This document shows, in pieces, positions 1 through 64,000 of a DNA stretch of 64,000 bases (its first letter is position 1; each line of letters opens with the position of its first letter). The translations under genes were made by a program, and so were the position numbers. Source of the DNA: a virus; IMG/VR virus record IMGVR_UViG_3300031576_000016, positions 29,579 to 93,578 of that record; one strand, written 5' to 3'. The notes beneath the pieces were generated by a model. It was not told the origin of the DNA, did not search any database, and saw only the letters and a program-made list of their open reading frames with translations.

Positions 1-1334
1 CAGCGCGGCGCACACCGGAAGACAAACCGGTCAACTACGAACACAACTGTTCCGACATCATCGGCCACATGATTGGCTGCTATGTCATTGGTGAAAATTC
101 TGAGTTGGTCACGGACGAGTCCGTGGTTGATGACCTGCCATCGAAGTTCCACATTGTCGTTGGCGCGGTCCTCTACAAGTATTGGGACAAGCCGGACCTT
201 CAAGAACGTATGGACAACGTCCTGCGCGAAATCGCTCAGGGCGGCTGGTTCGTGTCGATGGAAGCTCTATTCAAGGGCTTCGACTATGCGGTTGTTGCCA
301 ATGACGGCACAGCGCGCATCATCGCTCGCAATGAGGAGACAGCCTTCCTCACAAAACATCTGCGGGCATATGGCGGCACTGGTGCTTATGAGGACATGAA
401 GGTGGGGCGCTTGCTCCGCAACATCGTGTTTTCTGGCAAGGGATTGGTTCGCAAGCCTGCCAACCCAGACAGTGTCATCCTTACTCAGGCCAACGATTTT
501 CGAGGAACCTTGGGCAAACTGTCTGAATTTTTGCGCGCAAAGCTAGAATCGGGGTATTCAGAAGTAGCCTCACTGTCCTCGGATGTGACTCCAAAGGAGC
601 GAAGAGATAACATGGCAACCGAAAACGAAACACTGCAAAAGCAGCTTGCGGCTCTTCAAGCCGATAACGAAAAGCTTCAGAAGCAACTGGCTGATACCAA
701 CAGCAAGCAGTTGGAAGCTCAGGTCAAGGCTGCTGAAGACGCGAAGGCGAAGTCCGACGAAGCTCTCAAGACAGCGAATGAAAAGATTGTCGCTCTTGAG
801 AAGAATGCCGCGACCATCGCCGACGAAGTCAAGGCTCTCAAGGCAACCATCGAGAAGAGTGAAACGGCGCACAAGGCTGTGTCCGACGAACTCAACACCA
901 TCAAGGAAAAGGTCAAGACGGCTGCTCGCATTGCAGCGGTCAAGACTGCGCTGAAGGTCAATGAGAGTGACGCCGAAGCGGTCAAGGCCGCTGAAGAACT
1001 GGCGACCACGCTCACGAATCTCAGTGACGAGGGCTTCGCTGCCCACTTGAAGGCCATCTCGAAGTTCACGCCCGCGCAGCTGCCTCCGAAGGGCACGCCG
1101 GCCAAGGACCCGCCGAAGGCGACCAACAAGCCGGCTCCGATGAGCGGCAAGGGGTCTGAAACTGAAGACCCGGCTGAAGGCGCTGCCGACTCGAAGACTC
1201 TCGACGACGCGGAGCCAGACGCAGAGGCTGCTCTGGCAACTTCTGAAGCCGCCGGAGCCCAAGTCCAAGCGGTGCGTAAAAGCATCGCGAGCTACTTCGG
1301 CTGCGAACCGGACGAAGAGAACGCCGAAGAGTAA
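1..1334 (+). CDS. Prohead protease fused to a C-terminal scaffold (5' end outside the window)
   Basis: The frame is open from the window edge. Motifs KPVNYEH..IIGH, VSMEA and FSGKGLVRKPANP are typical of phage prohead serine proteases. A coiled-coil, acidic C-terminal half follows, and the gene lies upstream of the capsid genes. Confidence 0.8.
   Translation, partial: ARRTPEDKPVNYEHNCSDIIGHMIGCYVIGENSELVTDESVVDDLPSKFHIVVGAVLYKYWDKPDLQERMDNVLREIAQGGWFVSMEALFKGFDYAVVANDGTARIIARNEETAFLTKHLRAYGGTGAYEDMKVGRLLRNIVFSGKGLVRKPANPDSVILTQANDFRGTLGKLSEFLRAKLESGYSEVASLSSDVTPKERRDNMATENETLQKQLAALQADNEKLQKQLADTNSKQLEAQVKAAEDAKAKSDEALKTANEKIVALEKNAATIADEVKALKATIEKSETAHKAVSDELNTIKEKVKTAARIAAVKTALKVNESDAEAVKAAEELATTLTNLSDEGFAAHLKAISKFTPAQLPPKGTPAKDPPKATNKPAPMSGKGSETEDPAEGAADSKTLDDAEPDAEAALATSEAAGAQVQAVRKSIASYFGCEPDEENAEE
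612..1334 (+). CDS. Probable nested in-frame scaffolding protein (MATENETLQKQL...)
   Basis: In-frame ATG at 612 with a purine-rich leader, exactly at the switch to heptad coiled coil. A late-promoter-like GGGTA motif lies at 552. Confidence 0.55.
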   Translation: MATENETLQKQLAALQADNEKLQKQLADTNSKQLEAQVKAAEDAKAKSDEALKTANEKIVALEKNAATIADEVKALKATIEKSETAHKAVSDELNTIKEKVKTAARIAAVKTALKVNESDAEAVKAAEELATTLTNLSDEGFAAHLKAISKFTPAQLPPKGTPAKDPPKATNKPAPMSGKGSETEDPAEGAADSKTLDDAEPDAEAALATSEAAGAQVQAVRKSIASYFGCEPDEENAEE

Positions 1335-1370
1335 TCCCAAGACAGAAACCTACAAAGGAGACTTCGTCCC

Positions 1371-1838
1371 ATGCTGAAACCTGACCGAGTAATTCTCGAA
1401 ACTGACATCACTCTGACCTGTGAATCCGTCGCAGAGCGCGGCGTCGTCCTATGCCACAAGACCAGCGGTTCTGGTGCGGCGATGGGCGACCATGCAGGCC
1501 AGTCCGACTTGTATGCGAACCCTTCTGGAAAGAAGGTCGCGGGTCTGCTGATGTGCGACGTGGTCAACGTTGACCTCACGCGCTATCACCTGAACTTCCA
1601 CAAGGACGAAGTCCCTGTTGGAAACCGCGTGTGGTTGCTCCGCAAGGGCACTGTCGTGACCGACAAGGTCACCGGCTCGCCGACTGCTGGCGCGACTGCG
1701 TACTTGACTGCCAACGGCGTTCTGACTCCGACTGTGTCCGCGACTGGCGGCGTTGTTGCAACACCAAAGGTCGGCGAGTTTGCCGGCGGTCTGGATGAGA
1801 ACGGCTTCGTTCGAGTTCACATCAACCTACCGGCCTAA
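1371..1838 (+). CDS. Capsid decoration/cement protein
   Basis: 155 aa, Gly-rich beta protein (GTVVTDKV, PTAGATAYLTANG, GFVRVHINL) between scaffold and major capsid. AAGGAG RBS. Confidence 0.7.
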   Translation: MLKPDRVILETDITLTCESVAERGVVLCHKTSGSGAAMGDHAGQSDLYANPSGKKVAGLLMCDVVNVDLTRYHLNFHKDEVPVGNRVWLLRKGTVVTDKVTGSPTAGATAYLTANGVLTPTVSATGGVVATPKVGEFAGGLDENGFVRVHINLPA

Positions 1839-1862
1839 CCCACGGACAGAAACCATAGGAGT

Positions 1863-2897
1863 ATGACACAAATGGCAACCAAGCGCCTCAAAAAGCCGAC
1901 CCCTGAAATGAACGCACTTCTGGTGCGTGCAGGGTCCAATGACTACGAAGTCGCTCGCGCGGCTCAACGTGAGCTTGCGAAGGCACTCTCGCTTCCCCTG
2001 AAGCAAGGTGTCATGAAGGGCGACATCATCGCGGGCATCTTCGAGCCCATCCGATTTCAACCGGGTGCCGCAACGGAATTCCCTCTCGACTTCCTCAGCC
2101 CAGGAACTGAGAAGGACTTCGTGGCCTACACGATTCCGAGTGTTGGCCGCATTCCCGAACGTCACATCGAAGGCGATTACGTCATGGTTCCGACCTATGA
2201 CGTTGGCTCCTCGATTGACTGGCACCTGAAGTACGCGCGTGACGCACGCTGGGACATCATCGGCCGAGCCATGCTCGTCCTTGAGTCCGGCTTCGTCCGC
2301 AAGGCCAACAACGACGGCTGGCACACGCTGCTTGCAGCGGGCGTCGGTCGCAACTTGGTCTCCTACGACGACAAGTCCACTGCTGGCCTCTTCACGAAGC
2401 GCCTCGTCGCCATCATGAAGACCGTCATGCGGCGCAATGCGGGCGGCAACAGTACCTCCCTCAACCAGGGCAAGCTGACCGACCTGTACATCAGCCCGGA
2501 AGGTCTCGAAGACATCCGGTCCTGGGACTTGAGCCAGATTGACGAGTTCACTCGTCGCGAAATCTTCCTCGCTGGCGGAAGCGGTCCTGACGGCGTGGCC
2601 GCGCTGTCCAAGATTTTCGGCGTCGTGCTTCACGACATCGACGAGCTTGGCGTGGGCCAGGAATACCAGGGCTACTACGAAGACACCCTCGGCGGCACGT
2701 TCCCGGACGACAAAGTGGAACTCGTCGTTGGTCTCGACATGCAGAATCGCGACTCCTTCGTGATGCCGATTCGCGCTGAAGTCGAAATCTTCGAGGACCC
2801 GACCTTCCACCGTCAACGTCGGGCTGGCGTCTATGGCTTCGGCGAGCACGGCTTTGCCGTTCTCGACAGCCGACGCATCCTCCTGGGCGCATTCTAA
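1863..2897 (+). CDS. Major capsid protein (HK97-like fold expected)
   Basis: 344 aa with strongly biased codons. It follows protease/scaffold/decoration and precedes a strong terminator. The C-terminus GVYGFGEHGFAVLD is capsid-like. Confidence 0.85.
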   Translation: MTQMATKRLKKPTPEMNALLVRAGSNDYEVARAAQRELAKALSLPLKQGVMKGDIIAGIFEPIRFQPGAATEFPLDFLSPGTEKDFVAYTIPSVGRIPERHIEGDYVMVPTYDVGSSIDWHLKYARDARWDIIGRAMLVLESGFVRKANNDGWHTLLAAGVGRNLVSYDDKSTAGLFTKRLVAIMKTVMRRNAGGNSTSLNQGKLTDLYISPEGLEDIRSWDLSQIDEFTRREIFLAGGSGPDGVAALSKIFGVVLHDIDELGVGQEYQGYYEDTLGGTFPDDKVELVVGLDMQNRDSFVMPIRAEVEIFEDPTFHRQRRAGVYGFGEHGFAVLDSRRILLGAF

Positions 2898-2935
2898 GCG
2901 TTCCCATCTACCTCCTGTGATGGGTGCAGGGTTCG

Positions 2936-2969
2936 AGGGGCGGTCCTGATGGACCGCCCCTTTTCTTTT
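2936..2969 (+). terminator. Rho-independent terminator after the capsid gene
   Basis: AGGGGCGGTCC-TGAT-GGACCGCCCCT, a perfect 11-bp stem followed by a T-rich tract. Confidence 0.9.
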
Positions 2970-2970
2970 C

Positions 2971-2985
2971 GTGTATCTTCCTTGG
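2971..2985 (+). promoter_or_regulatory. Putative phage late promoter (GTGTA motif)
   Basis: GTGTATCTTCCTTGG immediately after the terminator. The same GTGTA core recurs at 5909, 7549, 9318 and 43511. Confidence 0.55.
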
Positions 2986-2998
2986 GAGGACACTCTGC

Positions 2999-3517
2999 AT
3001 GGCACTACCAACTGAACTCACCGACATACTTCGCGTCTTGGTCAATGACGCTGATTCGACTTCTTACACGGACGCAATTCTGGAAAAGACGCTCGCTGTA
3101 GCGGCTCGCCAGGTCACCGTCGAGATGGACTTCACTCAAGACTTCAAGATTACCATCGGCACGACGCCGGCTATCGCGCCGGACCCAACAGACGATGCTG
3201 GTGGAACACGCGACGACTCATTCATCAACCTCGCGACTCTCAAGGCGGCTTGCATCATGGACCAGGGGGCCGCGCTCCTGGCTGCGAAGCAAGCCATCGC
3301 GGTCGGCGACGGCTCATCGAAGATTGACTTGCGCGAACGCGCAGCGTGGTTGCTCAAGCTGCTGGAAAAAGGCTGGTGTGCAGCCTTCGAGAACGCCAAG
3401 CTCGAATATAAGTCCGGGCAGGTACAGGTTGCTGGAGCGGCCGTCATGACCCCGTTCCGCCTTTACGCGGCTGGCATGTTCGGCGGACGCGATGTCCGCA
3501 GCGTCATGAACTACTAA
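2999..3517 (+). CDS. Head-tail adaptor/connector-like protein
   Basis: ATG 2999 with GGAGGA RBS. LRVLVND..YTD..LE resembles gp6/gp15-type adaptors, and the position after the capsid gene fits. Confidence 0.65.
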   Translation: MALPTELTDILRVLVNDADSTSYTDAILEKTLAVAARQVTVEMDFTQDFKITIGTTPAIAPDPTDDAGGTRDDSFINLATLKAACIMDQGAALLAAKQAIAVGDGSSKIDLRERAAWLLKLLEKGWCAAFENAKLEYKSGQVQVAGAAVMTPFRLYAAGMFGGRDVRSVMNY

Positions 3518-3526
3518 GGAGAAACT

Positions 3527-3721
3527 ATGGCAGTCCTAATCCGCCTTCGCACTGATGAAGACGTGGTCAACGGTCTGGTGACCGTGCGGCCGCGCGACAA
3601 CGGAGCCCGCGACGAATATACGCCGGCTGGGGCTCAAAGCATTCCCTCGGGTGAAGACCCGGGGCACTGGTCCGTCCTGGACGGCCGCTACATCACTGAC
3701 CCAACAGGATGGAATGGCTAA
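3527..3721 (+). CDS. Small hypothetical protein (64 aa)
   Basis: AAGGAG RBS; its stop overlaps the next ATG. Confidence 0.65.
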   Translation: MAVLIRLRTDEDVVNGLVTVRPRDNGARDEYTPAGAQSIPSGEDPGHWSVLDGRYITDPTGWNG

Positions 3722-4245
3722 TGGGAAAAATCTTCACGCTCGATGCCGATGTCAAGAACATCATTCGCGATGCCATCGACGACCTCATTCTCGAACTCGG
3801 CAAGGATTGTCTTTTGGTCTATCCGCCGAAGATGACTTTGTGCGTCAACTGCGTGAGCGACCCCATCGGACACAAGCCATCCAATCGTTGGAAAAATGGT
3901 GGGCCCATGCGCTTTCCTCTGGGCTCGCTCTGTCCACTTTGCAATGGCGAAGGCAGACGGGCCGAAGAAGTGACCGAGACACTGCGCTTTCTCTGCGAAT
4001 GGGACCCAAAGAAGTTTCTCAAGCCGGTTCAAGGCGTGGACCTACGGGTGCCCTACGGCATGTGTCAGACCAAGGGCTACCTTACGGACTTGCCGAAGGT
4101 GCTTCGCTGCGACCACATGATTCTTCAGAACAACATCAGCGGCGTCCTGCGACTGAAGTACAAATTGGCTGGCGAGCCTGGCGACTACTCGAACATCATC
4201 CAGGGTCGCTATTTTGTGGCCACGTGGGAACGCACCAACCAATGA
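3721..4245 (+). CDS. Head closure/neck protein with CxxC motifs
   Basis: CVNC...CPLCNGEG insertion in a neck-module gene; coupled start at 3721. Confidence 0.6.
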   Translation: MGKIFTLDADVKNIIRDAIDDLILELGKDCLLVYPPKMTLCVNCVSDPIGHKPSNRWKNGGPMRFPLGSLCPLCNGEGRRAEEVTETLRFLCEWDPKKFLKPVQGVDLRVPYGMCQTKGYLTDLPKVLRCDHMILQNNISGVLRLKYKLAGEPGDYSNIIQGRYFVATWERTNQ

Positions 4246-4940
4246 TAGACATCACGCTGGACATCGACCCTGTTCTCGTTGAGCAGGAGATAGCACAGGC
4301 CCTGGTCAGGAAGTTCTCTGGCATTCTCAGTTCGATGATTGGGCCGGTTCGGGCTCGTGTGGCGGAAGCAATCGAGACGCTCATCAAGCAGTCGCCGGAG
4401 TATGTCTCTTTGACTGAGTCGCGCGGCCAACTGCGTGGTGAACTTGGTCTCATTGGCGGCGGTCCCAGGCCGACAATTGACCCAGAGTCGTTCATCAACC
4501 TGCTCATCAACACAATTCAAAACAATGTCGAAGTTGAACTGGAGCCATTTATCCGGACCGGTTCCACTTTCGTTGGTGGGCTCGTGGTCCGCGTGCTACG
4601 CTCGCAATTCGACGACCTGGTCGCGTTGAGCGGCGCTGTCTACGTCTCTCCCGAGCGCGGCTACAGCATCCCTTGGCTGAATTGGCTTTTGCTTGGAGGT
4701 CCCGGGGACCTCATCACAACCCATTGGTACATGCACACCGGAGAAACCGAACATAGGTCTCGTACCGGCATGGGCGTCATGGTTCCGGTAGGCGGCGGGC
4801 ATTCCGGCTGGGGACTTGGGCCCAACGGCGGCACCCCTGACAACAACTGGTTGACTCGCTCGCTCGCGCCGCTCGTCAATGGGCAGCCGAAAGGCGTCAT
4901 CCATGTGATTCTCGAAGAAGAGCTACTCAGGAGGACATAA
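4242..4940 (+). CDS. Neck/tail completion protein (HK97 gp10-like position)
   Basis: ATGA overlap at 4242, PWLNWLLLGG motif, synteny. Confidence 0.55.
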   Translation: MIDITLDIDPVLVEQEIAQALVRKFSGILSSMIGPVRARVAEAIETLIKQSPEYVSLTESRGQLRGELGLIGGGPRPTIDPESFINLLINTIQNNVEVELEPFIRTGSTFVGGLVVRVLRSQFDDLVALSGAVYVSPERGYSIPWLNWLLLGGPGDLITTHWYMHTGETEHRSRTGMGVMVPVGGGHSGWGLGPNGGTPDNNWLTRSLAPLVNGQPKGVIHVILEEELLRRT

Positions 4941-5905
4941 TGTCTGACTATACGAAACTGAAGGGCATCCAGCACATCGGCGATGTCCTTTTGAGCAAGA
5001 CCCTCGAAACCAACATCATCACCTATTTCAATTGGGGCCTCCTGGAAGTCGGCGGCTTTTTCAATGTGTCCATTCCGTCGCCCGGCGTCTATGGCGGCGA
5101 CCAGCACAAGCTTCGCCTGGTGAGTGAGGACCCATACTACAGCACTGGTCAGGTTTGGGAGGGGTTCCGAAGTGATTGGGTGTGGGAGACCGGCGTCGAA
5201 TACGACTACCAACCAATCCGCGTCAGCGGCGTGAATGTCGATGGCACGTTCTACCCGACAGCGACCACGACGGGCACCTATGCTCACAAAATCAACTACC
5301 CACTTGGGCGTGTGACATTTGACAATGCCATTCCGCCCACCAGTGTTGTGACATGCGAACATAGCTACCGCTATGTCCATTTCACCCACGGCGGTGTGCC
5401 TTGGTGGAGGCAGATACAGACCAACTCCATGCGTGGGGACGACGTTCATTTCCTTCAGCAGGGAAGCGGAGCATGGTCCATCCTAGCTCAAAATCGTATT
5501 CAGCTGCCGGCTGTCATTGTGGAAGCCACGCCACGGACATCGCGCCGGCCATATGAAATCGGCAGCACGCGAGCCTGGGTTCGTCAGGATGTGCTGTTCC
5601 ATGTCTTGGCTGACAATCCGGACGACGTGAAGTTTCTGCACGACGCCATCACCTACCAGTGGCAAAAGCAGTTCTTTCTATTCGACCTGAATCGCATGTT
5701 CCAAGACGAGAAATTCCCATTGGACGCAGGCGGGTCGCCAGTGACCGGCGCAATGATGTATCCGCAATTGGTCGCCCCTACAGGCGAAGGCGGCTACCGC
5801 TGGAACATTGTCAGCACGGCCAACATGCAGTCTACAGACGCGAGTATGCCCGGGTCCATATGGGCGACCACAATTCGTGGCACATTTGAACTGGATTTAC
5901 CGTAA
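4940..5905 (+). CDS. Tail terminator-like virion protein
   Basis: Directly before the tail tube. The C-terminal QLPAVIVE...DVLFHVLA pattern is terminator-like. Confidence 0.55.
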   Translation: MSDYTKLKGIQHIGDVLLSKTLETNIITYFNWGLLEVGGFFNVSIPSPGVYGGDQHKLRLVSEDPYYSTGQVWEGFRSDWVWETGVEYDYQPIRVSGVNVDGTFYPTATTTGTYAHKINYPLGRVTFDNAIPPTSVVTCEHSYRYVHFTHGGVPWWRQIQTNSMRGDDVHFLQQGSGAWSILAQNRIQLPAVIVEATPRTSRRPYEIGSTRAWVRQDVLFHVLADNPDDVKFLHDAITYQWQKQFFLFDLNRMFQDEKFPLDAGGSPVTGAMMYPQLVAPTGEGGYRWNIVSTANMQSTDASMPGSIWATTIRGTFELDLP

Positions 5906-5908
5906 GCG

Positions 5909-5923
5909 GTGTAAATCTTAGTG
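5909..5923 (+). promoter_or_regulatory. Putative late promoter for the tail tube gene
   Basis: GTGTAAATCTTAGTG, intergenic. Confidence 0.55.
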
Positions 5924-5969
5924 GGCAACGAACGGATAGTCTAACAACCCCACAGGGAGCACAACGAAC

Positions 5970-6995
5970 ATGGCAAATAAGCGCATCTTCTATGCCGTGC
6001 AGCAAGCCGCCTTTACCAAGTGCGGCATCGAGGCGTATTCTTCGCCCGACGACAAGGCTGTTCACGGCCTTCAGAGCCTCGGCATCAACACCAAGTTCAA
6101 CCTTGAACAGGTGTTCGAGATTGGTCAGATTTCCATCTACCAAAACATCGAGAACATTCCGGACGTGGAAATCACGATGGAAAAGGTTCTCGACGGCTAC
6201 CCGCTGATTTACCACCTTGCCACGCACGGTGCGACGGTCCCGAGTCTCTCGGGTCGCGCAAACGTCAAGGCAACGGTTGGTCTGTCGATTTTCAACGACA
6301 CGCAGGACTCCGCGTCCGGCACCACGATTGCTCAATGCCAGATGTCTGGTGTGTACGTGAGTTCGCTCGCCTACAACATCCAGGTCCAGGGCAACGCGAC
6401 TGAGCAAGTCACCATCGTGGGCAACAACAAGGTGTGGAACAACGCCTTCACCACGACTTCCTTCGACAACGATGACGCGCCGCTCGCGACCGAAGGCGTC
6501 AACCGTCGTCAGCACATCAAGTTCGGTGCGTCTGACCCGGCCGGCCCGGTCAACAGTCACTTGCCGCAGGACATCCCGGGCATCACAAGCTCCGGCACGA
6601 ACGAACTGACCAACGGCGAGTTCGGTGCTCACGTTCAGAGCATCAAGGTTTCCGCAAACCTTGGCCGCGAACAACTGTTCGAGCTTGGCCGCAAGGGTCC
6701 GTTCCACCGCTACGTCAACTTCCCGGTCGAAGTTCGTTGCGACATCGAAGTCCTCAGCACGGCCGGCGACCAGGTCAGCGCTCTCGAAGAAGCGAGCAAC
6801 CTGACTGACCGCAAGATTTTCATCTGGATGACCGAAGGCACGAAGCTCGACCTCGGCACCAAGTCCAAGTTGGCCTCGGTCAACTACGGTGGTGCGAATG
6901 CTGGTCAGAACGGCGGCAACGCCACTGTGACCTACAGCTATGTGACCTTCAACGACCTTACTGTCACGCATCCCGAAGACCCGAGCGCGTTGTAA
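5970..6995 (+). CDS. Major tail tube protein (two tandem tube domains)
   Basis: 341 aa with highly biased codons. Internal repeat: GLQSLGINTKFNLEQVFEIG vs HVQSIKVSANLGREQLFELG. Upstream of the TMP and followed by a terminator. Confidence 0.8.
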   Translation: MANKRIFYAVQQAAFTKCGIEAYSSPDDKAVHGLQSLGINTKFNLEQVFEIGQISIYQNIENIPDVEITMEKVLDGYPLIYHLATHGATVPSLSGRANVKATVGLSIFNDTQDSASGTTIAQCQMSGVYVSSLAYNIQVQGNATEQVTIVGNNKVWNNAFTTTSFDNDDAPLATEGVNRRQHIKFGASDPAGPVNSHLPQDIPGITSSGTNELTNGEFGAHVQSIKVSANLGREQLFELGRKGPFHRYVNFPVEVRCDIEVLSTAGDQVSALEEASNLTDRKIFIWMTEGTKLDLGTKSKLASVNYGGANAGQNGGNATVTYSYVTFNDLTVTHPEDPSAL

Positions 6996-7006
6996 CCAAA
7001 CGCTCC

Positions 7007-7477
7007 TCACGGAGCATCCAAGGCCGAGACATTTGTCTCGGCCTTTTCTTTTTGATGTGGGCAGTAGCCGTAGAAGCCGATGGAGCAGTTGCAGTTCATA
7101 CATAGAACGCGATACCCTGGCGGGAAGCCTTCGCGCTTGAGCCAGAGATAGAACTTTCTACCAGTCATGCCAGATTTGCGGTGTTGATTGCCGCCTCCGT
7201 CGATGTGGTCGAGAGTCAGAAACTCAAGACGCCATTCTCCGCAACACGCACACTTCATGGTTCCCTTGCTGTAGGCTGAAAGAATCTCATGTCGCCAGCG
7301 TTGGTAGTCTTTCTTTTGAGCTACTCGCTCTACAGCACGAACCTGCGGCTGCTTTCGCCTGGCTCTAGCATAGACATTGTGACATGCTTTGCATATCTCT
7401 TGTCGCCTAGCTTTCGACATCTCTGACATTGGTTTTGTGTGACCGCACTTTTTACACCTGACTTCTGTGGTCTTCAT
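7007..7477 (-). mobile_element. Free-standing HNH homing endonuclease
   Basis: CACCGE..LTLDHIDGGG...VLCMNCN HNH motif with an N-terminal CxxC..CxxC. Inserted antisense in the tail operon. Confidence 0.85.
7020..7053 (+). terminator. Rho-independent terminator after the tail tube gene
   Basis: AAGGCCGAGAC-ATTT-GTCTCGGCCTT 11-bp stem plus T tract; it lies inside the 3' end of the antisense HNH gene. Confidence 0.85.
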
Positions 7478-7548
7478 TGTAACCCTTCCTTGGATAACCG
7501 TGACTCATCCAAAGGATGATACATTCGCCACGTCGAAGCCGACCACTC

Positions 7549-7563
7549 GTGTAATATCAGGCG
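7549..7563 (+). promoter_or_regulatory. Putative late promoter
   Basis: GTGTAATATCAGGCG upstream of the 7670 gene. Confidence 0.5.
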
Positions 7564-7669
7564 GGAGAGTTTCACTCTAGGCGGTGAAACTCAGGATGGT
7601 GAAAGATGAAACTTGTTGTTCACTACGGAGTGAACCAGCCATCATTAGTAAACGGAAGGAACGCAAAGC

Positions 7670-7858
7670 GTGGAACCACTTCAGTACGAAGCAATCTGCA
7701 AATACGTCGGCAAGCTCTTTCTCGAAAGCAACTCACAACTCGAATCACAGTCGGCATTCTTCCACGCGAAGATGCAGGAACTCCGCGAGCAAGTCAAGAA
7801 GCTTGAGCAGGAGAGGGATGAGGCTCTGCGACTCATCGCCACGACGAAGCGGGAGTAA
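7670..7858 (+). CDS. Small coiled-coil hypothetical protein
   Basis: GTG start, AAGGAA leader, heptad pattern, ends 2 nt before the next gene. Confidence 0.55.
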   Translation: MEPLQYEAICKYVGKLFLESNSQLESQSAFFHAKMQELREQVKKLEQERDEALRLIATTKRE

Positions 7859-7860
7859 TA

Positions 7861-8943
7861 GTGCAGCCTCACGAACGCGAACTTATCGTTGCCCGCATCT
7901 GCTCGGGCACCGTTCGTTGCCCGGTCCATTTCGACGGCCGCAACACCACCATCATCATGCGTCAGCCGACGCGCGAGCAACTCTACATCGCCGCCGAACT
8001 GTTCACTGATGTGTTTCGGGAGTCCGAGCTTGAGGGCCTCTTCAGCGAAGATGAGCTTTATGCGTTCTTGATGGACAACGACCTCTGGACTCTGGAAAAA
8101 GATAAGCAATACGTCGGGCTCCCCAAGGACATTGAGGAGTTCAAGCTGAAGCTGTTCAAGCTCACGTTCAAGTCGAATGAGCGGCAAGTCGCACGCAAGG
8201 CCCTGGCCCTGGCCAAGAGCGTCTATGCCGGGCTCGCCGCCGAGCGAGCGATGTATGCACACCTTTCCTGCCAAGGCGCAGCCAATCTTGCACGGAACAG
8301 GTATTTGTTGGGCTGCTCGATGTATTATCCAAACGGAAGCCCCGTCTTCGTTGGCGAGACCTTCTGGGAGGAGCCAAGTGACCTCCTGGACCTGGTCATG
8401 CAGTCTCAGAGCCATCTGCGTCTTGGCGAGGAAGCCATTCGCGAGATAGCCCGGACCGACCCCTGGCGAAGTATTTGGATATGCAGGAAGGGAGAGGGGC
8501 ACGTCTTTGGCGTGTCGCCCGTCGATTACACGGAGGAACAACGGTCGCTTGTGGGTTGGTCGAATCTCTACGACAACATCTACGAGCATCCGGACTGCCC
8601 ATCTGATGACATCATCGAAGACGACGACATGCTGGATGGCTGGCTCATCGACCAGCGGAGACAGCGTGAAGCGCGCCAACTCAAGAAGTCCGCCGAAGAC
8701 ATCGTGTCCAACGAAAAGATTCGTGGCAGCAGCGAAATCTTCGTCCCGGCCGGCACAAGCAAGGATGCCGCGAAAATCAATGAGCTAAACGACGAGATGA
8801 CTCGGGGCTTGTTGAAGCAGCGGTTCGACTACCTCAAGAAACACGGCAAGGTTGCTGAACAGGATATGCCGGACACGAAACGTAGGCTGCAAATGGCGGC
8901 GGCTGACTTGGGCGCGAAAGCCATAACAGGAAAGACACAGTAA
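7861..8943 (+). CDS. Hypothetical protein, possible tail assembly factor
   Basis: 360-aa ORF between tube and TMP. Confidence 0.6.
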   Translation: MQPHERELIVARICSGTVRCPVHFDGRNTTIIMRQPTREQLYIAAELFTDVFRESELEGLFSEDELYAFLMDNDLWTLEKDKQYVGLPKDIEEFKLKLFKLTFKSNERQVARKALALAKSVYAGLAAERAMYAHLSCQGAANLARNRYLLGCSMYYPNGSPVFVGETFWEEPSDLLDLVMQSQSHLRLGEEAIREIARTDPWRSIWICRKGEGHVFGVSPVDYTEEQRSLVGWSNLYDNIYEHPDCPSDDIIEDDDMLDGWLIDQRRQREARQLKKSAEDIVSNEKIRGSSEIFVPAGTSKDAAKINELNDEMTRGLLKQRFDYLKKHGKVAEQDMPDTKRRLQMAAADLGAKAITGKTQ

Positions 8944-9323
8944 TGGACCAAATGGACCGGCTACGCAACGTGGCCAACACTCGTAAGGAAGTTGAAGAGC
9001 ACGCGACCCAGCGAAGCTTCCAGGAAGCCTCCAGGCGGCGTCTGCTCAAGATACTCGAAAAGAAGCTCCACACGGCGTTCATCGGAGCCCTGTCGCACGT
9101 TGAGACCCACTTCGGTAGGCTCTGGGGGCATGGCAAGGACGAGATGGATTGCACTGAACAAGAACTGGCCTGGCGTGAGATTTGGAATCTGTGTCGCACG
9201 GATATTCTCACCAACGGCAACAATCAGCTTCGCGCGGTGCAGGCTGAGATGCAGTTGTACAAGATTGAGTGGAATCGGTATTCCACTCAGCTAGTAGTGA
9301 AACGGAATGGCCAGGACGTGTAG
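8943..9323 (+). CDS. Hypothetical protein
   Basis: TAATG coupling; 126 aa. Confidence 0.65.
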   Translation: MDQMDRLRNVANTRKEVEEHATQRSFQEASRRRLLKILEKKLHTAFIGALSHVETHFGRLWGHGKDEMDCTEQELAWREIWNLCRTDILTNGNNQLRAVQAEMQLYKIEWNRYSTQLVVKRNGQDV

Positions 9324-9332
9324 TATCTGGCA
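9318..9332 (+). promoter_or_regulatory. Putative late promoter
   Basis: GTGTAGTATCTGGCA just upstream of the AGGAGG RBS of the 9348 gene. Confidence 0.5.
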
Positions 9333-9347
9333 CAAAGGAGGAGGCAC

Positions 9348-10238
9348 ATGGCCGACCAAAAGAAAATCGAGAACAAGAAAAACTTCAAGGTCACCGTCGA
9401 TGACAAGGAACTCAACCTTGCCGTGCGCCGGCCGGACAACAAAGCCCGCCAAGGCGGACAACAGGTCTACAATCGAGCGTTCCGCCAGGCAATCGAGTCC
9501 GGCGCAATCGTTCGAGCCCGCATCGAAGCGGTGATGCGCGACCAGAACCTATGGGACGACGCCCGCCAGAAGCGGTTCGAGGAACTCAACAAGCGATTGC
9601 TCGATTACGAACTGTCGCTGAAAAAGGGTGGTCGCAAGCTCAAGGACGCCCGCGAGATGGCCATCCAGATGCGCCGGGACCGCTGGGAACTCCGTAATCT
9701 GAACTACGACCGCAACCAACTCGACCTTCACACGGCCGAGGCTCAGGCCGAGAACGAGCGCTTCAACTACCTCGTCGCGACCTGCACGGTGTATGGTGAT
9801 ACGGGGAAGCCATACTTCAAGGACGTGGAAGATTATCTCACGAGGGATAACGACCCCGTCGCTCCTCAAGCGGCCACAACGCTTGGGAAGATGATTTATG
9901 GCCTGGACGACGACTTCGAGCACCAGTTGCCCGAAAACAAGTTTCTCAGGAAGTACAAGTTCGTCAACGACACACTGCATCTCGTTGACACGACCGGCCG
10001 TCTCATCGACGTGAATGGTCGCCTGGTGGACTCCGAAGGACGCCTCATCAACGAGAAGGGCGAACTGGTGGACACCGATGGCAACCTCCTCACCGAGGAT
10101 GGCGAGTACAAAGTCGATTTCGCGCCGTTCTTGGACGACGACGACGAACCGATTTCTGAGGACACCGACAAGAGCACCCAGGACAACGCTGCTCCTGTCG
10201 AAGACGAAGAACCCGAACCGCAAGAAGTCTCGGTCTAA
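9348..10238 (+). CDS. Probable tail assembly chaperone
   Basis: Strong RBS, last gene before the TMP. Contains 7-aa GRL[IV]D repeats and an acidic tail. Confidence 0.55.
   Translation: MADQKKIENKKNFKVTVDDKELNLAVRRPDNKARQGGQQVYNRAFRQAIESGAIVRARIEAVMRDQNLWDDARQKRFEELNKRLLDYELSLKKGGRKLKDAREMAIQMRRDRWELRNLNYDRNQLDLHTAEAQAENERFNYLVATCTVYGDTGKPYFKDVEDYLTRDNDPVAPQAATTLGKMIYGLDDDFEHQLPENKFLRKYKFVNDTLHLVDTTGRLIDVNGRLVDSEGRLINEKGELVDTDGNLLTEDGEYKVDFAPFLDDDDEPISEDTDKSTQDNAAPVEDEEPEPQEVSV
9982..10110 (+). repeat. About six 7-aa repeats (LVDTTGR, LIDVNGR, LVDSEGR, LINEKGE, LVDTDGN, LLTEDGE)
   Basis: Read directly from the translation. Confidence 0.8.
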
Positions 10239-10273
10239 TCTCCCCGCCGGATAGTCACGCTCACAAGCAATGG

Positions 10274-10320
10274 AAAGGGCAGCTTCGCCTCAGACAAGGT
10301 GCGCAGCTGCCCTTTTTTTT
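10274..10320 (+). terminator. Terminator-like hairpin before the TMP
   Basis: AAAGGGCAGCT...AGCTGCCCTTT stem with a long loop, followed by a T8 run. Confidence 0.6.
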
Positions 10321-10332
10321 ATTGGGTAACCA

Positions 10333-13300
10333 ATGGCTGATTTCAACATTGTTGCGAGACTTCAGATTCAGCTTCAAGCTGGGTCTGCGGCGGCTGCGGT
10401 GCAGCAGCTTCAACAGCAGCTGCGCAACGCGAACCTGTCGCTCGCCTTCGGCCTCCAGCCGCAAGCTCTTGGTGGTCTCAACAACCTCAACCAGGGGCTT
10501 CGCGCGACTCAGGCTGCGGCCTCAGCAACCTCCTCCTCTCTGCGCAGTACCACCCAGGTCATCAATGATGGCTCCACGGCCATCGAACGCTTTGGGGCTC
10601 AAGCCGGGCTCGCCGCTCGCCGCTTCATTGCCTTCACCGTAGGCGCGTCTACCATTGTGAAAGTCGCGCAAGCCTTTCGAGAAGGTATTGCGGCCGGTAT
10701 TGATTTCAACCGCACGATGGTGAAGATTGCCCAGGTTGGCGGCGACACCAAGGGGCAGTTGGCTGAGCTTGCGTCAGAAGTGACCAGGCTCTCGACTACC
10801 TGGGGCATCTCGTCCAAAGAGCTTGCTAACGCGGCACTCGTTTTCAAGCAGGCCGGCTTGTCGGCTCAAGAAGTCAAGGGCCATCTTGAGACCCTTGCCC
10901 TCACGGACCTCGCGCCAAACTTCGAGTCGATGGCTCAGACGGCCGAAGGTCAAATCGCCATCTGGCGTCAATTCGGCACCAACGTAGACCAAACGCGCGA
11001 AGCCCTTGGTGCAGCCAACGCGGTTGCCGGCGGCTTTGCCGTTGAGTCGCGCGACCTTATCGAAGCCGTCCGCAAATCCGGCGGTGCGTTCAAGGCAGCT
11101 GGCGGCAGCTTCAACGAGTTCATTTCTCTGTTCACAGCCGTGCGTAGCACGACACGAGAATCGGCCGCTGAAATCGCGACCGGTATGCGGACAATCTTCA
11201 CCCGCATTCAGCGTCCTCAGACTGTTGAGTCGCTCCGCGAACTCGGCGTGAATTTGCGGTACACAGCGGATGAAGCCAAGAATCTTGGTCGTGCCGACCT
11301 CGAAAATCAGTTCGTTGGTCCATATGAAGCCGTGAGCCGCTTGAACGAGGCACTGCGGGACATTCCGACCACGGACCCGCGCTTCTTGCAGGTCATCGAG
11401 CAGCTTGGCGGCTATCGTCAGGTCAGCCGTGTTCTGCCGATGATTCTCCAGTTCAGTGAGGCTCAGAAGGCCCTGAACGTCGCTCAAACCGGCAGCCTGT
11501 CCCTGACAGCGGCAGCCGAGAAGTCTCAGGAATCGCTTGGCCGTCGCTTGAGCCAGGTCAACGAAGAGTTCCTTGGCTTCATGCGAAGCATCGTGGAGAG
11601 CAAGGGTTTCCAGAGCTTTGTGCGGTTCTCCCTGGACCTTGCCAGCGCACTCATCAAGGTCCTGGATGTGGCTCGGCCACTTATCCCGGTCATCACCACG
11701 CTCGCCGCAGTCCGTATCGCACAGAATTTCGGCCAGACGGCCGGCGGCTTCCTCTCGCACTTCATCGGCACGGCCCCGGGCAGCTTCACTCCGAAAAAGG
11801 TTGAACCTGGCGTTCGCTTCGCCAAGGGCGGTTATGTTCCCGGCTCGGGAGCTACCGACTCGGTCGCGGCTCACGTCATGCCGGGCGAACACGTCACCAA
11901 GAAAGATTCGACGCAGTCGGTTGACCGCCGGTATCCTGGCTTCTTGACAGCCATGAACCAGGGGGGCGACATTGGCGTCGAGAACTATTTCCGACATCGT
12001 TTTGCCGATGGCGGCGAAGCCCGCCAAGGGTTCGGCTTTGGTGACACGGTCAAGTCACTTCTCGCGAATAGCGTTCTCGGCCTTGGACTGCTAACAGGCG
12101 TTGATTCCGGTGACGCCTACGAAGTCGCAAAACAGCGAAGTGGCGAACAAGTCGAGCACGTCCAGAAAAGCCTTCAGGAAGACGAGAAGAAGAAGCGCCA
12201 AATCAAGCAAGCTTTCGGCGGCGAGACGCCGCGTCAGCGCTTCGGCTTTGGTGACAGCGTCAAGAAGTGGCTCTCGACCGGAATCTTGGCAGCCGGCTCG
12301 CTCGTTGGTGGTCACGGCCTGGACGACCAGGTTTCTGTTGGCCAACAGGAAAAGCGCGACCGCATCGAGAATGTGAAGGAGTCGCTTGAAGAAGAGCTTC
12401 GTCGCAAGAACAAGAAGAAGCCTCAGAAGCTCGGCAAGGGCGGTACGCCCGACCTGGTTGCCGCCGATGGCTCGATGGTTCTGCCTCTCATCGAGAAGCA
12501 CTTCGACGATGTCAAGCAAGACGACCGTGGTCGCTATGTTACAAAACAAAACAATCGCGATGTGTTCTTCGAGTACATGCCAAAAATCAACGCCCTGAAG
12601 ATTGACTTCTTGCAGGACGGCATCGGCGACTTCAAGCACACGAACAAGTCTCTCCAGAAGGGCACACTGTCCTTCCTGCGCAATCTCCAGGGCGTTGCCA
12701 AATCTGCTGGCCAAAAGGTATTCGGCATTGTTGCGGCGGGCTCGGAACAAAAGCGCTCGAAGATTTACAAAGAGGGTCTTGAAAAGCTCGGCTTTGTCGC
12801 AGACGACACGTGGTCGGAATACTACAAGAAAGCCGCCTTCGGCGGCGAGATGCGGCTGGCCAAGGGCGGCGATGACATCTTCAGCAAGTTGCCGAAGTAT
12901 CCAAAAGAGGATGAGTCTGAGCTTCCGCCACAATACGGCAACCCAATCAATGAGTTCATACAGAAGAAAACTGGCCTAAGTAAGAAAGAGATAACTGCCG
13001 CTGCTCTTGCCGGGAGCGTTGCCGCTAATGGACTCCTAGCTGCCACTAGCATGTGGATTCCAGGTTCGCAGCCGGTTGCTACCGGCATTACTGCTCTTGG
13101 AATCGCTGGTGTCAAGAAGTTACTGAAAAAGCGCCGTGGCTTTGCTGGCGGTCTGGATGTCATGCCAGATGGTCAGCATGAGTCGCTTCGTAATCTGTAC
13201 GACCAGGTCAAGGAATACGCAGAGACGCGATTCAGTGCTCACGCTGGCAGCCCGGAAAGCGACCAGAAGAAGAGCAAGGCAACCATCGCTCACATTCGCC

Positions 13301-16300
13301 GCCTGGCGGCTGCTACACTCAGCAGGAAGGAAGTGTTGCAGCGTATCCCGGCCGGCTCCTCGATTGCTGGCATCGGTGCCTTCGGTGTGGCTATCAAGAC
13401 GCCCGATGGCGACGTGATTCGCGCTCAGGCCGACAAAGCACCGGACCTCGCAAACAAATACGCCGCTGAGATTGGACGCAAGCCGTTCAAGCCTTGGCAG
13501 TACGCAACCGCTCGCCCGCCTATTGATGAAGTGTTGCAGCCGACAGCCACGATGACTGTCAAGAAGGGTGAACGCTCAACGTTCATGGAGCGTCTGCCTT
13601 ATGTGACGCCGCTCACCGAGCTTCCTCACCATCAGCAGGAAGAAGCTCATGAGAAGGCCCAGGCAGAACTGTTGCCGTCGATGGCCAAAAAGGGCTGGAT
13701 GCTTACTGACAAGCACAAGGGCAACCTAGCGGTTGACAAGGCCGGCCGGTTCATCGCGCTTGACCCGGCGACTGCCAAAAAGATGAATGAGGACCAGCAG
13801 TCGCGGCTTCTCAGGATTCTCGCTTCAGACAAAGCGGTTGCTACTGGCCTGCCAGGGGCTCAGGTCGATGAGTCTACGATTCACGACCCGCGTCTGAGTG
13901 TTAGCCCGCCAAGTCCAACAGTGCAGACGCGCGGTCGTAAAAAGTTCGACATCGGCGGCGAAGCCGCTTTGCCGGAAGCAATGAAGTTGTTGCAACAACG
14001 CTTCCAGACTTTCGACGTGTCGCGTATTGCTGAGAACGTGACGTTTCACGACAAGATTCCATCGAAGACTTTCCCAGAGCGTGGCGCGATTGGTAAGTTT
14101 TATCCGGAGACGGATGAAATTGCCCTTTCTCGCCAGTTGAAGTCTCCGCGCCTTCTTGCAAAGACGCTGCTTCATGAATTCGTTCATAGGATTGATTACG
14201 ACGAGGGCACGCAAAAGCGGCATGGCTCTCGCGACAAAAAGTCTGTTCCCGGCAAGTTGGCTGCGCAGCTTCAGCCTGCATGGTCTGAAATGGCGATGCA
14301 GAGATATTTCAAGGGTAAGACCAAGGAACAGTTGACTCCGAAGGAACAAGAGTCGCTGGCATATCTGACGGCTCCACATGAAGTTCTTGCCTACATGGTC
14401 TCGGACGTGGCCACTCGGGACAAGGACCAGGTTCCTGAAGAACATGAAAAGGCTGTGCAGACACTGCTCAGGCGTCACCTACCGGCTCGGCAACCGCAGA
14501 AGTACGAACGTGGCGGATGGGTTGTCCCTGGCGAAGGCAACACTGACTCCTTTCCTGCTGACCTTGCTCAGGGTTCGTATGTCATCCGGAAGTCCTCGGT
14601 TCAAAAGCTCGGCGCGTCCAACATCCTGAAGATGGCAACCGGCGGCACTGTCCCGGCATTGCTCATGCCTGGCGAGGTTGTTATTCCGCCAGGTAAGGCT
14701 CGTCAAATCGGTCGTCACGCTCTGACCGAGATGAACCTTCACGGCCGTATGCCGTTCGCTCAGGGCGGCTTTGTGCGGATGGCAACTGGCGACCAGGTGC
14801 CGAAACAGGAGACTGTCAAGGTCGGCGCGCTACCTGAACGTTTTCAGGATGACGTTGAAAGGATGTTTCGTGGACTTGGTGCCAAGGTTCAGAAGCCACT
14901 GCATGAACTTGAAGTGGTCATTGAGCGGTTCGGCAAGAACATTGTCCGCGTTGTGAAGATTGTCGATGTGGCTGTCACTTCTACCGCGTTGCCAAAATCG
15001 GCAGCTTCTGCTGCTACGACTCCAGCAACCAAGCCACAAACAGTGCCTGCGCTGCAAATAGTCCGGGACCTGAAAGCTCACTTGATTGCTCAGGCTGAGG
15101 CGGGTGGTAAGTCTGGCAAGCTTTCTTCCGAGCAGGTTGAGAAGCGCAAGGCTCGCTATGACAAAATGCTCAGTGAGGAAAATCCAGAACGGTCGCTAGA
15201 AAAGTATGCCAAGTTTCAAACGAAGGCCCCGTCCTTCAGTGGTTACTTGGACAAGCGAGACCGCAAGCAAGCTGCCGAGGACCTGAAGAGCACCATCTAT
15301 ACGTCGTACCTGGAGACTGGCACGACTAGCAAATACAAGAGCGCCAAAACTCCCGAAGAACGTGGTCGCGTGTTAGCTACGGCTGTGCCAAAGTACATTC
15401 GTCAAAATCTTGCCGATTTTGAGGGTGGTACTGAGACTGGTCGCAGCTATGAGACTGCGAAGAAGACTCGTGGCCTAGAGAGTCAATATCAAAAGGCGCT
15501 GAGGACACAGTCGCCAGAAGAAGCTTTGAAGTCGGTTGTTTATCAGGCAACAGCAAAGCGCATCCAGTATGAAGAAAGCTCTCGTCAAAATAAGGGTAAA
15601 GCGCCACGAACCCAAAAAGAGCTTCAAGCTGCAATTGAGGAACGATACCAGACGCGCATGGGCAAGTATGATGCCCACGACTTTGAGGGGCCGGCTGCGG
15701 ATGTGGCTCGCGCAAAACTGTTCGGGCACAAAGACCATATCAAACGCGGTGCCGAGGAAGCTTCTGCACGTACCGGCAAAAGCGTTGACGAAACCAGGGT
15801 CGATAGTCTTGAAGCACTCCATAGTAGCCTTGGCGATAGTTCTCAGGCTGCGGCCATTTATCGTCAGCAACAAACCACCGGTCTCCAAAGCCAACTAAAG
15901 CGCGGTAAAATCAGCCAGGCTACTTTTGAAAAGCGAGTGGCCAAGCTCGATTCTCTAAGCGACGATAAGGCATCGAAACTATTACTGTATACCAGGGATG
16001 GTACGCTGCGCGAGAAGGTTGGCAAGCAGCTTGCTGCCGCCGGCATTACCGCCGGTAAGACTCCTCAAGAGACTCGGGAGAACATTGGTAAACGCCTCCA
16101 GGAAATGAAGGGAGAGTTGGAGGCTGCTAAGCCGACAACGGTTCCCGAAGTTGCCGGTCGCGGCCTCACGCCGGAAGAGAAGCGTAAGCGACTCGTTGAC
16201 CAAGAAGTTCGCGGTGCGACCCTAGAGTCCGACTTGACTCCAAGCAAAGCCGACTTGAAGGAGTTGCGCAAGGACCCGGCCTTTGTAAAACAAGAGAAGC

Positions 16301-19300
16301 AAGACGCTGCACCATCAGCCCCGGAGAAAGCCTGGACTCAGCCAGCAGCCGCCGCCCAGACTGTTGCCCTTCCTACTAAGGTGGACGCGGTCAAAAAGTC
16401 TGTGCCTCGACCGACCGATAGGCAGCAACTTGAACGTCGCCTGAACGAACTCGAAGGCGTGGATGTTCCTTCTGCGCACGAGATGAAGGAAATTGCCGAC
16501 ATCCATCGGCAGTTGAAGAATCAGAAGACACCGGTTCCGCCACAACAACAGACCGGACGTGGCCGCGTTCGCGATACGCTTGCTCCGAGTGACCTACGTG
16601 ACATCCAGGAACAGACAAAGGACCTGGTTGTGCCCGAGGCCGCGATTTCGTCTGCCTCCGATAAGCTCAAGGCAGGGCCTACCGCTCAGGTCGCACGACA
16701 AGAACGCGAAGCTCGCGATAAGAAGCCGTCGCCAATCATTTTGCCTGGTGACCAACCGGCTGGTCCGCCGCGTCCGCTCTTCATTCCTGGTCAGACACAG
16801 GCGCAGCCTGATGCAAAGGTTTTCACAAGCGAAGCTGACTTCCGCCGCAGTCAGCAACCTTCTGCCAAAATTGTTACTGGCGATGAGACTCCGGTTCCAT
16901 CGCTGGTTCAACCGACTCGGGAAGAAGTCAAAAAGTATGGTCGTTCTGCTGCTGGCCCGACTGCGGTTGCAGCAGCAGCTAAACAGCCTCGTGACATTCG
17001 TCGCATTATGGACAAGTTGGCCACTTCCGGTTTGGTTGAAGACTTGGAAGTGCCTGGTAAGGGTGCTGACCCACGAGCCAAGAAGGGGCTTCTTCGTTAT
17101 CTGAAGCAGTATGGCGAAGAGATTGAGAAGGCTGGCAAAGGCACTTTGTCGCGTCGTCTTCAGAAGCTTGCTCGCAAGGCACCAGATTGGCAACCAAGCT
17201 TGCGTGGTATTCTGCCAGCCCCAGAAGAGGACACTACCACGTTTTCGTTCGCTGAGGAAGCGGCTGCCGCCACAAAGTCCAAGCCTCGCCCAAGCAAGAA
17301 GACCAAGGAACTGGACTTGGCGGTTGGCTACAAAGAGCCAAAGGTTGAATTTACGTTCCCTGAAGAAAAAGCGCCGCTGCCGCTTGAAAGCGACGTGAAC
17401 CAAAAGTCGCGGCTGCGCCGTGAGCAGGAAGAGGAAGCCAAGAAGCGGCACAAGAACGCCGTGGATTTGGCATCGCAGCCAAGTCACAAATTGCAGGGGG
17501 ACGCGGCAACTGTCCCGGTCAGTCTGACAAAAGAAGAAATCATCAGTAAGACCGTTAGCGATTTTGCTCCTACGGGCGAACCGAAGGAGCCGGATGTGCC
17601 GGCAAGTCTATTTGATAAGGACAAGAAAAAGAAACAGACTTCTCGCCAAGAACATCTCAAAAAAGAGCGCCAGAGGTTCATCAAAGAAGAGGGCGTAACT
17701 GAAGAAGCGATTGCGTTTCGTGAGCGGATGCTTGACAGCACGAAGTCGCTGGATGAAGCTCGCAAGCTCATAGCCAGTCCCGAGTTTGATGGCCACGAGA
17801 AAATCAATCCTTATTTCGATGTCTACGCTCAAGAGCGTCATGGACAGAAGAAGAAAAGGAAGCCAAAGACTTGCGGCCTTGCTCCGGAACAAAGCTTCTT
17901 TGATAAGCCGACGCCGCAGCCGCGTCCGACCAGTTCGTTGCCGCCTCCTCCTTCGGGCAAGGTGCCTGAGACCTATAGTTTCGCTGGGGACCCGCCGGAG
18001 TCGAAACGGTATCACGTCGAAGGTGACCCTCTGCATCCAGCCCAACAACAGGGCGGTGAGCACCGCTCGCGCGACTTCTACCGCACGTTGTACAACAGCA
18101 CAACGGCTGGCGATACGCTTGGCTATACCAAGAAGACGCGCCGCGAACTCGCAAAAGCCAAGGATGCTCTTGACCAGGCTCGTCTCGATGCTGCCGCTGA
18201 CCCTACCGACGACAATCGGTTGCGTTTCAAAGAAGCTGGGCGGGCTTATGACAAGCTTGAGAAACAAAAGGTAGTCGTCGGCCGACGCGAAGCCGACCCG
18301 TACTACGCTCGTCGATTGCTCGACCAGGCGAAGTCGGAATTGTTGCCGCACGAATACAAGGCGTTCGAGGCAGAGACACGTCGCGTTCACCCGAACCTTG
18401 CTTCGCAGGGCGGCGACCCAACCATCTTGCGTCAGTACAAGGAAGGCAAGAGCGACGACGAAATTCGCGATAACCATTATGGACAAACTGGCAGACGAGT
18501 TGGTCTATTTGGTGGAGCCGCTATCGGTGGGGCTGTTGGCTCATTGTTTGGTCCACTCGGCACCGTTCTTGGCGGCACCATTGGCGCTGCTGTTGGTCAA
18601 AAAATCGCAAAAGCCCTGCCTGGGTCTGCGGCGTTTGAGGAATCATTAGCAGAGAAGGGGACGGGCAACGTCAGTGTCGGTCATATTGCTGAGTACAAAA
18701 CCGACAAGGAGACTGGCCAAAAGCGGCTTATTGGCGGTGACCTTCGCGAAAAAGGCCAAGCTGAACTAACCAAGTATCTGGCTGGTCGCGGTCCTGTCAG
18801 CGATGCAACAAAGCACGCCTTTGAAACTGAGGCCATCGGGCGGGCGGAAGCCCGCGTCAAACGCGAACTGATTTCCGCGCAGGAACGTTGGCTGAAAGCT
18901 GTTCATCCAAATATCTCTGCGACCGAAAAACACAAGTTGGCTCTTGAGCAAGTTGATGCTGCTCTTGCTGGGCAGGCAAAGGTTGTCAAGAGTTCAACAG
19001 GTCGCTATTTGGGCGTTGAAACAGAGCACACGAAGGCGAGCGACCTGGATAAGGCCACAGGCGCTGGTGGTGTTGGTTTCCAATTTCGCTCAGCTAAAGG
19101 TGCTATTGGCGACTGGATGGCCGATAAGTATCGTAGCTTGAAGGCTGGCTACGAAAAGTTCGAGTCGTCTAAAGCTGGTCAAGTGCTGAGTGGCGCGGGC
19201 AGCTTTTTGTCCAGTCAACCGGTTACGTTCTTGGCTCCGCTACTTGGAGGACAAATTGAACAATCGGCCGGCACCGCTGAAAATGCAGTCAAGGCTGGTG

Positions 19301-22300
19301 CTAGTGGTGAAGGCACATATACAACTCGTCGTGGAATTGGTGGCGCTGCAACGGGCGCGATTCTTGGCGCAACTGTCGGTTCTATTGCTGGTCCGATTGG
19401 TGCCGCAGTTGGTGGTGCAGCTGGCGCTCTGGTTGGATTCACAAGTGCTATCAAGGATGCTGCAAACGAAATTCGTGAAGTAAAAATTGGCAATGCGTTG
19501 ACCATTATTTCGGACCGTTTGACCACGATTGCCAATGTGCCAGTACGAACTTTGCCAGGTGGACAGGCTACTGCTGATGACCCATTGGTTCGTTCTTCGA
19601 TGGCTGACGTTCTGCGTGAACTCACTACTTCTCGCAATGAAACACTCGACAAAAACATTAGTGAATCTAGCGGCTTCTGGCGTAGTGCCGGAGCCGTGTT
19701 CGGCATCTCGAATCCGGTTGATGTTCAAGGTCTCGCCGCGCGTCAGGAATCTGCTGACCGCCAGCAGGTTTCTCAAATCCTGCCGCAGAGCACGCAAATC
19801 ATCAACCGTCAGGCCGAAGTGTTACTACGCAACAATCCGAACATTGGCGCTCGCGACGTTGCTCGACGCCTCAGCACTGAGGGTCTCACTGGCCAACTGA
19901 TTCCTCGCATTGCTCAGGCTCGCCGCGTACCACTAGAACAATACTTGGATGAGCTTGCTTTGCAGGTTGCCCAAGTCAATACTCGATTGCGTGCTGAGTT
20001 GGCGCAGCACCAGGCTCGCGAAGGCCAGGAGAAGGTTATTCATACCTTTGGCCGGCTCGTGCTGGCGGTCCAATCGGCCTCCGACAGCCTGGTCACTCTG
20101 CGGGCGCAGGCTCAGTCTATGTCGGATGTGTTCTATGGCAACGTCACGGCTACGCCGGTCACCGCTCATTCCGAAGCTCTAACTCAGCTGGGACGCCAGG
20201 ACCGTGGAGCCATTCGCCCGCTTGAAACCATCTCTCACGTCGTTGGCGATGAGCGCGGCAACCGTCTGCTTGAGCACGGCCGGGCAACTGACGATGTGGC
20301 TCGCGTTCTACCGGCTATCCTGGCTCGCGTTGGTTCGACCAACCCGCTTGAGCCGTCTGACTTCTCCCGCCAGGTGCGCGAACAACTTGTCAGCGCTTTC
20401 GGCGGTACGCCAACAGGCGGACAAAACGCCGCCATCAACACCGTTCTGTCTGAGATTCAACGTGTCGGGGCGACGGGCGGCACCGCGCAGATTTTGCGTG
20501 AGATGCAGATTGACGCGACCGAGTTCACGCAGAAGCTCATCAACCCGCTGGCTGACCCGTTGAAGAAATTTGGTCAACAAGTTGCCCAGGACCTGGAGAA
20601 GGCCGGCAAGGAGTTTACCGAGAACGTCAACGAGTTTGTTCGTCGCACTCGCGTGGCCGGCGAAAGCATGGACCGCCTGGCTGCACTCCGCGTCACCACG
20701 GCCCGGGTACGAGCCGAGGTTACGGCCCAGCAAAGCGGACGCCCGAATGATGTGCTCAGCCAACTCTCTCTGCAAACTCTTCAGAGCGGTTTGCAGTCTC
20801 GTCAAGAACGATTGACTGGCGTCGTCGGTCCGGCAGCGAGCAACCCAGACTTCATCGGTCGCCAGCTTCAGACTGTTCGCGCTCGTATCAACGAAGCGAC
20901 CCATCGCCAGCAGGAAACCTTTGAACTGACCGGCGGACGCGGGCCTGCTTATGAAGCAGCAGCGCTTCAGTTGGCTCGGTTGAAGGACCAAGCAGCCAAT
21001 TTGCAAAATGCTCTCAAGCACCTGGCTGACGTGTCCGAGAGGAACGCAGCTGCGCAGGAAAAGTTGGGGGCACTCAAACAAGAAGCTGATGCTCGCATTG
21101 GCCTCGGCGAACGCTACCTGCGTGCTGACGGCGAAGAGATGATGCGGCTCAATCGCGGCAGCCTCCTGGTCAACCAGGCATACAGCCGGCCGCAAGGTCA
21201 GCGCGGCCTGGACAACCTATCGGTTGAAGACCGTCGTCTCGCCCTGGATTGGGTCGGGGCTGCACGTGGCACACGTCTACAAGGCTTCCAAGGAAGCCCG
21301 CTGGCTGATGACGTTCATCGCACGCTCATTCAAGAGAGTGCTGGCGGTGCGTTCAACTTGACCGCTGGTCAACAGAACGAGATGCAAGAGTTGCAGCGTG
21401 TCCTATTGGCAAATGCAGCTACTGCGGAGCAGGCTCAGAACCAACTCATCACATTCCAGCGTGAGTCGGCTGGTGAGTTTTTCCAGAACCTAACTCAGCA
21501 ACACGAGCAGTTTTTCAGTCGTCTTGAACAGACGCTCGCACGCGACCGTCTCTTTGAACAACAAAATCGTTTGAATGAAGTGGCAACTCAGCAGGCTTCG
21601 CTTCAGGGTTTGAATACGAATCGCGAAACTCTGCAACGAGCCGGCGTCACCAACGATGACCAAGTTCGCAATTTGCGCAGCAATCGCGGCCTTGTTAGCG
21701 AATACATGGGTCGCGTAAGCGAAGTACAAGCTTTGCGCCAAAGGTCAAGTAATCCGAGTGGCGCTGCCGATATTTTCGAGCGCACTTATGGCGACCGTCT
21801 TGGTTCGCAATTCTCTGATGCTGGCGGATGGGGAATCAACATTGGGCAAATGGGCCTTAGTTCTGGTTCCATAGGTCGCCTAACCGAGAATGTGCGAAAC
21901 ACCACAGGGTTCACGCCTGAGCAAACTCAAAGGGTTATCTCTAGGTTCTTGCAGCGTTCTGAAAACATAACTGGCCAAACTGGTAGTGCCAACACCAGAA
22001 GTGCTGTTACTGCAAACATCGAGGAGGCTATTCGTCGCGAACAGGCTTTGCAGTCGCAGGAAGCGCAGCAACGCTTGGCACCACTAGAGAATAACCTTCG
22101 CGGACGCCAAATCAACGTTGGTGGTCTGTCGCAGGCTGCGGCAAGTGGCAACTCAAACGCTCTGCTCCAGGCTATCGACTCATTTGATGGCGTTTCCAAC
22201 TCCTTCACAACGCTGGATACGCGCATCCAGAATACCGCAGCGTCGTTCATCAATCTATCGAATAGTGTTCGCACGCTTCAGACGCGCGTTGACAATAACA

Positions 22301-25300
22301 ACCCTAACGCTGGCGGCAATCCTTTCCGTTTTGCAACCGGCGGCACGGTTCCAAATGAACCAAGTCGCGTCTATCGGTCCTATGGCACTGACTCTGTGCC
22401 AGCCATGCTCACCCCTGGCGAGTTCGTGGTTCGGGCCGAAGCTGCGAGTGCCAACCGTGGACTTCTCGAAGCCATCAACCGCTCGAAGGGCGGTAGCGTC
22501 CAATACCACCAACGTGGTGGAGTCGCTTATCTGGCTGATGGTGGTTACGCAGATGATGAGCCGTGGGAAGTCAACGCTTACAACTCGCTGTACCGTCGCC
22601 GAAGCATGATTGGAGCCGGCGTTCTGGCTACCGGTGCTGCTTATCGTTATCGTAGTCAACTTGGCTCTGCTTGGCGAAACACCCTTGGTCGCGTTCCGGG
22701 TTTGAGATGGACAGCCGGGGGAACTCCAGCAGCGGCAGCGGCTCCTACTACTACCGCTTCGCCGCCAACTCCGGTAGTGGAGCCTATGCCAGCATCCGTT
22801 CCGGCCACGCAGCCTCGTCAGGGGCTCCTTGGTCGCGTTCGCGGGTGGTTCGGCGGGACAGCCCCAGCACCTGTTCCTTCTCCTGCTAATACCGGAGCCG
22901 GCTATTTCACGGCACCGGCCGACAATGTCGCGGCTGAGCTTGTTCCATCGCCTGCCCCTGCCGCTCCAGTAGACCCGGCTACCGCTCATACTGAACGTCT
23001 TAGTCGTCTGACTCCAGAAGCTCGTGCTCGCTACCAACGCATTATGGCGACCGAGCCAATCTCGCGTGCTGACGCTTTGGCAAGAGCAGAAGCGTACAAC
23101 CAACGCATTTTGGGTGCTCAGACACGAGGCGCAGAACGTGCTGCTGCTTACGGCCAACAGCAATCGAACTACGGCGCTGCACAACCACGCAATGCTCCGA
23201 CGCAACCTGTGGCCAATGAGCCGCCAGGCTCAAATACGTGGTCGCGTCCAAATCGCGTTATTCCTCGTCCTTCCCCGACCGCCGCTACCACTTCGTCCCC
23301 AGCGGCAGCACCAGGCGCAACCCCAGCGCCTGTTGTTGAGGCTCCTGCTCCGGCTGCGGCTCCCCGCGCAACCGGAGCAGCCTCTACTCGCGTCACGCCA
23401 ACAACCGCAACCGAGCCAGACATCTATCGCTTGGCTCTCCAGGAGACGGCTGGCACACCACGTACTGGCCCAACCATTCGTCAGCTTCAAGCGACGAACG
23501 GAGCGGCTCAGGCTCCTCGTCCGCCTGTTCCGCAGGCAGCAGCGGCAACGCCAACACCAGTTGCACCCGTTCGCACACAGGTGACCGCTGGCCAAGGCAT
23601 GGTAATCACGCTTGGCGCGAGCTTGGCCTGGAACCACCTGGCTCAGCAAGCCGGCTTCAATCAGAATGTCACCGACGCCGGCAACCTTGGCATTCTTGGC
23701 GGCGGCGTGGCATTGTCTACTCCGACCGTTGCTGGTGCTGGTCTGTCAGCAACCGTGGCTGCACCTGCGGCCATCATCGCTGCACCAGTGGCTGGTGTCA
23801 TGGCCGGCAACATCATCGGTCGCAACGAAGACGCGACATCGCTGTTGACGACTGTCGTTCGTAATACGCCGACACCGCTGGCTGTCGCATACCGTGCGGC
23901 CGGCATCGACGAGGATGTGGCTCGCCGAGGCAGTCGCGAATATCAACGCATCTCTTCCAATGTTCACCAGGCACTGACAGTTCCTGGTGGTGATTGGGGA
24001 CAACGCACTGCTGACGCAACTGCAAGCTGGGGTGAAAATGTGCCGGTAGCCGGACACATTGCTTCAGGTGTTGCGACATTTGGTGCTAACACAGGACGTG
24101 TGGTCACCGATGTTGTCACTGGCGTTGGTGCTGAATTGGCAACGCCGGTTGTCAACACGCTGGATGCTGGTGGTTCCTACATTCGTGCCAGCCAACAAGC
24201 GGCCTACACTGATGCTCGCGCAGCGTTCCAGCCATACTTCAGCAAGTATCTGGATGCCATCGAAGCTCGCCAAGATGAGCAGTTGAATGCGGCTGGCGCT
24301 TTGATTCCTTCGCTGAAGAGCGAAGTTGACGCCGCCATCGCTCAGACAGAATACCGCTCAGCGGTGCCGGAAGCTTCTCGCTCGTCGTTCTCCGCGCGTC
24401 TTGGTCGCATCTCGATTGGTAAGCCAACAGAGACCAGCCCAAACATCCTGAGCTTCATCGAAGACACATATGGTCAGGGTCACCTATGGAAGACAAATAA
24501 TGGTGTTCACCTACAAGATGTGATGCGGCAGCATGGCAGTCGCGTCGGCATGGGCGATGATGAAGGCGTTCGTATCGACTTCCAGAACCGCGCGAGTGAG
24601 AATCCGCGAGTCGGACGCGAAGCGATTTTCGCCAAGCTCCGTCAGCGCATCACTCAGCCTCTGGATGGAGCCGAAGGCCCGCGTCCTCGATTCGCTGTCA
24701 TGGACCGTTTGCGTGACGCTTACACTCCGGGCGACAACAACATCCGCACAATGATTGACCGGCTCCGTGGCGAAAGTGCTACCGAGCAAACAGTCCAGAC
24801 GGACCGTCACACGACATTGCTGACACAGGCGACTCAGTTGGACAATGACGAGCAACGCGCGGCATTGTTTGAACAGCCGACTCGGTTGCAGCAGCTACGC
24901 GAAAGTCTCCGGGCTCGTCGCGAAGTAGTGGCGGCTTTGGCAAACATGCCCGCCGACTACCGCAACTTGATGACATGGTACACCACTGGTTCGCCGCCGT
25001 GGATGCAACGCATTCGTCAGTACCAGCAGGCAGCAGTTCTGGCTGGTCTCGACATCGAACGCGACCAAATGCTGACGCCTATCGGCTACGCAGCAGACCG
25101 GTTCTCGAACGAACAGCGCGAACTCATCACCAATGTTCGCCGTGGTCAGATTGCTGAAATTCGCCGTCGTCAGAATGTGGATGCTCGGCTCGCCAATGGC
25201 GACACGCTCACGGCCATCTTGAATGAGGTGCCGGCTGGGTGGAAGTCCATCTACGAACAGTCGATTCGCGAAACAGGCGGCAGCAATGCCGCAGAGACTG

Positions 25301-28300
25301 CTCACCTGACCGAGACAATGGGCGGCGTGGCCGGCGTCTATACTCGCGTTATTGGCGGCAACTTCGAGGGCAACAACTCGGCAGGCCAGCTTGCTTCGGC
25401 CGCGCGTTTGATTCCGGATGATTTCCTACGTGCTCAGCTTTTGCCTGGTGGTCTTGAAGCCGACAACGCATTGTTCTCCTACCGGTCGAGTGACCTTCAG
25501 GATGCGATTGGGGCCGTTCGTCAACGACAGCTTCGCTTGCTACAAGAGGCCGGCGAAATCAATGCGGTTGGCGATGTGCCTCGTCAGCTTCGCAACGAAG
25601 GTGTCATCCCAGGCTTCGCTCCGCTCTCGTCCATTGCTCGTCAGTATCTGACTCCGCAGGCCCTGCCGCTTGATGCGTTCTTGGCCCAGGCCGGCAATTC
25701 GGAAGTGTCGCGTCGGTTCCGTCTGCGTGACGCTAACAACATCAAGCGTGAGAATCGCTCGTTCATGGCGATGCGACTCGACACGGCAGAAATCGCTGCT
25801 GCTCTGAATCCGCAGGCCGCGCCAGCCCCAGCCCCGAATGCAAACGTTCAACTCGCACGCGGCGGCATGGTCTATCTCGCCCAGGGCGGTATGCCTTCGC
25901 CGCTGTTCCAGCCGAGGGGCACGGACACCATCCCGGCAATGTTGTCGAAGGGCGAATTCGTCGTCAACGCAGAAGCAACCAAGCAGCACCTGCCGCTTTT
26001 GGTGCAAATCAACGAGGGTCGTCGCCCATCCTACCGCGAAGACGGCGGGGCTGTTGGTGGAGCTATGTCGGCTGTCGCTGCGACTGCTTCTACGGCCCCA
26101 TCCTCCCCTTCTCTGCTCAGTTCCGGAAACGAAGGCGACACCTATAACTTGGCCTCGATGCCGAGCAATGAACGCTTCTTGCTGACACAGACATTGTCTA
26201 CTCTTGGCAAGCACCAGGTCGGCTCGATTCAAGACGCTGACGCTCGTCTGACGGGTCTCGAACAACGTTCGTCGAGCACCGCAGCCACTCAAGACAACCT
26301 GGCCGACGACCGCATCATTTTCGCGAAACTCGTGGCCGACAACATCGACGCCGGTCACCGCAATGCCGACGTGTTGGTCCGGTCGCAAACTAACCTTCAG
26401 AAACGGTTCTTCCTCCACTTGGGCGGCTCCCAGGACAAGTTCCTTGACAAGTTCGGCATGTCGCTCACTCTGGCTCCGAAGCTCGCGGCCAATGCCGCTC
26501 GCGCGGGTGACACGAACAATGTCTCGATGAAGCTCTTCCGCACCGGCGGCGTCGTTCAGTATTACGCAACCGGTGGTGAAACCAGCATGTTCCAGCCGCG
26601 CGGTTCGGACACAGTTCCGGCCATGTTGAGCCATGGCGAGTTCATCGTCAATGCGGCCTCGACTCGGCACAACCTGGGTCTGTTGCGAAAAATCAACAAC
26701 ACCAAGGGTCCGGTCTATTATGCACGCGGGGGCCTGGTGGGTCCGGCCTACTTCTCTGAGGGTGGTCAGGCAGAACAACCGCAACCGCCGCCGATGCCGG
26801 CCACGCCGTCCGAGCCGATTTACATCGACGAGGCAGGCCCGACTGTGGCTCAGCAGAATGCCGCAGCCGGCATTCAGGAATCTGGCGGCGAAGTTCCACA
26901 AGCCAGCAATGCTGCGGCTACGGCTCCAACTCCTGAGCTTCCGAGTCAGACGCCGTTTGGCGAAGACCCAGACCGCCCAGCAGCGGCCATGTTCCGGTTC
27001 GCGGCCGGAGGGTTCGTCCGTCCACGTTACTTGGCCCAGGGCGGACTTGTCAGCTACTTCGATGGCGGTGGACCTGTGCCGGCTCCGGCCCCAGCGGAAA
27101 GCCCTGAGCAACAACAGACCTTCCAACGATGGCGAGATTACCTGGCTGAGCCGGCGAATCAAACGCCGCCTCAAATCCAGATGTTGGAAGGGTGGTTCAA
27201 TCGCGGCTTCGGTGCCAATGGTTGGGACCGCGCGGCATTGCGTGCTCGCCTGGCCCGAGACGGCAATCGTCTATCTCCACGTTGGCGAGGTTTCTTCCAG
27301 GCATGGTCTGGATGGGTCGGTCGTCAAAACACCGAGCGCGATGCAGCCGCACAAGCTCGTCTGGAAACATTCCGTCGTACCTTGGTGCCGACTGTCGGCG
27401 GCGCGCCAGCCGCGCCTCTGCCGCCCGAACAGGCAGAAGCTCGTTACCAGGCCGAGTATCGTCGTCTCCGCGACATCTGGACTCGTGGCGGCAATCCACT
27501 TCAGGGCAATCTCGAAGGCGACGACGTTGAGGCGTCGGTCAATCAGGAAACAACTGCGGCCATCGCTGCCGGTCGTGCGAATTTCCAGTTCCTCAGTCCG
27601 GAACAGCGTGCTCGCTATCGCATCCTTCGTGAAATGCAAGGTGCCCAGGTTCGCCAGCGCACGGCTCGCGGACAGGCCCTGACGTTCACCGGCGGTCCAA
27701 CAGCTGACAACGCGCAAGGACGCGCTCTTGGCGAAGGCATTACAGGTCAGCAGGCATTCGCAGCGGCTCCTGGCGCTGTGGCCGAAGAGAACCTGTCTCC
27801 GACCGAGCAGGCTGTCCTTGAGGAAGAATATCGCTTCGCGGCTCAGGACCGTTTCAATCGTGAGACCCAAGGTCTGACGACTCTCGAACAGTTGACGCAA
27901 TACTGGCAGCCGCGCGAAGGACAGTCGAGCCCAGCATTCCGCCAGGCGTTCCGCGCGAACTCCAGTCGATACACGCCTCAGCAACGGGCAGAGATTCAGG
28001 CTCAATGGGACTTCTACGACGCCTACCTCGCACGCCGGCCGGCTCTCGAAGCGGCTCAACAGCAAGCGCGCGAACAGCAACGTCAGCAGGAAGCACAGCG
28101 TCAGCGTGAGGCTCAGGAACGCGAGACCGCCAACCAGCGCGTGCAAACGTTCCGCGACCAGCAGGCCGCGCTCGACCAGGAAATTCAGTTCCAGGCTGCC
28201 GTCAATCCGAATGGCGGCTCGGCGAACTTCCTACGTGAACGTCAAGCCGGCGAGCAGTTCAACCAGAACATGCAGCGTTTCAACGCTCGTTGGGGCGAAC

Positions 28301-29208
28301 TCGAAAATCGTGACCGCAACGGCCGCGAAGAACGCGAATGGAATCGGATGCAGGCCCAATGGCGTCAAGTCGAACGCCAGGGTGGTGAAGATGGGGCACG
28401 TCGCTTGTTCGTGGCCCAGAACGCGGCTCAGGCCCATCAGGGCGCGGCCATCCAGAACTTGCAGCGCCGGCAGTTCATTGCCAACGCTCAGCAGCCGTTC
28501 CAGGCATTCGGCTTCTCCCGGCCTGGCATCGAAGGTCAGCGTCAGGCGGATGTCGCCGTGCTCGCCCAGCGTCAAAACTGGAACCAGCAGGTGCTCCTCC
28601 AGGACTTCAACGCTCGCCGGTTGCTTGGACAGCAGCCCGGCTTCCCGGTGCCGGCACGTGCCTTCGCTGAGGGCGGCGTCGTTCCTGGCAGCGGCGTCCA
28701 CGACACTGTGCCTTCCCTGCTCACTCCAGGTGAGTACGTCCTGAATCGCCACGCTGTCCAGCGGATTGGTGTTGGCAACCTCCACAGCATGAACCATTTC
28801 GCAAATGGCGGCTTGGTGGGCGGCGTGAACTACCTGGCCGGCGGCGGACAGGCCACAGGGTCTGGTGTGGGCATCAATCCGGAAGTCGCTCAGGCGTTCA
28901 GTCGCTTCGGTGACACCGTGGTTCAGATGGGCGGCGGCTTCAACGTCTTCAACGCAAGTGTGCAGCAGTTGACCAGTGCGTTTAGTATCTTCGGGGAACG
29001 TTCGTCCAAACTCACCGACGCCCTGAACAACTTCCCGGGCACGCTCAATATCCAAGGACATCAAACGGTGGAACTCATTCTCAACGGAGCCGAAGTTCTC
29101 GCAAGTATGCAAGGGGACTTGCAGGCTCTGGTCCAGGACGCAGTCAAGACGGTCGTTCGCGAACGCCTTGGCGGTATCCTCTCTGATGCCGGCGTGCAAC
29201 TGGAGTAA
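10333..29208 (+). CDS. Giant tail tape measure protein (6291 aa) with embedded cargo domains
   Basis: TP901-type TMP core at about 10650-11550 (DFNRTMVKIAQV...LANAALVFKQAG...AVESRDLIEAVRKSG...IATGMRTIFTRI), glycine zippers, repeated GG..TD[ST]VPAML.PGEF modules, and position between chaperone and tail-tip genes. Confidence 0.9.
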   Translation: MADFNIVARLQIQLQAGSAAAAVQQLQQQLRNANLSLAFGLQPQALGGLNNLNQGLRATQAAASATSSSLRSTTQVINDGSTAIERFGAQAGLAARRFIAFTVGASTIVKVAQAFREGIAAGIDFNRTMVKIAQVGGDTKGQLAELASEVTRLSTTWGISSKELANAALVFKQAGLSAQEVKGHLETLALTDLAPNFESMAQTAEGQIAIWRQFGTNVDQTREALGAANAVAGGFAVESRDLIEAVRKSGGAFKAAGGSFNEFISLFTAVRSTTRESAAEIATGMRTIFTRIQRPQTVESLRELGVNLRYTADEAKNLGRADLENQFVGPYEAVSRLNEALRDIPTTDPRFLQVIEQLGGYRQVSRVLPMILQFSEAQKALNVAQTGSLSLTAAAEKSQESLGRRLSQVNEEFLGFMRSIVESKGFQSFVRFSLDLASALIKVLDVARPLIPVITTLAAVRIAQNFGQTAGGFLSHFIGTAPGSFTPKKVEPGVRFAKGGYVPGSGATDSVAAHVMPGEHVTKKDSTQSVDRRYPGFLTAMNQGGDIGVENYFRHRFADGGEARQGFGFGDTVKSLLANSVLGLGLLTGVDSGDAYEVAKQRSGEQVEHVQKSLQEDEKKKRQIKQAFGGETPRQRFGFGDSVKKWLSTGILAAGSLVGGHGLDDQVSVGQQEKRDRIENVKESLEEELRRKNKKKPQKLGKGGTPDLVAADGSMVLPLIEKHFDDVKQDDRGRYVTKQNNRDVFFEYMPKINALKIDFLQDGIGDFKHTNKSLQKGTLSFLRNLQGVAKSAGQKVFGIVAAGSEQKRSKIYKEGLEKLGFVADDTWSEYYKKAAFGGEMRLAKGGDDIFSKLPKYPKEDESELPPQYGNPINEFIQKKTGLSKKEITAAALAGSVAANGLLAATSMWIPGSQPVATGITALGIAGVKKLLKKRRGFAGGLDVMPDGQHESLRNLYDQVKEYAETRFSAHAGSPESDQKKSKATIAHIRRLAAATLSRKEVLQRIPAGSSIAGIGAFGVAIKTPDGDVIRAQADKAPDLANKYAAEIGRKPFKPWQYATARPPIDEVLQPTATMTVKKGERSTFMERLPYVTPLTELPHHQQEEAHEKAQAELLPSMAKKGWMLTDKHKGNLAVDKAGRFIALDPATAKKMNEDQQSRLLRILASDKAVATGLPGAQVDESTIHDPRLSVSPPSPTVQTRGRKKFDIGGEAALPEAMKLLQQRFQTFDVSRIAENVTFHDKIPSKTFPERGAIGKFYPETDEIALSRQLKSPRLLAKTLLHEFVHRIDYDEGTQKRHGSRDKKSVPGKLAAQLQPAWSEMAMQRYFKGKTKEQLTPKEQESLAYLTAPHEVLAYMVSDVATRDKDQVPEEHEKAVQTLLRRHLPARQPQKYERGGWVVPGEGNTDSFPADLAQGSYVIRKSSVQKLGASNILKMATGGTVPALLMPGEVVIPPGKARQIGRHALTEMNLHGRMPFAQGGFVRMATGDQVPKQETVKVGALPERFQDDVERMFRGLGAKVQKPLHELEVVIERFGKNIVRVVKIVDVAVTSTALPKSAASAATTPATKPQTVPALQIVRDLKAHLIAQAEAGGKSGKLSSEQVEKRKARYDKMLSEENPERSLEKYAKFQTKAPSFSGYLDKRDRKQAAEDLKSTIYTSYLETGTTSKYKSAKTPEERGRVLATAVPKYIRQNLADFEGGTETGRSYETAKKTRGLESQYQKALRTQSPEEALKSVVYQATAKRIQYEESSRQNKGKAPRTQKELQAAIEERYQTRMGKYDAHDFEGPAADVARAKLFGHKDHIKRGAEEASARTGKSVDETRVDSLEALHSSLGDSSQAAAIYRQQQTTGLQSQLKRGKISQATFEKRVAKLDSLSDDKASKLLLYTRDGTLREKVGKQLAAAGITAGKTPQETRENIGKRLQEMKGELEAAKPTTVPEVAGRGLTPEEKRKRLVDQEVRGATLESDLTPSKADLKELRKDPAFVKQEKQDAAPSAPEKAWTQPAAAAQTVALPTKVDAVKKSVPRPTDRQQLERRLNELEGVDVPSAHEMKEIADIHRQLKNQKTPVPPQQQTGRGRVRDTLAPSDLRDIQEQTKDLVVPEAAISSASDKLKAGPTAQVARQEREARDKKPSPIILPGDQPAGPPRPLFIPGQTQAQPDAKVFTSEADFRRSQQPSAKIVTGDETPVPSLVQPTREEVKKYGRSAAGPTAVAAAAKQPRDIRRIMDKLATSGLVEDLEVPGKGADPRAKKGLLRYLKQYGEEIEKAGKGTLSRRLQKLARKAPDWQPSLRGILPAPEEDTTTFSFAEEAAAATKSKPRPSKKTKELDLAVGYKEPKVEFTFPEEKAPLPLESDVNQKSRLRREQEEEAKKRHKNAVDLASQPSHKLQGDAATVPVSLTKEEIISKTVSDFAPTGEPKEPDVPASLFDKDKKKKQTSRQEHLKKERQRFIKEEGVTEEAIAFRERMLDSTKSLDEARKLIASPEFDGHEKINPYFDVYAQERHGQKKKRKPKTCGLAPEQSFFDKPTPQPRPTSSLPPPPSGKVPETYSFAGDPPESKRYHVEGDPLHPAQQQGGEHRSRDFYRTLYNSTTAGDTLGYTKKTRRELAKAKDALDQARLDAAADPTDDNRLRFKEAGRAYDKLEKQKVVVGRREADPYYARRLLDQAKSELLPHEYKAFEAETRRVHPNLASQGGDPTILRQYKEGKSDDEIRDNHYGQTGRRVGLFGGAAIGGAVGSLFGPLGTVLGGTIGAAVGQKIAKALPGSAAFEESLAEKGTGNVSVGHIAEYKTDKETGQKRLIGGDLREKGQAELTKYLAGRGPVSDATKHAFETEAIGRAEARVKRELISAQERWLKAVHPNISATEKHKLALEQVDAALAGQAKVVKSSTGRYLGVETEHTKASDLDKATGAGGVGFQFRSAKGAIGDWMADKYRSLKAGYEKFESSKAGQVLSGAGSFLSSQPVTFLAPLLGGQIEQSAGTAENAVKAGASGEGTYTTRRGIGGAATGAILGATVGSIAGPIGAAVGGAAGALVGFTSAIKDAANEIREVKIGNALTIISDRLTTIANVPVRTLPGGQATADDPLVRSSMADVLRELTTSRNETLDKNISESSGFWRSAGAVFGISNPVDVQGLAARQESADRQQVSQILPQSTQIINRQAEVLLRNNPNIGARDVARRLSTEGLTGQLIPRIAQARRVPLEQYLDELALQVAQVNTRLRAELAQHQAREGQEKVIHTFGRLVLAVQSASDSLVTLRAQAQSMSDVFYGNVTATPVTAHSEALTQLGRQDRGAIRPLETISHVVGDERGNRLLEHGRATDDVARVLPAILARVGSTNPLEPSDFSRQVREQLVSAFGGTPTGGQNAAINTVLSEIQRVGATGGTAQILREMQIDATEFTQKLINPLADPLKKFGQQVAQDLEKAGKEFTENVNEFVRRTRVAGESMDRLAALRVTTARVRAEVTAQQSGRPNDVLSQLSLQTLQSGLQSRQERLTGVVGPAASNPDFIGRQLQTVRARINEATHRQQETFELTGGRGPAYEAAALQLARLKDQAANLQNALKHLADVSERNAAAQEKLGALKQEADARIGLGERYLRADGEEMMRLNRGSLLVNQAYSRPQGQRGLDNLSVEDRRLALDWVGAARGTRLQGFQGSPLADDVHRTLIQESAGGAFNLTAGQQNEMQELQRVLLANAATAEQAQNQLITFQRESAGEFFQNLTQQHEQFFSRLEQTLARDRLFEQQNRLNEVATQQASLQGLNTNRETLQRAGVTNDDQVRNLRSNRGLVSEYMGRVSEVQALRQRSSNPSGAADIFERTYGDRLGSQFSDAGGWGINIGQMGLSSGSIGRLTENVRNTTGFTPEQTQRVISRFLQRSENITGQTGSANTRSAVTANIEEAIRREQALQSQEAQQRLAPLENNLRGRQINVGGLSQAAASGNSNALLQAIDSFDGVSNSFTTLDTRIQNTAASFINLSNSVRTLQTRVDNNNPNAGGNPFRFATGGTVPNEPSRVYRSYGTDSVPAMLTPGEFVVRAEAASANRGLLEAINRSKGGSVQYHQRGGVAYLADGGYADDEPWEVNAYNSLYRRRSMIGAGVLATGAAYRYRSQLGSAWRNTLGRVPGLRWTAGGTPAAAAAPTTTASPPTPVVEPMPASVPATQPRQGLLGRVRGWFGGTAPAPVPSPANTGAGYFTAPADNVAAELVPSPAPAAPVDPATAHTERLSRLTPEARARYQRIMATEPISRADALARAEAYNQRILGAQTRGAERAAAYGQQQSNYGAAQPRNAPTQPVANEPPGSNTWSRPNRVIPRPSPTAATTSSPAAAPGATPAPVVEAPAPAAAPRATGAASTRVTPTTATEPDIYRLALQETAGTPRTGPTIRQLQATNGAAQAPRPPVPQAAAATPTPVAPVRTQVTAGQGMVITLGASLAWNHLAQQAGFNQNVTDAGNLGILGGGVALSTPTVAGAGLSATVAAPAAIIAAPVAGVMAGNIIGRNEDATSLLTTVVRNTPTPLAVAYRAAGIDEDVARRGSREYQRISSNVHQALTVPGGDWGQRTADATASWGENVPVAGHIASGVATFGANTGRVVTDVVTGVGAELATPVVNTLDAGGSYIRASQQAAYTDARAAFQPYFSKYLDAIEARQDEQLNAAGALIPSLKSEVDAAIAQTEYRSAVPEASRSSFSARLGRISIGKPTETSPNILSFIEDTYGQGHLWKTNNGVHLQDVMRQHGSRVGMGDDEGVRIDFQNRASENPRVGREAIFAKLRQRITQPLDGAEGPRPRFAVMDRLRDAYTPGDNNIRTMIDRLRGESATEQTVQTDRHTTLLTQATQLDNDEQRAALFEQPTRLQQLRESLRARREVVAALANMPADYRNLMTWYTTGSPPWMQRIRQYQQAAVLAGLDIERDQMLTPIGYAADRFSNEQRELITNVRRGQIAEIRRRQNVDARLANGDTLTAILNEVPAGWKSIYEQSIRETGGSNAAETAHLTETMGGVAGVYTRVIGGNFEGNNSAGQLASAARLIPDDFLRAQLLPGGLEADNALFSYRSSDLQDAIGAVRQRQLRLLQEAGEINAVGDVPRQLRNEGVIPGFAPLSSIARQYLTPQALPLDAFLAQAGNSEVSRRFRLRDANNIKRENRSFMAMRLDTAEIAAALNPQAAPAPAPNANVQLARGGMVYLAQGGMPSPLFQPRGTDTIPAMLSKGEFVVNAEATKQHLPLLVQINEGRRPSYREDGGAVGGAMSAVAATASTAPSSPSLLSSGNEGDTYNLASMPSNERFLLTQTLSTLGKHQVGSIQDADARLTGLEQRSSSTAATQDNLADDRIIFAKLVADNIDAGHRNADVLVRSQTNLQKRFFLHLGGSQDKFLDKFGMSLTLAPKLAANAARAGDTNNVSMKLFRTGGVVQYYATGGETSMFQPRGSDTVPAMLSHGEFIVNAASTRHNLGLLRKINNTKGPVYYARGGLVGPAYFSEGGQAEQPQPPPMPATPSEPIYIDEAGPTVAQQNAAAGIQESGGEVPQASNAAATAPTPELPSQTPFGEDPDRPAAAMFRFAAGGFVRPRYLAQGGLVSYFDGGGPVPAPAPAESPEQQQTFQRWRDYLAEPANQTPPQIQMLEGWFNRGFGANGWDRAALRARLARDGNRLSPRWRGFFQAWSGWVGRQNTERDAAAQARLETFRRTLVPTVGGAPAAPLPPEQAEARYQAEYRRLRDIWTRGGNPLQGNLEGDDVEASVNQETTAAIAAGRANFQFLSPEQRARYRILREMQGAQVRQRTARGQALTFTGGPTADNAQGRALGEGITGQQAFAAAPGAVAEENLSPTEQAVLEEEYRFAAQDRFNRETQGLTTLEQLTQYWQPREGQSSPAFRQAFRANSSRYTPQQRAEIQAQWDFYDAYLARRPALEAAQQQAREQQRQQEAQRQREAQERETANQRVQTFRDQQAALDQEIQFQAAVNPNGGSANFLRERQAGEQFNQNMQRFNARWGELENRDRNGREEREWNRMQAQWRQVERQGGEDGARRLFVAQNAAQAHQGAAIQNLQRRQFIANAQQPFQAFGFSRPGIEGQRQADVAVLAQRQNWNQQVLLQDFNARRLLGQQPGFPVPARAFAEGGVVPGSGVHDTVPSLLTPGEYVLNRHAVQRIGVGNLHSMNHFANGGLVGGVNYLAGGGQATGSGVGINPEVAQAFSRFGDTVVQMGGGFNVFNASVQQLTSAFSIFGERSSKLTDALNNFPGTLNIQGHQTVELILNGAEVLASMQGDLQALVQDAVKTVVRERLGGILSDAGVQLE
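13153..13944 (+). other. Protein-kinase-like domain inside the TMP
   Basis: GIGAFGVA Gly-rich loop, MERLP hinge, TDKHKGN catalytic loop (DxHxGN), IALDP metal-binding Asp. Confidence 0.7.
13960..14502 (+). other. Zincin-like metallopeptidase domain inside the TMP
   Basis: GKFYP..DEIAL...TLLHEFVHRID (HExxH) with downstream YL..PHEVLA as third-ligand helix. Confidence 0.75.
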
Positions 29209-29211
29209 CCG

Positions 29212-30681
29212 ATGCCATTCGTTTTTTGGGCTGATATTGGATTGCCGCCGAGCGGCGGGCGAAGCCCGTATCGGGTCATCCCATCGCCGTTCGTGCAAAT
29301 CTCGAAAGGCTTCAATGTCACCGACGACGGTCGCATTGTCGGCACGACATTCCAAATCACCGTCAAGGGAAAGCTCACGGCTGACAAAGGGTCGCCCAAC
29401 TCGACCGGTCAATTTTGGGACACGACGGGCTATCCGCCTGATGAGAGCATTGCCAGCGACTCCCGGCTCGCGTCCATCTTCCGAAAGCAAGAGGCACTGC
29501 GGACGTTGTTCTCCGCGCAGAACCAGGGCGGCAAGTTGGAGTTCACTCCCTGGGATGGCACCGGTTCGATGCACTGCAATCCGCGCATCACGCGGCCGGT
29601 GGAGTTTGCTGAAGGCAACTGGTTCAATACCTGTGATTACACAGTTCAACTTGAAGCTGATTTGCTGTATCTCAACGGCTCGGTTCCAGGAAGCGGCGAG
29701 GACTATGGTGATGCCGCCAGCTACAAGGTCTCGAAGGCGACTGAGGAGTGGAACATCGAGGCTGGCGATGAACGAGCCCGGACCTGGCGAATGACACATA
29801 GCGTGTCCGCGCAGGGCAAGCTTTTTTACAGCCCATCCGGAACGCTCGACAAAACGCCGTGGGAAAATGCCCGCGACTATGTCATTGGCAAGATTGGCCT
29901 GGGAGCAAACCTGGCTCGGGCGACCGCAACCGGCGTCCTCAATGCTGGCGGGCTCAAGGCTTACAACCACATGCGCAGCCAGCACGTCAACGAGCTTGGC
30001 GGCGGCTTCTCGGTGACCGAGACCTGGTTGTGTTATGACCCAGGCAGCGGCATCCCGGCGATGGAGGACTTCACGGTCAACATCCGCACGGCGGACAATG
30101 GCATTACCCATGTGTCGTGTGAGGGAAGCGTGGTTGGCTTCGAGGAGCGCAGCACGGATTGGTTCACGCTGAATACGGCTCGCTACACGAATGCGACCGG
30201 GCAGTGGGCGGCAGTCAAGCCGATAGTGTTCAGTCGTTGTCAGACGATTTCTGGCCTCACGCTGAACCCGCTTCCGTTGTCGCTGACAGAGGCTCATAAC
30301 CAATACAACGGCACGGTCAACTACACGCAGGAATATGACAACCGCGCTGTGCCGACAATTGTAGGTGCCATCAGCGAAGTTGTCACACTACAGGACCATC
30401 ACGCCGCCGACGTGTTCGCTTCGATTCCAGTGTTGGGTCGAGCCCTGGGTCCAGTCTTGCAAAACATCGGCACCAAGACCGCGCGGAAGCGCGTTGTGCA
30501 GCTTGAGATTGTTATGCCGGCAGCGCGGATTGGATATTCGCCGAGCGTGCCGAATACCAACGCATTGGTGTTGTCGCTGATGCCCGTTGGCTACTCGGTC
30601 ATCTTCATGGACAGCGACGACGAAACATGGGTCGCTCGCACTGGACGGTACACGAGGAGCACCAGCTTCACCTGGGAATAA
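29212..30681 (+). CDS. Distal tail/baseplate-type protein
   Basis: First gene after the TMP; beta-rich with repeated tube-like domains. Confidence 0.6.
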   Translation: MPFVFWADIGLPPSGGRSPYRVIPSPFVQISKGFNVTDDGRIVGTTFQITVKGKLTADKGSPNSTGQFWDTTGYPPDESIASDSRLASIFRKQEALRTLFSAQNQGGKLEFTPWDGTGSMHCNPRITRPVEFAEGNWFNTCDYTVQLEADLLYLNGSVPGSGEDYGDAASYKVSKATEEWNIEAGDERARTWRMTHSVSAQGKLFYSPSGTLDKTPWENARDYVIGKIGLGANLARATATGVLNAGGLKAYNHMRSQHVNELGGGFSVTETWLCYDPGSGIPAMEDFTVNIRTADNGITHVSCEGSVVGFEERSTDWFTLNTARYTNATGQWAAVKPIVFSRCQTISGLTLNPLPLSLTEAHNQYNGTVNYTQEYDNRAVPTIVGAISEVVTLQDHHAADVFASIPVLGRALGPVLQNIGTKTARKRVVQLEIVMPAARIGYSPSVPNTNALVLSLMPVGYSVIFMDSDDETWVARTGRYTRSTSFTWE

Positions 30682-30684
30682 CGG

Positions 30685-33600
30685 ATGCCTTTTACTCGTA
30701 CAACATTTCTTGGGGCCAGCATTCGTGGATTCAATACCGCGATTGGTTGGAACGGCCAACAAAGCACACTGACGGTGCAGTTGGTTGTTGACCCGCTGAA
30801 CGGCGACGTGTTCAATCCGCCGCCGGTGGGTACGCCCATTTATTTCCAGGTTGGTTACTTCTACTTTTTCGGTCTCCTACAAAAATGGGAGAAGAAGAAC
30901 GACAAAGACGGACTCCCTACATATGAAGCCGTCTGTGTGGACCCGAAGGAAATTCTCGATGGTGCCCAGGTCATCCTCGGCGGCTACAGCGGCACGACTA
31001 CTGGCATCCCAAATCTCTACAACGCTTTTGGGTTTTGGGAATCGACCGGCTTCGGCAACTCGTATACGAACGAAAGTGGTATGCCGTGGTTCCGAGCTAT
31101 GTCGGCTCTCACCACGATGGCCAACACTTTTGGCGGCACGCCGTTTGGCGGGCCACTCAATTTTCGCGGCTACACCTACAGTCTCGACCTGAGCCGACTG
31201 CCAGTTCCGCCGAGCTACTATCGCGTCGGCAATGTGTCAGCCAGCGTGCTCGAACTCATCCAGCAGATATGTGAGGACGCTCAGTGCGACTTCACAGTGG
31301 AGTTGTTCGGCTACCAGATTCGTATTCGTACTGTCAGCCGTTTCGCCCAGCCGCCGCTCGGCACCATCAACGCCATCACGAGCACCAATTGGGGCGGTAC
31401 GGTCGTTCGTTCCAACAGTGGCCTCGAATGCCGCAACGAACTGACAACGGCCTTCCTGGTCGGCGGCGATGTCAACACCCTGTATGAGACACAGGGCATT
31501 GTGCAATTCTGGGGCTATGACCTTGCCGGTTCCCCGCTCACTGGCACGGATACCTATTTCTGGTATCCGCGCATGGTTCTCAATCCGCCGGCTCCGGCCT
31601 ATGCGGTTGATGCCAAGAAGCGTTTCCCTGTGCCGGTCATCTCTGCCACTCGTCCAGCAGATTGGGACGCCTACCGTTGGCCTGACCCTGCTCCAACAGG
31701 GCCTGGTACTCAGAACGGCTACATCTGGGCTCGCAAGTCGCTGCGGATTACCGCAGCCACGAACGCTACCCCCATTGTTGTGACAACGGCAGAGCCGCAC
31801 TTATTCACAACCGGAACAAAGGTCACAGTTGCTGGTTGCCTTGGCAACACAGCCGCTAATGGTGCCGCCTGGGTCATCACCTATCGCACAGCGACTTCTT
31901 TTTCTCTGGACACATCGGCTGGCAACGGCAACTACACAGGCAGTGGAACTGTCATTTGGGACACGGTCGGTGCTGGCATTCCGGCCGGCGTTGTCAACAT
32001 TGGTCGCTTCACCTGGAGCAATCAACGTCAAGGCGGCGAGCTTCTCCAGGGCGAGAGCATGACTCTGAACGCGACCGCCGTCGCGGGCATTCTTGGCAGC
32101 ACGACCTACGACTGTAGCACGTTCGAGATGCGGTGTGCTCAGGCGAACATGGAGTCCTGGTCGAGCTACATGCACGCAGTCCGACCGGATATGGCTCAAC
32201 GGATTGGCCTGACGAGCCGCGTGCGAAACATGCACCCGGTTGAAGGCGTGGTGCTGCCGCGCGATGCTTTCAACGATGATGCAGCGGCTGTTCAACGTCG
32301 GCAACTGATGGCTGTGCAGGGTGACCTCGCACAAAAAGAAGTGGCGATGTGGCAATTCGTCAAGAGCCGCGCTGACGAGTTCATGGGCAAGAAGTTCCTG
32401 GTTGGCTTGCCATTCATTTTGCAGGCTCAGGACCCGGAGACGCTGCATCTGAAGTCGAGCTACAAGGTCACCGATGCCGGCTATCTGCCTGAAGGTGCCA
32501 CACCGCTCGGACTCACGTCGCTCAACGAAGACACGTTCAAGACGCAAGATGGGCGGTTCAAAGCGTTCGTCAAGTTCGACAACCTGGTTGGTGCTGACTT
32601 CGAGAAGATTTCCGCCCAGGGCACGGTGGTCGAGAACAACGTCCTCTTCATGGATGTGCAGGTCCAGCCGAATATCGTGTTCGCGCCGGCCCCGTCTGCC
32701 GTTGTGACATTGAGCGGCCCATTGCTCGACAAGGTCGATAGCGGCGTCACTGGCGACATGAGCATCATAGCGGCGATTCTTCAGATGAATCCGCCGCAAG
32801 CTCAGCAGGTATTGCAAGCCGGTCAGCAGGGAACGGTGGGTGTGCGGTGCTCGCCGCGAACACGCAACCCCGCTGCCATTGCTGTTCCTCTGCAAAGCAA
32901 CATCATGACCTATGGGCCGTGGTGGGCCGTAGGCGCGCCTGGCAAGGTGAAGTTCGAGCACGACCAGGGTCTGACGCCGTGGAACTACGGCAGCTACACG
33001 AACATGGCCAATGCCGGCCTCGCGCGTGTCGGCACCATCATCAGCACCATGCAGGTCTCGGAAGCTGGCACGATTGAACTCGCCGGCGCTCCAATGCGGC
33101 CAATGGGCGGCATGTTCAGCCTGGGCGACGTGCTCAGTGCCAACGGGCCGAACATGACGAACATGGACGTGAACTACAACACCAATGGTGTCACGACCTC
33201 GTTCCACTTCAAGACATACACTCCGCGTTTCGGCGTGTTCACCAAGGGCTACACAGAGCGGCTGAAGAAGCTCGGTCAGACGGCCCAGGAACTGCGTCGG
33301 GCAATGCGACTGTCGTTCAAGGAACAACAGGAAGTCCAGACTGCCCAGGGCGAGGCTGCTCGAACAAACAGGCGCTTCTTGGAAGGCGCGCCGCCGGCCG
33401 TTCTTCGCGAGTCGCCGAGTGAGCTATTCGTGGCTCGTCTATTTCACGACCCCAATGGCGGGGCAACCCGCGTGGGCGTAGCCGTCACAACGACCAAGGA
33501 AGGCTTGGAGTTCGTCAACGCTGCCACAGATGGCATCCGTGATGCGAAGGCTGATGAAGCATACCAGTCCACGGCTGCAATGGACCTGGCCGGCTTGTTC

Positions 33601-36222
33601 CGGCCGTTTTCGACGCGGCACAACGCGAAGTTCATGTCGCATTACCAGGACCCTACCCTTCACTGCTCAGTTGACCGTTACTCATTGGACCCCTGGAAGG
33701 ACTACAATGATATCGAAGCATTCCTATGGGGTGAGGAATATGAGGGGCTTCACGCATATCGACGTGGTGTTCGTAGAGATGCTCGTGCTGTCGGGCTCCG
33801 TGCGCCATTGGTCATGAGCGGCTGGGGTTACGATACCGATGGTAGGCCAACTCCACGTCTCGAAGGCGTTATTGTTGGCATTAGTGGTGGCTGTCCATAT
33901 GTCGTTTATAGTCCAGGGCACGGTCTCGCTAGTGGCTATAAGCTTTTCATTTCCGAATCGAGCAACACCACAATCAACGACCGCGAGTGGCCGGTCACAG
34001 TTATTGATGCTGACTACTTTGAGCTTACTGGCTCTTGTGTCAGTCCGGATGATAGCAGTAGTAGTTATAGCGGGTCGGAATCGTGGTCTTCTAATAGCTC
34101 ATCGAGTTCTGTTTCAGCTTCTTCTGATTCGTCGCTGAGTTCTTCTTCGACTTACTCTTCGAGTTCTACTTCAAGTTCGAGTAGCTCTGCTTCGAGTGAC
34201 AGTGACTCTTCCGCTTCGAGTATGTCCGATGCGTCCTCGGGCTCTACTGGTAGCAGCGAGTCGTCCTCCAGTGTACTCAATACGTCCGAGTCCAGCTATA
34301 CACAGAGCAGTAGTTCGTCCTGGAGCACTTCGAGCGATTCGTCGTCTACGTCGCTTTCGTCTTCGTCCGACTCCAGCTTCAGTTCGGTGAGCAATGCGTC
34401 TTCTGATAGCACCGAGTCACAAAGCTCTCTGTCTGAGTCGTCGTTGTCAAAAGAGACAACGTCACTTGGTATCTGGGTTGCTCTCGATTGGGAACCGGGC
34501 ACGCTATATCATTCGGAAAAGTGGAAGACAGGACCATACGATGCGATGTGGGACGCAAGGCGTGGCGTGTGGACTTCGCACGATATCGTGAAGGGCGTAG
34601 CCTCAAGCGCAATCCCTGGCGATATGGGAGGCGCAGCCAATGTCGTTGTGTGGCATAATCACGATGAAGCCACGTCATGGACTATGCAGTGTTGGAACTG
34701 GATGGAAGAAGATATTCCATCGGGCGCAAGGGTCTACTGCATGTACAATGTGGTGGATAATAGGTGGTATGCGTTCAGTAGCTCGGTCCCGGAGGAAGAT
34801 ACTTCGTCTAGTAGCTCACAGAGCAGCCAATCCAACTCGTCAGAGTCTTCCAGCACTCTATCGTCCATATCAAGTTCGACTGAGTCTTCCGCATCATCAC
34901 CAAGTGGATGTGGAGACTGCTACGCATTGCCTGACTGCTGGGCAGTTACTTTTGATGGCCTGGTCAATAGAAATTGTCAAGGGGATTCGTCCAGTAGTAA
35001 TGTGTACTTTGAGCCGGGCTCGGAAGTGCCAAATGGCTGCGGTCAATTCAATGATACGTTCGTCATGGAACGAACCGCTTTCTGCCAATGGGACTCAAAT
35101 CCAATTTGGACTGGATGCGGTGCTGACCCGCGACAAGTTCGACTTGAGTATGGCGTAGACCCAGATGGCATTTCTCCGGATATTGGTTGGTATCTTTGGA
35201 TTCCGGGCTCCAGTGTTCTAAGTGAAGTCGTCTACTTCATGGAAGAGGACCTATGGGATTGCACCGGCGTGAATATGATGGTGCAACTCAGAACTGCACC
35301 ACCGTTAGATGTTGATTGTAAGCCTTGGCCGCTTACTGTCATAGTTTCAGCTGTTTCCTGCTTTGACCTTGACTCTAGCAGTTCGTCGTCATACTCTTCT
35401 AGTTCGTCTTCATCAAGCTACACACAAACGAGTTCGTCTTCGCCTTCGAGTTCTAGTTCCGATTCGACATCTGCCTCATCTACGTCTATGTCGAGTTCGA
35501 CGCAAAGCTCTGGGTCTGAAAGCTCTGTATCAGAATCGTCGTCTAACTCAACATCTTCGGCATCGTCTGTTAGCTCGATGTCTGAAAGCTCAGCGTCGGA
35601 ATCAACAGCATCATCTGATTCGACTTCGTCGGGCTCGTCAAGTTCTTCGTCGAGTTCGCAAAGTTCGCAATCAGAATCCTCGGCGTCTGAGTCCTCAAAT
35701 TCAGAATCTACTGCGTCGTCTCATAGCACTGATTCTTCGTCCACGGCCTCTTCTACGAGTTCAGCATCGACGGTTGTCTCAAATTCGTCCTGGAGTAGCA
35801 CATCGTCAAGTCTAGCAAATTCTGAATCTAGTCAATCCGTTTCCGGTGAAGGATGTATCCTCTACGGACCGCCGGCTACGGTATCGAATGGTTGGCTAAG
35901 ACTTCAAAAATATGGCGTAAGCGTGGTTGATGGAGAACTTGTTTGTGTCAATTCGGGCTTTGACGAAATTTATGTGTGTTGCAATAATGGTGAAGACAAC
36001 AGTAGTTCGAGTTCGCATAGCATCTCTTCGCCGAGCAGCTTGACAAGCGGTAGTTCGCAGAGTCGTTCTGGCGGACATGATTTTGATAATCCTCATAGCA
36101 TCCGTGGCAACATACAACTTGCTTTTGTGCCTTCTGAAGCCAACGAAGCCAAAAAAGTTTTCATTGGCATTGTGCCGATGGCAAACGTAGAATTTGATGA
36201 CGATGAGTCGTCAGGAGTATAA
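30685..36222 (+). CDS. Tail tip/hub protein with beta-barrel, Cys-rich and poly-Ser regions (1845 aa)
   Basis: Hub-like N-terminus (SVLELIQQICEDAQCDF). Two ITAATNATPIVVT..H-type barrels (about 31747-31953 and 33871-34035), four Ser tracts, and a Cys-rich domain at about 34906-35362. Confidence 0.7.
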   Translation: MPFTRTTFLGASIRGFNTAIGWNGQQSTLTVQLVVDPLNGDVFNPPPVGTPIYFQVGYFYFFGLLQKWEKKNDKDGLPTYEAVCVDPKEILDGAQVILGGYSGTTTGIPNLYNAFGFWESTGFGNSYTNESGMPWFRAMSALTTMANTFGGTPFGGPLNFRGYTYSLDLSRLPVPPSYYRVGNVSASVLELIQQICEDAQCDFTVELFGYQIRIRTVSRFAQPPLGTINAITSTNWGGTVVRSNSGLECRNELTTAFLVGGDVNTLYETQGIVQFWGYDLAGSPLTGTDTYFWYPRMVLNPPAPAYAVDAKKRFPVPVISATRPADWDAYRWPDPAPTGPGTQNGYIWARKSLRITAATNATPIVVTTAEPHLFTTGTKVTVAGCLGNTAANGAAWVITYRTATSFSLDTSAGNGNYTGSGTVIWDTVGAGIPAGVVNIGRFTWSNQRQGGELLQGESMTLNATAVAGILGSTTYDCSTFEMRCAQANMESWSSYMHAVRPDMAQRIGLTSRVRNMHPVEGVVLPRDAFNDDAAAVQRRQLMAVQGDLAQKEVAMWQFVKSRADEFMGKKFLVGLPFILQAQDPETLHLKSSYKVTDAGYLPEGATPLGLTSLNEDTFKTQDGRFKAFVKFDNLVGADFEKISAQGTVVENNVLFMDVQVQPNIVFAPAPSAVVTLSGPLLDKVDSGVTGDMSIIAAILQMNPPQAQQVLQAGQQGTVGVRCSPRTRNPAAIAVPLQSNIMTYGPWWAVGAPGKVKFEHDQGLTPWNYGSYTNMANAGLARVGTIISTMQVSEAGTIELAGAPMRPMGGMFSLGDVLSANGPNMTNMDVNYNTNGVTTSFHFKTYTPRFGVFTKGYTERLKKLGQTAQELRRAMRLSFKEQQEVQTAQGEAARTNRRFLEGAPPAVLRESPSELFVARLFHDPNGGATRVGVAVTTTKEGLEFVNAATDGIRDAKADEAYQSTAAMDLAGLFRPFSTRHNAKFMSHYQDPTLHCSVDRYSLDPWKDYNDIEAFLWGEEYEGLHAYRRGVRRDARAVGLRAPLVMSGWGYDTDGRPTPRLEGVIVGISGGCPYVVYSPGHGLASGYKLFISESSNTTINDREWPVTVIDADYFELTGSCVSPDDSSSSYSGSESWSSNSSSSSVSASSDSSLSSSSTYSSSSTSSSSSSASSDSDSSASSMSDASSGSTGSSESSSSVLNTSESSYTQSSSSSWSTSSDSSSTSLSSSSDSSFSSVSNASSDSTESQSSLSESSLSKETTSLGIWVALDWEPGTLYHSEKWKTGPYDAMWDARRGVWTSHDIVKGVASSAIPGDMGGAANVVVWHNHDEATSWTMQCWNWMEEDIPSGARVYCMYNVVDNRWYAFSSSVPEEDTSSSSSQSSQSNSSESSSTLSSISSSTESSASSPSGCGDCYALPDCWAVTFDGLVNRNCQGDSSSSNVYFEPGSEVPNGCGQFNDTFVMERTAFCQWDSNPIWTGCGADPRQVRLEYGVDPDGISPDIGWYLWIPGSSVLSEVVYFMEEDLWDCTGVNMMVQLRTAPPLDVDCKPWPLTVIVSAVSCFDLDSSSSSSYSSSSSSSSYTQTSSSSPSSSSSDSTSASSTSMSSSTQSSGSESSVSESSSNSTSSASSVSSMSESSASESTASSDSTSSGSSSSSSSSQSSQSESSASESSNSESTASSHSTDSSSTASSTSSASTVVSNSSWSSTSSSLANSESSQSVSGEGCILYGPPATVSNGWLRLQKYGVSVVDGELVCVNSGFDEIYVCCNNGEDNSSSSSHSISSPSSLTSGSSQSRSGGHDFDNPHSIRGNIQLAFVPSEANEAKKVFIGIVPMANVEFDDDESSGV
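34048..34464 (+). repeat. Poly-serine low-complexity tract
   Basis: About 140 aa, mostly Ser, encoded by mixed TCN/AGY codons. Confidence 0.9.
35371..35844 (+). repeat. Poly-serine low-complexity tract
   Basis: About 158 aa, mostly Ser with some Thr/Glu/Ala. Shorter tracts at about 34801-34905 and 36001-36069. Confidence 0.9.
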
Positions 36223-36225
36223 ATT

Positions 36226-36858
36226 ATGTCAGTGCCAATCATTGTCACATATCAGGGCGAGCAACTAGCTCTCCGAAAAATGTTTCAGTTGAATGACGGC
36301 GGCGTTGGTTACGGCGCTGCGTTCTTCCTGATTCGACTGTTCACCAACAACATCGTCCCAACAAAAGACCATATTTGGAGTGATTTTACAGAAGCCGCTT
36401 ATTCTGGCTACGCAATCGAAACATTTGCTCCTGGCAACTTTACGATTCCAGCCACGGTTGACGGCTTGACATTTACTGTAGCTGACAAAGCGATGTTTCA
36501 GCACAATGGCGGTGCCACAGCAGAAGTTGTCTACGGATGGCTCATGGAGTACGCTTGTCCTGGCTACCCAAGCGGAAGTATTGCAACGCCTACTTTTCGG
36601 CACTTGGTTTGTGCCCAACGTTTTGCTGAGCCAAAAACAATGGCTGCCGTCAGCGATATTATCATCGTTGATTTGAAGTATTACGCTTGCATTGCTTGTC
36701 CAGAAGACCCGGAGAGTTACGGCAACCTATCTTCTCTGTCTCGGTCTTCAAGTTCAAGTTCTTCTTCGTCTAGCTCTTCTAGCACTTCGAGTTCTTCTAG
36801 CTCGACTGCTTCTAGTGATTCTTCATCCGCATCGTCGGAATCATCATCGGTTTTGTAA
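36226..36858 (+). CDS. Virion structural protein with C-terminal poly-Ser tail
   Basis: IRLFTNNIVP....FTEAAYSGYA motif seen in tail-associated proteins; the last 40 or so residues are almost all Ser. Confidence 0.65.
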   Translation: MSVPIIVTYQGEQLALRKMFQLNDGGVGYGAAFFLIRLFTNNIVPTKDHIWSDFTEAAYSGYAIETFAPGNFTIPATVDGLTFTVADKAMFQHNGGATAEVVYGWLMEYACPGYPSGSIATPTFRHLVCAQRFAEPKTMAAVSDIIIVDLKYYACIACPEDPESYGNLSSLSRSSSSSSSSSSSSSTSSSSSSTASSDSSSASSESSSVL

Positions 36859-37533
36859 ATGGCACACATCATCATTCCGGCTCGTCTTCATTCTGTTCGC
36901 TTCCCTCGCAAGTTGCTCGCGCACTTTCGCGGCAAACCAGTTCTCCAGCATACTTGGGAGGCCGCTAAAGCGACCGGCTTAGATGTTGCAATAGCTACGG
37001 CTGATACGGAAATAGCCGAAGCTGCGCTTCGGTGGGGAGCCGAGGTCTACATGACTGGCAGATATAAAGATGGCACCAGCCGCGTAGCGGCTCTTGCCGC
37101 AACTCTCAATTTGGAGTGCGTTATCAATTTGCAAGGAGACGAGCCAACCGTCAAACCGGAAGATTTGCTAAGACTCGCCGAGTTCATGCGGACTCATCAC
37201 GAGTATTATATGGTGACTCTGGCTGCACCATTCGGATTTGGCCAAAATTACGACGACCGCAACCTAGTCAAGGTGACATCAGCCGGTTACCGAGCCCTTT
37301 ACTTCAGCCGGGCTCCAATCGAAGGTGCCATGAAACACGTCGGTGTGTATGGGTTTCATTGCCCCATCCCGCCACGAGATGAGCAATCACCACTGACGAT
37401 TGCCGAAGGTCTCGAACAAATGTTTTGGCTTGAAAGCGGCGTGCGTATCGGTGTCTTGAAAGTGGACGAGCCAACTTACGCGGTGGACGTTCCCGAGGAT
37501 TTGAAATGGTTAGAGACCCACGCGAATGCGTGA
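36859..37533 (+). CDS. kdsB: CMP-Kdo synthetase-like cytidylyltransferase
   Basis: IIIPARLHSVRFPRKLL, GTSRV, INLQGDEP, ALYFSRAPI, HVGVYGF, EGLEQ, VDVPEDL. Confidence 0.9.
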   Translation: MAHIIIPARLHSVRFPRKLLAHFRGKPVLQHTWEAAKATGLDVAIATADTEIAEAALRWGAEVYMTGRYKDGTSRVAALAATLNLECVINLQGDEPTVKPEDLLRLAEFMRTHHEYYMVTLAAPFGFGQNYDDRNLVKVTSAGYRALYFSRAPIEGAMKHVGVYGFHCPIPPRDEQSPLTIAEGLEQMFWLESGVRIGVLKVDEPTYAVDVPEDLKWLETHANA

Positions 37534-38534
37534 ACCTTGGGCCAATCATAGGCACCAGGATATTTTCCGGCGGCGGGGCTGAAGCAGTTCATGCTTGCAA
37601 AGACCAGTCCATCAAAGAGACAACCTGGCCTCAGTGCGAGAAGTGTCCACTCTTCTGCACATCGGCTGCCACAACGCCAAACAACAAGCCAAAAAAGACC
37701 AAGGTTGCACCGGAGCCGCCTACAGGCTTGATTGTGAATCAGGCCAAGCAGGTCATGCCGCTTGCGAATACTTGGTCCAATGGCCATATCTTCCTGACTC
37801 TGTCCGGGCCAAGCCTGAAGCTTGTGCCACCGGAGGCCATGACAGAGCGCGGCATCGTTTCGTTCGGCGTCAACAACTCGGCAACTGTCATTCGTCCTAC
37901 ATTCTGGACCTATGGCGACAAGGGCGACAAATTCCACAACGTTATCTGGGAAGACCCGGGCATCATCAAATTTATGCCGGTACGCGGCTGGCATAAAAAG
38001 CATCCGCATATGGTTCGTAACAAGAACTCGGACGGAAGCTTCGCGACAACAGATAAGCAGGGAAGGTTCATGCCAGGCGTGCTGGGCTATGAACGCAACG
38101 CCGTCTTCAACCCTGCCGTGTGGCTTCATGAACCAACCTGCAATTGGGGCAACTCCAAGAAGGCTGCTGAAGAGAATAAGCTGCCCCACATTCTAAACAT
38201 CATGTTCGTCGTATTCCGCCTGAGCTATTACCTTGGTTTCCGACACATATATCTCTTGGGCTGCGACTTCAATATGGTCGTGGACCAGCCTTATGCGTTC
38301 GACGAGAACAAGAATCCGGGGGCCTGCACCAGCAATAACGGCACGTACCTCAAGCTCAACTATATGTTTTCCCTGCTGAAACCACATTTCGATGAGGTCG
38401 GCCTTCAAGTGTTCAATTGCACGCCAGGGTCCGGTTTCCGAACTTTTTCACAACTGCCATTCAAGGAGGCAATGGACAATGCCAAACGAAACGTCCCCGC
38501 AACCATCGACACCAAGGGCTGGTATGATTCGTGA
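37506..38534 (+). CDS. Maf/DUF115-like (sialyltransferase-like fold) transferase with a Cys-rich N-terminus
   Basis: SGPSL, FGVNN, LGFRHIYLLGCDF and VFNCTPGS motifs. Confidence 0.65.
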   Translation: MVRDPRECVNLGPIIGTRIFSGGGAEAVHACKDQSIKETTWPQCEKCPLFCTSAATTPNNKPKKTKVAPEPPTGLIVNQAKQVMPLANTWSNGHIFLTLSGPSLKLVPPEAMTERGIVSFGVNNSATVIRPTFWTYGDKGDKFHNVIWEDPGIIKFMPVRGWHKKHPHMVRNKNSDGSFATTDKQGRFMPGVLGYERNAVFNPAVWLHEPTCNWGNSKKAAEENKLPHILNIMFVVFRLSYYLGFRHIYLLGCDFNMVVDQPYAFDENKNPGACTSNNGTYLKLNYMFSLLKPHFDEVGLQVFNCTPGSGFRTFSQLPFKEAMDNAKRNVPATIDTKGWYDS

Positions 38535-38739
38535 CCATGTTGCGAAGGTAACCAGTGCCAACAACTATATGGTTGTGACTTACGTGTTGGTAGACGGTGT
38601 CCTCAAGATGAACCGTTTCACCAGCAACTTTCCCAAGGGCGATTTCAATCGCTCGTTGACCCTGCTCCAGAACAACCTGACAGAGGAACTGGAGAAGGAC
38701 CAGATGAAGGTAAAAAATGATGAGCCGAAGCCTGGATAA
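38524..38739 (+). CDS. Hypothetical protein
   Basis: Overlapping, coupled ORF starting at ATG 38524. Confidence 0.55.
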   Translation: MIRDHVAKVTSANNYMVVTYVLVDGVLKMNRFTSNFPKGDFNRSLTLLQNNLTEELEKDQMKVKNDEPKPG

Positions 38740-39061
38740 GGTTTGGGGCGTGGACCACACGCTCTACAGTTCCGGCGTTGCCGAACTTCATGTCCTTGAG
38801 ATGAAGAAGGGCGGCTACACATCCAATCATCTTCATCGTGTCCGCGCCAGTTACCTTCGAGTTATCGAGGGGGTGCTGAAGGTCAAGATTCACTATGACC
38901 ACCTGGTCATTACCAGGGCTCTGGAAATCGGGCAAGACATCACTATTCCGCTGGGGTATATCCACCAGCTTGAAGCGGTTACCGACTGCAAGGTGTTGGA
39001 GCTATACGAACCGAATCAGGATGGTGACATTGAGCGGTTCGACGAAGGGGGCGTGAAGTGA
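38717..39061 (+). CDS. Cupin-domain sugar isomerase/epimerase
   Basis: KVWG, SNHLH, IPLGYIHQL, DIERF. Confidence 0.75.
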   Translation: MMSRSLDKVWGVDHTLYSSGVAELHVLEMKKGGYTSNHLHRVRASYLRVIEGVLKVKIHYDHLVITRALEIGQDITIPLGYIHQLEAVTDCKVLELYEPNQDGDIERFDEGGVK

Positions 39062-39744
39062 TTGACTTCACAACCTTTCTTGCCGTCGATAGGCACCACC
39101 TAAAGGAGCTTCGTCATGTGTGGCCTGGGTGGATGCGGTATCGGCCTGAGCTACTGCAACGGCCGCTCATCATTGCTCGCGATGCTCCCATAGCTCCAGC
39201 GGAGCTTGACTTCCTCGAACATCCGAACATGAGGAGCTATGCCTGGAACTATGATGGTGACCAGCGCCGCAAGATGCTGGCAAGCTTTGTGCTGCTGGCT
39301 CCGCGCGTGGTGCAGACACCGTGGTTCCTGAAGCTTGATACGGATGTGATTGCCACACAAGCAAACGCTTCGTGGTGCAGTGAGGATTTGATAGCGGGCT
39401 CGCCAGCGTTTGTGTCGAATCCGTGGGGTTACACAAAGCCGGCCACAGCTATCAATACTTTGGACGATTGGGGAGATACGGTTCCGGAGCTTGCCAAGTT
39501 TGGACGATTGAAACTACCGTTCGACCCAACTGCCACACTTGTCAAGACTCCGGGACGGATTATCTCCTGGTGCTTCTTCGGACGCACCGATTGGTGTTCG
39601 TGGGCAGCCGGCCTATGCAACTGCAACCTTCCTGTTCCGAGCCATGACACATACCTCTGGTATGTCGCTCGACGCAGCGATGCCAAGTTCACAACCGTCA
39701 AAATGACAACCTTCGGATGGTCGCATCAGCGACTGAAAGTCTAG
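39058..39744 (+). CDS. Putative GT-A glycosyltransferase
   Basis: TPWFLKLDTD (DxD) in a GT cluster. Confidence 0.55.
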   Translation: MIDFTTFLAVDRHHLKELRHVWPGWMRYRPELLQRPLIIARDAPIAPAELDFLEHPNMRSYAWNYDGDQRRKMLASFVLLAPRVVQTPWFLKLDTDVIATQANASWCSEDLIAGSPAFVSNPWGYTKPATAINTLDDWGDTVPELAKFGRLKLPFDPTATLVKTPGRIISWCFFGRTDWCSWAAGLCNCNLPVPSHDTYLWYVARRSDAKFTTVKMTTFGWSHQRLKV

Positions 39745-39745
39745 C

Positions 39746-40459
39746 ATGTTCTCGGAAGTCGTATGTCTATTGGTTGACAAACGGTGGGGACGCAGGAAAA
39801 TTATTCAAAACCAGGTTCGTTACTACCTTGGCATAAAGCCTCGCTTCTTTGTGGTTGGAAACGGCGAGATACTAAGTCAAGAGACATATGACCGCATAGA
39901 TACGCCTATCCCGGCGACAATCGCGCAAAGTGGCGAAAAGTGGCTACGTTTGCCGCATTCCTACAATGCGTTCTTATGTTTTCAGGAGATTGTCCGAGCA
40001 GCCAAGCAGCTTGGCCAAGAGAGTATTTTGTTACTCGAAGACGATGCCATTTTTGTCGATGATTTCAGCCAATCCTTTGAAAGGGCGAAGTCGGATATTG
40101 AGAAATTGGAAATCCCCTGGGATATTTTCTACCTCGGCGGCAGCCACAGGGCTGCCCGCACACTGCCTCTAACAGAGAACCTGTTCCGCGTCAATGGCAC
40201 AGCCTGCTTTCATGGTGTCGCACTGAGGAATACTGTCTACGACTCTATTTTGAATTTGCCGATGTGCGGACCTATCGACTTTGTTACGGCTCAATGCTTA
40301 CACTCCAAATGCGTAACCGTTGCCGCCTGGCCGAACCTGATTATCCAAACACGCGGCTGGAGTTTCTGTGAGGAACGTCGGGTGTGCCGACATGGGAGAT
40401 GGTTCACTAAAGGTCGGGTAGTTTATACTCTGGAGGAGCTAGGTGTCACAACATCATAG
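39746..40459 (+). CDS. GT25-like glycosyltransferase
   Basis: VVCL..DKR, ILLLEDDA, WDIFYLGG, PID. Confidence 0.75.
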   Translation: MFSEVVCLLVDKRWGRRKIIQNQVRYYLGIKPRFFVVGNGEILSQETYDRIDTPIPATIAQSGEKWLRLPHSYNAFLCFQEIVRAAKQLGQESILLLEDDAIFVDDFSQSFERAKSDIEKLEIPWDIFYLGGSHRAARTLPLTENLFRVNGTACFHGVALRNTVYDSILNLPMCGPIDFVTAQCLHSKCVTVAAWPNLIIQTRGWSFCEERRVCRHGRWFTKGRVVYTLEELGVTTS

Positions 40460-41018
40460 AATCTTGGCTCGGGTCCTCAAACAGATTTGCCGCCGTCAGC
40501 AGCAGGTGCTGGGTGCAGAGATAGGCGTCTACAAAGGCGACCTGTCCCTTTCTCTGCTCACCGCTTTCCCCAACCTGCATCTTCACCTGGTTGACATATG
40601 GAAGGCAGTGCCGGCCGATTCCGCATACGCTCTGAGCGGCGATGGCGCGGCCAAGCAGAGTGAAGACGAGCACCTGGCCAACAAGCTGGAGACGCTCCAG
40701 AAGATTGAGCCGTTCAAGGACCGTGCTACTGTCTGGCACTGCACATCCGCAGAAGCCGCCCACGGCCTCATCACTCAGGGCTCGAAGGGCAAACTCGACT
40801 TCGTATTCATCGACGGCGACCACACCAAGGCAGCCGTCGCGCATGACATCCTGAAGTGGTGGGCTGCCGTCCGCAAGGGCGGGCTTATCACAGGCCACGA
40901 CTACGGGCACCGTCGCCACACTGGTGTCAAAGAGGCAGTGGATGAGTTTGTCAACAAGCACAAGCTCAAGTTCCACGTTGGCCGGGCAAGCGTGTGGGTC
41001 ATTCAAAAGCCGACCTGA
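40443..41018 (+). CDS. Class I SAM methyltransferase (Methyltransf_24-like)
   Basis: GAEIGVYKG, LVDIW, DFVFIDGDH, GGLITGHDY. Confidence 0.85.
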   Translation: MSQHHRILARVLKQICRRQQQVLGAEIGVYKGDLSLSLLTAFPNLHLHLVDIWKAVPADSAYALSGDGAAKQSEDEHLANKLETLQKIEPFKDRATVWHCTSAEAAHGLITQGSKGKLDFVFIDGDHTKAAVAHDILKWWAAVRKGGLITGHDYGHRRHTGVKEAVDEFVNKHKLKFHVGRASVWVIQKPT

Positions 41019-41058
41019 CAAAAGACAAACAATTCCCTTCGGTCGGAAGGGGGGTGCG

Positions 41059-41871
41059 GTGGGAAAAAGTAAAGGCATTCTTTATTTCATTGTGGCGAGC
41101 AAGCGAGCAGTCGTCGCGGCCGTGAGCCTATGTGCGCTTCGCAAAGTCTATGACGGCCCGGTTCACATCGCCACTTCAACGTTCAGCGACTGGCACAAGA
41201 TAGCTCATCAAATCGTTGCGGACAAGCGCTTGAATCTGACGTGCAGCGATGTGCCGATTGTGCAGGTGAGGCGGCACGCGGTTCACACCAGTAAGACGTG
41301 GCTCCATCGGTATACGCCGTTTGACAGCACACTCTTCCTTGACGCGGACACCATCCCCGTTGGCGACTTCGATGAGGTCTGGCCTGTTGGCGACGAGATG
41401 GTTCTGACGCAGTTCTCGAACTGGTACAGTTGCGGTCAGCGCATCAAGAACCGCATTCATTGGTGGGACGGCGTGAGGCCGGACCTGGTGAAGCCGGCCA
41501 TCGACGGAGCCTATGCTGCGGTGAACACCGGTGTCCTGGGTTTCACGCGGAACACAGTGATGTTGGAACCGTGGCACCAACTGACAGTCGAAGGGGCCAA
41601 GACATTCATCCCAGATGAGATTGCTGCGCAACTCATCTACTTCAAATACGAGCATCGGTTGCTCGATGACCGCTTCAACTGCTCGCCGCAGTTCGGAGCG
41701 AACAAGAACGATGCCCGCATCTGGCACTGTCACGGTGGCAAGCATCTTCATCCGACCACGGCACCGCTGTGGACGCATACCCTCCAGGAATGCTGGCGGA
41801 AAAACATTGGCCACATCCAGTCGTGGATGACCCAACAAGAGCGCGAAAGGTACGCGAAATGTATATCGTAG
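41059..41871 (+). CDS. GT8/GT-A-like glycosyltransferase
   Basis: KTW...TPFDSTLFLDADT, VNTGV, DE, IWHCHG. Confidence 0.7.
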   Translation: MGKSKGILYFIVASKRAVVAAVSLCALRKVYDGPVHIATSTFSDWHKIAHQIVADKRLNLTCSDVPIVQVRRHAVHTSKTWLHRYTPFDSTLFLDADTIPVGDFDEVWPVGDEMVLTQFSNWYSCGQRIKNRIHWWDGVRPDLVKPAIDGAYAAVNTGVLGFTRNTVMLEPWHQLTVEGAKTFIPDEIAAQLIYFKYEHRLLDDRFNCSPQFGANKNDARIWHCHGGKHLHPTTAPLWTHTLQECWRKNIGHIQSWMTQQERERYAKCIS

Positions 41872-42785
41872 ACGTGATTGACCCCGCCGAGTATTCGACG
41901 GTGACCGTCCACTTCTCCCTTCAAGACCTCTGCAAGAAGATGGATTGGGAGTATGTGCCTGTTGAGCTATGGACCGCTCACAAGAACAACCCGCCTCAGC
42001 CACAGAGACAACACGACAAGGGCATCATCGTGTTCGCGGCCGCGCGGCTGAAGATTGACCGCGTGAAGACTTCGGACTTGAAGGCTGCCTACCCGACAGC
42101 GAAGCTCGTGTGCCTGGGCTCGGATACCATCTGGTACTTGAAAGGCCGGTCAACAACCGGCATGGTAGACCGCATCAAGAACACGGAGTTCATGACTCCG
42201 TATGATTGCGATTTGTTCCTGGACCTGATTGATGAGGTCGTTGACGCCTACAACTCCAAGGGCATCAACAGCGACACCTGGATGTGGTCGGTCTCCGAGC
42301 GTCTCTTGAACGACTTCCTGAGCCGGCCGCGCGGGGAGCCCACCAAGGACTTCATCGGATTGTGGCACCTGAACAACATGACCAGGCACAACATCTGGCA
42401 CACCATCGACCGCGCCGGCAAGACCTCTATCCGCAGCGGCCAGGTCAACTACAATCTGGACGAACTCTTCTCTGCTTATGCCTCGTGTCGGTTCACCATC
42501 GGGACCACGTCACCTTCCTGGACGACTCCCTACCGGACGATGAAGGGCTTCCGGGACTGGATTGGCCCGCCCTGCGGTAGCGTGCTCATCTACGACAACC
42601 ATCCGGACATCCTTCGGAAGTACACGTGCTGCCCGACTTACGATTACAACCGCCCCGACGAAATCATCACGCTCGCGAAGACCATCGACCGCGAAGCGGT
42701 CCTGCGCGAACAGGTGCAGTGGGCAAAGGACTACTGCATCGACAAACAGTTCCTTCGTCTCTTTCGGAAGCACAAGCTCGTATGA
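41859..42785 (+). CDS. GT-B (CgeB-like) glycosyltransferase
   Basis: C-terminal YASCRFTIG...MKGFRD.....GSVL pattern; GT cluster context. Confidence 0.5.
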   Translation: MYIVDVIDPAEYSTVTVHFSLQDLCKKMDWEYVPVELWTAHKNNPPQPQRQHDKGIIVFAAARLKIDRVKTSDLKAAYPTAKLVCLGSDTIWYLKGRSTTGMVDRIKNTEFMTPYDCDLFLDLIDEVVDAYNSKGINSDTWMWSVSERLLNDFLSRPRGEPTKDFIGLWHLNNMTRHNIWHTIDRAGKTSIRSGQVNYNLDELFSAYASCRFTIGTTSPSWTTPYRTMKGFRDWIGPPCGSVLIYDNHPDILRKYTCCPTYDYNRPDEIITLAKTIDREAVLREQVQWAKDYCIDKQFLRLFRKHKLV

Positions 42786-43504
42786 ACGTCGAGTTCGTCA
42801 CCCATTGTTGGCGCTACAGCCGGTTGCTCTGCTACCAGTTGTCGTCGTTCCATCTCTTCGCACCGCCTTCGGTAACCGTCACCATCTGCTACGCAGAAGA
42901 CGATGCGCCCACGGCCGACATGGTCCGCTATTTCGTTTGGGGTCTCAAGGGCGAGGCGTCCAACGGGCCAGTATGGAATCCGATGCCGATGAGCAGGGAA
43001 GAGGTCTGTCGCCGTGCCATCGGCCGCAACCGCGCGGCTCTGGCGTCGAAAGCGGACTGGCTCTGGTTCGCTGACTGCGACTATTGGTTCGGCGCGAGGC
43101 TGTTCCTGGCCCTCTCGACCCTGGCTGGCATTGCCCCCGAGCACAACCTGGTCTATCCTGGCGAGATTGTCCAGTGTTCCCAGGCTGAGGGGGACCGCCT
43201 GATTGACCTGGTGACCGGCCCGGACGTGAAGACGCTCTGCCCGACCTGCGATTCATTCCCCACGCACGCCTTCTGGAAGGCCATAGGAGGCGTCCAAATC
43301 GTCCGAGGGGAGTGGGCACGCCTCAACGGGTACTGCAAGGCTCACAAGCGGCACCAGAGGCCCACAGGGGCCTGGGCACGGAACGTGGAAGATGTGACGT
43401 TTAGGCAAGACATGGGGACTGCCGGGCACCGCATCAAACTCCCGGACGTGGTGAGGATTCGACATGGCCGGCGCGGGGGCTATGGCGGGGACGTGCTCAA
43501 CTGA
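42782..43504 (+). CDS. GT2-like glycosyltransferase
   Basis: RAIGRNRAA, WLWFADCD, GGVQI, EDV.F. Confidence 0.65.
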   Translation: MNVEFVTHCWRYSRLLCYQLSSFHLFAPPSVTVTICYAEDDAPTADMVRYFVWGLKGEASNGPVWNPMPMSREEVCRRAIGRNRAALASKADWLWFADCDYWFGARLFLALSTLAGIAPEHNLVYPGEIVQCSQAEGDRLIDLVTGPDVKTLCPTCDSFPTHAFWKAIGGVQIVRGEWARLNGYCKAHKRHQRPTGAWARNVEDVTFRQDMGTAGHRIKLPDVVRIRHGRRGGYGGDVLN

Positions 43505-43510
43505 CGGTCG

Positions 43511-43525
43511 GTGTATATCCTGGTG
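43511..43525 (+). promoter_or_regulatory. Putative late promoter
   Basis: GTGTATATCCTGGTG upstream of an AAGGAG RBS. Confidence 0.55.
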
Positions 43526-43539
43526 AAAGGAGACCGACC

Positions 43540-43746
43540 ATGCCAGACATCGTTTACATTCAGGGGCAGAAGGTGAAGAACGCCACAACGGACTTCGACA
43601 ACTTCGAGACCCCGGCCCCGGCAATCAAATTGCCAGGGAACATGGTCGTGGGTGGTGAGTTGGATTTGTCCATCGGCACCGCACCCGCGACAATGAGTCA
43701 GCGCGGCGACTCCATCGTGTGGATGGGCGACCGCAAGATGTCCTAA
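43540..43746 (+). CDS. Small hypothetical late protein (68 aa)
   Basis: Has its own promoter motif, RBS and terminator. Confidence 0.7.
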   Translation: MPDIVYIQGQKVKNATTDFDNFETPAPAIKLPGNMVVGGELDLSIGTAPATMSQRGDSIVWMGDRKMS

Positions 43747-43787
43747 AACGAAAGAGGCCGGCATTGCCGGCCTCCATCGTTTCATTT
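43745..43787. terminator. Probable bidirectional terminator at the strand convergence
   Basis: GAGGCCGGC-ATT-GCCGGCCTC (43754-43774) with A-rich left and T-rich right flanks. Confidence 0.7.
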
Positions 43788-44149
43788 CACTTCTCGGTTG
43801 GTTCGGGCTCACCCCGATACTTCGTCCAACCCTTGCCCTTGCTGTCGTAGGTTCCTTCTTTGCGACTCGGCTTGCCCTGAGCGGTGAGCTTGCGAATCGG
43901 GAACAAGTGCCCCTTCTTCGCCTTGCTCTGGCCCAGGCTCAGTCGAGCGCTACAGTCCAGGCACTGGTACTCGTAGTAGTCGTCGCCGTTGACCGTGCGG
44001 ACCGCGAACCGAAGGTTCGTCTTCTTGCACGCGCCGCACTCACGCTCACCAAACACTTCCTGAGTGTCAGCAAGCAGCTTGAAGAGTTCGGCCGGCGTTC
44101 CAGCTTCAAGCTCGAAGCTGACCAGCGGCGTTGCGAATGTTGCCTTCAT
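43787..44149 (-). CDS. Zinc-ribbon hypothetical protein
   Basis: CGAC...CLDC; adjacent to the putative SSAP. Confidence 0.6.
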   Translation of the reverse strand: MKATFATPLVSFELEAGTPAELFKLLADTQEVFGERECGACKKTNLRFAVRTVNGDDYYEYQCLDCSARLSLGQSKAKKGHLFPIRKLTAQGKPSRKEGTYDSKGKGWTKYRGEPEPTEK

Positions 44150-44213
44150 TGAACAAAAGCCCTCAAAAGTTTTCGCCAAAGTTTCTCAAGAAATCAGCGC
44201 GTGGCGAGCCCGC

Positions 44214-45038
44214 TTACTTCTTCCAATTCGGGTCATAACCCTTTACGTCATCAGGGATTTTCGTCGGGTCGTTCTGCAAAGAACTCAGGTGTTGAATCAT
44301 CTTCGCAGCAGTGCCGTGCGGAACGTCGTCGATGGACTTGTACTTGCGGCTGCCGGCGTTGATGTAGCCAAGGACGCTGATGTCGCACCGTTTGCACAGA
44401 GCCACGATGAACTGGACCTGGCTGGGAGCGATGACGCCGTTGACGCCGCTTTCTTCGAGCGGAACCTTGGTCTTCTCTTCGGCGGCGATGACGCGCTGAA
44501 GCTGAAGGGCCTTCCGGAGGCAGCGGGCTTCGGCGCGAGTGGCAGCTGTCGAACACGGATAGCGAGCGAACTCAAGCTCGGTGTTGCCGTAGAACACGTC
44601 GGCCACGTCGGAGAACTTCACCTTGATGGCTCCCTGACCTTCAGCCAGGTCCTCGGGACGGCACCACAGGAACTTCAGCTTGTACACGACGGTCGCGACG
44701 GAGAGCTTGCCGCCGGAGACTTCATCGACCAAGACGTGGGGCGCGGTGATGACCTGGCAGGTGCTCTCGATGATGGGGCCGAGCAGAAGGCGAGCCACGC
44801 GCCGGAGACCGGCGACGAACGGGTTGCCTTCGTTGTCCACTTCGTCCGGCTGGAACTTGGAAAGCACATAGTCGGACCAAGCCGGGTCGGTCATGGTCGG
44901 AGCTTCTTGAACCGGTGCCTTCTCCTCTTCCTGCTCATCGGGCTCCAGGTCAGCCACGGTTTCGAGTAGAGCGGAGTCGTCTTGCGGCTCACAGTTCTCC
45001 AATAGGGAATCCGGTTTCGTCGTTTTTCGTTCTGGCAT
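44214..45038 (-). CDS. Putative ssDNA-annealing protein (Rad52/Sak-like)
   Basis: A.TRAEARCLRKAL motif plus a small C-terminal helical domain. Confidence 0.45.
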   Translation of the reverse strand: MPERKTTKPDSLLENCEPQDDSALLETVADLEPDEQEEEKAPVQEAPTMTDPAWSDYVLSKFQPDEVDNEGNPFVAGLRRVARLLLGPIIESTCQVITAPHVLVDEVSGGKLSVATVVYKLKFLWCRPEDLAEGQGAIKVKFSDVADVFYGNTELEFARYPCSTAATRAEARCLRKALQLQRVIAAEEKTKVPLEESGVNGVIAPSQVQFIVALCKRCDISVLGYINAGSRKYKSIDDVPHGTAAKMIQHLSSLQNDPTKIPDDVKGYDPNWKK

Positions 45039-45312
45039 ACTCTTGCACTCCTTTGCGAATACGTTCGCGGACTTCAACTTCTCGGGGTCGCCCCTTTGTG
45101 GGATGAGGGTGTCGCCCCTTTTTCAACGCTTGCTTCTGTGCTTCGCTGCGGGTTCGTCGTTCCAGACCATGATGCACCAAAGCGCGGCGGACCATGTTCG
45201 GATACGTGCCCTTCTCTTGGGCCAGTTCATAGGTACTTCGATTGCCCAGGACGTATTCCTGCGTAAGATACGCGGCACCGGCTGGGCCCATCAACCAGTC
45301 TTTTACTGACAT
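44989..45312 (-). CDS. HTH + NUMOD3-like DNA-binding protein
   Basis: STYELAQEKGTYPNMVRRAL helix-turn-helix; HPTKGRPREVEVRERI. Confidence 0.55.
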   Translation of the reverse strand: MSVKDWLMGPAGAAYLTQEYVLGNRSTYELAQEKGTYPNMVRRALVHHGLERRTRSEAQKQALKKGRHPHPTKGRPREVEVRERIRKGVQEYARTKNDETGFPIGEL

Positions 45313-45779
45313 AGTCCGACGATTGCCTCGATGTTGAAATCGTCAACAACGTAGGACACGTTGCGATTCCAGCAGTCCTCGATGGCCCGCTGATGCTCTT
45401 TGCTTCGTGCGATGAGTGCGATGTTGGGATTTGCGTAGATAGACTTGAGAGTGGAATAATGCTTGTCCTGTATTCGCAACCACTCCAGGTCCCACACATA
45501 GAAGAGCTTTCTCTTGGGGCCTGGAAACTTCAACACTTTGTCGGCGGTGAGCAACGTCGTAGCAATAATAGTACCGTCGTACCCATATGCTTCGACCAGT
45601 TGCATCGACGCGAAATTCATGGTAGGCACGCAGGGGCGGAACAAGTTCTCGTAGAACGCAATGAAATCTACATCGTGCCGCTGACCCATCAACTGGTTCA
45701 CGCGGGCAATCATAAAGTAGTTCAGTTGTGTTGGTCCGAGATTAGTGACCGCCACTGCGAGCTTTGTACGCTGTGACAT
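45303..45779 (-). CDS. Glycosyltransferase-like N-terminal Rossmann domain protein
   Basis: IIATT...KLFYVWDLEW...IARS pattern of GT-B N-domains. Confidence 0.45.
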   Translation of the reverse strand: MSQRTKLAVAVTNLGPTQLNYFMIARVNQLMGQRHDVDFIAFYENLFRPCVPTMNFASMQLVEAYGYDGTIIATTLLTADKVLKFPGPKRKLFYVWDLEWLRIQDKHYSTLKSIYANPNIALIARSKEHQRAIEDCWNRNVSYVVDDFNIEAIVGLCQ

Positions 45780-45991
45780 TAGATGCCGGCTCCTTCTTCA
45801 AAAAAATCGTTCAGTTCCATAACCACAACTCGTTTGGTATTCCACAACGGTCTCTGCGTTTGCTTGTGACACGTGAGTGTCGCGTTACCATTCGGCTGGT
45901 GCGTCAGAAAACGCCCGCCGGGGCCGACGTTGATTGGAGATACACCACGTTTGATGTTGACCTCGAAATAACAATCGTCATGCACAATCAC
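45779..45991 (-). CDS. Hypothetical protein
   Basis: Coupled on both sides. Confidence 0.55.
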   Translation of the reverse strand: MIVHDDCYFEVNIKRGVSPINVGPGGRFLTHQPNGNATLTCHKQTQRPLWNTKRVVVMELNDFFEEGAGI

Positions 45992-46968
45992 TTGATAAAC
46001 CTCCGGCGGTAGTCGTGAACGGCTTGCCTGATGCCGTGGGACAGTGGCGTCAGAGCGAGTTCACCAAGCGACAGTTTCATGCGGTTGAGCACGAGCCGCT
46101 TGCGTAGTTGGCCGTCTTGCTTCTCTGTGTCCCAGCTAATCTTACCCTCGAAGCCGGCAGTGGAGGCAACCAATGTTGCCAGGTCCTTGATGGATAGTTC
46201 TTGGCCGGTGCCGAGATTGACGGGATAGTCCGACTCGTCGAAGTCCTCCATCGTCTTGACGAGCAATTGTGCTGCGTCTTCCACGTAAAGGAACTCGCGC
46301 ATGGGCCGGCCCGAGCCCCAGAGTGTCACTTCGGTACGATGCTCGGCCACTGCATCGCAGAACTTTTTGATGAGCCCGCCCATGACCTTGGTTCGTTCCG
46401 GGTCGTAGCTGTCGCCGGGTCCATACAAGGTAGTAGGACACGCGCACACGGCATTCAACTGGTACTGCTCGCGATAATAGCGAGAGGCGAGTTGGATGTT
46501 ACGTTTGGCGTAGCCATGACACGCCACGGAGCGATGCGGCTCGCCATCGAAAAAGTATAGTTCGTCAAGCAGTCCTTCTTCGCGGCCGTCTTTGGTCAAG
46601 AATATCTGGTCGTCCGGATAAGCGCAGGAGGCGACGACGGAGACAACCTTCTTGACTTTCGCTTTGGCCGCAATGTCCAGCAGGTAGCAGCCCATGACTG
46701 TGTTGCGCATGAAGATGTCTGCGGGGAACTTCCGGTTGAACTCGATGCCGCCGTTGTAGCCGGCCAGATGGAAGACATAGTCTGGCTGCGTCTTTTGGAA
46801 GCCTCGCACCAGGTCATACGGGTCCATCAAGTTGTGGCCATGTGGCCAGCACATCACTGTGGTGTCGTCCTTGTAGAACTTCTTGCGAAGCCGCTCGATG
46901 AGATGGCGTCCGAGGAAGCCAAAGCCGCCCGTCACAACAATCCTACTGCCGTTGAGGTCGATACTCAC
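45988..46968 (-). CDS. fcl: GDP-L-fucose synthase-like epimerase/reductase
   Basis: TGGFGFLG, HLAGYNGGI, SCAYP, YAKR, LYGPGD, WGSGRPMREFLYVED, DGQLRK. GTG start with AGGAG RBS. Confidence 0.85.
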   Translation of the reverse strand: MSIDLNGSRIVVTGGFGFLGRHLIERLRKKFYKDDTTVMCWPHGHNLMDPYDLVRGFQKTQPDYVFHLAGYNGGIEFNRKFPADIFMRNTVMGCYLLDIAAKAKVKKVVSVVASCAYPDDQIFLTKDGREEGLLDELYFFDGEPHRSVACHGYAKRNIQLASRYYREQYQLNAVCACPTTLYGPGDSYDPERTKVMGGLIKKFCDAVAEHRTEVTLWGSGRPMREFLYVEDAAQLLVKTMEDFDESDYPVNLGTGQELSIKDLATLVASTAGFEGKISWDTEKQDGQLRKRLVLNRMKLSLGELALTPLSHGIRQAVHDYRRRFIK

Positions 46969-47956
46969 GAATGTTCTCCTTGTCAGCGAATATGACGCAG
47001 GAGCCGTCATAGTCGAACTTGAATGGTATGTGAATGAAAGTGGGCAATGCTGCGATGATGGCCGCGTGTTTCTCTGGAGGGGCAATGAGCATCAGGCAAC
47101 CGCCGCCGCCGGCACCCATCAGCTTACCGCCCCACGCGCCGCTCAGACGAGCCTTCACATAGGCTTCGTTGATTGTCGCATTCGAGATGTGCGGCGAGAA
47201 GCTGCTTTTGATTCGCCAGCTTTGGTCAATCAGGCTTCCGAGTTGTTCATAGTCGCCTTTGCGAAGAGCTTCGACGCCACGCTCGGCAAGTCGAATCATC
47301 GCCCACTGCTCTTCCTTTTTGTCTGCAAGCTGAGGCGCGTAGGTTTTGGCAACCTCAGAAGCTGTTCGGCTGATGCCGGTGAAGAACAACATCATGTGCT
47401 GCTCCAGGAGCACATCGTCGAAGTCCCAATTCGAGGAGACGCGAATCTCTCCGTTTGGTTTGAAGGTGACGATTTGCGCGCCCCCTCCATGAGCAGCGAA
47501 GGTTTGGTCCTGGCATCCGACTGTCTCCCCCATCCTCTTCTGCTCAATGTGGATGGCGTCATCGCGGAGTTCTTCCTTGAGCTTCAGCTTGCCATGCAAA
47601 GCACTCAGCGAGTGAATGAGTCCAACCACGAACGAAGACGACGAGCCCGTCCCTGAACGCCCCGGGAGGTCAGAGAAGTGAAAGATTTCGTAGCCGTGGT
47701 CCTCCAACTCCAGGTGTTGGATTGTAGCCTTGATAGCGCGGTGCTCAATTTCCAAATTGCTATTGACCGTTTCAATGGCCGAGTAAACCACGCGCGTTTT
47801 GTATTCGTGGAACGGTGGTAGAAAGCGCGCAGAGATGTAACTGTATTTGTTGATGGCTACGCCGACAACGATGCCGCCATGTTTCCGGAACCAGCCTGGG
47901 TAATCCGTGCCGCCTCCAAGTAGACTAATCCTGACTGGTGTTCGCGTGATAATCAC
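46943..47956 (-). CDS. hddA: GHMP kinase, D-glycero-D-manno-heptose-7-phosphate kinase-like
   Basis: TRTPVRISLLGGGTDYP, DLPGRSGTGSSS, GCQDQ, GGKLMGAGGGG. Confidence 0.85.
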   Translation of the reverse strand: MIITRTPVRISLLGGGTDYPGWFRKHGGIVVGVAINKYSYISARFLPPFHEYKTRVVYSAIETVNSNLEIEHRAIKATIQHLELEDHGYEIFHFSDLPGRSGTGSSSSFVVGLIHSLSALHGKLKLKEELRDDAIHIEQKRMGETVGCQDQTFAAHGGGAQIVTFKPNGEIRVSSNWDFDDVLLEQHMMLFFTGISRTASEVAKTYAPQLADKKEEQWAMIRLAERGVEALRKGDYEQLGSLIDQSWRIKSSFSPHISNATINEAYVKARLSGAWGGKLMGAGGGGCLMLIAPPEKHAAIIAALPTFIHIPFKFDYDGSCVIFADKENIREYRPQRQ

Positions 47957-48243
47957 TTCGGTTGTCTCCACAGATTGCAATGATGGCACTGCTTGGTGCT
48001 GTGTGTTATGTGGTCGCCCTGGTCAACATCATCAGGTAGTTTGCCGGTGCCTTTGCAGTGTGTGCAAAAAGGCCGCAAATCAAATGGTTTGCCAATCACA
48101 ACCAACTGCACAATCCGCGTCTGGCACTTGAGGCAGATGTCAATCACACCGTTGCAATTGCGAGTGCTGAAGTGGCCCATCCCCTTGTCGGTGTTGAAGG
48201 ACTGGCCGCAACAATCGCATGAGTAGGTCGCGGTCGTTGCCAT
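47953..48243 (-). CDS. Small Cys-rich zinc-finger protein
   Basis: CDCC, CLKC, CTHCKGTG, CHHC. Confidence 0.6.
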   Translation of the reverse strand: MATTATYSCDCCGQSFNTDKGMGHFSTRNCNGVIDICLKCQTRIVQLVVIGKPFDLRPFCTHCKGTGKLPDDVDQGDHITHSTKQCHHCNLWRQPK

Positions 48244-49214
48244 TATGCGTTCCTCATTTTGGCCATCGCTTCGCGAGGCAGGAGGCGAAATAGCTCCACC
48301 ACTTCGTTGATGCCCTGTTCCAGAGGATGCTCTAACTGAAAGCCGGTGCTGAGAATCTTGGCGTTGGAGACCAGGTAGTTACGCTGGTCCGGGTCGCGAC
48401 CTTCGCCGATTTTCACGGCAGAGTGAGATAGTCCAAGAATGTCGCAAATCTTGTGGGCCAGTTGCAGCTTGGAAATGTTGGCCTTCGGATGGCCCAGGTT
48501 GTAGACGCCATCAGCCAGCACGTGGCCACTGAGAGCAAAGGCGAATGCTCGACACACATCTCGCACATGGACGTAGTTTCGCATGAAGTGCGGCTCGAAG
48601 ATTTCCAGGTACGGCACCGGCTCATAGGCTCGCTGGAAACGAAGGCGGCAGAGTGCGTGCGTGAAATCGTTCACCAATAAGTCGAACCGCATACGTGCGC
48701 TGGCTCCGAAGACTGTGGCCAGGCGAAACACAACTGTGTTGGCCCGGCTTCGCACAACAGATTCCGCTTCGCACTTCGTAATGCCGTACATGGAGATGGG
48801 CTTGAGGGTGTCGGTCTCTTTGCATTCGCCGGTCGCGTCGGTGACCCCGTAACCAGAGTTCGTGTTCGGGTAGACGATGCGCTGATTGGGACTGGCGTTC
48901 TCGACGATGGTCGTGATGGCGTGATGATTGACAGCAGCGGCCGTGGCAGTCATCTTGTCGCACGCCGGAGCCCCGACGATTGCCGCCAGAGGAACAATGG
49001 CGTCAACCTTCTTCAGCAGCTTCTTCATCTGGTCCTTTTGCGTCACATCCTGGTTGACGAACTCGAATAGCGGGTCGCCCACATAGGACGCAAGAGAGTG
49101 GCCGTTCTCATACATGAGATTGTCCACGGCCAGAACGCTGTGGCCGCGAGCTATCAGGTAGCCACAGAGCTTGGAACCAATATATCCCGCCGCGCCTGTG
49201 ATGAGAACTTTCAT
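48243..49214 (-). CDS. NAD-dependent sugar epimerase/dehydratase (SDR)
   Basis: ITGAAGYIGS, LAAIVGAPAC, YGITK, RLATVFG, RFDLLVN. Confidence 0.85.
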   Translation of the reverse strand: MKVLITGAAGYIGSKLCGYLIARGHSVLAVDNLMYENGHSLASYVGDPLFEFVNQDVTQKDQMKKLLKKVDAIVPLAAIVGAPACDKMTATAAAVNHHAITTIVENASPNQRIVYPNTNSGYGVTDATGECKETDTLKPISMYGITKCEAESVVRSRANTVVFRLATVFGASARMRFDLLVNDFTHALCRLRFQRAYEPVPYLEIFEPHFMRNYVHVRDVCRAFAFALSGHVLADGVYNLGHPKANISKLQLAHKICDILGLSHSAVKIGEGRDPDQRNYLVSNAKILSTGFQLEHPLEQGINEVVELFRLLPREAMAKMRNA

Positions 49215-50161
49215 GCCAACTCCTTTGCCGCTCTGACAATGGCCGTGCTGGATAGGCCACACTCCGGCGTGAAGCCCAAGCTTTGGGCCTTGTCCAGCGT
49301 AACCTGAACGTGCTTGTCGTCGCCCTTCCAGACGGCGTCGTCGCCGAGCCACTTGATTGGCTTCTCGATACCGATGGCGTGCATCACCAGGTCAGCGATG
49401 ATGGACACGCTGATGGAGCCGATGGCACTGACGTTGACGATACCGCGCAGGTGAGGCGGACCAAGCGTTGCCTCCACCATGAACCGGGCCGTGTCACCGA
49501 CGTAGGTGTACGGTTTGACCGAGCCGGGCTCGTCGCCAAGGAGTTCGAGGACTGGATTGTCGCTCTTGAGTTTCTCGATGATGGCCTTTACGACGCCGTG
49601 AGTGGCCCCGGGGCCGACGTTGGCAACCAGGCGGAAGATGAGCGGGGTGATGTGGCCAAGCTTCTCATAGGCCAGCACCAGAGCCTCTCCTGCCAATTTG
49701 GTCGCCCCGTATATCGACGACGGATTCGTTGGACCGTTCTCGGTCCCTGGCGTATGTAGGCATGAGCCGTAGACCGTTGCGCTCGAAGCGAAACAGAACC
49801 TGGTGCCAGGCTTGGCGTAGGCCAACAGGTGCTGCGTGCCCATGATGTTGGCACGGACTACTTCGCACGGCTTGTCGATACTGTCTTTCACGACTGCATT
49901 CGCGGCCAGATGGAAAATGAAATCCGGCTTGTAGAAGTACAGCGTCTCCGCGACTTGTCGTTGGTCTGTGATGTCTACCGCATCTTCGACCATAACGTAT
50001 CGCTTAGTGGCGGGGTCGCGAAAATACACATGCGTTTCGGGGTCGTTCTTTTTGCGTGCGATGCTGACGATGGATGTGATTTCGTTGTACTTCATCAACT
50101 CGCGTACAACGTGGCGTCCAATGAATCCGGTGCCGCCAGTGACTAAGGCTCGCATAGACAT
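49211..50161 (-). CDS. NAD-dependent sugar epimerase (UDP-glucose 4-epimerase-like)
   Basis: VTGGTGFIG, FASSATVYG, YGATK. Confidence 0.85.
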   Translation of the reverse strand: MSMRALVTGGTGFIGRHVVRELMKYNEITSIVSIARKKNDPETHVYFRDPATKRYVMVEDAVDITDQRQVAETLYFYKPDFIFHLAANAVVKDSIDKPCEVVRANIMGTQHLLAYAKPGTRFCFASSATVYGSCLHTPGTENGPTNPSSIYGATKLAGEALVLAYEKLGHITPLIFRLVANVGPGATHGVVKAIIEKLKSDNPVLELLGDEPGSVKPYTYVGDTARFMVEATLGPPHLRGIVNVSAIGSISVSIIADLVMHAIGIEKPIKWLGDDAVWKGDDKHVQVTLDKAQSLGFTPECGLSSTAIVRAAKELA

Positions 50162-50610
50162 AGACTCCTCAATAGTTCCACGGTGGTCACGTAATACATA
50201 GCGCCGGGTGCTTTGGCATTCCTCAGCCCGGGCCGCTGCGTGAGTAGTTTGGCGTGCAGGGCCTCAAAGGTTGCTCGTTTTTTGTCCGAGAGAAAAAAGG
50301 CTACCGCCAAGGCAGATGTAGGTCCGCGATGTTTACCCATCCGGCAGTGAGTGAGAATCGGCATCCGCTTCATCCAGCGTGCCGATTCTGCCAACTGAGC
50401 CAGCGTCATTAGATAGACGCTGTCAACGTAGTCGGCATCTTTTTTGGCCAGGCGAAGGTACATCGTGTCATACGGAATGTGCGTCAAGCGGCGACAGTAG
50501 TTGCGCGGTACGTTGTGGGCCACGTTGATGATGCAGCCTACTTGTCCGATTGTTTCAAAGGGCGCGTCCGCGTTCCCGTACCAGACTTCTTCGGTGAGCT
50601 TTTGGAACAA
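50143..50610 (-). CDS. Dual-specificity/PTP-like phosphatase
   Basis: HCRMGKHRGPT matches the HCxxGxxR motif; IINVA upstream. Confidence 0.75.
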   Translation of the reverse strand: MFQKLTEEVWYGNADAPFETIGQVGCIINVAHNVPRNYCRRLTHIPYDTMYLRLAKKDADYVDSVYLMTLAQLAESARWMKRMPILTHCRMGKHRGPTSALAVAFFLSDKKRATFEALHAKLLTQRPGLRNAKAPGAMYYVTTVELLRSLCLCEP

Positions 50611-51014
50611 TTGATAAACCTCGTGAAACCGATACGGATAGCTTCTTTGCCATCCTCAGTGCGTGTCCAGTGATGGTGGTTCTTGGCATCGTAAACGGAG
50701 CCCATCCAGCCATCTACTTCATATGGCTTCAAGGCTTCTACAATTTGCGCTTCATCCTTATTGCACCAGGGCATCGGTATGTCGATGGTTTTATGCTCGC
50801 ACTTTTTGCCAACGACCTTGGTTCGTAAAATGAAGTCGCACTTGACAAAGCCACGACCCATGAGTGCGTCAGCGAAGTCGGTGACGCTCATGTTGATTTC
50901 GATTGGCTGGCTGCCACTCAGGTCATCGCACACTTCGATGGTGACATAGTCATCCTGGTTGCTGCAATGAATCCTACCAATGTGGCAAGTACCCTTCAGT
51001 GTGATTCAGTTCAT
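50538..51014 (-). pseudogene. Hypothetical phage gene with an in-frame TGA at codon 3
   Basis: AGGAGG-ATG AAC TGA, after which the frame stays open into the 50538..50933 ORF. Confidence 0.5.
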
Positions 51015-51047
51015 ACTGTCCTCCTAAGTCAGGGCTCTTTCCCGCTC

Positions 51048-51716
51048 CTAAGAGCCCTGGCTTTTCTTATCCTTGTAGTGGTCGTAACTGACATTGGTGC
51101 CTTCGCAGTAGCTGAAGCCGGCCATAGGCCAGATGATGTTCGGCCAGCAGGCGTAGGTGTTGACGTGCGCCTGCAAGCGTTTGGCGACCATGTCATCAAT
51201 TGGCCCGTACATTGGCAAATCCAAGATGCGTTGAAAGATTGTGTGTCGCAGTGCGACAGCATGGAAACACAGGCTACCGCCTGTGAGCCGGAGCAAGTTG
51301 TCTGAGAACGGGATGGGGCGAGCAAAGGCGTGGTTGGCCCCAAGATAGAACAAGTCCCAATCAGCAGGAAGTTGTGCCTGGGCCAGTGGAAAGATGGGGT
51401 CGAACTCGGGACAGAACGTGGCGTCGTCTTCCAGCAGCAGTAGGCTCTCGCACTTGTCGTGCTGGGCCTGGGTGATAATCTTGCGGAAGCACAGGAAGGC
51501 GTTGTAGGAATTCGGCCGCTTGACCCATGCCGGATACCCGAAGCGCATGGCCGGGGGCTCGATGTCCAGGTGGTCGTAGTTCTCCGGCGGCAACGTCTTG
51601 CCATCGCCAGCCAAGAAGAACTCAACCTTCAGGTTGCGCTTGGCAGCCTCAGCCGCGAGCGGCTCGCGATGGGCCCAACGTTTGTCGATGTTCAGACAGA
51701 CGACTTTGTCAAACAT
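51048..51716 (-). CDS. GT25-like glycosyltransferase (paralog of 39746..40459)
   Basis: VVCLNIDKR, SYNAFLCF, LLLLEDDA, WDLFYLG. Confidence 0.75.
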   Translation of the reverse strand: MFDKVVCLNIDKRWAHREPLAAEAAKRNLKVEFFLAGDGKTLPPENYDHLDIEPPAMRFGYPAWVKRPNSYNAFLCFRKIITQAQHDKCESLLLLEDDATFCPEFDPIFPLAQAQLPADWDLFYLGANHAFARPIPFSDNLLRLTGGSLCFHAVALRHTIFQRILDLPMYGPIDDMVAKRLQAHVNTYACWPNIIWPMAGFSYCEGTNVSYDHYKDKKSQGS

Positions 51717-52299
51717 TGCTGATGACCTCCTTGACCGTCTCGACTGTGCTCATTTGACGCTTGGCGAACTTGCCCTGATGAATGCCTATGGCACCCTCAA
51801 CAAAACGAAGGTAGTAGTCATCATCATCGCTGCGCCGGCTTGTAAGTAGCGCGTCTTCCATCTGCATGAAGCGAGACTGAAGCGGCCATTTCTCACACAT
51901 GGCAACCAAGCCGCCAGAGAGGTTCGAGCCGAATGGCCCGAGCCAGTCAACCTGCTCGTCCGGCAACTCGTATACCGACGCGGCCCTGAGCCCAGGTTCC
52001 TTTGTCTCGACCAGCACCTTGTAGGTGTCGCCCCAGGCAATGACACTCGGATGCTGAGCAATGATGACATCGCCGGTGATGTGGTCGAGCACCTTGCCTT
52101 CGCCTTCGCCGAGCTTCAGTAGCTTCCAGGCAAAGCGCGAAGAATACATCTGCATTTCCGCAAGGATGTCGTCAGTCGAGCCCTCGTCGATAACGACGAC
52201 CTCGAACGGTTCAGTCGGCGGTCTGGTCGCCAAGGCCCATAGGGTCCGACGAAGCAGCTGGGCCTGGTTGAGAATTTGGAATGCGATGGTAGTTTTCAT
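51709..52299 (-). CDS. GT2-like protein, possibly degenerate
   Basis: FEVVVIDEGSTD present, but no clear DxD. Confidence 0.5.
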   Translation of the reverse strand: MKTTIAFQILNQAQLLRRTLWALATRPPTEPFEVVVIDEGSTDDILAEMQMYSSRFAWKLLKLGEGEGKVLDHITGDVIIAQHPSVIAWGDTYKVLVETKEPGLRAASVYELPDEQVDWLGPFGSNLSGGLVAMCEKWPLQSRFMQMEDALLTSRRSDDDDYYLRFVEGAIGIHQGKFAKRQMSTVETVKEVISNV

Positions 52300-53198
52300 A
52301 GCTTGCGCTGTTTGACCTTGAGGGCTTCATCAGTCAGCCCCAGACACTCGAAGACCTGGGCCACACGCTCATAGCAGGTGTGATGTGCCATCACGTCCGC
52401 TTTGCCCTTCTCAATGAACGGTAGGCGTTCATCAGGCTTGTTCAAATAGTGGTCAATCAGTTTTTGAAATTGCTGTTTGGTAGTGGCGATGGGAAGTTGG
52501 CCTTTGGAAAAGACCTTGCGAAGCCCATCAACGTCGTCGCTCACACAGAAGCCGCCCGATGCCAGGACCTGAAACGGACGTTCAAAGGAGCCGGCGTTTG
52601 GGGAGATGGTTGCCGAGGCGTAGAGGTTGGCCACGTCGCTGGCATTGATGAGTCCGAGATACTGGTGGACAGGCCAGCCGGTGCCGCCAAAGACCTTCAC
52701 CTTGTACTTGGAGTTGGGGTCGCAGAGCCGCAGGATGTGCTCGTTGCAGTCACCCACGAAGGCGATGTCGCAGGCCAAGGACGGGTCGGCGGTGCCGGCC
52801 CGGTAGTCGAAGGTGTCCGCGCTGGGCAGGATGGGGGCGTAGAACAGACCGAGAGTCTGCCATTGTTCAAGTGGAGCTTCGGTGTTGGCAAACACGAAGT
52901 CGGGCCGGCCGGTCTCTTCCTTCAGTCGCCGCACCAACATCCTCTCCTGCTGAGTGGCTTGTTTCCACGGCGATGCCGAGAGTGCCGTTTTGACATTCGG
53001 CCGAGTCGCCAGGCACTTGATGATGGCCGGACATATTCCGGAAGTGACGCCGATGAAAATGTCCGGTTCAAATTCGTTGAACGCATCGAACGGCGACTTC
53101 GTCTGAGGCTGCCAGAATACGAAGTTGTGACCGACTGCGGTCAGCACTCGTCCCCAGCCGAAGGGAATGTCCTGGTGATACATGCTCATGATTTTCAT
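52296..53198 (-). CDS. CgeB-like GT-B glycosyltransferase
   Basis: DIAFVG, YASATISPN, ERPFQVLASGGF, HTCYERV. Confidence 0.75.
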   Translation of the reverse strand: MKIMSMYHQDIPFGWGRVLTAVGHNFVFWQPQTKSPFDAFNEFEPDIFIGVTSGICPAIIKCLATRPNVKTALSASPWKQATQQERMLVRRLKEETGRPDFVFANTEAPLEQWQTLGLFYAPILPSADTFDYRAGTADPSLACDIAFVGDCNEHILRLCDPNSKYKVKVFGGTGWPVHQYLGLINASDVANLYASATISPNAGSFERPFQVLASGGFCVSDDVDGLRKVFSKGQLPIATTKQQFQKLIDHYLNKPDERLPFIEKGKADVMAHHTCYERVAQVFECLGLTDEALKVKQRKL

Positions 53199-53869
53199 TG
53201 GATGGCCCTCGCCTTAGCAATGTCGCGCGACGAATCCACTTCCACCAGGTCAATCTTGTTGTTGGTCACCGCCGCGAGTGTGCCGCCGCGCTCCAACATT
53301 TCATTCAAGACTTCGTAGGCGAAGTGTTTCCTTCGGTGCGCGTCGGACATCAGTTCCTTGAATAGGTCTTGCTCGGGCTGGAGCAACGTCGCCACATGCG
53401 ACCACTTGGTTGGCAAGCCGTAAGAGAACACGGTCGCCTGGTCCTGAACCACGGTCACGCCGACTTCGCTTTCGCGGCCCTTTTTTTGGTCGATGACGAT
53501 ACTCGACCTGGTGAGGTCGATGCTCTTCAGAAGCTCTTTGTTGAAGACCAGGTCGCCATAGAGAACGACATGAGGCAGCCAGGGCGGACACGACATGAGC
53601 CCCAGGAGGATAGAGTGGGCCACGTTGGTTTCGGAGTAGCTCTCGTTGGTGACGATGTGAATGTCAGGCGGCAAGACACGACGTATCTTGTCGCTGCCGA
53701 ATCCGAGCACGACGACAATCCACGGATTGTCAAACTGCTCGCGCAGCAAACGAATCTGCCGACAGATGAGCGGCTCATCATTGGCACAGCGAATGGTCGC
53801 CTTTGGTCCACACGACTTCATCCTGCGGCCGAGGCCGGCCGCAGGTATAACGATGGCTGGTGTTGTCAT
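53195..53869 (-). CDS. Sugar/phosphocholine nucleotidyltransferase (LicC-like)
   Basis: IPAAGLGRRMKSCGPK, NESYSETN, YGDLVF, EVDS..D. Confidence 0.8.
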   Translation of the reverse strand: MTTPAIVIPAAGLGRRMKSCGPKATIRCANDEPLICRQIRLLREQFDNPWIVVVLGFGSDKIRRVLPPDIHIVTNESYSETNVAHSILLGLMSCPPWLPHVVLYGDLVFNKELLKSIDLTRSSIVIDQKKGRESEVGVTVVQDQATVFSYGLPTKWSHVATLLQPEQDLFKELMSDAHRRKHFAYEVLNEMLERGGTLAAVTNNKIDLVEVDSSRDIAKARAIQ

Positions 53870-54186
53870 AGGATAGCAGCGATTGTCATGAGAACGATTT
53901 GATTGCTTCGGACGCCCTTGAGCAACTTGATGTAGCGTTGGCTGGAGCCGTCGCTGAAGAATGCCTTGGTAGTGTCCAGGGCCTCCTCGATGGCTCCCAG
54001 CGTACTGATGACGACGTTGGGGTCGATGCTGAGAATCTCAGCGACCAGCGGGGCGATGAACGGTGTCCGCGCCTGCTTGACGACGGTGTCGAGCCGGGTG
54101 ATGATGGACGGAGCGCAGATGCGTTCGCCCGATTCAATCAAGGCGATAGCCTTGTCCAGAATTCGTTCCAGGTCAGCTTTGGTCAT
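53866..54186 (-). CDS. Hypothetical protein
   Basis: ATG 54186 with GAGG RBS; coupled to the downstream gene. Confidence 0.5.
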   Translation of the reverse strand: MTKADLERILDKAIALIESGERICAPSIITRLDTVVKQARTPFIAPLVAEILSIDPNVVISTLGAIEEALDTTKAFFSDGSSQRYIKLLKGVRSNQIVLMTIAAIL

Positions 54187-54991
54187 GTCGTCCTCGTAGT
54201 GCCCGGGCCTTGGCCTTCGCCATGACCCGCGACCAGTTCTTTTGCCAGACTTCCGACGCGACGGTTGCCGTGGAGCTATGGGAGCCGACGCGGACCGTAA
54301 CAAGTGACTCGGGGATGTGAACGATGGCGAACTCTTCCGAGATGCGCATCCATAAGTCGTAGTCTTCGCACGTCCGCATTTCCTCGTCGAACCAGCCGCA
54401 CTTCTTGATGGCAGCTTTGGTCACCAGGCTGTCACAATTCGGCAAGCATTCTTGCATGAGCCGGATGCGGCTGAATGGTTCCTTGTACTGACGCAGGCGA
54501 ATACCTTCGCCATTGAGCGTGTCGTAGTCGGTGTAAACCGCTCCGATGAAATCCGGGACCTCCTGCCACTTGGCAACCGACTTCTCGATTTTGCCAGGCA
54601 AGTAGGTGTCGTCGGAATCAAGAAAGCAAAAGGCGTCCGTGCCTTCCCACGCCACGCGGATGCCCCAATTGCGCGCGAAGCTTGGACCACTGGCTTTGCT
54701 GAAGCGACATAGCATCACTTCTGTTTCCATGCGCGGCTGAGCTTTGCCGACACAGACGATAGGCTCGCCTTGTTGCTGTGGTCCACGAGGACGATAGAGT
54801 CGCTTGTAGACCTTGTTGGCCGAGTCGTCGGTGGAGCCATCGTCAACAACGATGATGCGCTTGTTCGGGTAGCTCTGCCACAAGACAGAGTCCAGCGCGT
54901 CGTTCACCCACTTCTCGTGGTTGTGACATGGAATGACCACGGTAACAAGCGGCATGTTACTGTGCGTTTCTTGCGTTACAGGTTCTGACAT
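54173..54991 (-). CDS. GT2 glycosyltransferase
   Basis: VVIPCHN, VVDDGSTD, ARNWG, FLDSDD, EDYDLW. Confidence 0.9.
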   Translation of the reverse strand: MSEPVTQETHSNMPLVTVVIPCHNHEKWVNDALDSVLWQSYPNKRIIVVDDGSTDDSANKVYKRLYRPRGPQQQGEPIVCVGKAQPRMETEVMLCRFSKASGPSFARNWGIRVAWEGTDAFCFLDSDDTYLPGKIEKSVAKWQEVPDFIGAVYTDYDTLNGEGIRLRQYKEPFSRIRLMQECLPNCDSLVTKAAIKKCGWFDEEMRTCEDYDLWMRISEEFAIVHIPESLVTVRVGSHSSTATVASEVWQKNWSRVMAKAKARALRGRHDQS

Positions 54992-55836
54992 ATGTCCGTG
55001 ACACTCCGAATCATGTACTGACGGTCTTCGAGCTTGGCGTAGTGCTGAAGCTTTTCGACCACGGTGTTGAGCAGCACGTTCTTGCCGTCCAGTTCGTAGA
55101 CGCTGGGGACGTTGCCGTTGATTTGCGGATGCTTGTGCATGTCAGTCTGAACGGTGAGGCCGTTGCCGGCAGGCGTTGGCAGGAGAAGGGAGAAGCGTTC
55201 CATCTTGTCGTTCAGGGCCACGTCCAGGTCCTTCACGAATGTCTGCGGCAGCTTCGTGCCTGGGCGAATCACCGTGTAGTAGGAGCCGACGACCGAAGGG
55301 ATAGCCAGGTCAATCGCGCGTTCCGGAGACACGAACTTCTGCTCCTTGGTCCGCTCGAAAATTTGGTTGATGCGCCAGGTCATTGTGTTGCCGAGTTGCT
55401 TGAAGAGCCTGGAGTGAAGCTCGGCCGGCTTGACGGCTGTCTGGTTGTTGATGAACACGACCTGGTGAGGTACGAGTGTTTGCGACAGCAACGCCTCAAT
55501 GGTTGGTTCGAGGATTTGCGGGTCGGTGCCGTCTTCCATGACAACCAGGACGCTCAGGCGAAGCTGAAGCATCTTGCGCATGGTTGTCGCCCAATCTTCG
55601 GGCTTGAAAGCCTTGGCGAAGTCGCCGGTCTCGGGCTGATAGGCGTTGCAGTACCGCCCATTGATGAGGAAGAACTGCCGCTCGTCATCCTCAGCCTCAA
55701 GCGTATTGCCGAGCGTGGTGAATGCCTCGACGCGGCCAAGCTTGCAACCCATCTGTGTCTTTTCTTCATACTTCGCGAAGATGCAGTCTTTGCATGAGGT
55801 ATGAATCTTTTGTAGTTCTTGCGGTTCGTCTGCCAC
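54976..55836 (-). CDS. Hypothetical protein (Cys-rich N-terminus, GT2-like remnant)
   Basis: CKDCIF..C; ALLSQTLVPHQVVFINN. Confidence 0.5.
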   Translation of the reverse strand: MADEPQELQKIHTSCKDCIFAKYEEKTQMGCKLGRVEAFTTLGNTLEAEDDERQFFLINGRYCNAYQPETGDFAKAFKPEDWATTMRKMLQLRLSVLVVMEDGTDPQILEPTIEALLSQTLVPHQVVFINNQTAVKPAELHSRLFKQLGNTMTWRINQIFERTKEQKFVSPERAIDLAIPSVVGSYYTVIRPGTKLPQTFVKDLDVALNDKMERFSLLLPTPAGNGLTVQTDMHKHPQINGNVPSVYELDGKNVLLNTVVEKLQHYAKLEDRQYMIRSVTDICQNL

Positions 55837-55838
55837 GC

Positions 55839-56318
55839 CTAGCTCCTTTGTGCCGTAACGACGGCAAAGTTGTTTTGGATGCGCTTCTGAATGACCCTGA
55901 ACCCGCGCGTGGTGAAGACGCCAACCAACAGCGGGAGAGTAAACGATGACCGGCGAAGTTGCCAGCCTTCAGTCTGCTCGCCGTGGAGCAAGACATTGTA
56001 GTCTTCGATGCGGATGAGGTTCTGTAGGAACTGACGGGCCGCTTCGCCAACGTCAGGACACGCGACCGTGAGAATCCCCTTGTGAGCCAACTTGCCAAGC
56101 CAGTTGCCTAGCACTTCATCAACCTGTTGCGGTGGGAAGTAGCCGAGGATGTCGTGGGCCACAATCTCTTCGGCCTCGCCGTTCTCCACGAGCTTGTCCA
56201 GATTGTTCACATCGCCGACGACTCGACCATGCGTGTCCGGAGTGGGAGCAAAGGGGTCGATGTTGAGGTAGCCGCTTCGCACAGCGCCAGGGTTATCAAA
56301 CAGTAGGTTGACTCGCAT
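55839..56318 (-). CDS. Methyltransferase-like protein
   Basis: GYLNID, GDV, EEIVAHDILGY, KGILTVACPD. Confidence 0.55.
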   Translation of the reverse strand: MRVNLLFDNPGAVRSGYLNIDPFAPTPDTHGRVVGDVNNLDKLVENGEAEEIVAHDILGYFPPQQVDEVLGNWLGKLAHKGILTVACPDVGEAARQFLQNLIRIEDYNVLLHGEQTEGWQLRRSSFTLPLLVGVFTTRGFRVIQKRIQNNFAVVTAQRS

Positions 56319-56538
56319 TGCGTTCACGCTCCATTTGGCCGCAGGTGCATCCTTTAGCCATGAGTGCCTGCGTACTACACACGCAGATAGGTTCGATTTC
56401 GCATCTGACTTCTACAGGGAAATTGACGTACCGATGATACGGACCTCTCCTTGGCAACTCAAAGAGTTCTTTTCTGCCAAGGTCTGCGGACACCTTGATA
56501 TTCTGTAACATGCTCGCGTATTCGTTGGTGTCGGTCAT
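56296..56538 (-). CDS. Small protein containing a copy of a tail-tube segment
   Basis: 30/38 aa identical to the tail tube segment encoded at 6636-6749. GAGGAG RBS and ATGA coupling with the upstream GT4. Confidence 0.75.
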   Translation of the reverse strand: MTDTNEYASMLQNIKVSADLGRKELFELPRRGPYHRYVNFPVEVRCEIEPICVCSTQALMAKGCTCGQMERERNASQPTV

Positions 56539-57554
56539 GCGTATTCTCCTCGGTACGGTATCCTGGCCGCATTGTGAAACAGCGTGTGCCAGTTGCTTGT
56601 AAACGATGGCATGGAAAATCTGGTCAGGATAGTGCGACGTGCCGCCGCTCCCAACTCGGCCACGAGCGAGCTATCGGCCAGCAACCGTTCCAGGTACTTG
56701 CGAAGGACGAGCGGGTCATTCGAGATTAGGCCGTTCTTGCCGTGCTCGATGACTTCGGGAATCATGCAGTTGGCCGTGGAGACACAGGCACAGCCGCAAC
56801 TCATTGCTTCAAGCAGCGCGGTGGGCACAGGCGAAATGAGGCTGGTGTTGAGGAAGATGCGAGCTTCGCGATAGGCCGCGACCAGGTCGGCTGTTGACTT
56901 GGCCGGCTTGGACAGCCCGGGGGTGTCGCCGACGACATGAACTGGTAGACCGCCGGCCGTCTTCCTCCAAAGCTCGAAGCCACAGCACCAGTCGCGGTTC
57001 ACCCAATCGTTGACCACGGAGAGGATGTGCCGCTTCTTCTCTACCTCAGCAGGAGAGAAGAGGTCGGTGTCGATGCCATGATGAATGATTTCTGCTTGCT
57101 GTTCGTCCCAGCCCCATTCTTTCCTGCTGAAGTCGCTGATGAAGACGTTGACGTGCCCCTTCATTTCGCGCAGCAGTTGACGCCGGCCCTTACCCCACGA
57201 TGGATACGGCAAGGTGTGTTCGAGACTCACGAGTGGAAGTTGAAAGCGATGGGAGAAGCGAATCGCTTTCTGGAACTGGCCGAATTTGTTCTGACTCAAC
57301 ACCAGGTCGAAGTCAAGCTCGGGCGGAATCTGGTGGTCGCCCAGGTCGGCATTGAGTAACACGTAGTTCGTGGGGAGCGGCGCGTAGGTGCGATTCCAGT
57401 CCTTGATGCCTGGTGCGCGAACGGCCCAGAACCGGTGACCCGTAAGGCAAAGGCCGGTTTCGTACCGCTCGTGGGTTGGGAACGTCAGGATATTGAGAGG
57501 CTTACCGTCTTCGCGGTGAGCGGCTCTCAGGATGCTTCCGACAACAGAGGGCAT
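56535..57554 (-). CDS. GT4 glycosyltransferase
   Basis: IHHGIDTDLF, ALLEAMSCG, EVIEHGKNG. Confidence 0.85.
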   Translation of the reverse strand: MPSVVGSILRAAHREDGKPLNILTFPTHERYETGLCLTGHRFWAVRAPGIKDWNRTYAPLPTNYVLLNADLGDHQIPPELDFDLVLSQNKFGQFQKAIRFSHRFQLPLVSLEHTLPYPSWGKGRRQLLREMKGHVNVFISDFSRKEWGWDEQQAEIIHHGIDTDLFSPAEVEKKRHILSVVNDWVNRDWCCGFELWRKTAGGLPVHVVGDTPGLSKPAKSTADLVAAYREARIFLNTSLISPVPTALLEAMSCGCACVSTANCMIPEVIEHGKNGLISNDPLVLRKYLERLLADSSLVAELGAAARRTILTRFSMPSFTSNWHTLFHNAARIPYRGEYA

Positions 57555-57822
57555 TGACCTTGCTCCATAGATAGCGGAACCAGCGAACGAAGAACCACGG
57601 CTGCTTGGGCTGACGAAGAGTCGGGGCGACTGGCAATTTTTCCAGCGTGGCCAGTTCCGCAAGCATTATCGCGTCTTCTGCCGTCATGGGAATCTCAACG
57701 ACGGTCATCTTCTTCGCTGGCCCACGACGTTCAGTTATGTACTCGTGAATGTCCTAATAAAGGATGTCTCGTTCATATGGGGAAATGTCGAACAGTTCAC
57801 AGTAGGTTCGGGCTGCTGCCAT
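57502..57822 (-). pseudogene. Small hypothetical gene with an in-frame TAG at codon 23 (or a shorter gene from 57708)
   Basis: ATG 57822 lies 2 nt after the upstream stop. The frame continues past TAG (57754-57756) into ORF 57502..57708. Confidence 0.35.
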
Positions 57823-57824
57823 TG

Positions 57825-58355
57825 TTACACCGCAATGTCTTGTGTTGCGCGACTGGCCAGGTAGTCCTTCAATCTCTTGATGATGGAATCCCAATCACGC
57901 TTGAGGAGTTCGAGTTGAGCCGCCATTCGATAGATGGGGCCTTCCAGGTAGGGCCGGCCAGTTTCGTGAGCGCGGCTCACACACACTGAGACGGGAGTGT
58001 CGAACCACACCGGAGTGGCGTTGATGTCGAGACGAAGGTAGCGAAGCAGGGTTTGTTCGGTAGTCGATGTCTCATCTATAATAACGTCGAACCCACGGTT
58101 TAGCAAAGCCCGAGTTGCGACATCCATCGCGGCGAATACCGAGCCCTCGGCTTCCACTTGGAACTCGCGGCCGTAGAGAGCACGCCGGAAGTCGTCACCG
58201 CAGACAATGACACGCGGGCGGTCCTGATGGCGGAACTCGAAGAACTGTCCCTCGTAGACTTTCGGTACGCGGTCGCCACGAACCCAATCGTCGCACCAAA
58301 CAGATTTGCCGCTGCGCGGGAGCCCGATGGTGAACAACAACCTTCCTCTGCTCAC
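57825..58355 (-). CDS. P-loop kinase (AAA_33/PNK-like)
   Basis: GLPRSGKS, DDFRRAL, VIIDET. Confidence 0.75.
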   Translation of the reverse strand: MSRGRLLFTIGLPRSGKSVWCDDWVRGDRVPKVYEGQFFEFRHQDRPRVIVCGDDFRRALYGREFQVEAEGSVFAAMDVATRALLNRGFDVIIDETSTTEQTLLRYLRLDINATPVWFDTPVSVCVSRAHETGRPYLEGPIYRMAAQLELLKRDWDSIIKRLKDYLASRATQDIAV

Positions 58356-58633
58356 CGTTTGCCGCAAGGGGATTTCTTGTCCGTTGGCGTACAGCTTGGC
58401 TCCATATCCGGTAGGCATGTGACTTCAACCTCGGCTTGAGTTTCAATCCAGACGCGGGCTCCACAACTGAGCGGCTTGTCCGGACTGTAGATGATACGGC
58501 TGGGGCCGTGAATAACAGCGTCGTGGGCGTAGGTCACACCTTTGCTGGTGCGAATGCTGATGACTGGTTCATTGCGGCTGTGCCGCTTGTTGGAACGGAT
58601 TCGGTGCTGGTTGACGTGAATGCGTTTGAGCAT
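58352..58633 (-). CDS. Conserved phage hypothetical protein
   Basis: IHVNQH..R.N...YSPDKPLSCGARVWIET. Confidence 0.65.
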   Translation of the reverse strand: MLKRIHVNQHRIRSNKRHSRNEPVISIRTSKGVTYAHDAVIHGPSRIIYSPDKPLSCGARVWIETQAEVEVTCLPDMEPSCTPTDKKSPCGKR

Positions 58634-59297
58634 AGTTCTTGATGGCCTCCACTGCCGCTTTGGGCGACAGGTACTTTTCCACTCCGCTGCCACGAATCCC
58701 TGGGGCGAAGTTCAAGTCCACCGCATAGGCTGTGGCCTTGCCAAGAACGAAATCGACAGCGAACAAGGGGCGGTCCATGCCGAAGTGTGGCCCAATGTCT
58801 AACTCGACCTGGAACACTTCGCAGTCGCCTTCGCCACAGTTCGAGCGCCAGTCGTCTTTCGCCCGATACTCAATCCAGAAGCGGTGCATCCCGACCTGAA
58901 GCATTCGCCAGCTTACGCCTGTCCAACTCGGAGCGCCGAAGCGACCGACGTATGCTGAGCAGAAGAGGGTGTTACACTGGCGGTCCAACTCTTCCAGCCT
59001 GCTGATGCAGCCATCCCATTTGAACCGAGATGTCTGCGTCAGCCTCTTGCCATCGCCGCCATGAGCGTTCAAATCGTGGTACACAACCAGCCAGCGGACC
59101 CAATGCTGTTCGGCTTCCCACCATATTTCCATCACGTCCTTGACCAGGCCATGTGGCGGGGTCGAGAGACCCATTCCTTCGAGCAAAGCAAACTGCTCGA
59201 TACGATTGGGTCCCTCGGTTCCCATTCGCCTGAACTCCGGGCCGTTCAGGTCGAAGTGGTGGTCATAGTAGTCAGAGAAGTTGCTGACCAGTTTCAT
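58569..59297 (-). CDS. ATP-grasp-like protein
   Basis: WRSN...FAVDFV....AVDLNFAPG. Confidence 0.5.
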   Translation of the reverse strand: MKLVSNFSDYYDHHFDLNGPEFRRMGTEGPNRIEQFALLEGMGLSTPPHGLVKDVMEIWWEAEQHWVRWLVVYHDLNAHGGDGKRLTQTSRFKWDGCISRLEELDRQCNTLFCSAYVGRFGAPSWTGVSWRMLQVGMHRFWIEYRAKDDWRSNCGEGDCEVFQVELDIGPHFGMDRPLFAVDFVLGKATAYAVDLNFAPGIRGSGVEKYLSPKAAVEAIKNYAQTHSRQPAPNPFQQAAQPQ

Positions 59298-60001
59298 TTC
59301 TTTTGGAGCCGTGGTGTTGGCCCCTCCCATCGTTTGTCCATCTGCCTGACGATGTCTGGCCGCTGACAATCGTCGTGAGTCAATCTCACGTAGCTAACCG
59401 CTGGCAGGCGAATCGGATAGCAGTAGCGCCGAATCATTTCGACGAGCGGATTCAGACCATCGTCGTACAAGTCGGTCTGCGTGAAGTCGCCGCTGATAAT
59501 GAGTCGCGTGCCAACGTCGAGCCGGGTGCAAAGCATACGCAACTGCCCACGGTCGGCATTCTGCGCTTCGTCGCAGATGATGATGGCTCGCTTGATGGAT
59601 TGACCACGCATCAGTTCGAGAGACTGAAGCTCAACAATGTTTTCTCGCATGAGCTTCAGCAACTCGTTGGCGCTGAAGCATTCGTTGAGCACATCAAGTA
59701 GAGGACGCATCCACGGCTGGACTTTCGCGTCTTTGTCGCCAGGCAGGAAACCCATGCGACCGCCGCACTCAACCATTGGTCGCGTGAGAATCAGTCTCTC
59801 GATGCGGCCCTCTTTGAGCATCTGAGCAGCGAGAGCACATGGGATATATGTTTTGCCAGTGCCGGCCGGTCCCGTACAAATGGTGACCGTGGATGTTTCG
59901 ATGGCCTTGAAATACCGTGCCTGATTGTCGGTTCGCGGCTTCAGTTTGCTGCGAGCCAGTTCGAGCGCGGACTTGTCTTGTTCATCTTGCCAGTTCTCCA
60001 T
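59294..60001 (-). CDS. phoH: PhoH family ATPase
   Basis: GPAGTGKT, TRP, GFLPG, MRG, DEAQN, GDFTQTD. Confidence 0.9.
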   Translation of the reverse strand: MENWQDEQDKSALELARSKLKPRTDNQARYFKAIETSTVTICTGPAGTGKTYIPCALAAQMLKEGRIERLILTRPMVECGGRMGFLPGDKDAKVQPWMRPLLDVLNECFSANELLKLMRENIVELQSLELMRGQSIKRAIIICDEAQNADRGQLRMLCTRLDVGTRLIISGDFTQTDLYDDGLNPLVEMIRRYCYPIRLPAVSYVRLTHDDCQRPDIVRQMDKRWEGPTPRLQKK

Positions 60002-61121
60002 CGAGTAGTCTCCGCATTGTGTGGCCTACGTTGTGATAGGTAAAGTCATGCGCCCTCTCCACACCGTTCACGCCCTTGCTGATACGAAGCTCTTTGTTTG
60101 AATAAGCCTCTCGCATCGCTCGGCGTAGACAAGGAACGTCGATAGACCACCACTGTTCGTTCCCTGTGAAAAGGTCACTGAACGTGTCAGTCGCGCCACA
60201 AACCGGCTCTTGTCGGGCAGGCACCAACCAGCCCTGGCAATCACTCAGATAGTCCAGGAAGCCTGTGCAGGCCGTCACGATTGGCGTGCGGCCCATAGCC
60301 ATTGCGTCGAACGCCGGGAGACACCAGGCTTCGCCGTAAGAGGGCATGACAAAACAGTCACAAGCGGAATGCAGACGGAGGATGCCGTGGTCGGTCAGGC
60401 GGTCGAGAACAAGGACTTCTTCCTTGTAGAATTCGGGTCTGCCGCCATGCAGCTTCAACCCTTCCTTCATCTCGGTCGCCAAGATTCGCACACGCGCTTC
60501 CACGTCGTCTTTCGAGACGCCGGACTGGTTCGTCTTGATGACGAGTTGCACCGGCTCGGATGGGTCAAACTCCAGATGGAATGCTTGGATGAGCGCCGAT
60601 AGGTTTTTACGACGCACCAATTCGCCGACGAAGTAGAAGAGGAAGTCGCCGGTTTCGCGATATGGCTTCAAAATATCCAGGGGCTCGTATGACTGCATGA
60701 ACCGCTCAATGTTTGTGGCGTGAGGAACCACGCTCACAGGGATAGTTACACCGCTCGTCCTCGCGGCATCCACCATTTGACGGTTGATGACCAGGGCCTT
60801 GTCCATGCAGTTCAGTCGGCTGGCCCAGGCGCTGTCCTTGAAGTTGCTCGTTTCGCTCGCATACAAGGCGACGTTGGATGCGAAGTGTCCATCAAAATCC
60901 ATCTGATGGGGGAGGACGTGCTGGACGACCACGTCACAGCCGCGAGCTTCGCGAGCTTCTAGTTCGAGGATGCGGGCCGGCGGCTCGTGCTGAGTGGCAT
61001 TGAGCTTCAGCGGGCGTGCTACCACTTCGACGCCTGCCGCATCGAGGGACAGCATGTAGTCGATGGCAGCCTGGCCCCAGCCTGTGCCGTCACGATAGAC
61101 GCCGATGTAGAGAAGTTTCAT
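59982..61121 (-). CDS. GT4 glycosyltransferase
   Basis: RKNL, DCFVMPSYGEAWCLPAFDAMAMG. Confidence 0.85.
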   Translation of the reverse strand: MKLLYIGVYRDGTGWGQAAIDYMLSLDAAGVEVVARPLKLNATQHEPPARILELEAREARGCDVVVQHVLPHQMDFDGHFASNVALYASETSNFKDSAWASRLNCMDKALVINRQMVDAARTSGVTIPVSVVPHATNIERFMQSYEPLDILKPYRETGDFLFYFVGELVRRKNLSALIQAFHLEFDPSEPVQLVIKTNQSGVSKDDVEARVRILATEMKEGLKLHGGRPEFYKEEVLVLDRLTDHGILRLHSACDCFVMPSYGEAWCLPAFDAMAMGRTPIVTACTGFLDYLSDCQGWLVPARQEPVCGATDTFSDLFTGNEQWWSIDVPCLRRAMREAYSNKELRISKGVNGVERAHDFTYHNVGHTMRRLLDGELAR

Positions 61122-61130
61122 AGGTGTTCC

Positions 61131-61790
61131 TTACAGTCCAAGCAGTGTTTTGAACGTGCCCGGAATCGCCGGCTGCACTCGACCAATGAGCACGTCGTCA
61201 ATGTAGTCAGGTTTGATACTGTAGAGCAACTGATTTTGCATGTGCCACTCGAAGTTGTGGCTCGCTACTGTCATTGACCAGCGTAGACTGGTAGTGCAAT
61301 AACTGTAGCCGGCTCGCGTTTGGGTGTGGCGTTGAAAGTCGGCACTTGTCATCCCAAAAATATGGATGACCTCTCTCATAATGGTCCAGTAAATCAGCGC
61401 GTCCCAATGTTGCGGCGGGCGGATGCTTTGCGCCGTGGCATCCCATGTTTGCCCACAACCTTCGTGCGCAACAATAGGGGTACACATTTTGTCAAGCTTG
61501 CAAATCGTGTTTTTCAACTGGTCTAGTGTGCAGCCTATCTTGTTGTACGGCTTTTTCCTGTCAGACTTCTTGTCATTTTCTTCTCGCCAGTCAGCCTCGC
61601 CTAGTGCCAAGGCCGTCTTGTGTTCATTGCGCGGCAACGCGGCAGTTCTCACAAAGATGTCGTAGTTTTTGTCTGTTGAAATTTCTGAGATGCTAGGCAG
61701 CCAACAGCATGTTGTAAATGTTCGACACCAGTTGCCACGTAACGCACGCATGTGACGATACTTATCGTCGTACAGGAGTTCCTGAATCAT
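61131..61790 (-). CDS. Hypothetical protein
   Basis: 219-aa ORF with ATGA coupling; no motif recognised. Confidence 0.55.
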   Translation of the reverse strand: MIQELLYDDKYRHMRALRGNWCRTFTTCCWLPSISEISTDKNYDIFVRTAALPRNEHKTALALGEADWREENDKKSDRKKPYNKIGCTLDQLKNTICKLDKMCTPIVAHEGCGQTWDATAQSIRPPQHWDALIYWTIMREVIHIFGMTSADFQRHTQTRAGYSYCTTSLRWSMTVASHNFEWHMQNQLLYSIKPDYIDDVLIGRVQPAIPGTFKTLLGL

Positions 61791-63445
61791 TTCATGGCCT
61801 TACCGCGTATTGTCTCCCAGACATTGCGTTGTTCACACAACTGCAACATAATCTGGTAGGCAGTCTCTCGGCCAAACGGCTGAAACTTTGTCTCAGCCCC
61901 AAGCGTACTCGCTTCGTTGAAGTATTCACCACCCATTCCGTTCCCCAGGCTCGCCTCCCAATTGAGGTCGCGAATCATTCGCATCGCCATGTAGGAGTTG
62001 ACCATGTCTGGTCGGCCGGCCACGTAGACCATGCCCCAACGAATGAACTCTTCGTTGGACATTGTGGCAGCGGGAAACGGCGCGGGCTGGTGCAAGTTAG
62101 CAGGAAGAGACCACACATCCCCTCTCTGCTCAGTGTTCACTGAGTCAAAGTGTTGCTCCCATATCTTGCAGGTTCGTTCCCAGGTGTAGTGCTGCTCCAC
62201 CGCGCGACGGGCCTTCCAGCCTAGCTGTGCTCGCATCGGCGCGGGCATGGAGAGTAGTTCGATGAGCTTGCGGACGAAGTCCGCGTTGTCCGGCAGAGCC
62301 CGCTTGCATCCAGTCTCGGCTTCGCGATAGTAGCGTTGCACTGCGACCGGGACGCCGTGAAGCTTGCGGACCACGTCCGACATGGCCGAGTAGTCCGTGG
62401 CAATGACCGGCAGGCCGCAGGCCGCAGCCTCCACCATCGGCATTCCAAAGCCTTCGCTATTCGCGTACTGCACGTAGACATCGAAGATGTTGTAGACTTC
62501 GGCCAGGATGTGCCGGCTGATGCCAAGGTGCGTGTGCGGGAACAAGGCCGATGGTTCACCACAGTGGCGGCAGAACGCTTTCGCGTCTTGGAAGAACGCC
62601 GGGAACACTGCTCCGCAGTTCATGCACATATACGTGAACAACACCTTGTTGCTGATGCCGAACTCTTTGAGCAAGCGCGGGATGTCCCAACCAACATCCG
62701 GCCAGGACGTGTGCAGGTACAGGTACGCCTTCTGAGCGATGTCCGCCGGAGCTTCTTGAAGGAACTGCGCGAACGCTTCCATCAGGTCCGGGTACAGCTT
62801 TCGCTTTTGATTCCGCATGACCGTACCGATGACCAGGGCGTCGGCGTCGAGCCCCTTGGAGATTCGGTATTGTGACTTGTCAGGACGCATCATGTAAGAC
62901 TGCAAGTCTGCTCCGGGCGGCGTTGAGCCCAGCACGTTGACGAGTCCACCGCTCTGCTTACGAAGTAAGTCCACAGCCCAATCAGAGTACGTGAAGACCG
63001 CGTTGGCGCTGGTGTAGGTCGCCAGCCATTGCTCATCCTGGGGTTCCGCATCGACCGTGGGCATGATGGCCCAATGGAAGTAGGGACGGAACGGTGAGCG
63101 CTCCGCGAACTCCATCATCCACCAGTCGCGGATGTCGAAAACGATGTCGGGCTTGAAGTCTATGCAGGTCTCCTCGAACTTCCATTCGCCAAACTTGTTG
63201 GTCGATGTGGCGAAGTAGCGGTCGCGGTCACCGGGCTTGTGGCGGTTGTAGAAGACCGGGTAGAACTTCCACGGCACGTCCATCCAACGTAGGTCGTTGG
63301 GGTCGTTGGTATCGCCAAACGCAGCAAGCTCAGCTACTTCATACTTGCCCGTTCCGTGTAGGTACTTGAGCAACTCCAGACCATAGGTGGAGAACCCGGT
63401 CGAGAGGTAGCTGGCTTCGCCACACATTAGGATTCGCTTGCGCAT
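61787..63445 (-). CDS. GT4 glycosyltransferase with a zinc-ribbon insertion
   Basis: RNQKRK, CMNC..CRHC, EGFGMPMVEAAACG. Confidence 0.85.
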   Translation of the reverse strand: MRKRILMCGEASYLSTGFSTYGLELLKYLHGTGKYEVAELAAFGDTNDPNDLRWMDVPWKFYPVFYNRHKPGDRDRYFATSTNKFGEWKFEETCIDFKPDIVFDIRDWWMMEFAERSPFRPYFHWAIMPTVDAEPQDEQWLATYTSANAVFTYSDWAVDLLRKQSGGLVNVLGSTPPGADLQSYMMRPDKSQYRISKGLDADALVIGTVMRNQKRKLYPDLMEAFAQFLQEAPADIAQKAYLYLHTSWPDVGWDIPRLLKEFGISNKVLFTYMCMNCGAVFPAFFQDAKAFCRHCGEPSALFPHTHLGISRHILAEVYNIFDVYVQYANSEGFGMPMVEAAACGLPVIATDYSAMSDVVRKLHGVPVAVQRYYREAETGCKRALPDNADFVRKLIELLSMPAPMRAQLGWKARRAVEQHYTWERTCKIWEQHFDSVNTEQRGDVWSLPANLHQPAPFPAATMSNEEFIRWGMVYVAGRPDMVNSYMAMRMIRDLNWEASLGNGMGGEYFNEASTLGAETKFQPFGRETAYQIMLQLCEQRNVWETIRGKAMK

Positions 63446-63684
63446 TGTCTTGCCTTCTGTGCCTGTTCTAGTATTCGCGGTAGCCGATTTCTCAACTCAG
63501 CAAACAAACTTGTGATGCCAGCTTTGTGAGACTTAGCAAGCTCCCCACCTAAGTGTTCGGAGAACACGTCGATGAACACCTTGTCCCCATACGAGGTCAG
63601 ATATTCCAGAGCAGCAAGCTCGGCCTCATCCAGTTCAAACGCGGCCCGGATTACGAGTTGCGGTTTGGCAATGAGCTTAGCCAT
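63427..63684 (-). CDS. Hypothetical protein
   Basis: GGAGG RBS; 85 aa. Confidence 0.6.
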   Translation of the reverse strand: MAKLIAKPQLVIRAAFELDEAELAALEYLTSYGDKVFIDVFSEHLGGELAKSHKAGITSLFAELRNRLPRILEQAQKARQCASES

Positions 63685-64000
63685 TGACTGCCTCCGGTGT
63701 CCTCATCCGATTTCTTGGACCACGTATGTTTCTAGCATCGAGGTAGTCGTCGTATGCTTTTGCCGCCTCTTCTTCTGTCACGAACCTGCCTATGTAATGC
63801 AATTTGCCGTCTATGCGGACGCTTGCTTCGTATGCCTTGCCCCTTTTTTTGCGATACTCCGCACGAGGTAACACCGCCATTCTTGGTGTTGCCACGCGCC
63901 CTGTTGTTGCAATCGCGGTGACTAAAGGCGAGGTTATTGAGGTCCCAAAAAAGCTCAGATGCGTTCGGCGCATTCTCCCAATTTACAATGTGGTCATTGC
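63677..64000 (-). pseudogene. HNH-AP2 homing endonuclease split by a frameshift (5' end outside the window)
   Basis: One frame reads DHIVNW...FWDLNNLAFSHRDCN (HNH). Another reads YEASVRIDGKLHYIGRFVTEEEAAKAYD (AP2). The junction is at an A7G4 run. Confidence 0.65.

Follow-up and report, generated by a model that had tools for sequence, protein, structure and literature searches.

A gene for an 80-residue protein, present in a stretch of 64,000 nucleotides of viral DNA (the window), reproduces the long beta-hairpin of the phage's own tail tube protein and joins it to a tail containing four cysteines. Sequence comparisons indicate that this mini-gene is a real, selected gene and that its product, the mini-protein, belongs to an old, separate family of hairpin-excerpt proteins, of which it appears to be the minimal (smallest) member, with one excerpt and one tail. 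The explanation that we favour, and to which we give about an even chance, is that the mini-protein is a functional hairpin mimic that acts by competitive binding.

As reported in an earlier note made from the letters of the window, the mini-gene has its own ribosome-binding site (GAGGAG, 7 nt before the ATG), is translationally coupled and lies in an opposite-strand block about 50 kb from the tail genes (Table 1). Its ATG overlaps the stop codon of the upstream glycosyltransferase gene as ATGA, and its final 23 nt extend over the likely start codon (ATG, 56318) of the following gene; the frame is not only intact but coupled on both sides. The gene is on the minus strand in a glycan island, and the tube gene (5970-6995) is on the plus strand. 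The N-terminus of the product reads MTDTNEY, and its cysteines are C52, C54, C64 and C66. A scan for promoters and terminators around the gene gave nothing beyond chance. The octamer GAATACGC occurs twice, 23 nt apart, at 56516-56546 on the minus strand of the window, once in the last codons of the glycosyltransferase gene and once inside the mini-gene (encoding EYA in both cases), and this repeat may reflect the joining event that produced the insert. Two other genes lying among the glycosyltransferases were called by eye, namely a P-loop kinase-like ORF (57825-58418, minus strand) and a PhoH-like ATPase (59294-60001, minus strand). A PhoH-like gene is also found 1 kb from the hairpin copy of record G026 described below, so the excerpts may have a preference for a single variable region. 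Among RNA runs, none was found to contain the locus. Apart from the probable source sample, the only contigs that matched were two of 151 nt from a 2025 freshwater metagenome, which correspond to parts of the glycosyltransferase gene (56767-56917 and 57016-57166) with one mismatch each; neither covers the mini-gene. Since the probable source of the window is a 2019 cave metagenome, a near-identical phage may inhabit another habitat.

Table 1. Coordinates of the mini-gene, of the genes related to it in the window, and of ectopic hairpin copies in related records
Feature	Position	Strand	Description
Mini-gene	56296-56538	-	80 aa; tube-hairpin module directly joined to four-cysteine tail
Hairpin module, mini-protein residues 6-49	56392..56523	-	matches tube-profile positions 208-259
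Four-cysteine tail, mini-protein residues 52-74	56317..56385	-	CxC, eight residues, GCxCG, then QMERERN
Ribosome-binding site GAGGAG	56546..56551	-	7 nt 5' of the mini-gene ATG, within the 3' end of the glycosyltransferase gene
GT4-type glycosyltransferase, upstream of mini-gene	56535..57554	-	likely start is Met37 of the listed ORF
Gene downstream of mini-gene	55839..56318	-	likely start is ATG 56318
Tail tube protein, 341 aa	5970..6995	+	two tube domains in one chain; protein mimicked by the mini-protein
Tube residues 217-268	6618..6773	+	long beta-hairpin of the second tube domain
Major capsid protein, HK97-type, 344 aa	1863..2897	+	related to phage G gp27
Ectopic copy, G001	record end		region collinear with a copy-free part of this genome
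Ectopic copy, G026	L120:2998-3576	+	start of a 192-aa ORF; C-terminal half MazG-like by eye
Ectopic copy, G044	L121:3030-3635	-	inside a 201-aa ORF with a twin-arginine leader

The 341-aa product from which the hairpin is copied had no match in Pfam or PHROGs. More than 3,200 homologues were found in metagenomes, one of which matched PF26461 (Phi812_tail_tube). An AlphaFold2 model built from 38 homologues (pLDDT 80, pTM 0.82) was related by Foldseek, with a probability of 1.00, to the T5 tail-tip protein p140, T5 pb6, the DT57C tube, the P74-26 tail tube and the major tail protein of an Acinetobacter phage. The model thus bears out the label 'tube' given in the earlier note and identifies the product as a tandem-domain tail tube protein, with the fold of T5 pb6 (5ngj/9iny), T5 p140 (7qg9) and P74-26 TTP (8ed0). 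An internal repeat was also detected by BLASTP, which aligned residues 11-47 of the mini-protein with tube residues 34-71, and this fits two tube domains per chain. In the model, the copied segment comprises a strand (221-230), a long loop and a second strand (254-263), with the lowest confidence at the tip (238-240), in agreement with the initial proposal that the mini-protein mimics the tube beta-hairpin. No other stretch is as well conserved in the tube family as this long beta-hairpin of the second domain. It is homologous to the first 50 residues of the mini-protein, which differs from tandem-domain tubes in that it is devoid of the beta-sandwich and has its own signature and a four-cysteine tail. 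The complete tube domain is absent from it, as judged by the lack of a sandwich in its model and by the fact that only profile positions 208-259 are matched, and for this reason it cannot be a tube subunit.

The tube gene stands between the capsid gene (1863-2897) and an ORF of 6291 aa (10333-29208). The capsid protein matches phage G gp27 (PDB 6wkk, E 2e-6) and, weakly, the HK97-fold model NF042927. The tail module also contains, immediately behind the tube gene and on the opposite strand, an HNH endonuclease gene (7007-7477, minus strand; phrog_2255, E 2e-16) that looks like a free-standing homing endonuclease. Because an HNH gene is also present near the G026 copy, we considered that the copies could be the footprint of a homing endonuclease, but this would leave their conservation at the protein level unexplained. 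A different related record, G052, contains two full-length tube paralogues (21222-22163, plus strand, and 108600-109682, minus strand; open frames of 318 and 379 aa), both about 52-54% identical to the tube of the window.

Recounting confirmed that the mini-protein and the tube share 30 of 38 residues in the core of the match and that 13 of these 30 identical residues are encoded by different codons; the base identity over the core is 84/114. BLASTP against the 341-aa product extended the match to residues 6-57 of the mini-protein and 217-268 of the tube (32/52 identities, E 2e-23). The DNA encoding residues 6-49 differs from the tube gene at 42 bases; every type of mismatch occurs, and 23 affect third codon positions. 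The repeats of a diversity-generating retroelement would be nearly identical and differ at adenines of the template; this possibility was rejected, and there was also no RVT_1 match in the 61% of the genome covered. Antisense or RNA pairing with the tube mRNA was rejected as well, since the two copies have the same, sense, orientation and an identity of no more than 74%. Between the mini-gene and its own tube, dN was 0.18 and dS 1.8, and between the mini-gene and the G001 copy (22/27 identical residues, 68% base identity) dN was 0.17 and dS was saturated; being based on 27-43 codons, these counts say only that the peptide, not the DNA, appears to have been preserved. Over the same length, the mini-protein was about equally similar to its own tube (21/27) and to other tubes (18-20/27).

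In all 17 related IMG/VR loci examined, the mini-gene is absent, and the stop of the glycosyltransferase gene is separated from the ATG of the next gene by only 1-4 nt. These relatives thus do not have the insert, about 228 nt long, in which the mini-gene is located. A scan of about 97 related viral records with the mini-protein as a query revealed ectopic hairpins in four of them, each at a different locus; three (G001, G026 and G044) are additional to that of the mini-gene. The copy of G026 sits between a ribonucleotide-reductase-like gene and an HNH gene (L120:3593-4255), and that of G044 is flanked by homologues of two of the glycosyltransferases of the window. When the whole tube was used as a query, residues ~215-268 were the only clear extra pieces in related genomes, a weak additional match in G044 (tube residues 121-157, E 0.001) being possibly due to chance. 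A search with the degenerate DNA pattern for RKELFEL.R.GPY disclosed one more copy, in an AT-rich metagenome contig (L126), where it lies inside a 244-aa protein (P0141) adjoining a sugar epimerase and keeps QNIKVS.D..RKELFEL. No further family member was found besides the mini-protein in the 61% of this genome that is covered. The mini-gene is an optional, non-syntenic accessory gene, and for this reason, as well as its absence from most relatives, the suggestion in the earlier note that it could time the polymerisation of the phage's own tube fits poorly.

Several features of these loci were noted in passing. In G026, the hairpin is fused in frame to the N-terminus of what looks by eye like a MazG-like pyrophosphohydrolase (L120:2998-3576, plus strand), and the 987-aa ribonucleotide-reductase-like ORF that immediately precedes it seems to hold an intein. 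In G044, two adjacent ORFs (L121:2561-3043 and L121:3030-3635, both on the minus strand) have twin-arginine leaders of the RRxFLK type; one of them contains capsid excerpts only (an SPEAM..W..DQMDE.TRREI stretch and a piece of the capsid C-terminus), and the other the tube hairpin plus FPLDFL. Three of the five copies with known context are in sugar-gene islands, which could suggest that the excerpt serves as a mimic of a glycosylation acceptor; this is a weak explanation, because the hairpin is not on the outer surface of the tube.

We had at first favoured the view that the mini-gene is a non-functional recombination scar, i.e., a piece of tube gene lodged between two genes and open by chance, or only for the sake of translational coupling downstream. 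Its absence from the locus in all 17 relatives, the direct 8-nt repeat GAATACGC at the left junction, the presence of a proline in place of a conserved glycine and the failure to find any homologue of similar length among 5.8 billion proteins would all be in line with this. The idea was dropped after the ectopic copies in relatives, the AT-rich copy and the family described in the next paragraphs had been found.

The search of 5.8 billion proteins, which was word-indexed and concerned lengths of 44-140 residues, returned only the mini-protein itself. A tblastn search of 50,697 phage records with the mini-protein and the tube gave no match, and sequence searches of Pfam, PHROGs, NCBIfam and the PDB gave nothing for the mini-protein or its relatives; Pfam, PHROG and NCBIfam contain no model for the hairpin-excerpt family. 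By contrast with the word-indexed search, a phmmer search that was exhaustive over 1.84 billion representatives yielded 229 matches. Among the best 150 of these, 69 clusters resemble the tube profile at positions ~205-258 alone and show no relationship with tubes elsewhere. The same applies to the mini-protein, in which residues 4-55 are the only part that matches the profile (positions 208-259). Fragments of true tube genes were also among the matches, but the profile covers those end to end, indicating that the 69 clusters are not truncated tube genes. The description of the mini-gene as a stand-alone gene is thus borne out by a family of at least 69 clusters whose likeness to tubes is confined to the hairpin.

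The members of this family are less than 50% identical overall and yet keep the core Q.I.[IV]S..L.RE.L.ELGR.GPY.RYV.FPVE, in GC-rich as well as in AT-rich phages. Conservation ends where the tube strand would re-enter the sandwich, so that what is retained is the protruding hairpin. A family signature, [YF].[SA]M[IL]Q (consensus Y-S-S-M-I-Q), which is absent from tubes, replaces the Y-G-A-H-x-Q of the latter, and the N that precedes L.RE in 108 of 114 close tubes is often replaced by D. The mini-protein carries YASMLQ and ADLGR, i.e., the family signature, unlike its own tube. We had also taken 'RKE' together with 'D' as derived characters shared uniquely by the mini-protein and the G001 copy, but this was weakened by the finding of DL.RKELFEL in a distant tube (L123). 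The earlier note had pointed to a G-to-P change in the putative loop. This change is present (tube Gly240, a glycine in 114 of 114 close tube homologues, corresponds to Pro29 at the tip of the hairpin) but it is private to the mini-protein, the family keeping a glycine at this position with more than 90% conservation; this particular copy could therefore be drifting.

A hairpin tree was computed with FastTree from 57 columns and 248 rows, a short alignment that includes the signature columns and gives modest branch support. The label 'ectopic' or 'tube' changed 11 times on this tree, as compared with about 60 times when labels were shuffled. The eight rows nearest to the mini-protein are all ectopic, while its own tube is among the tubes. 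As far as such an alignment can tell, the tree shows a grouping apart from tubes, not a dated history. It also placed the G026 copy among other excerpts, which made us abandon the idea, based on the shared NEL and P.F, that this copy had been captured from its own tube. The initial interpretation of the match between mini-protein and tube, namely selection on the peptide or capture from a related phage rather than a fresh DNA duplication, can be kept for the conserved peptide and for the exclusion of a fresh duplication, but not for a recent capture, since the nearest tree rows are excerpts. Furthermore, the likeness between the mini-protein and any tube in the databases does not exceed about 72%. 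This, the intact frame coupled on both sides, the presence of the family signature instead of that of the tube, and the match of both halves of the ORF, up to the last residues of the tail, with a family of at least 69 clusters conserved at the protein level contradict the scar hypothesis, which we now regard as extremely improbable.

Within the 69 clusters derived from the best 150 of the 229 matches, three groups of architectures can be distinguished. Class A (15 clusters, including the mini-protein) has an N-terminal hairpin and a C-terminal CxC, 8-10 residues and GCxCG, often followed by [IM][EQ]RE[RK]; the C-terminal CxC..CxC mentioned in the earlier note is accordingly not only present but conserved across this class. 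In class B (14 clusters, with members P0130, P0149, P0165, P0199 and the ORF L121:3030-3635), the hairpin is preceded by a twin-arginine leader of the RRxFLK type. The other 40 clusters have other architectures, some with an N-terminal zinc ribbon; some of them are very short, perhaps through truncation at the end of a contig, or may represent partial ORFs. The tail of the mini-protein is conserved to its last residues, the run GC.CG.[MI].RER being found in P0253, P0135, P0136 and P0137, and a four-cysteine tail is also present in P0253 and P0242, beyond the 15 members of class A. In the mini-protein there is no RRxF[LF] leader with its hydrophobic stretch; neither such a leader, in any frame, nor a tatA gene was found in the 61% of the genome covered.

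Many members contain, in addition, further pieces of the tube and pieces of the capsid protein (SPE..DI..W..DE.TR.EI, FPLDFL, FTK.L....K.VM.RN and RWDI.G.AM..LE.GF), all of which are found in the capsid protein of the window. In two large mosaics, P0242 (413 aa) and P0136 (396 aa), seven or more conserved tube and capsid pieces are interleaved out of their native order, among them the RIFYA motif of the tube N-terminus, and the four-cysteine tail forms the C-terminus here too. The 61% of this genome covered yielded no ectopic capsid excerpt. The class B mosaics with Tat-type leaders share with the mini-protein the hairpin module and the phage lineage (with a capsid related to phage G gp27), but the mini-protein has no twin-arginine leader or capsid excerpt and has instead the C-terminal four-cysteine tail.

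Leaders and tails are exchanged among members with equal excerpts. Moreover, a tail of the same type (CxC-x8-GCxCG-HIQRERE) ends a 118-aa ORF with an unrelated N-terminal part (L127:673-1029, plus strand; IMGVR_UViG_3300037466_002816), which indicates that the four-cysteine tail is a portable module. The neighbours of this ORF are an HNH endonuclease gene on one side and a DnaB-like helicase gene on the other. These observations raise the possibility that the tag is the functional part, the four-cysteine tail (or, in the sister class, the Tat-type leader) being a handle that directs proteins to a partner or place (the virion, a chaperone or the envelope, for example), and the hairpin being just one cargo that does not bind tubes. 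The occurrence of the tail on a non-hairpin ORF and on the large mosaics P0136 and P0242, and the swapping of leaders and tails among members with identical excerpts, would be expected in that case. It would leave unexplained the frequent use, as cargos, of the best-conserved interface pieces of those two virion proteins that are most abundant, as well as the persistent conservation of these pieces; we consider it quite improbable.

The mini-protein was also modelled with AlphaFold2, using a family alignment of 42 rows. The monomer (pLDDT 73, pTM 0.28) was too loose for a fold search. Strands were lacking in residues 1-50, and the four cysteines were bracketed by a pair of short helices (56-62 and 66-75). 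The model thus suggests that the hairpin needs a partner to fold, as expected of a strand-complementing mimic, and that the four-cysteine tail probably forms a small zinc knuckle. The SEC-C motif at the C-terminus of SecA (PF02810) is a short zinc knuckle of the CxC ... C[CH] type that serves as a docking handle, with its cysteines spaced as 1, 3, 12, 13. The tail of the mini-protein is likewise a short C-terminal cysteine motif, but its spacing is 1, 3, 13, 15, and searches of Pfam, including SEC-C PF02810, gave no match with the mini-protein at E up to 0.1 or with six of its relatives at E up to 1.

Since the isolated hairpin is predicted not to be stable alone, it most likely binds in place of the real hairpin. 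The mini-protein would then present the protruding ring-to-ring hairpin of the tube on an exchangeable tag and compete for whatever binds the free tube hairpin. The partner that we favour, though only tentatively, is a host sensor, such as a receptor of the Avs16-type (STAND) or DSR2-type, that would detect the free hairpin before it is buried in the tail, and that the mini-protein would occupy or cause to mis-assemble. This choice is based on the patchy, island-borne distribution of the genes, which is typical of counter-defence genes, and on the fact that the other excerpts found in the family also look like the conserved capsid and tube pieces that such receptors read.

[quoted passage not shown] The hairpin targeted by Avs16 is the element copied by the mini-protein, and on this analogy the two may be linked. 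The Avs16 study (PMC13581612) deals with a host sensor and its target, and no phage-encoded mimic of the hairpin is described there or in a review of phage countermeasures dated November 2026 (PMC13728456). More generally, neither the literature that we searched nor that review yielded any account of phage genes whose products reproduce parts of the phage's own virion proteins. DSR2, for its part, senses tail tube proteins and is blocked by a small phage-encoded protein, DSAD1, according to the abstracts of two reports (PMC11087589, PMC11263360). The parallel consists of a host defence triggered by the tube and a small phage inhibitor, the mini-protein being a candidate inhibitor of this kind. 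It is set apart by description, in that DSAD1 is not presented as a tube excerpt in those abstracts (PMC11087589, PMC11263360), while the mini-protein is a copy, at the sequence level, of part of the trigger.

Several points call for caution with the host-sensor reading. A mimic of the trigger could activate the sensor rather than block it. The mini-protein resembles its own tube about as much as it resembles other tubes, so that its sequence gives no sign of a sparing of own tail assembly, and Pro29 could mean that this copy is drifting. Furthermore, the twin-arginine leaders of class B point to the envelope, while Avs and DSR2 act in the cytoplasm, which is a difficulty for a cytoplasmic decoy; these leaders keep envelope-side roles possible, such as meeting incoming tails. 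A short peptide of a major virion protein that is recognised by a host exclusion system is known in the case of the Gol region of T4 gp23, which is sensed by the Lit protease. Gol acts within the capsid protein itself and there is no separate mimic gene, while the mini-protein is encoded by a separate gene.

The main rival to the host-sensor reading is interference with assembly. The free hairpin would dock in the acceptor groove of a tube subunit or on the growing end of a tube and cap polymerisation, thereby poisoning co-infecting related phages, or delaying the phage's own monomers until the initiator complex is ready. In line with this, the element that has been copied is the one through which stacked tail-tube rings contact each other (as deduced from the model and from PMC13581612), the residues retained are those of the protruding hairpin, the sister proteins join several interface-like excerpts of capsid and tube, as a multi-target poison might, and members with a Tat leader could encounter incoming tails in the envelope. 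Yet a factor for the phage's own assembly would be expected in every relative and in synteny with the tail genes, which is the opposite of an optional gene in a glycan island 50 kb away. The hairpin also fails to discriminate self from non-self tubes, so that a poison would hit its producer as well. On balance, we judge interference with assembly unlikely.

Bacterial immune receptors are known to detect assembly interfaces that are conserved in the core phage proteome, the hairpin of the tail tube among them. To the question of how phages escape such detection without altering essential interfaces, the present family offers a concrete and testable candidate answer, being a widespread set of small genes in which copies of these very pieces are kept conserved and are shifted between exchangeable tags. 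A bolder extension of the competitive mimic, which we hold to be rather unlikely, is that the mini-protein and its relatives make up a modular counter-immunity kit, in which each excerpt would decoy one receptor of unassembled virion interfaces and the tag would set the place or the partner. If this were true, phages would be countering Avs-type sensing of the core proteome with copies of the epitopes themselves. With one excerpt and one tag, the mini-protein is the simplest construct for binding, structural and phenotypic tests. Should the poisoning of the assembly of rival phages turn out to be true, it would represent a new mode of competition between phages. With either function, a protein family without a Pfam, PHROG or NCBIfam model is defined, together with two types of tags, the four-cysteine tail and the Tat-type leader.
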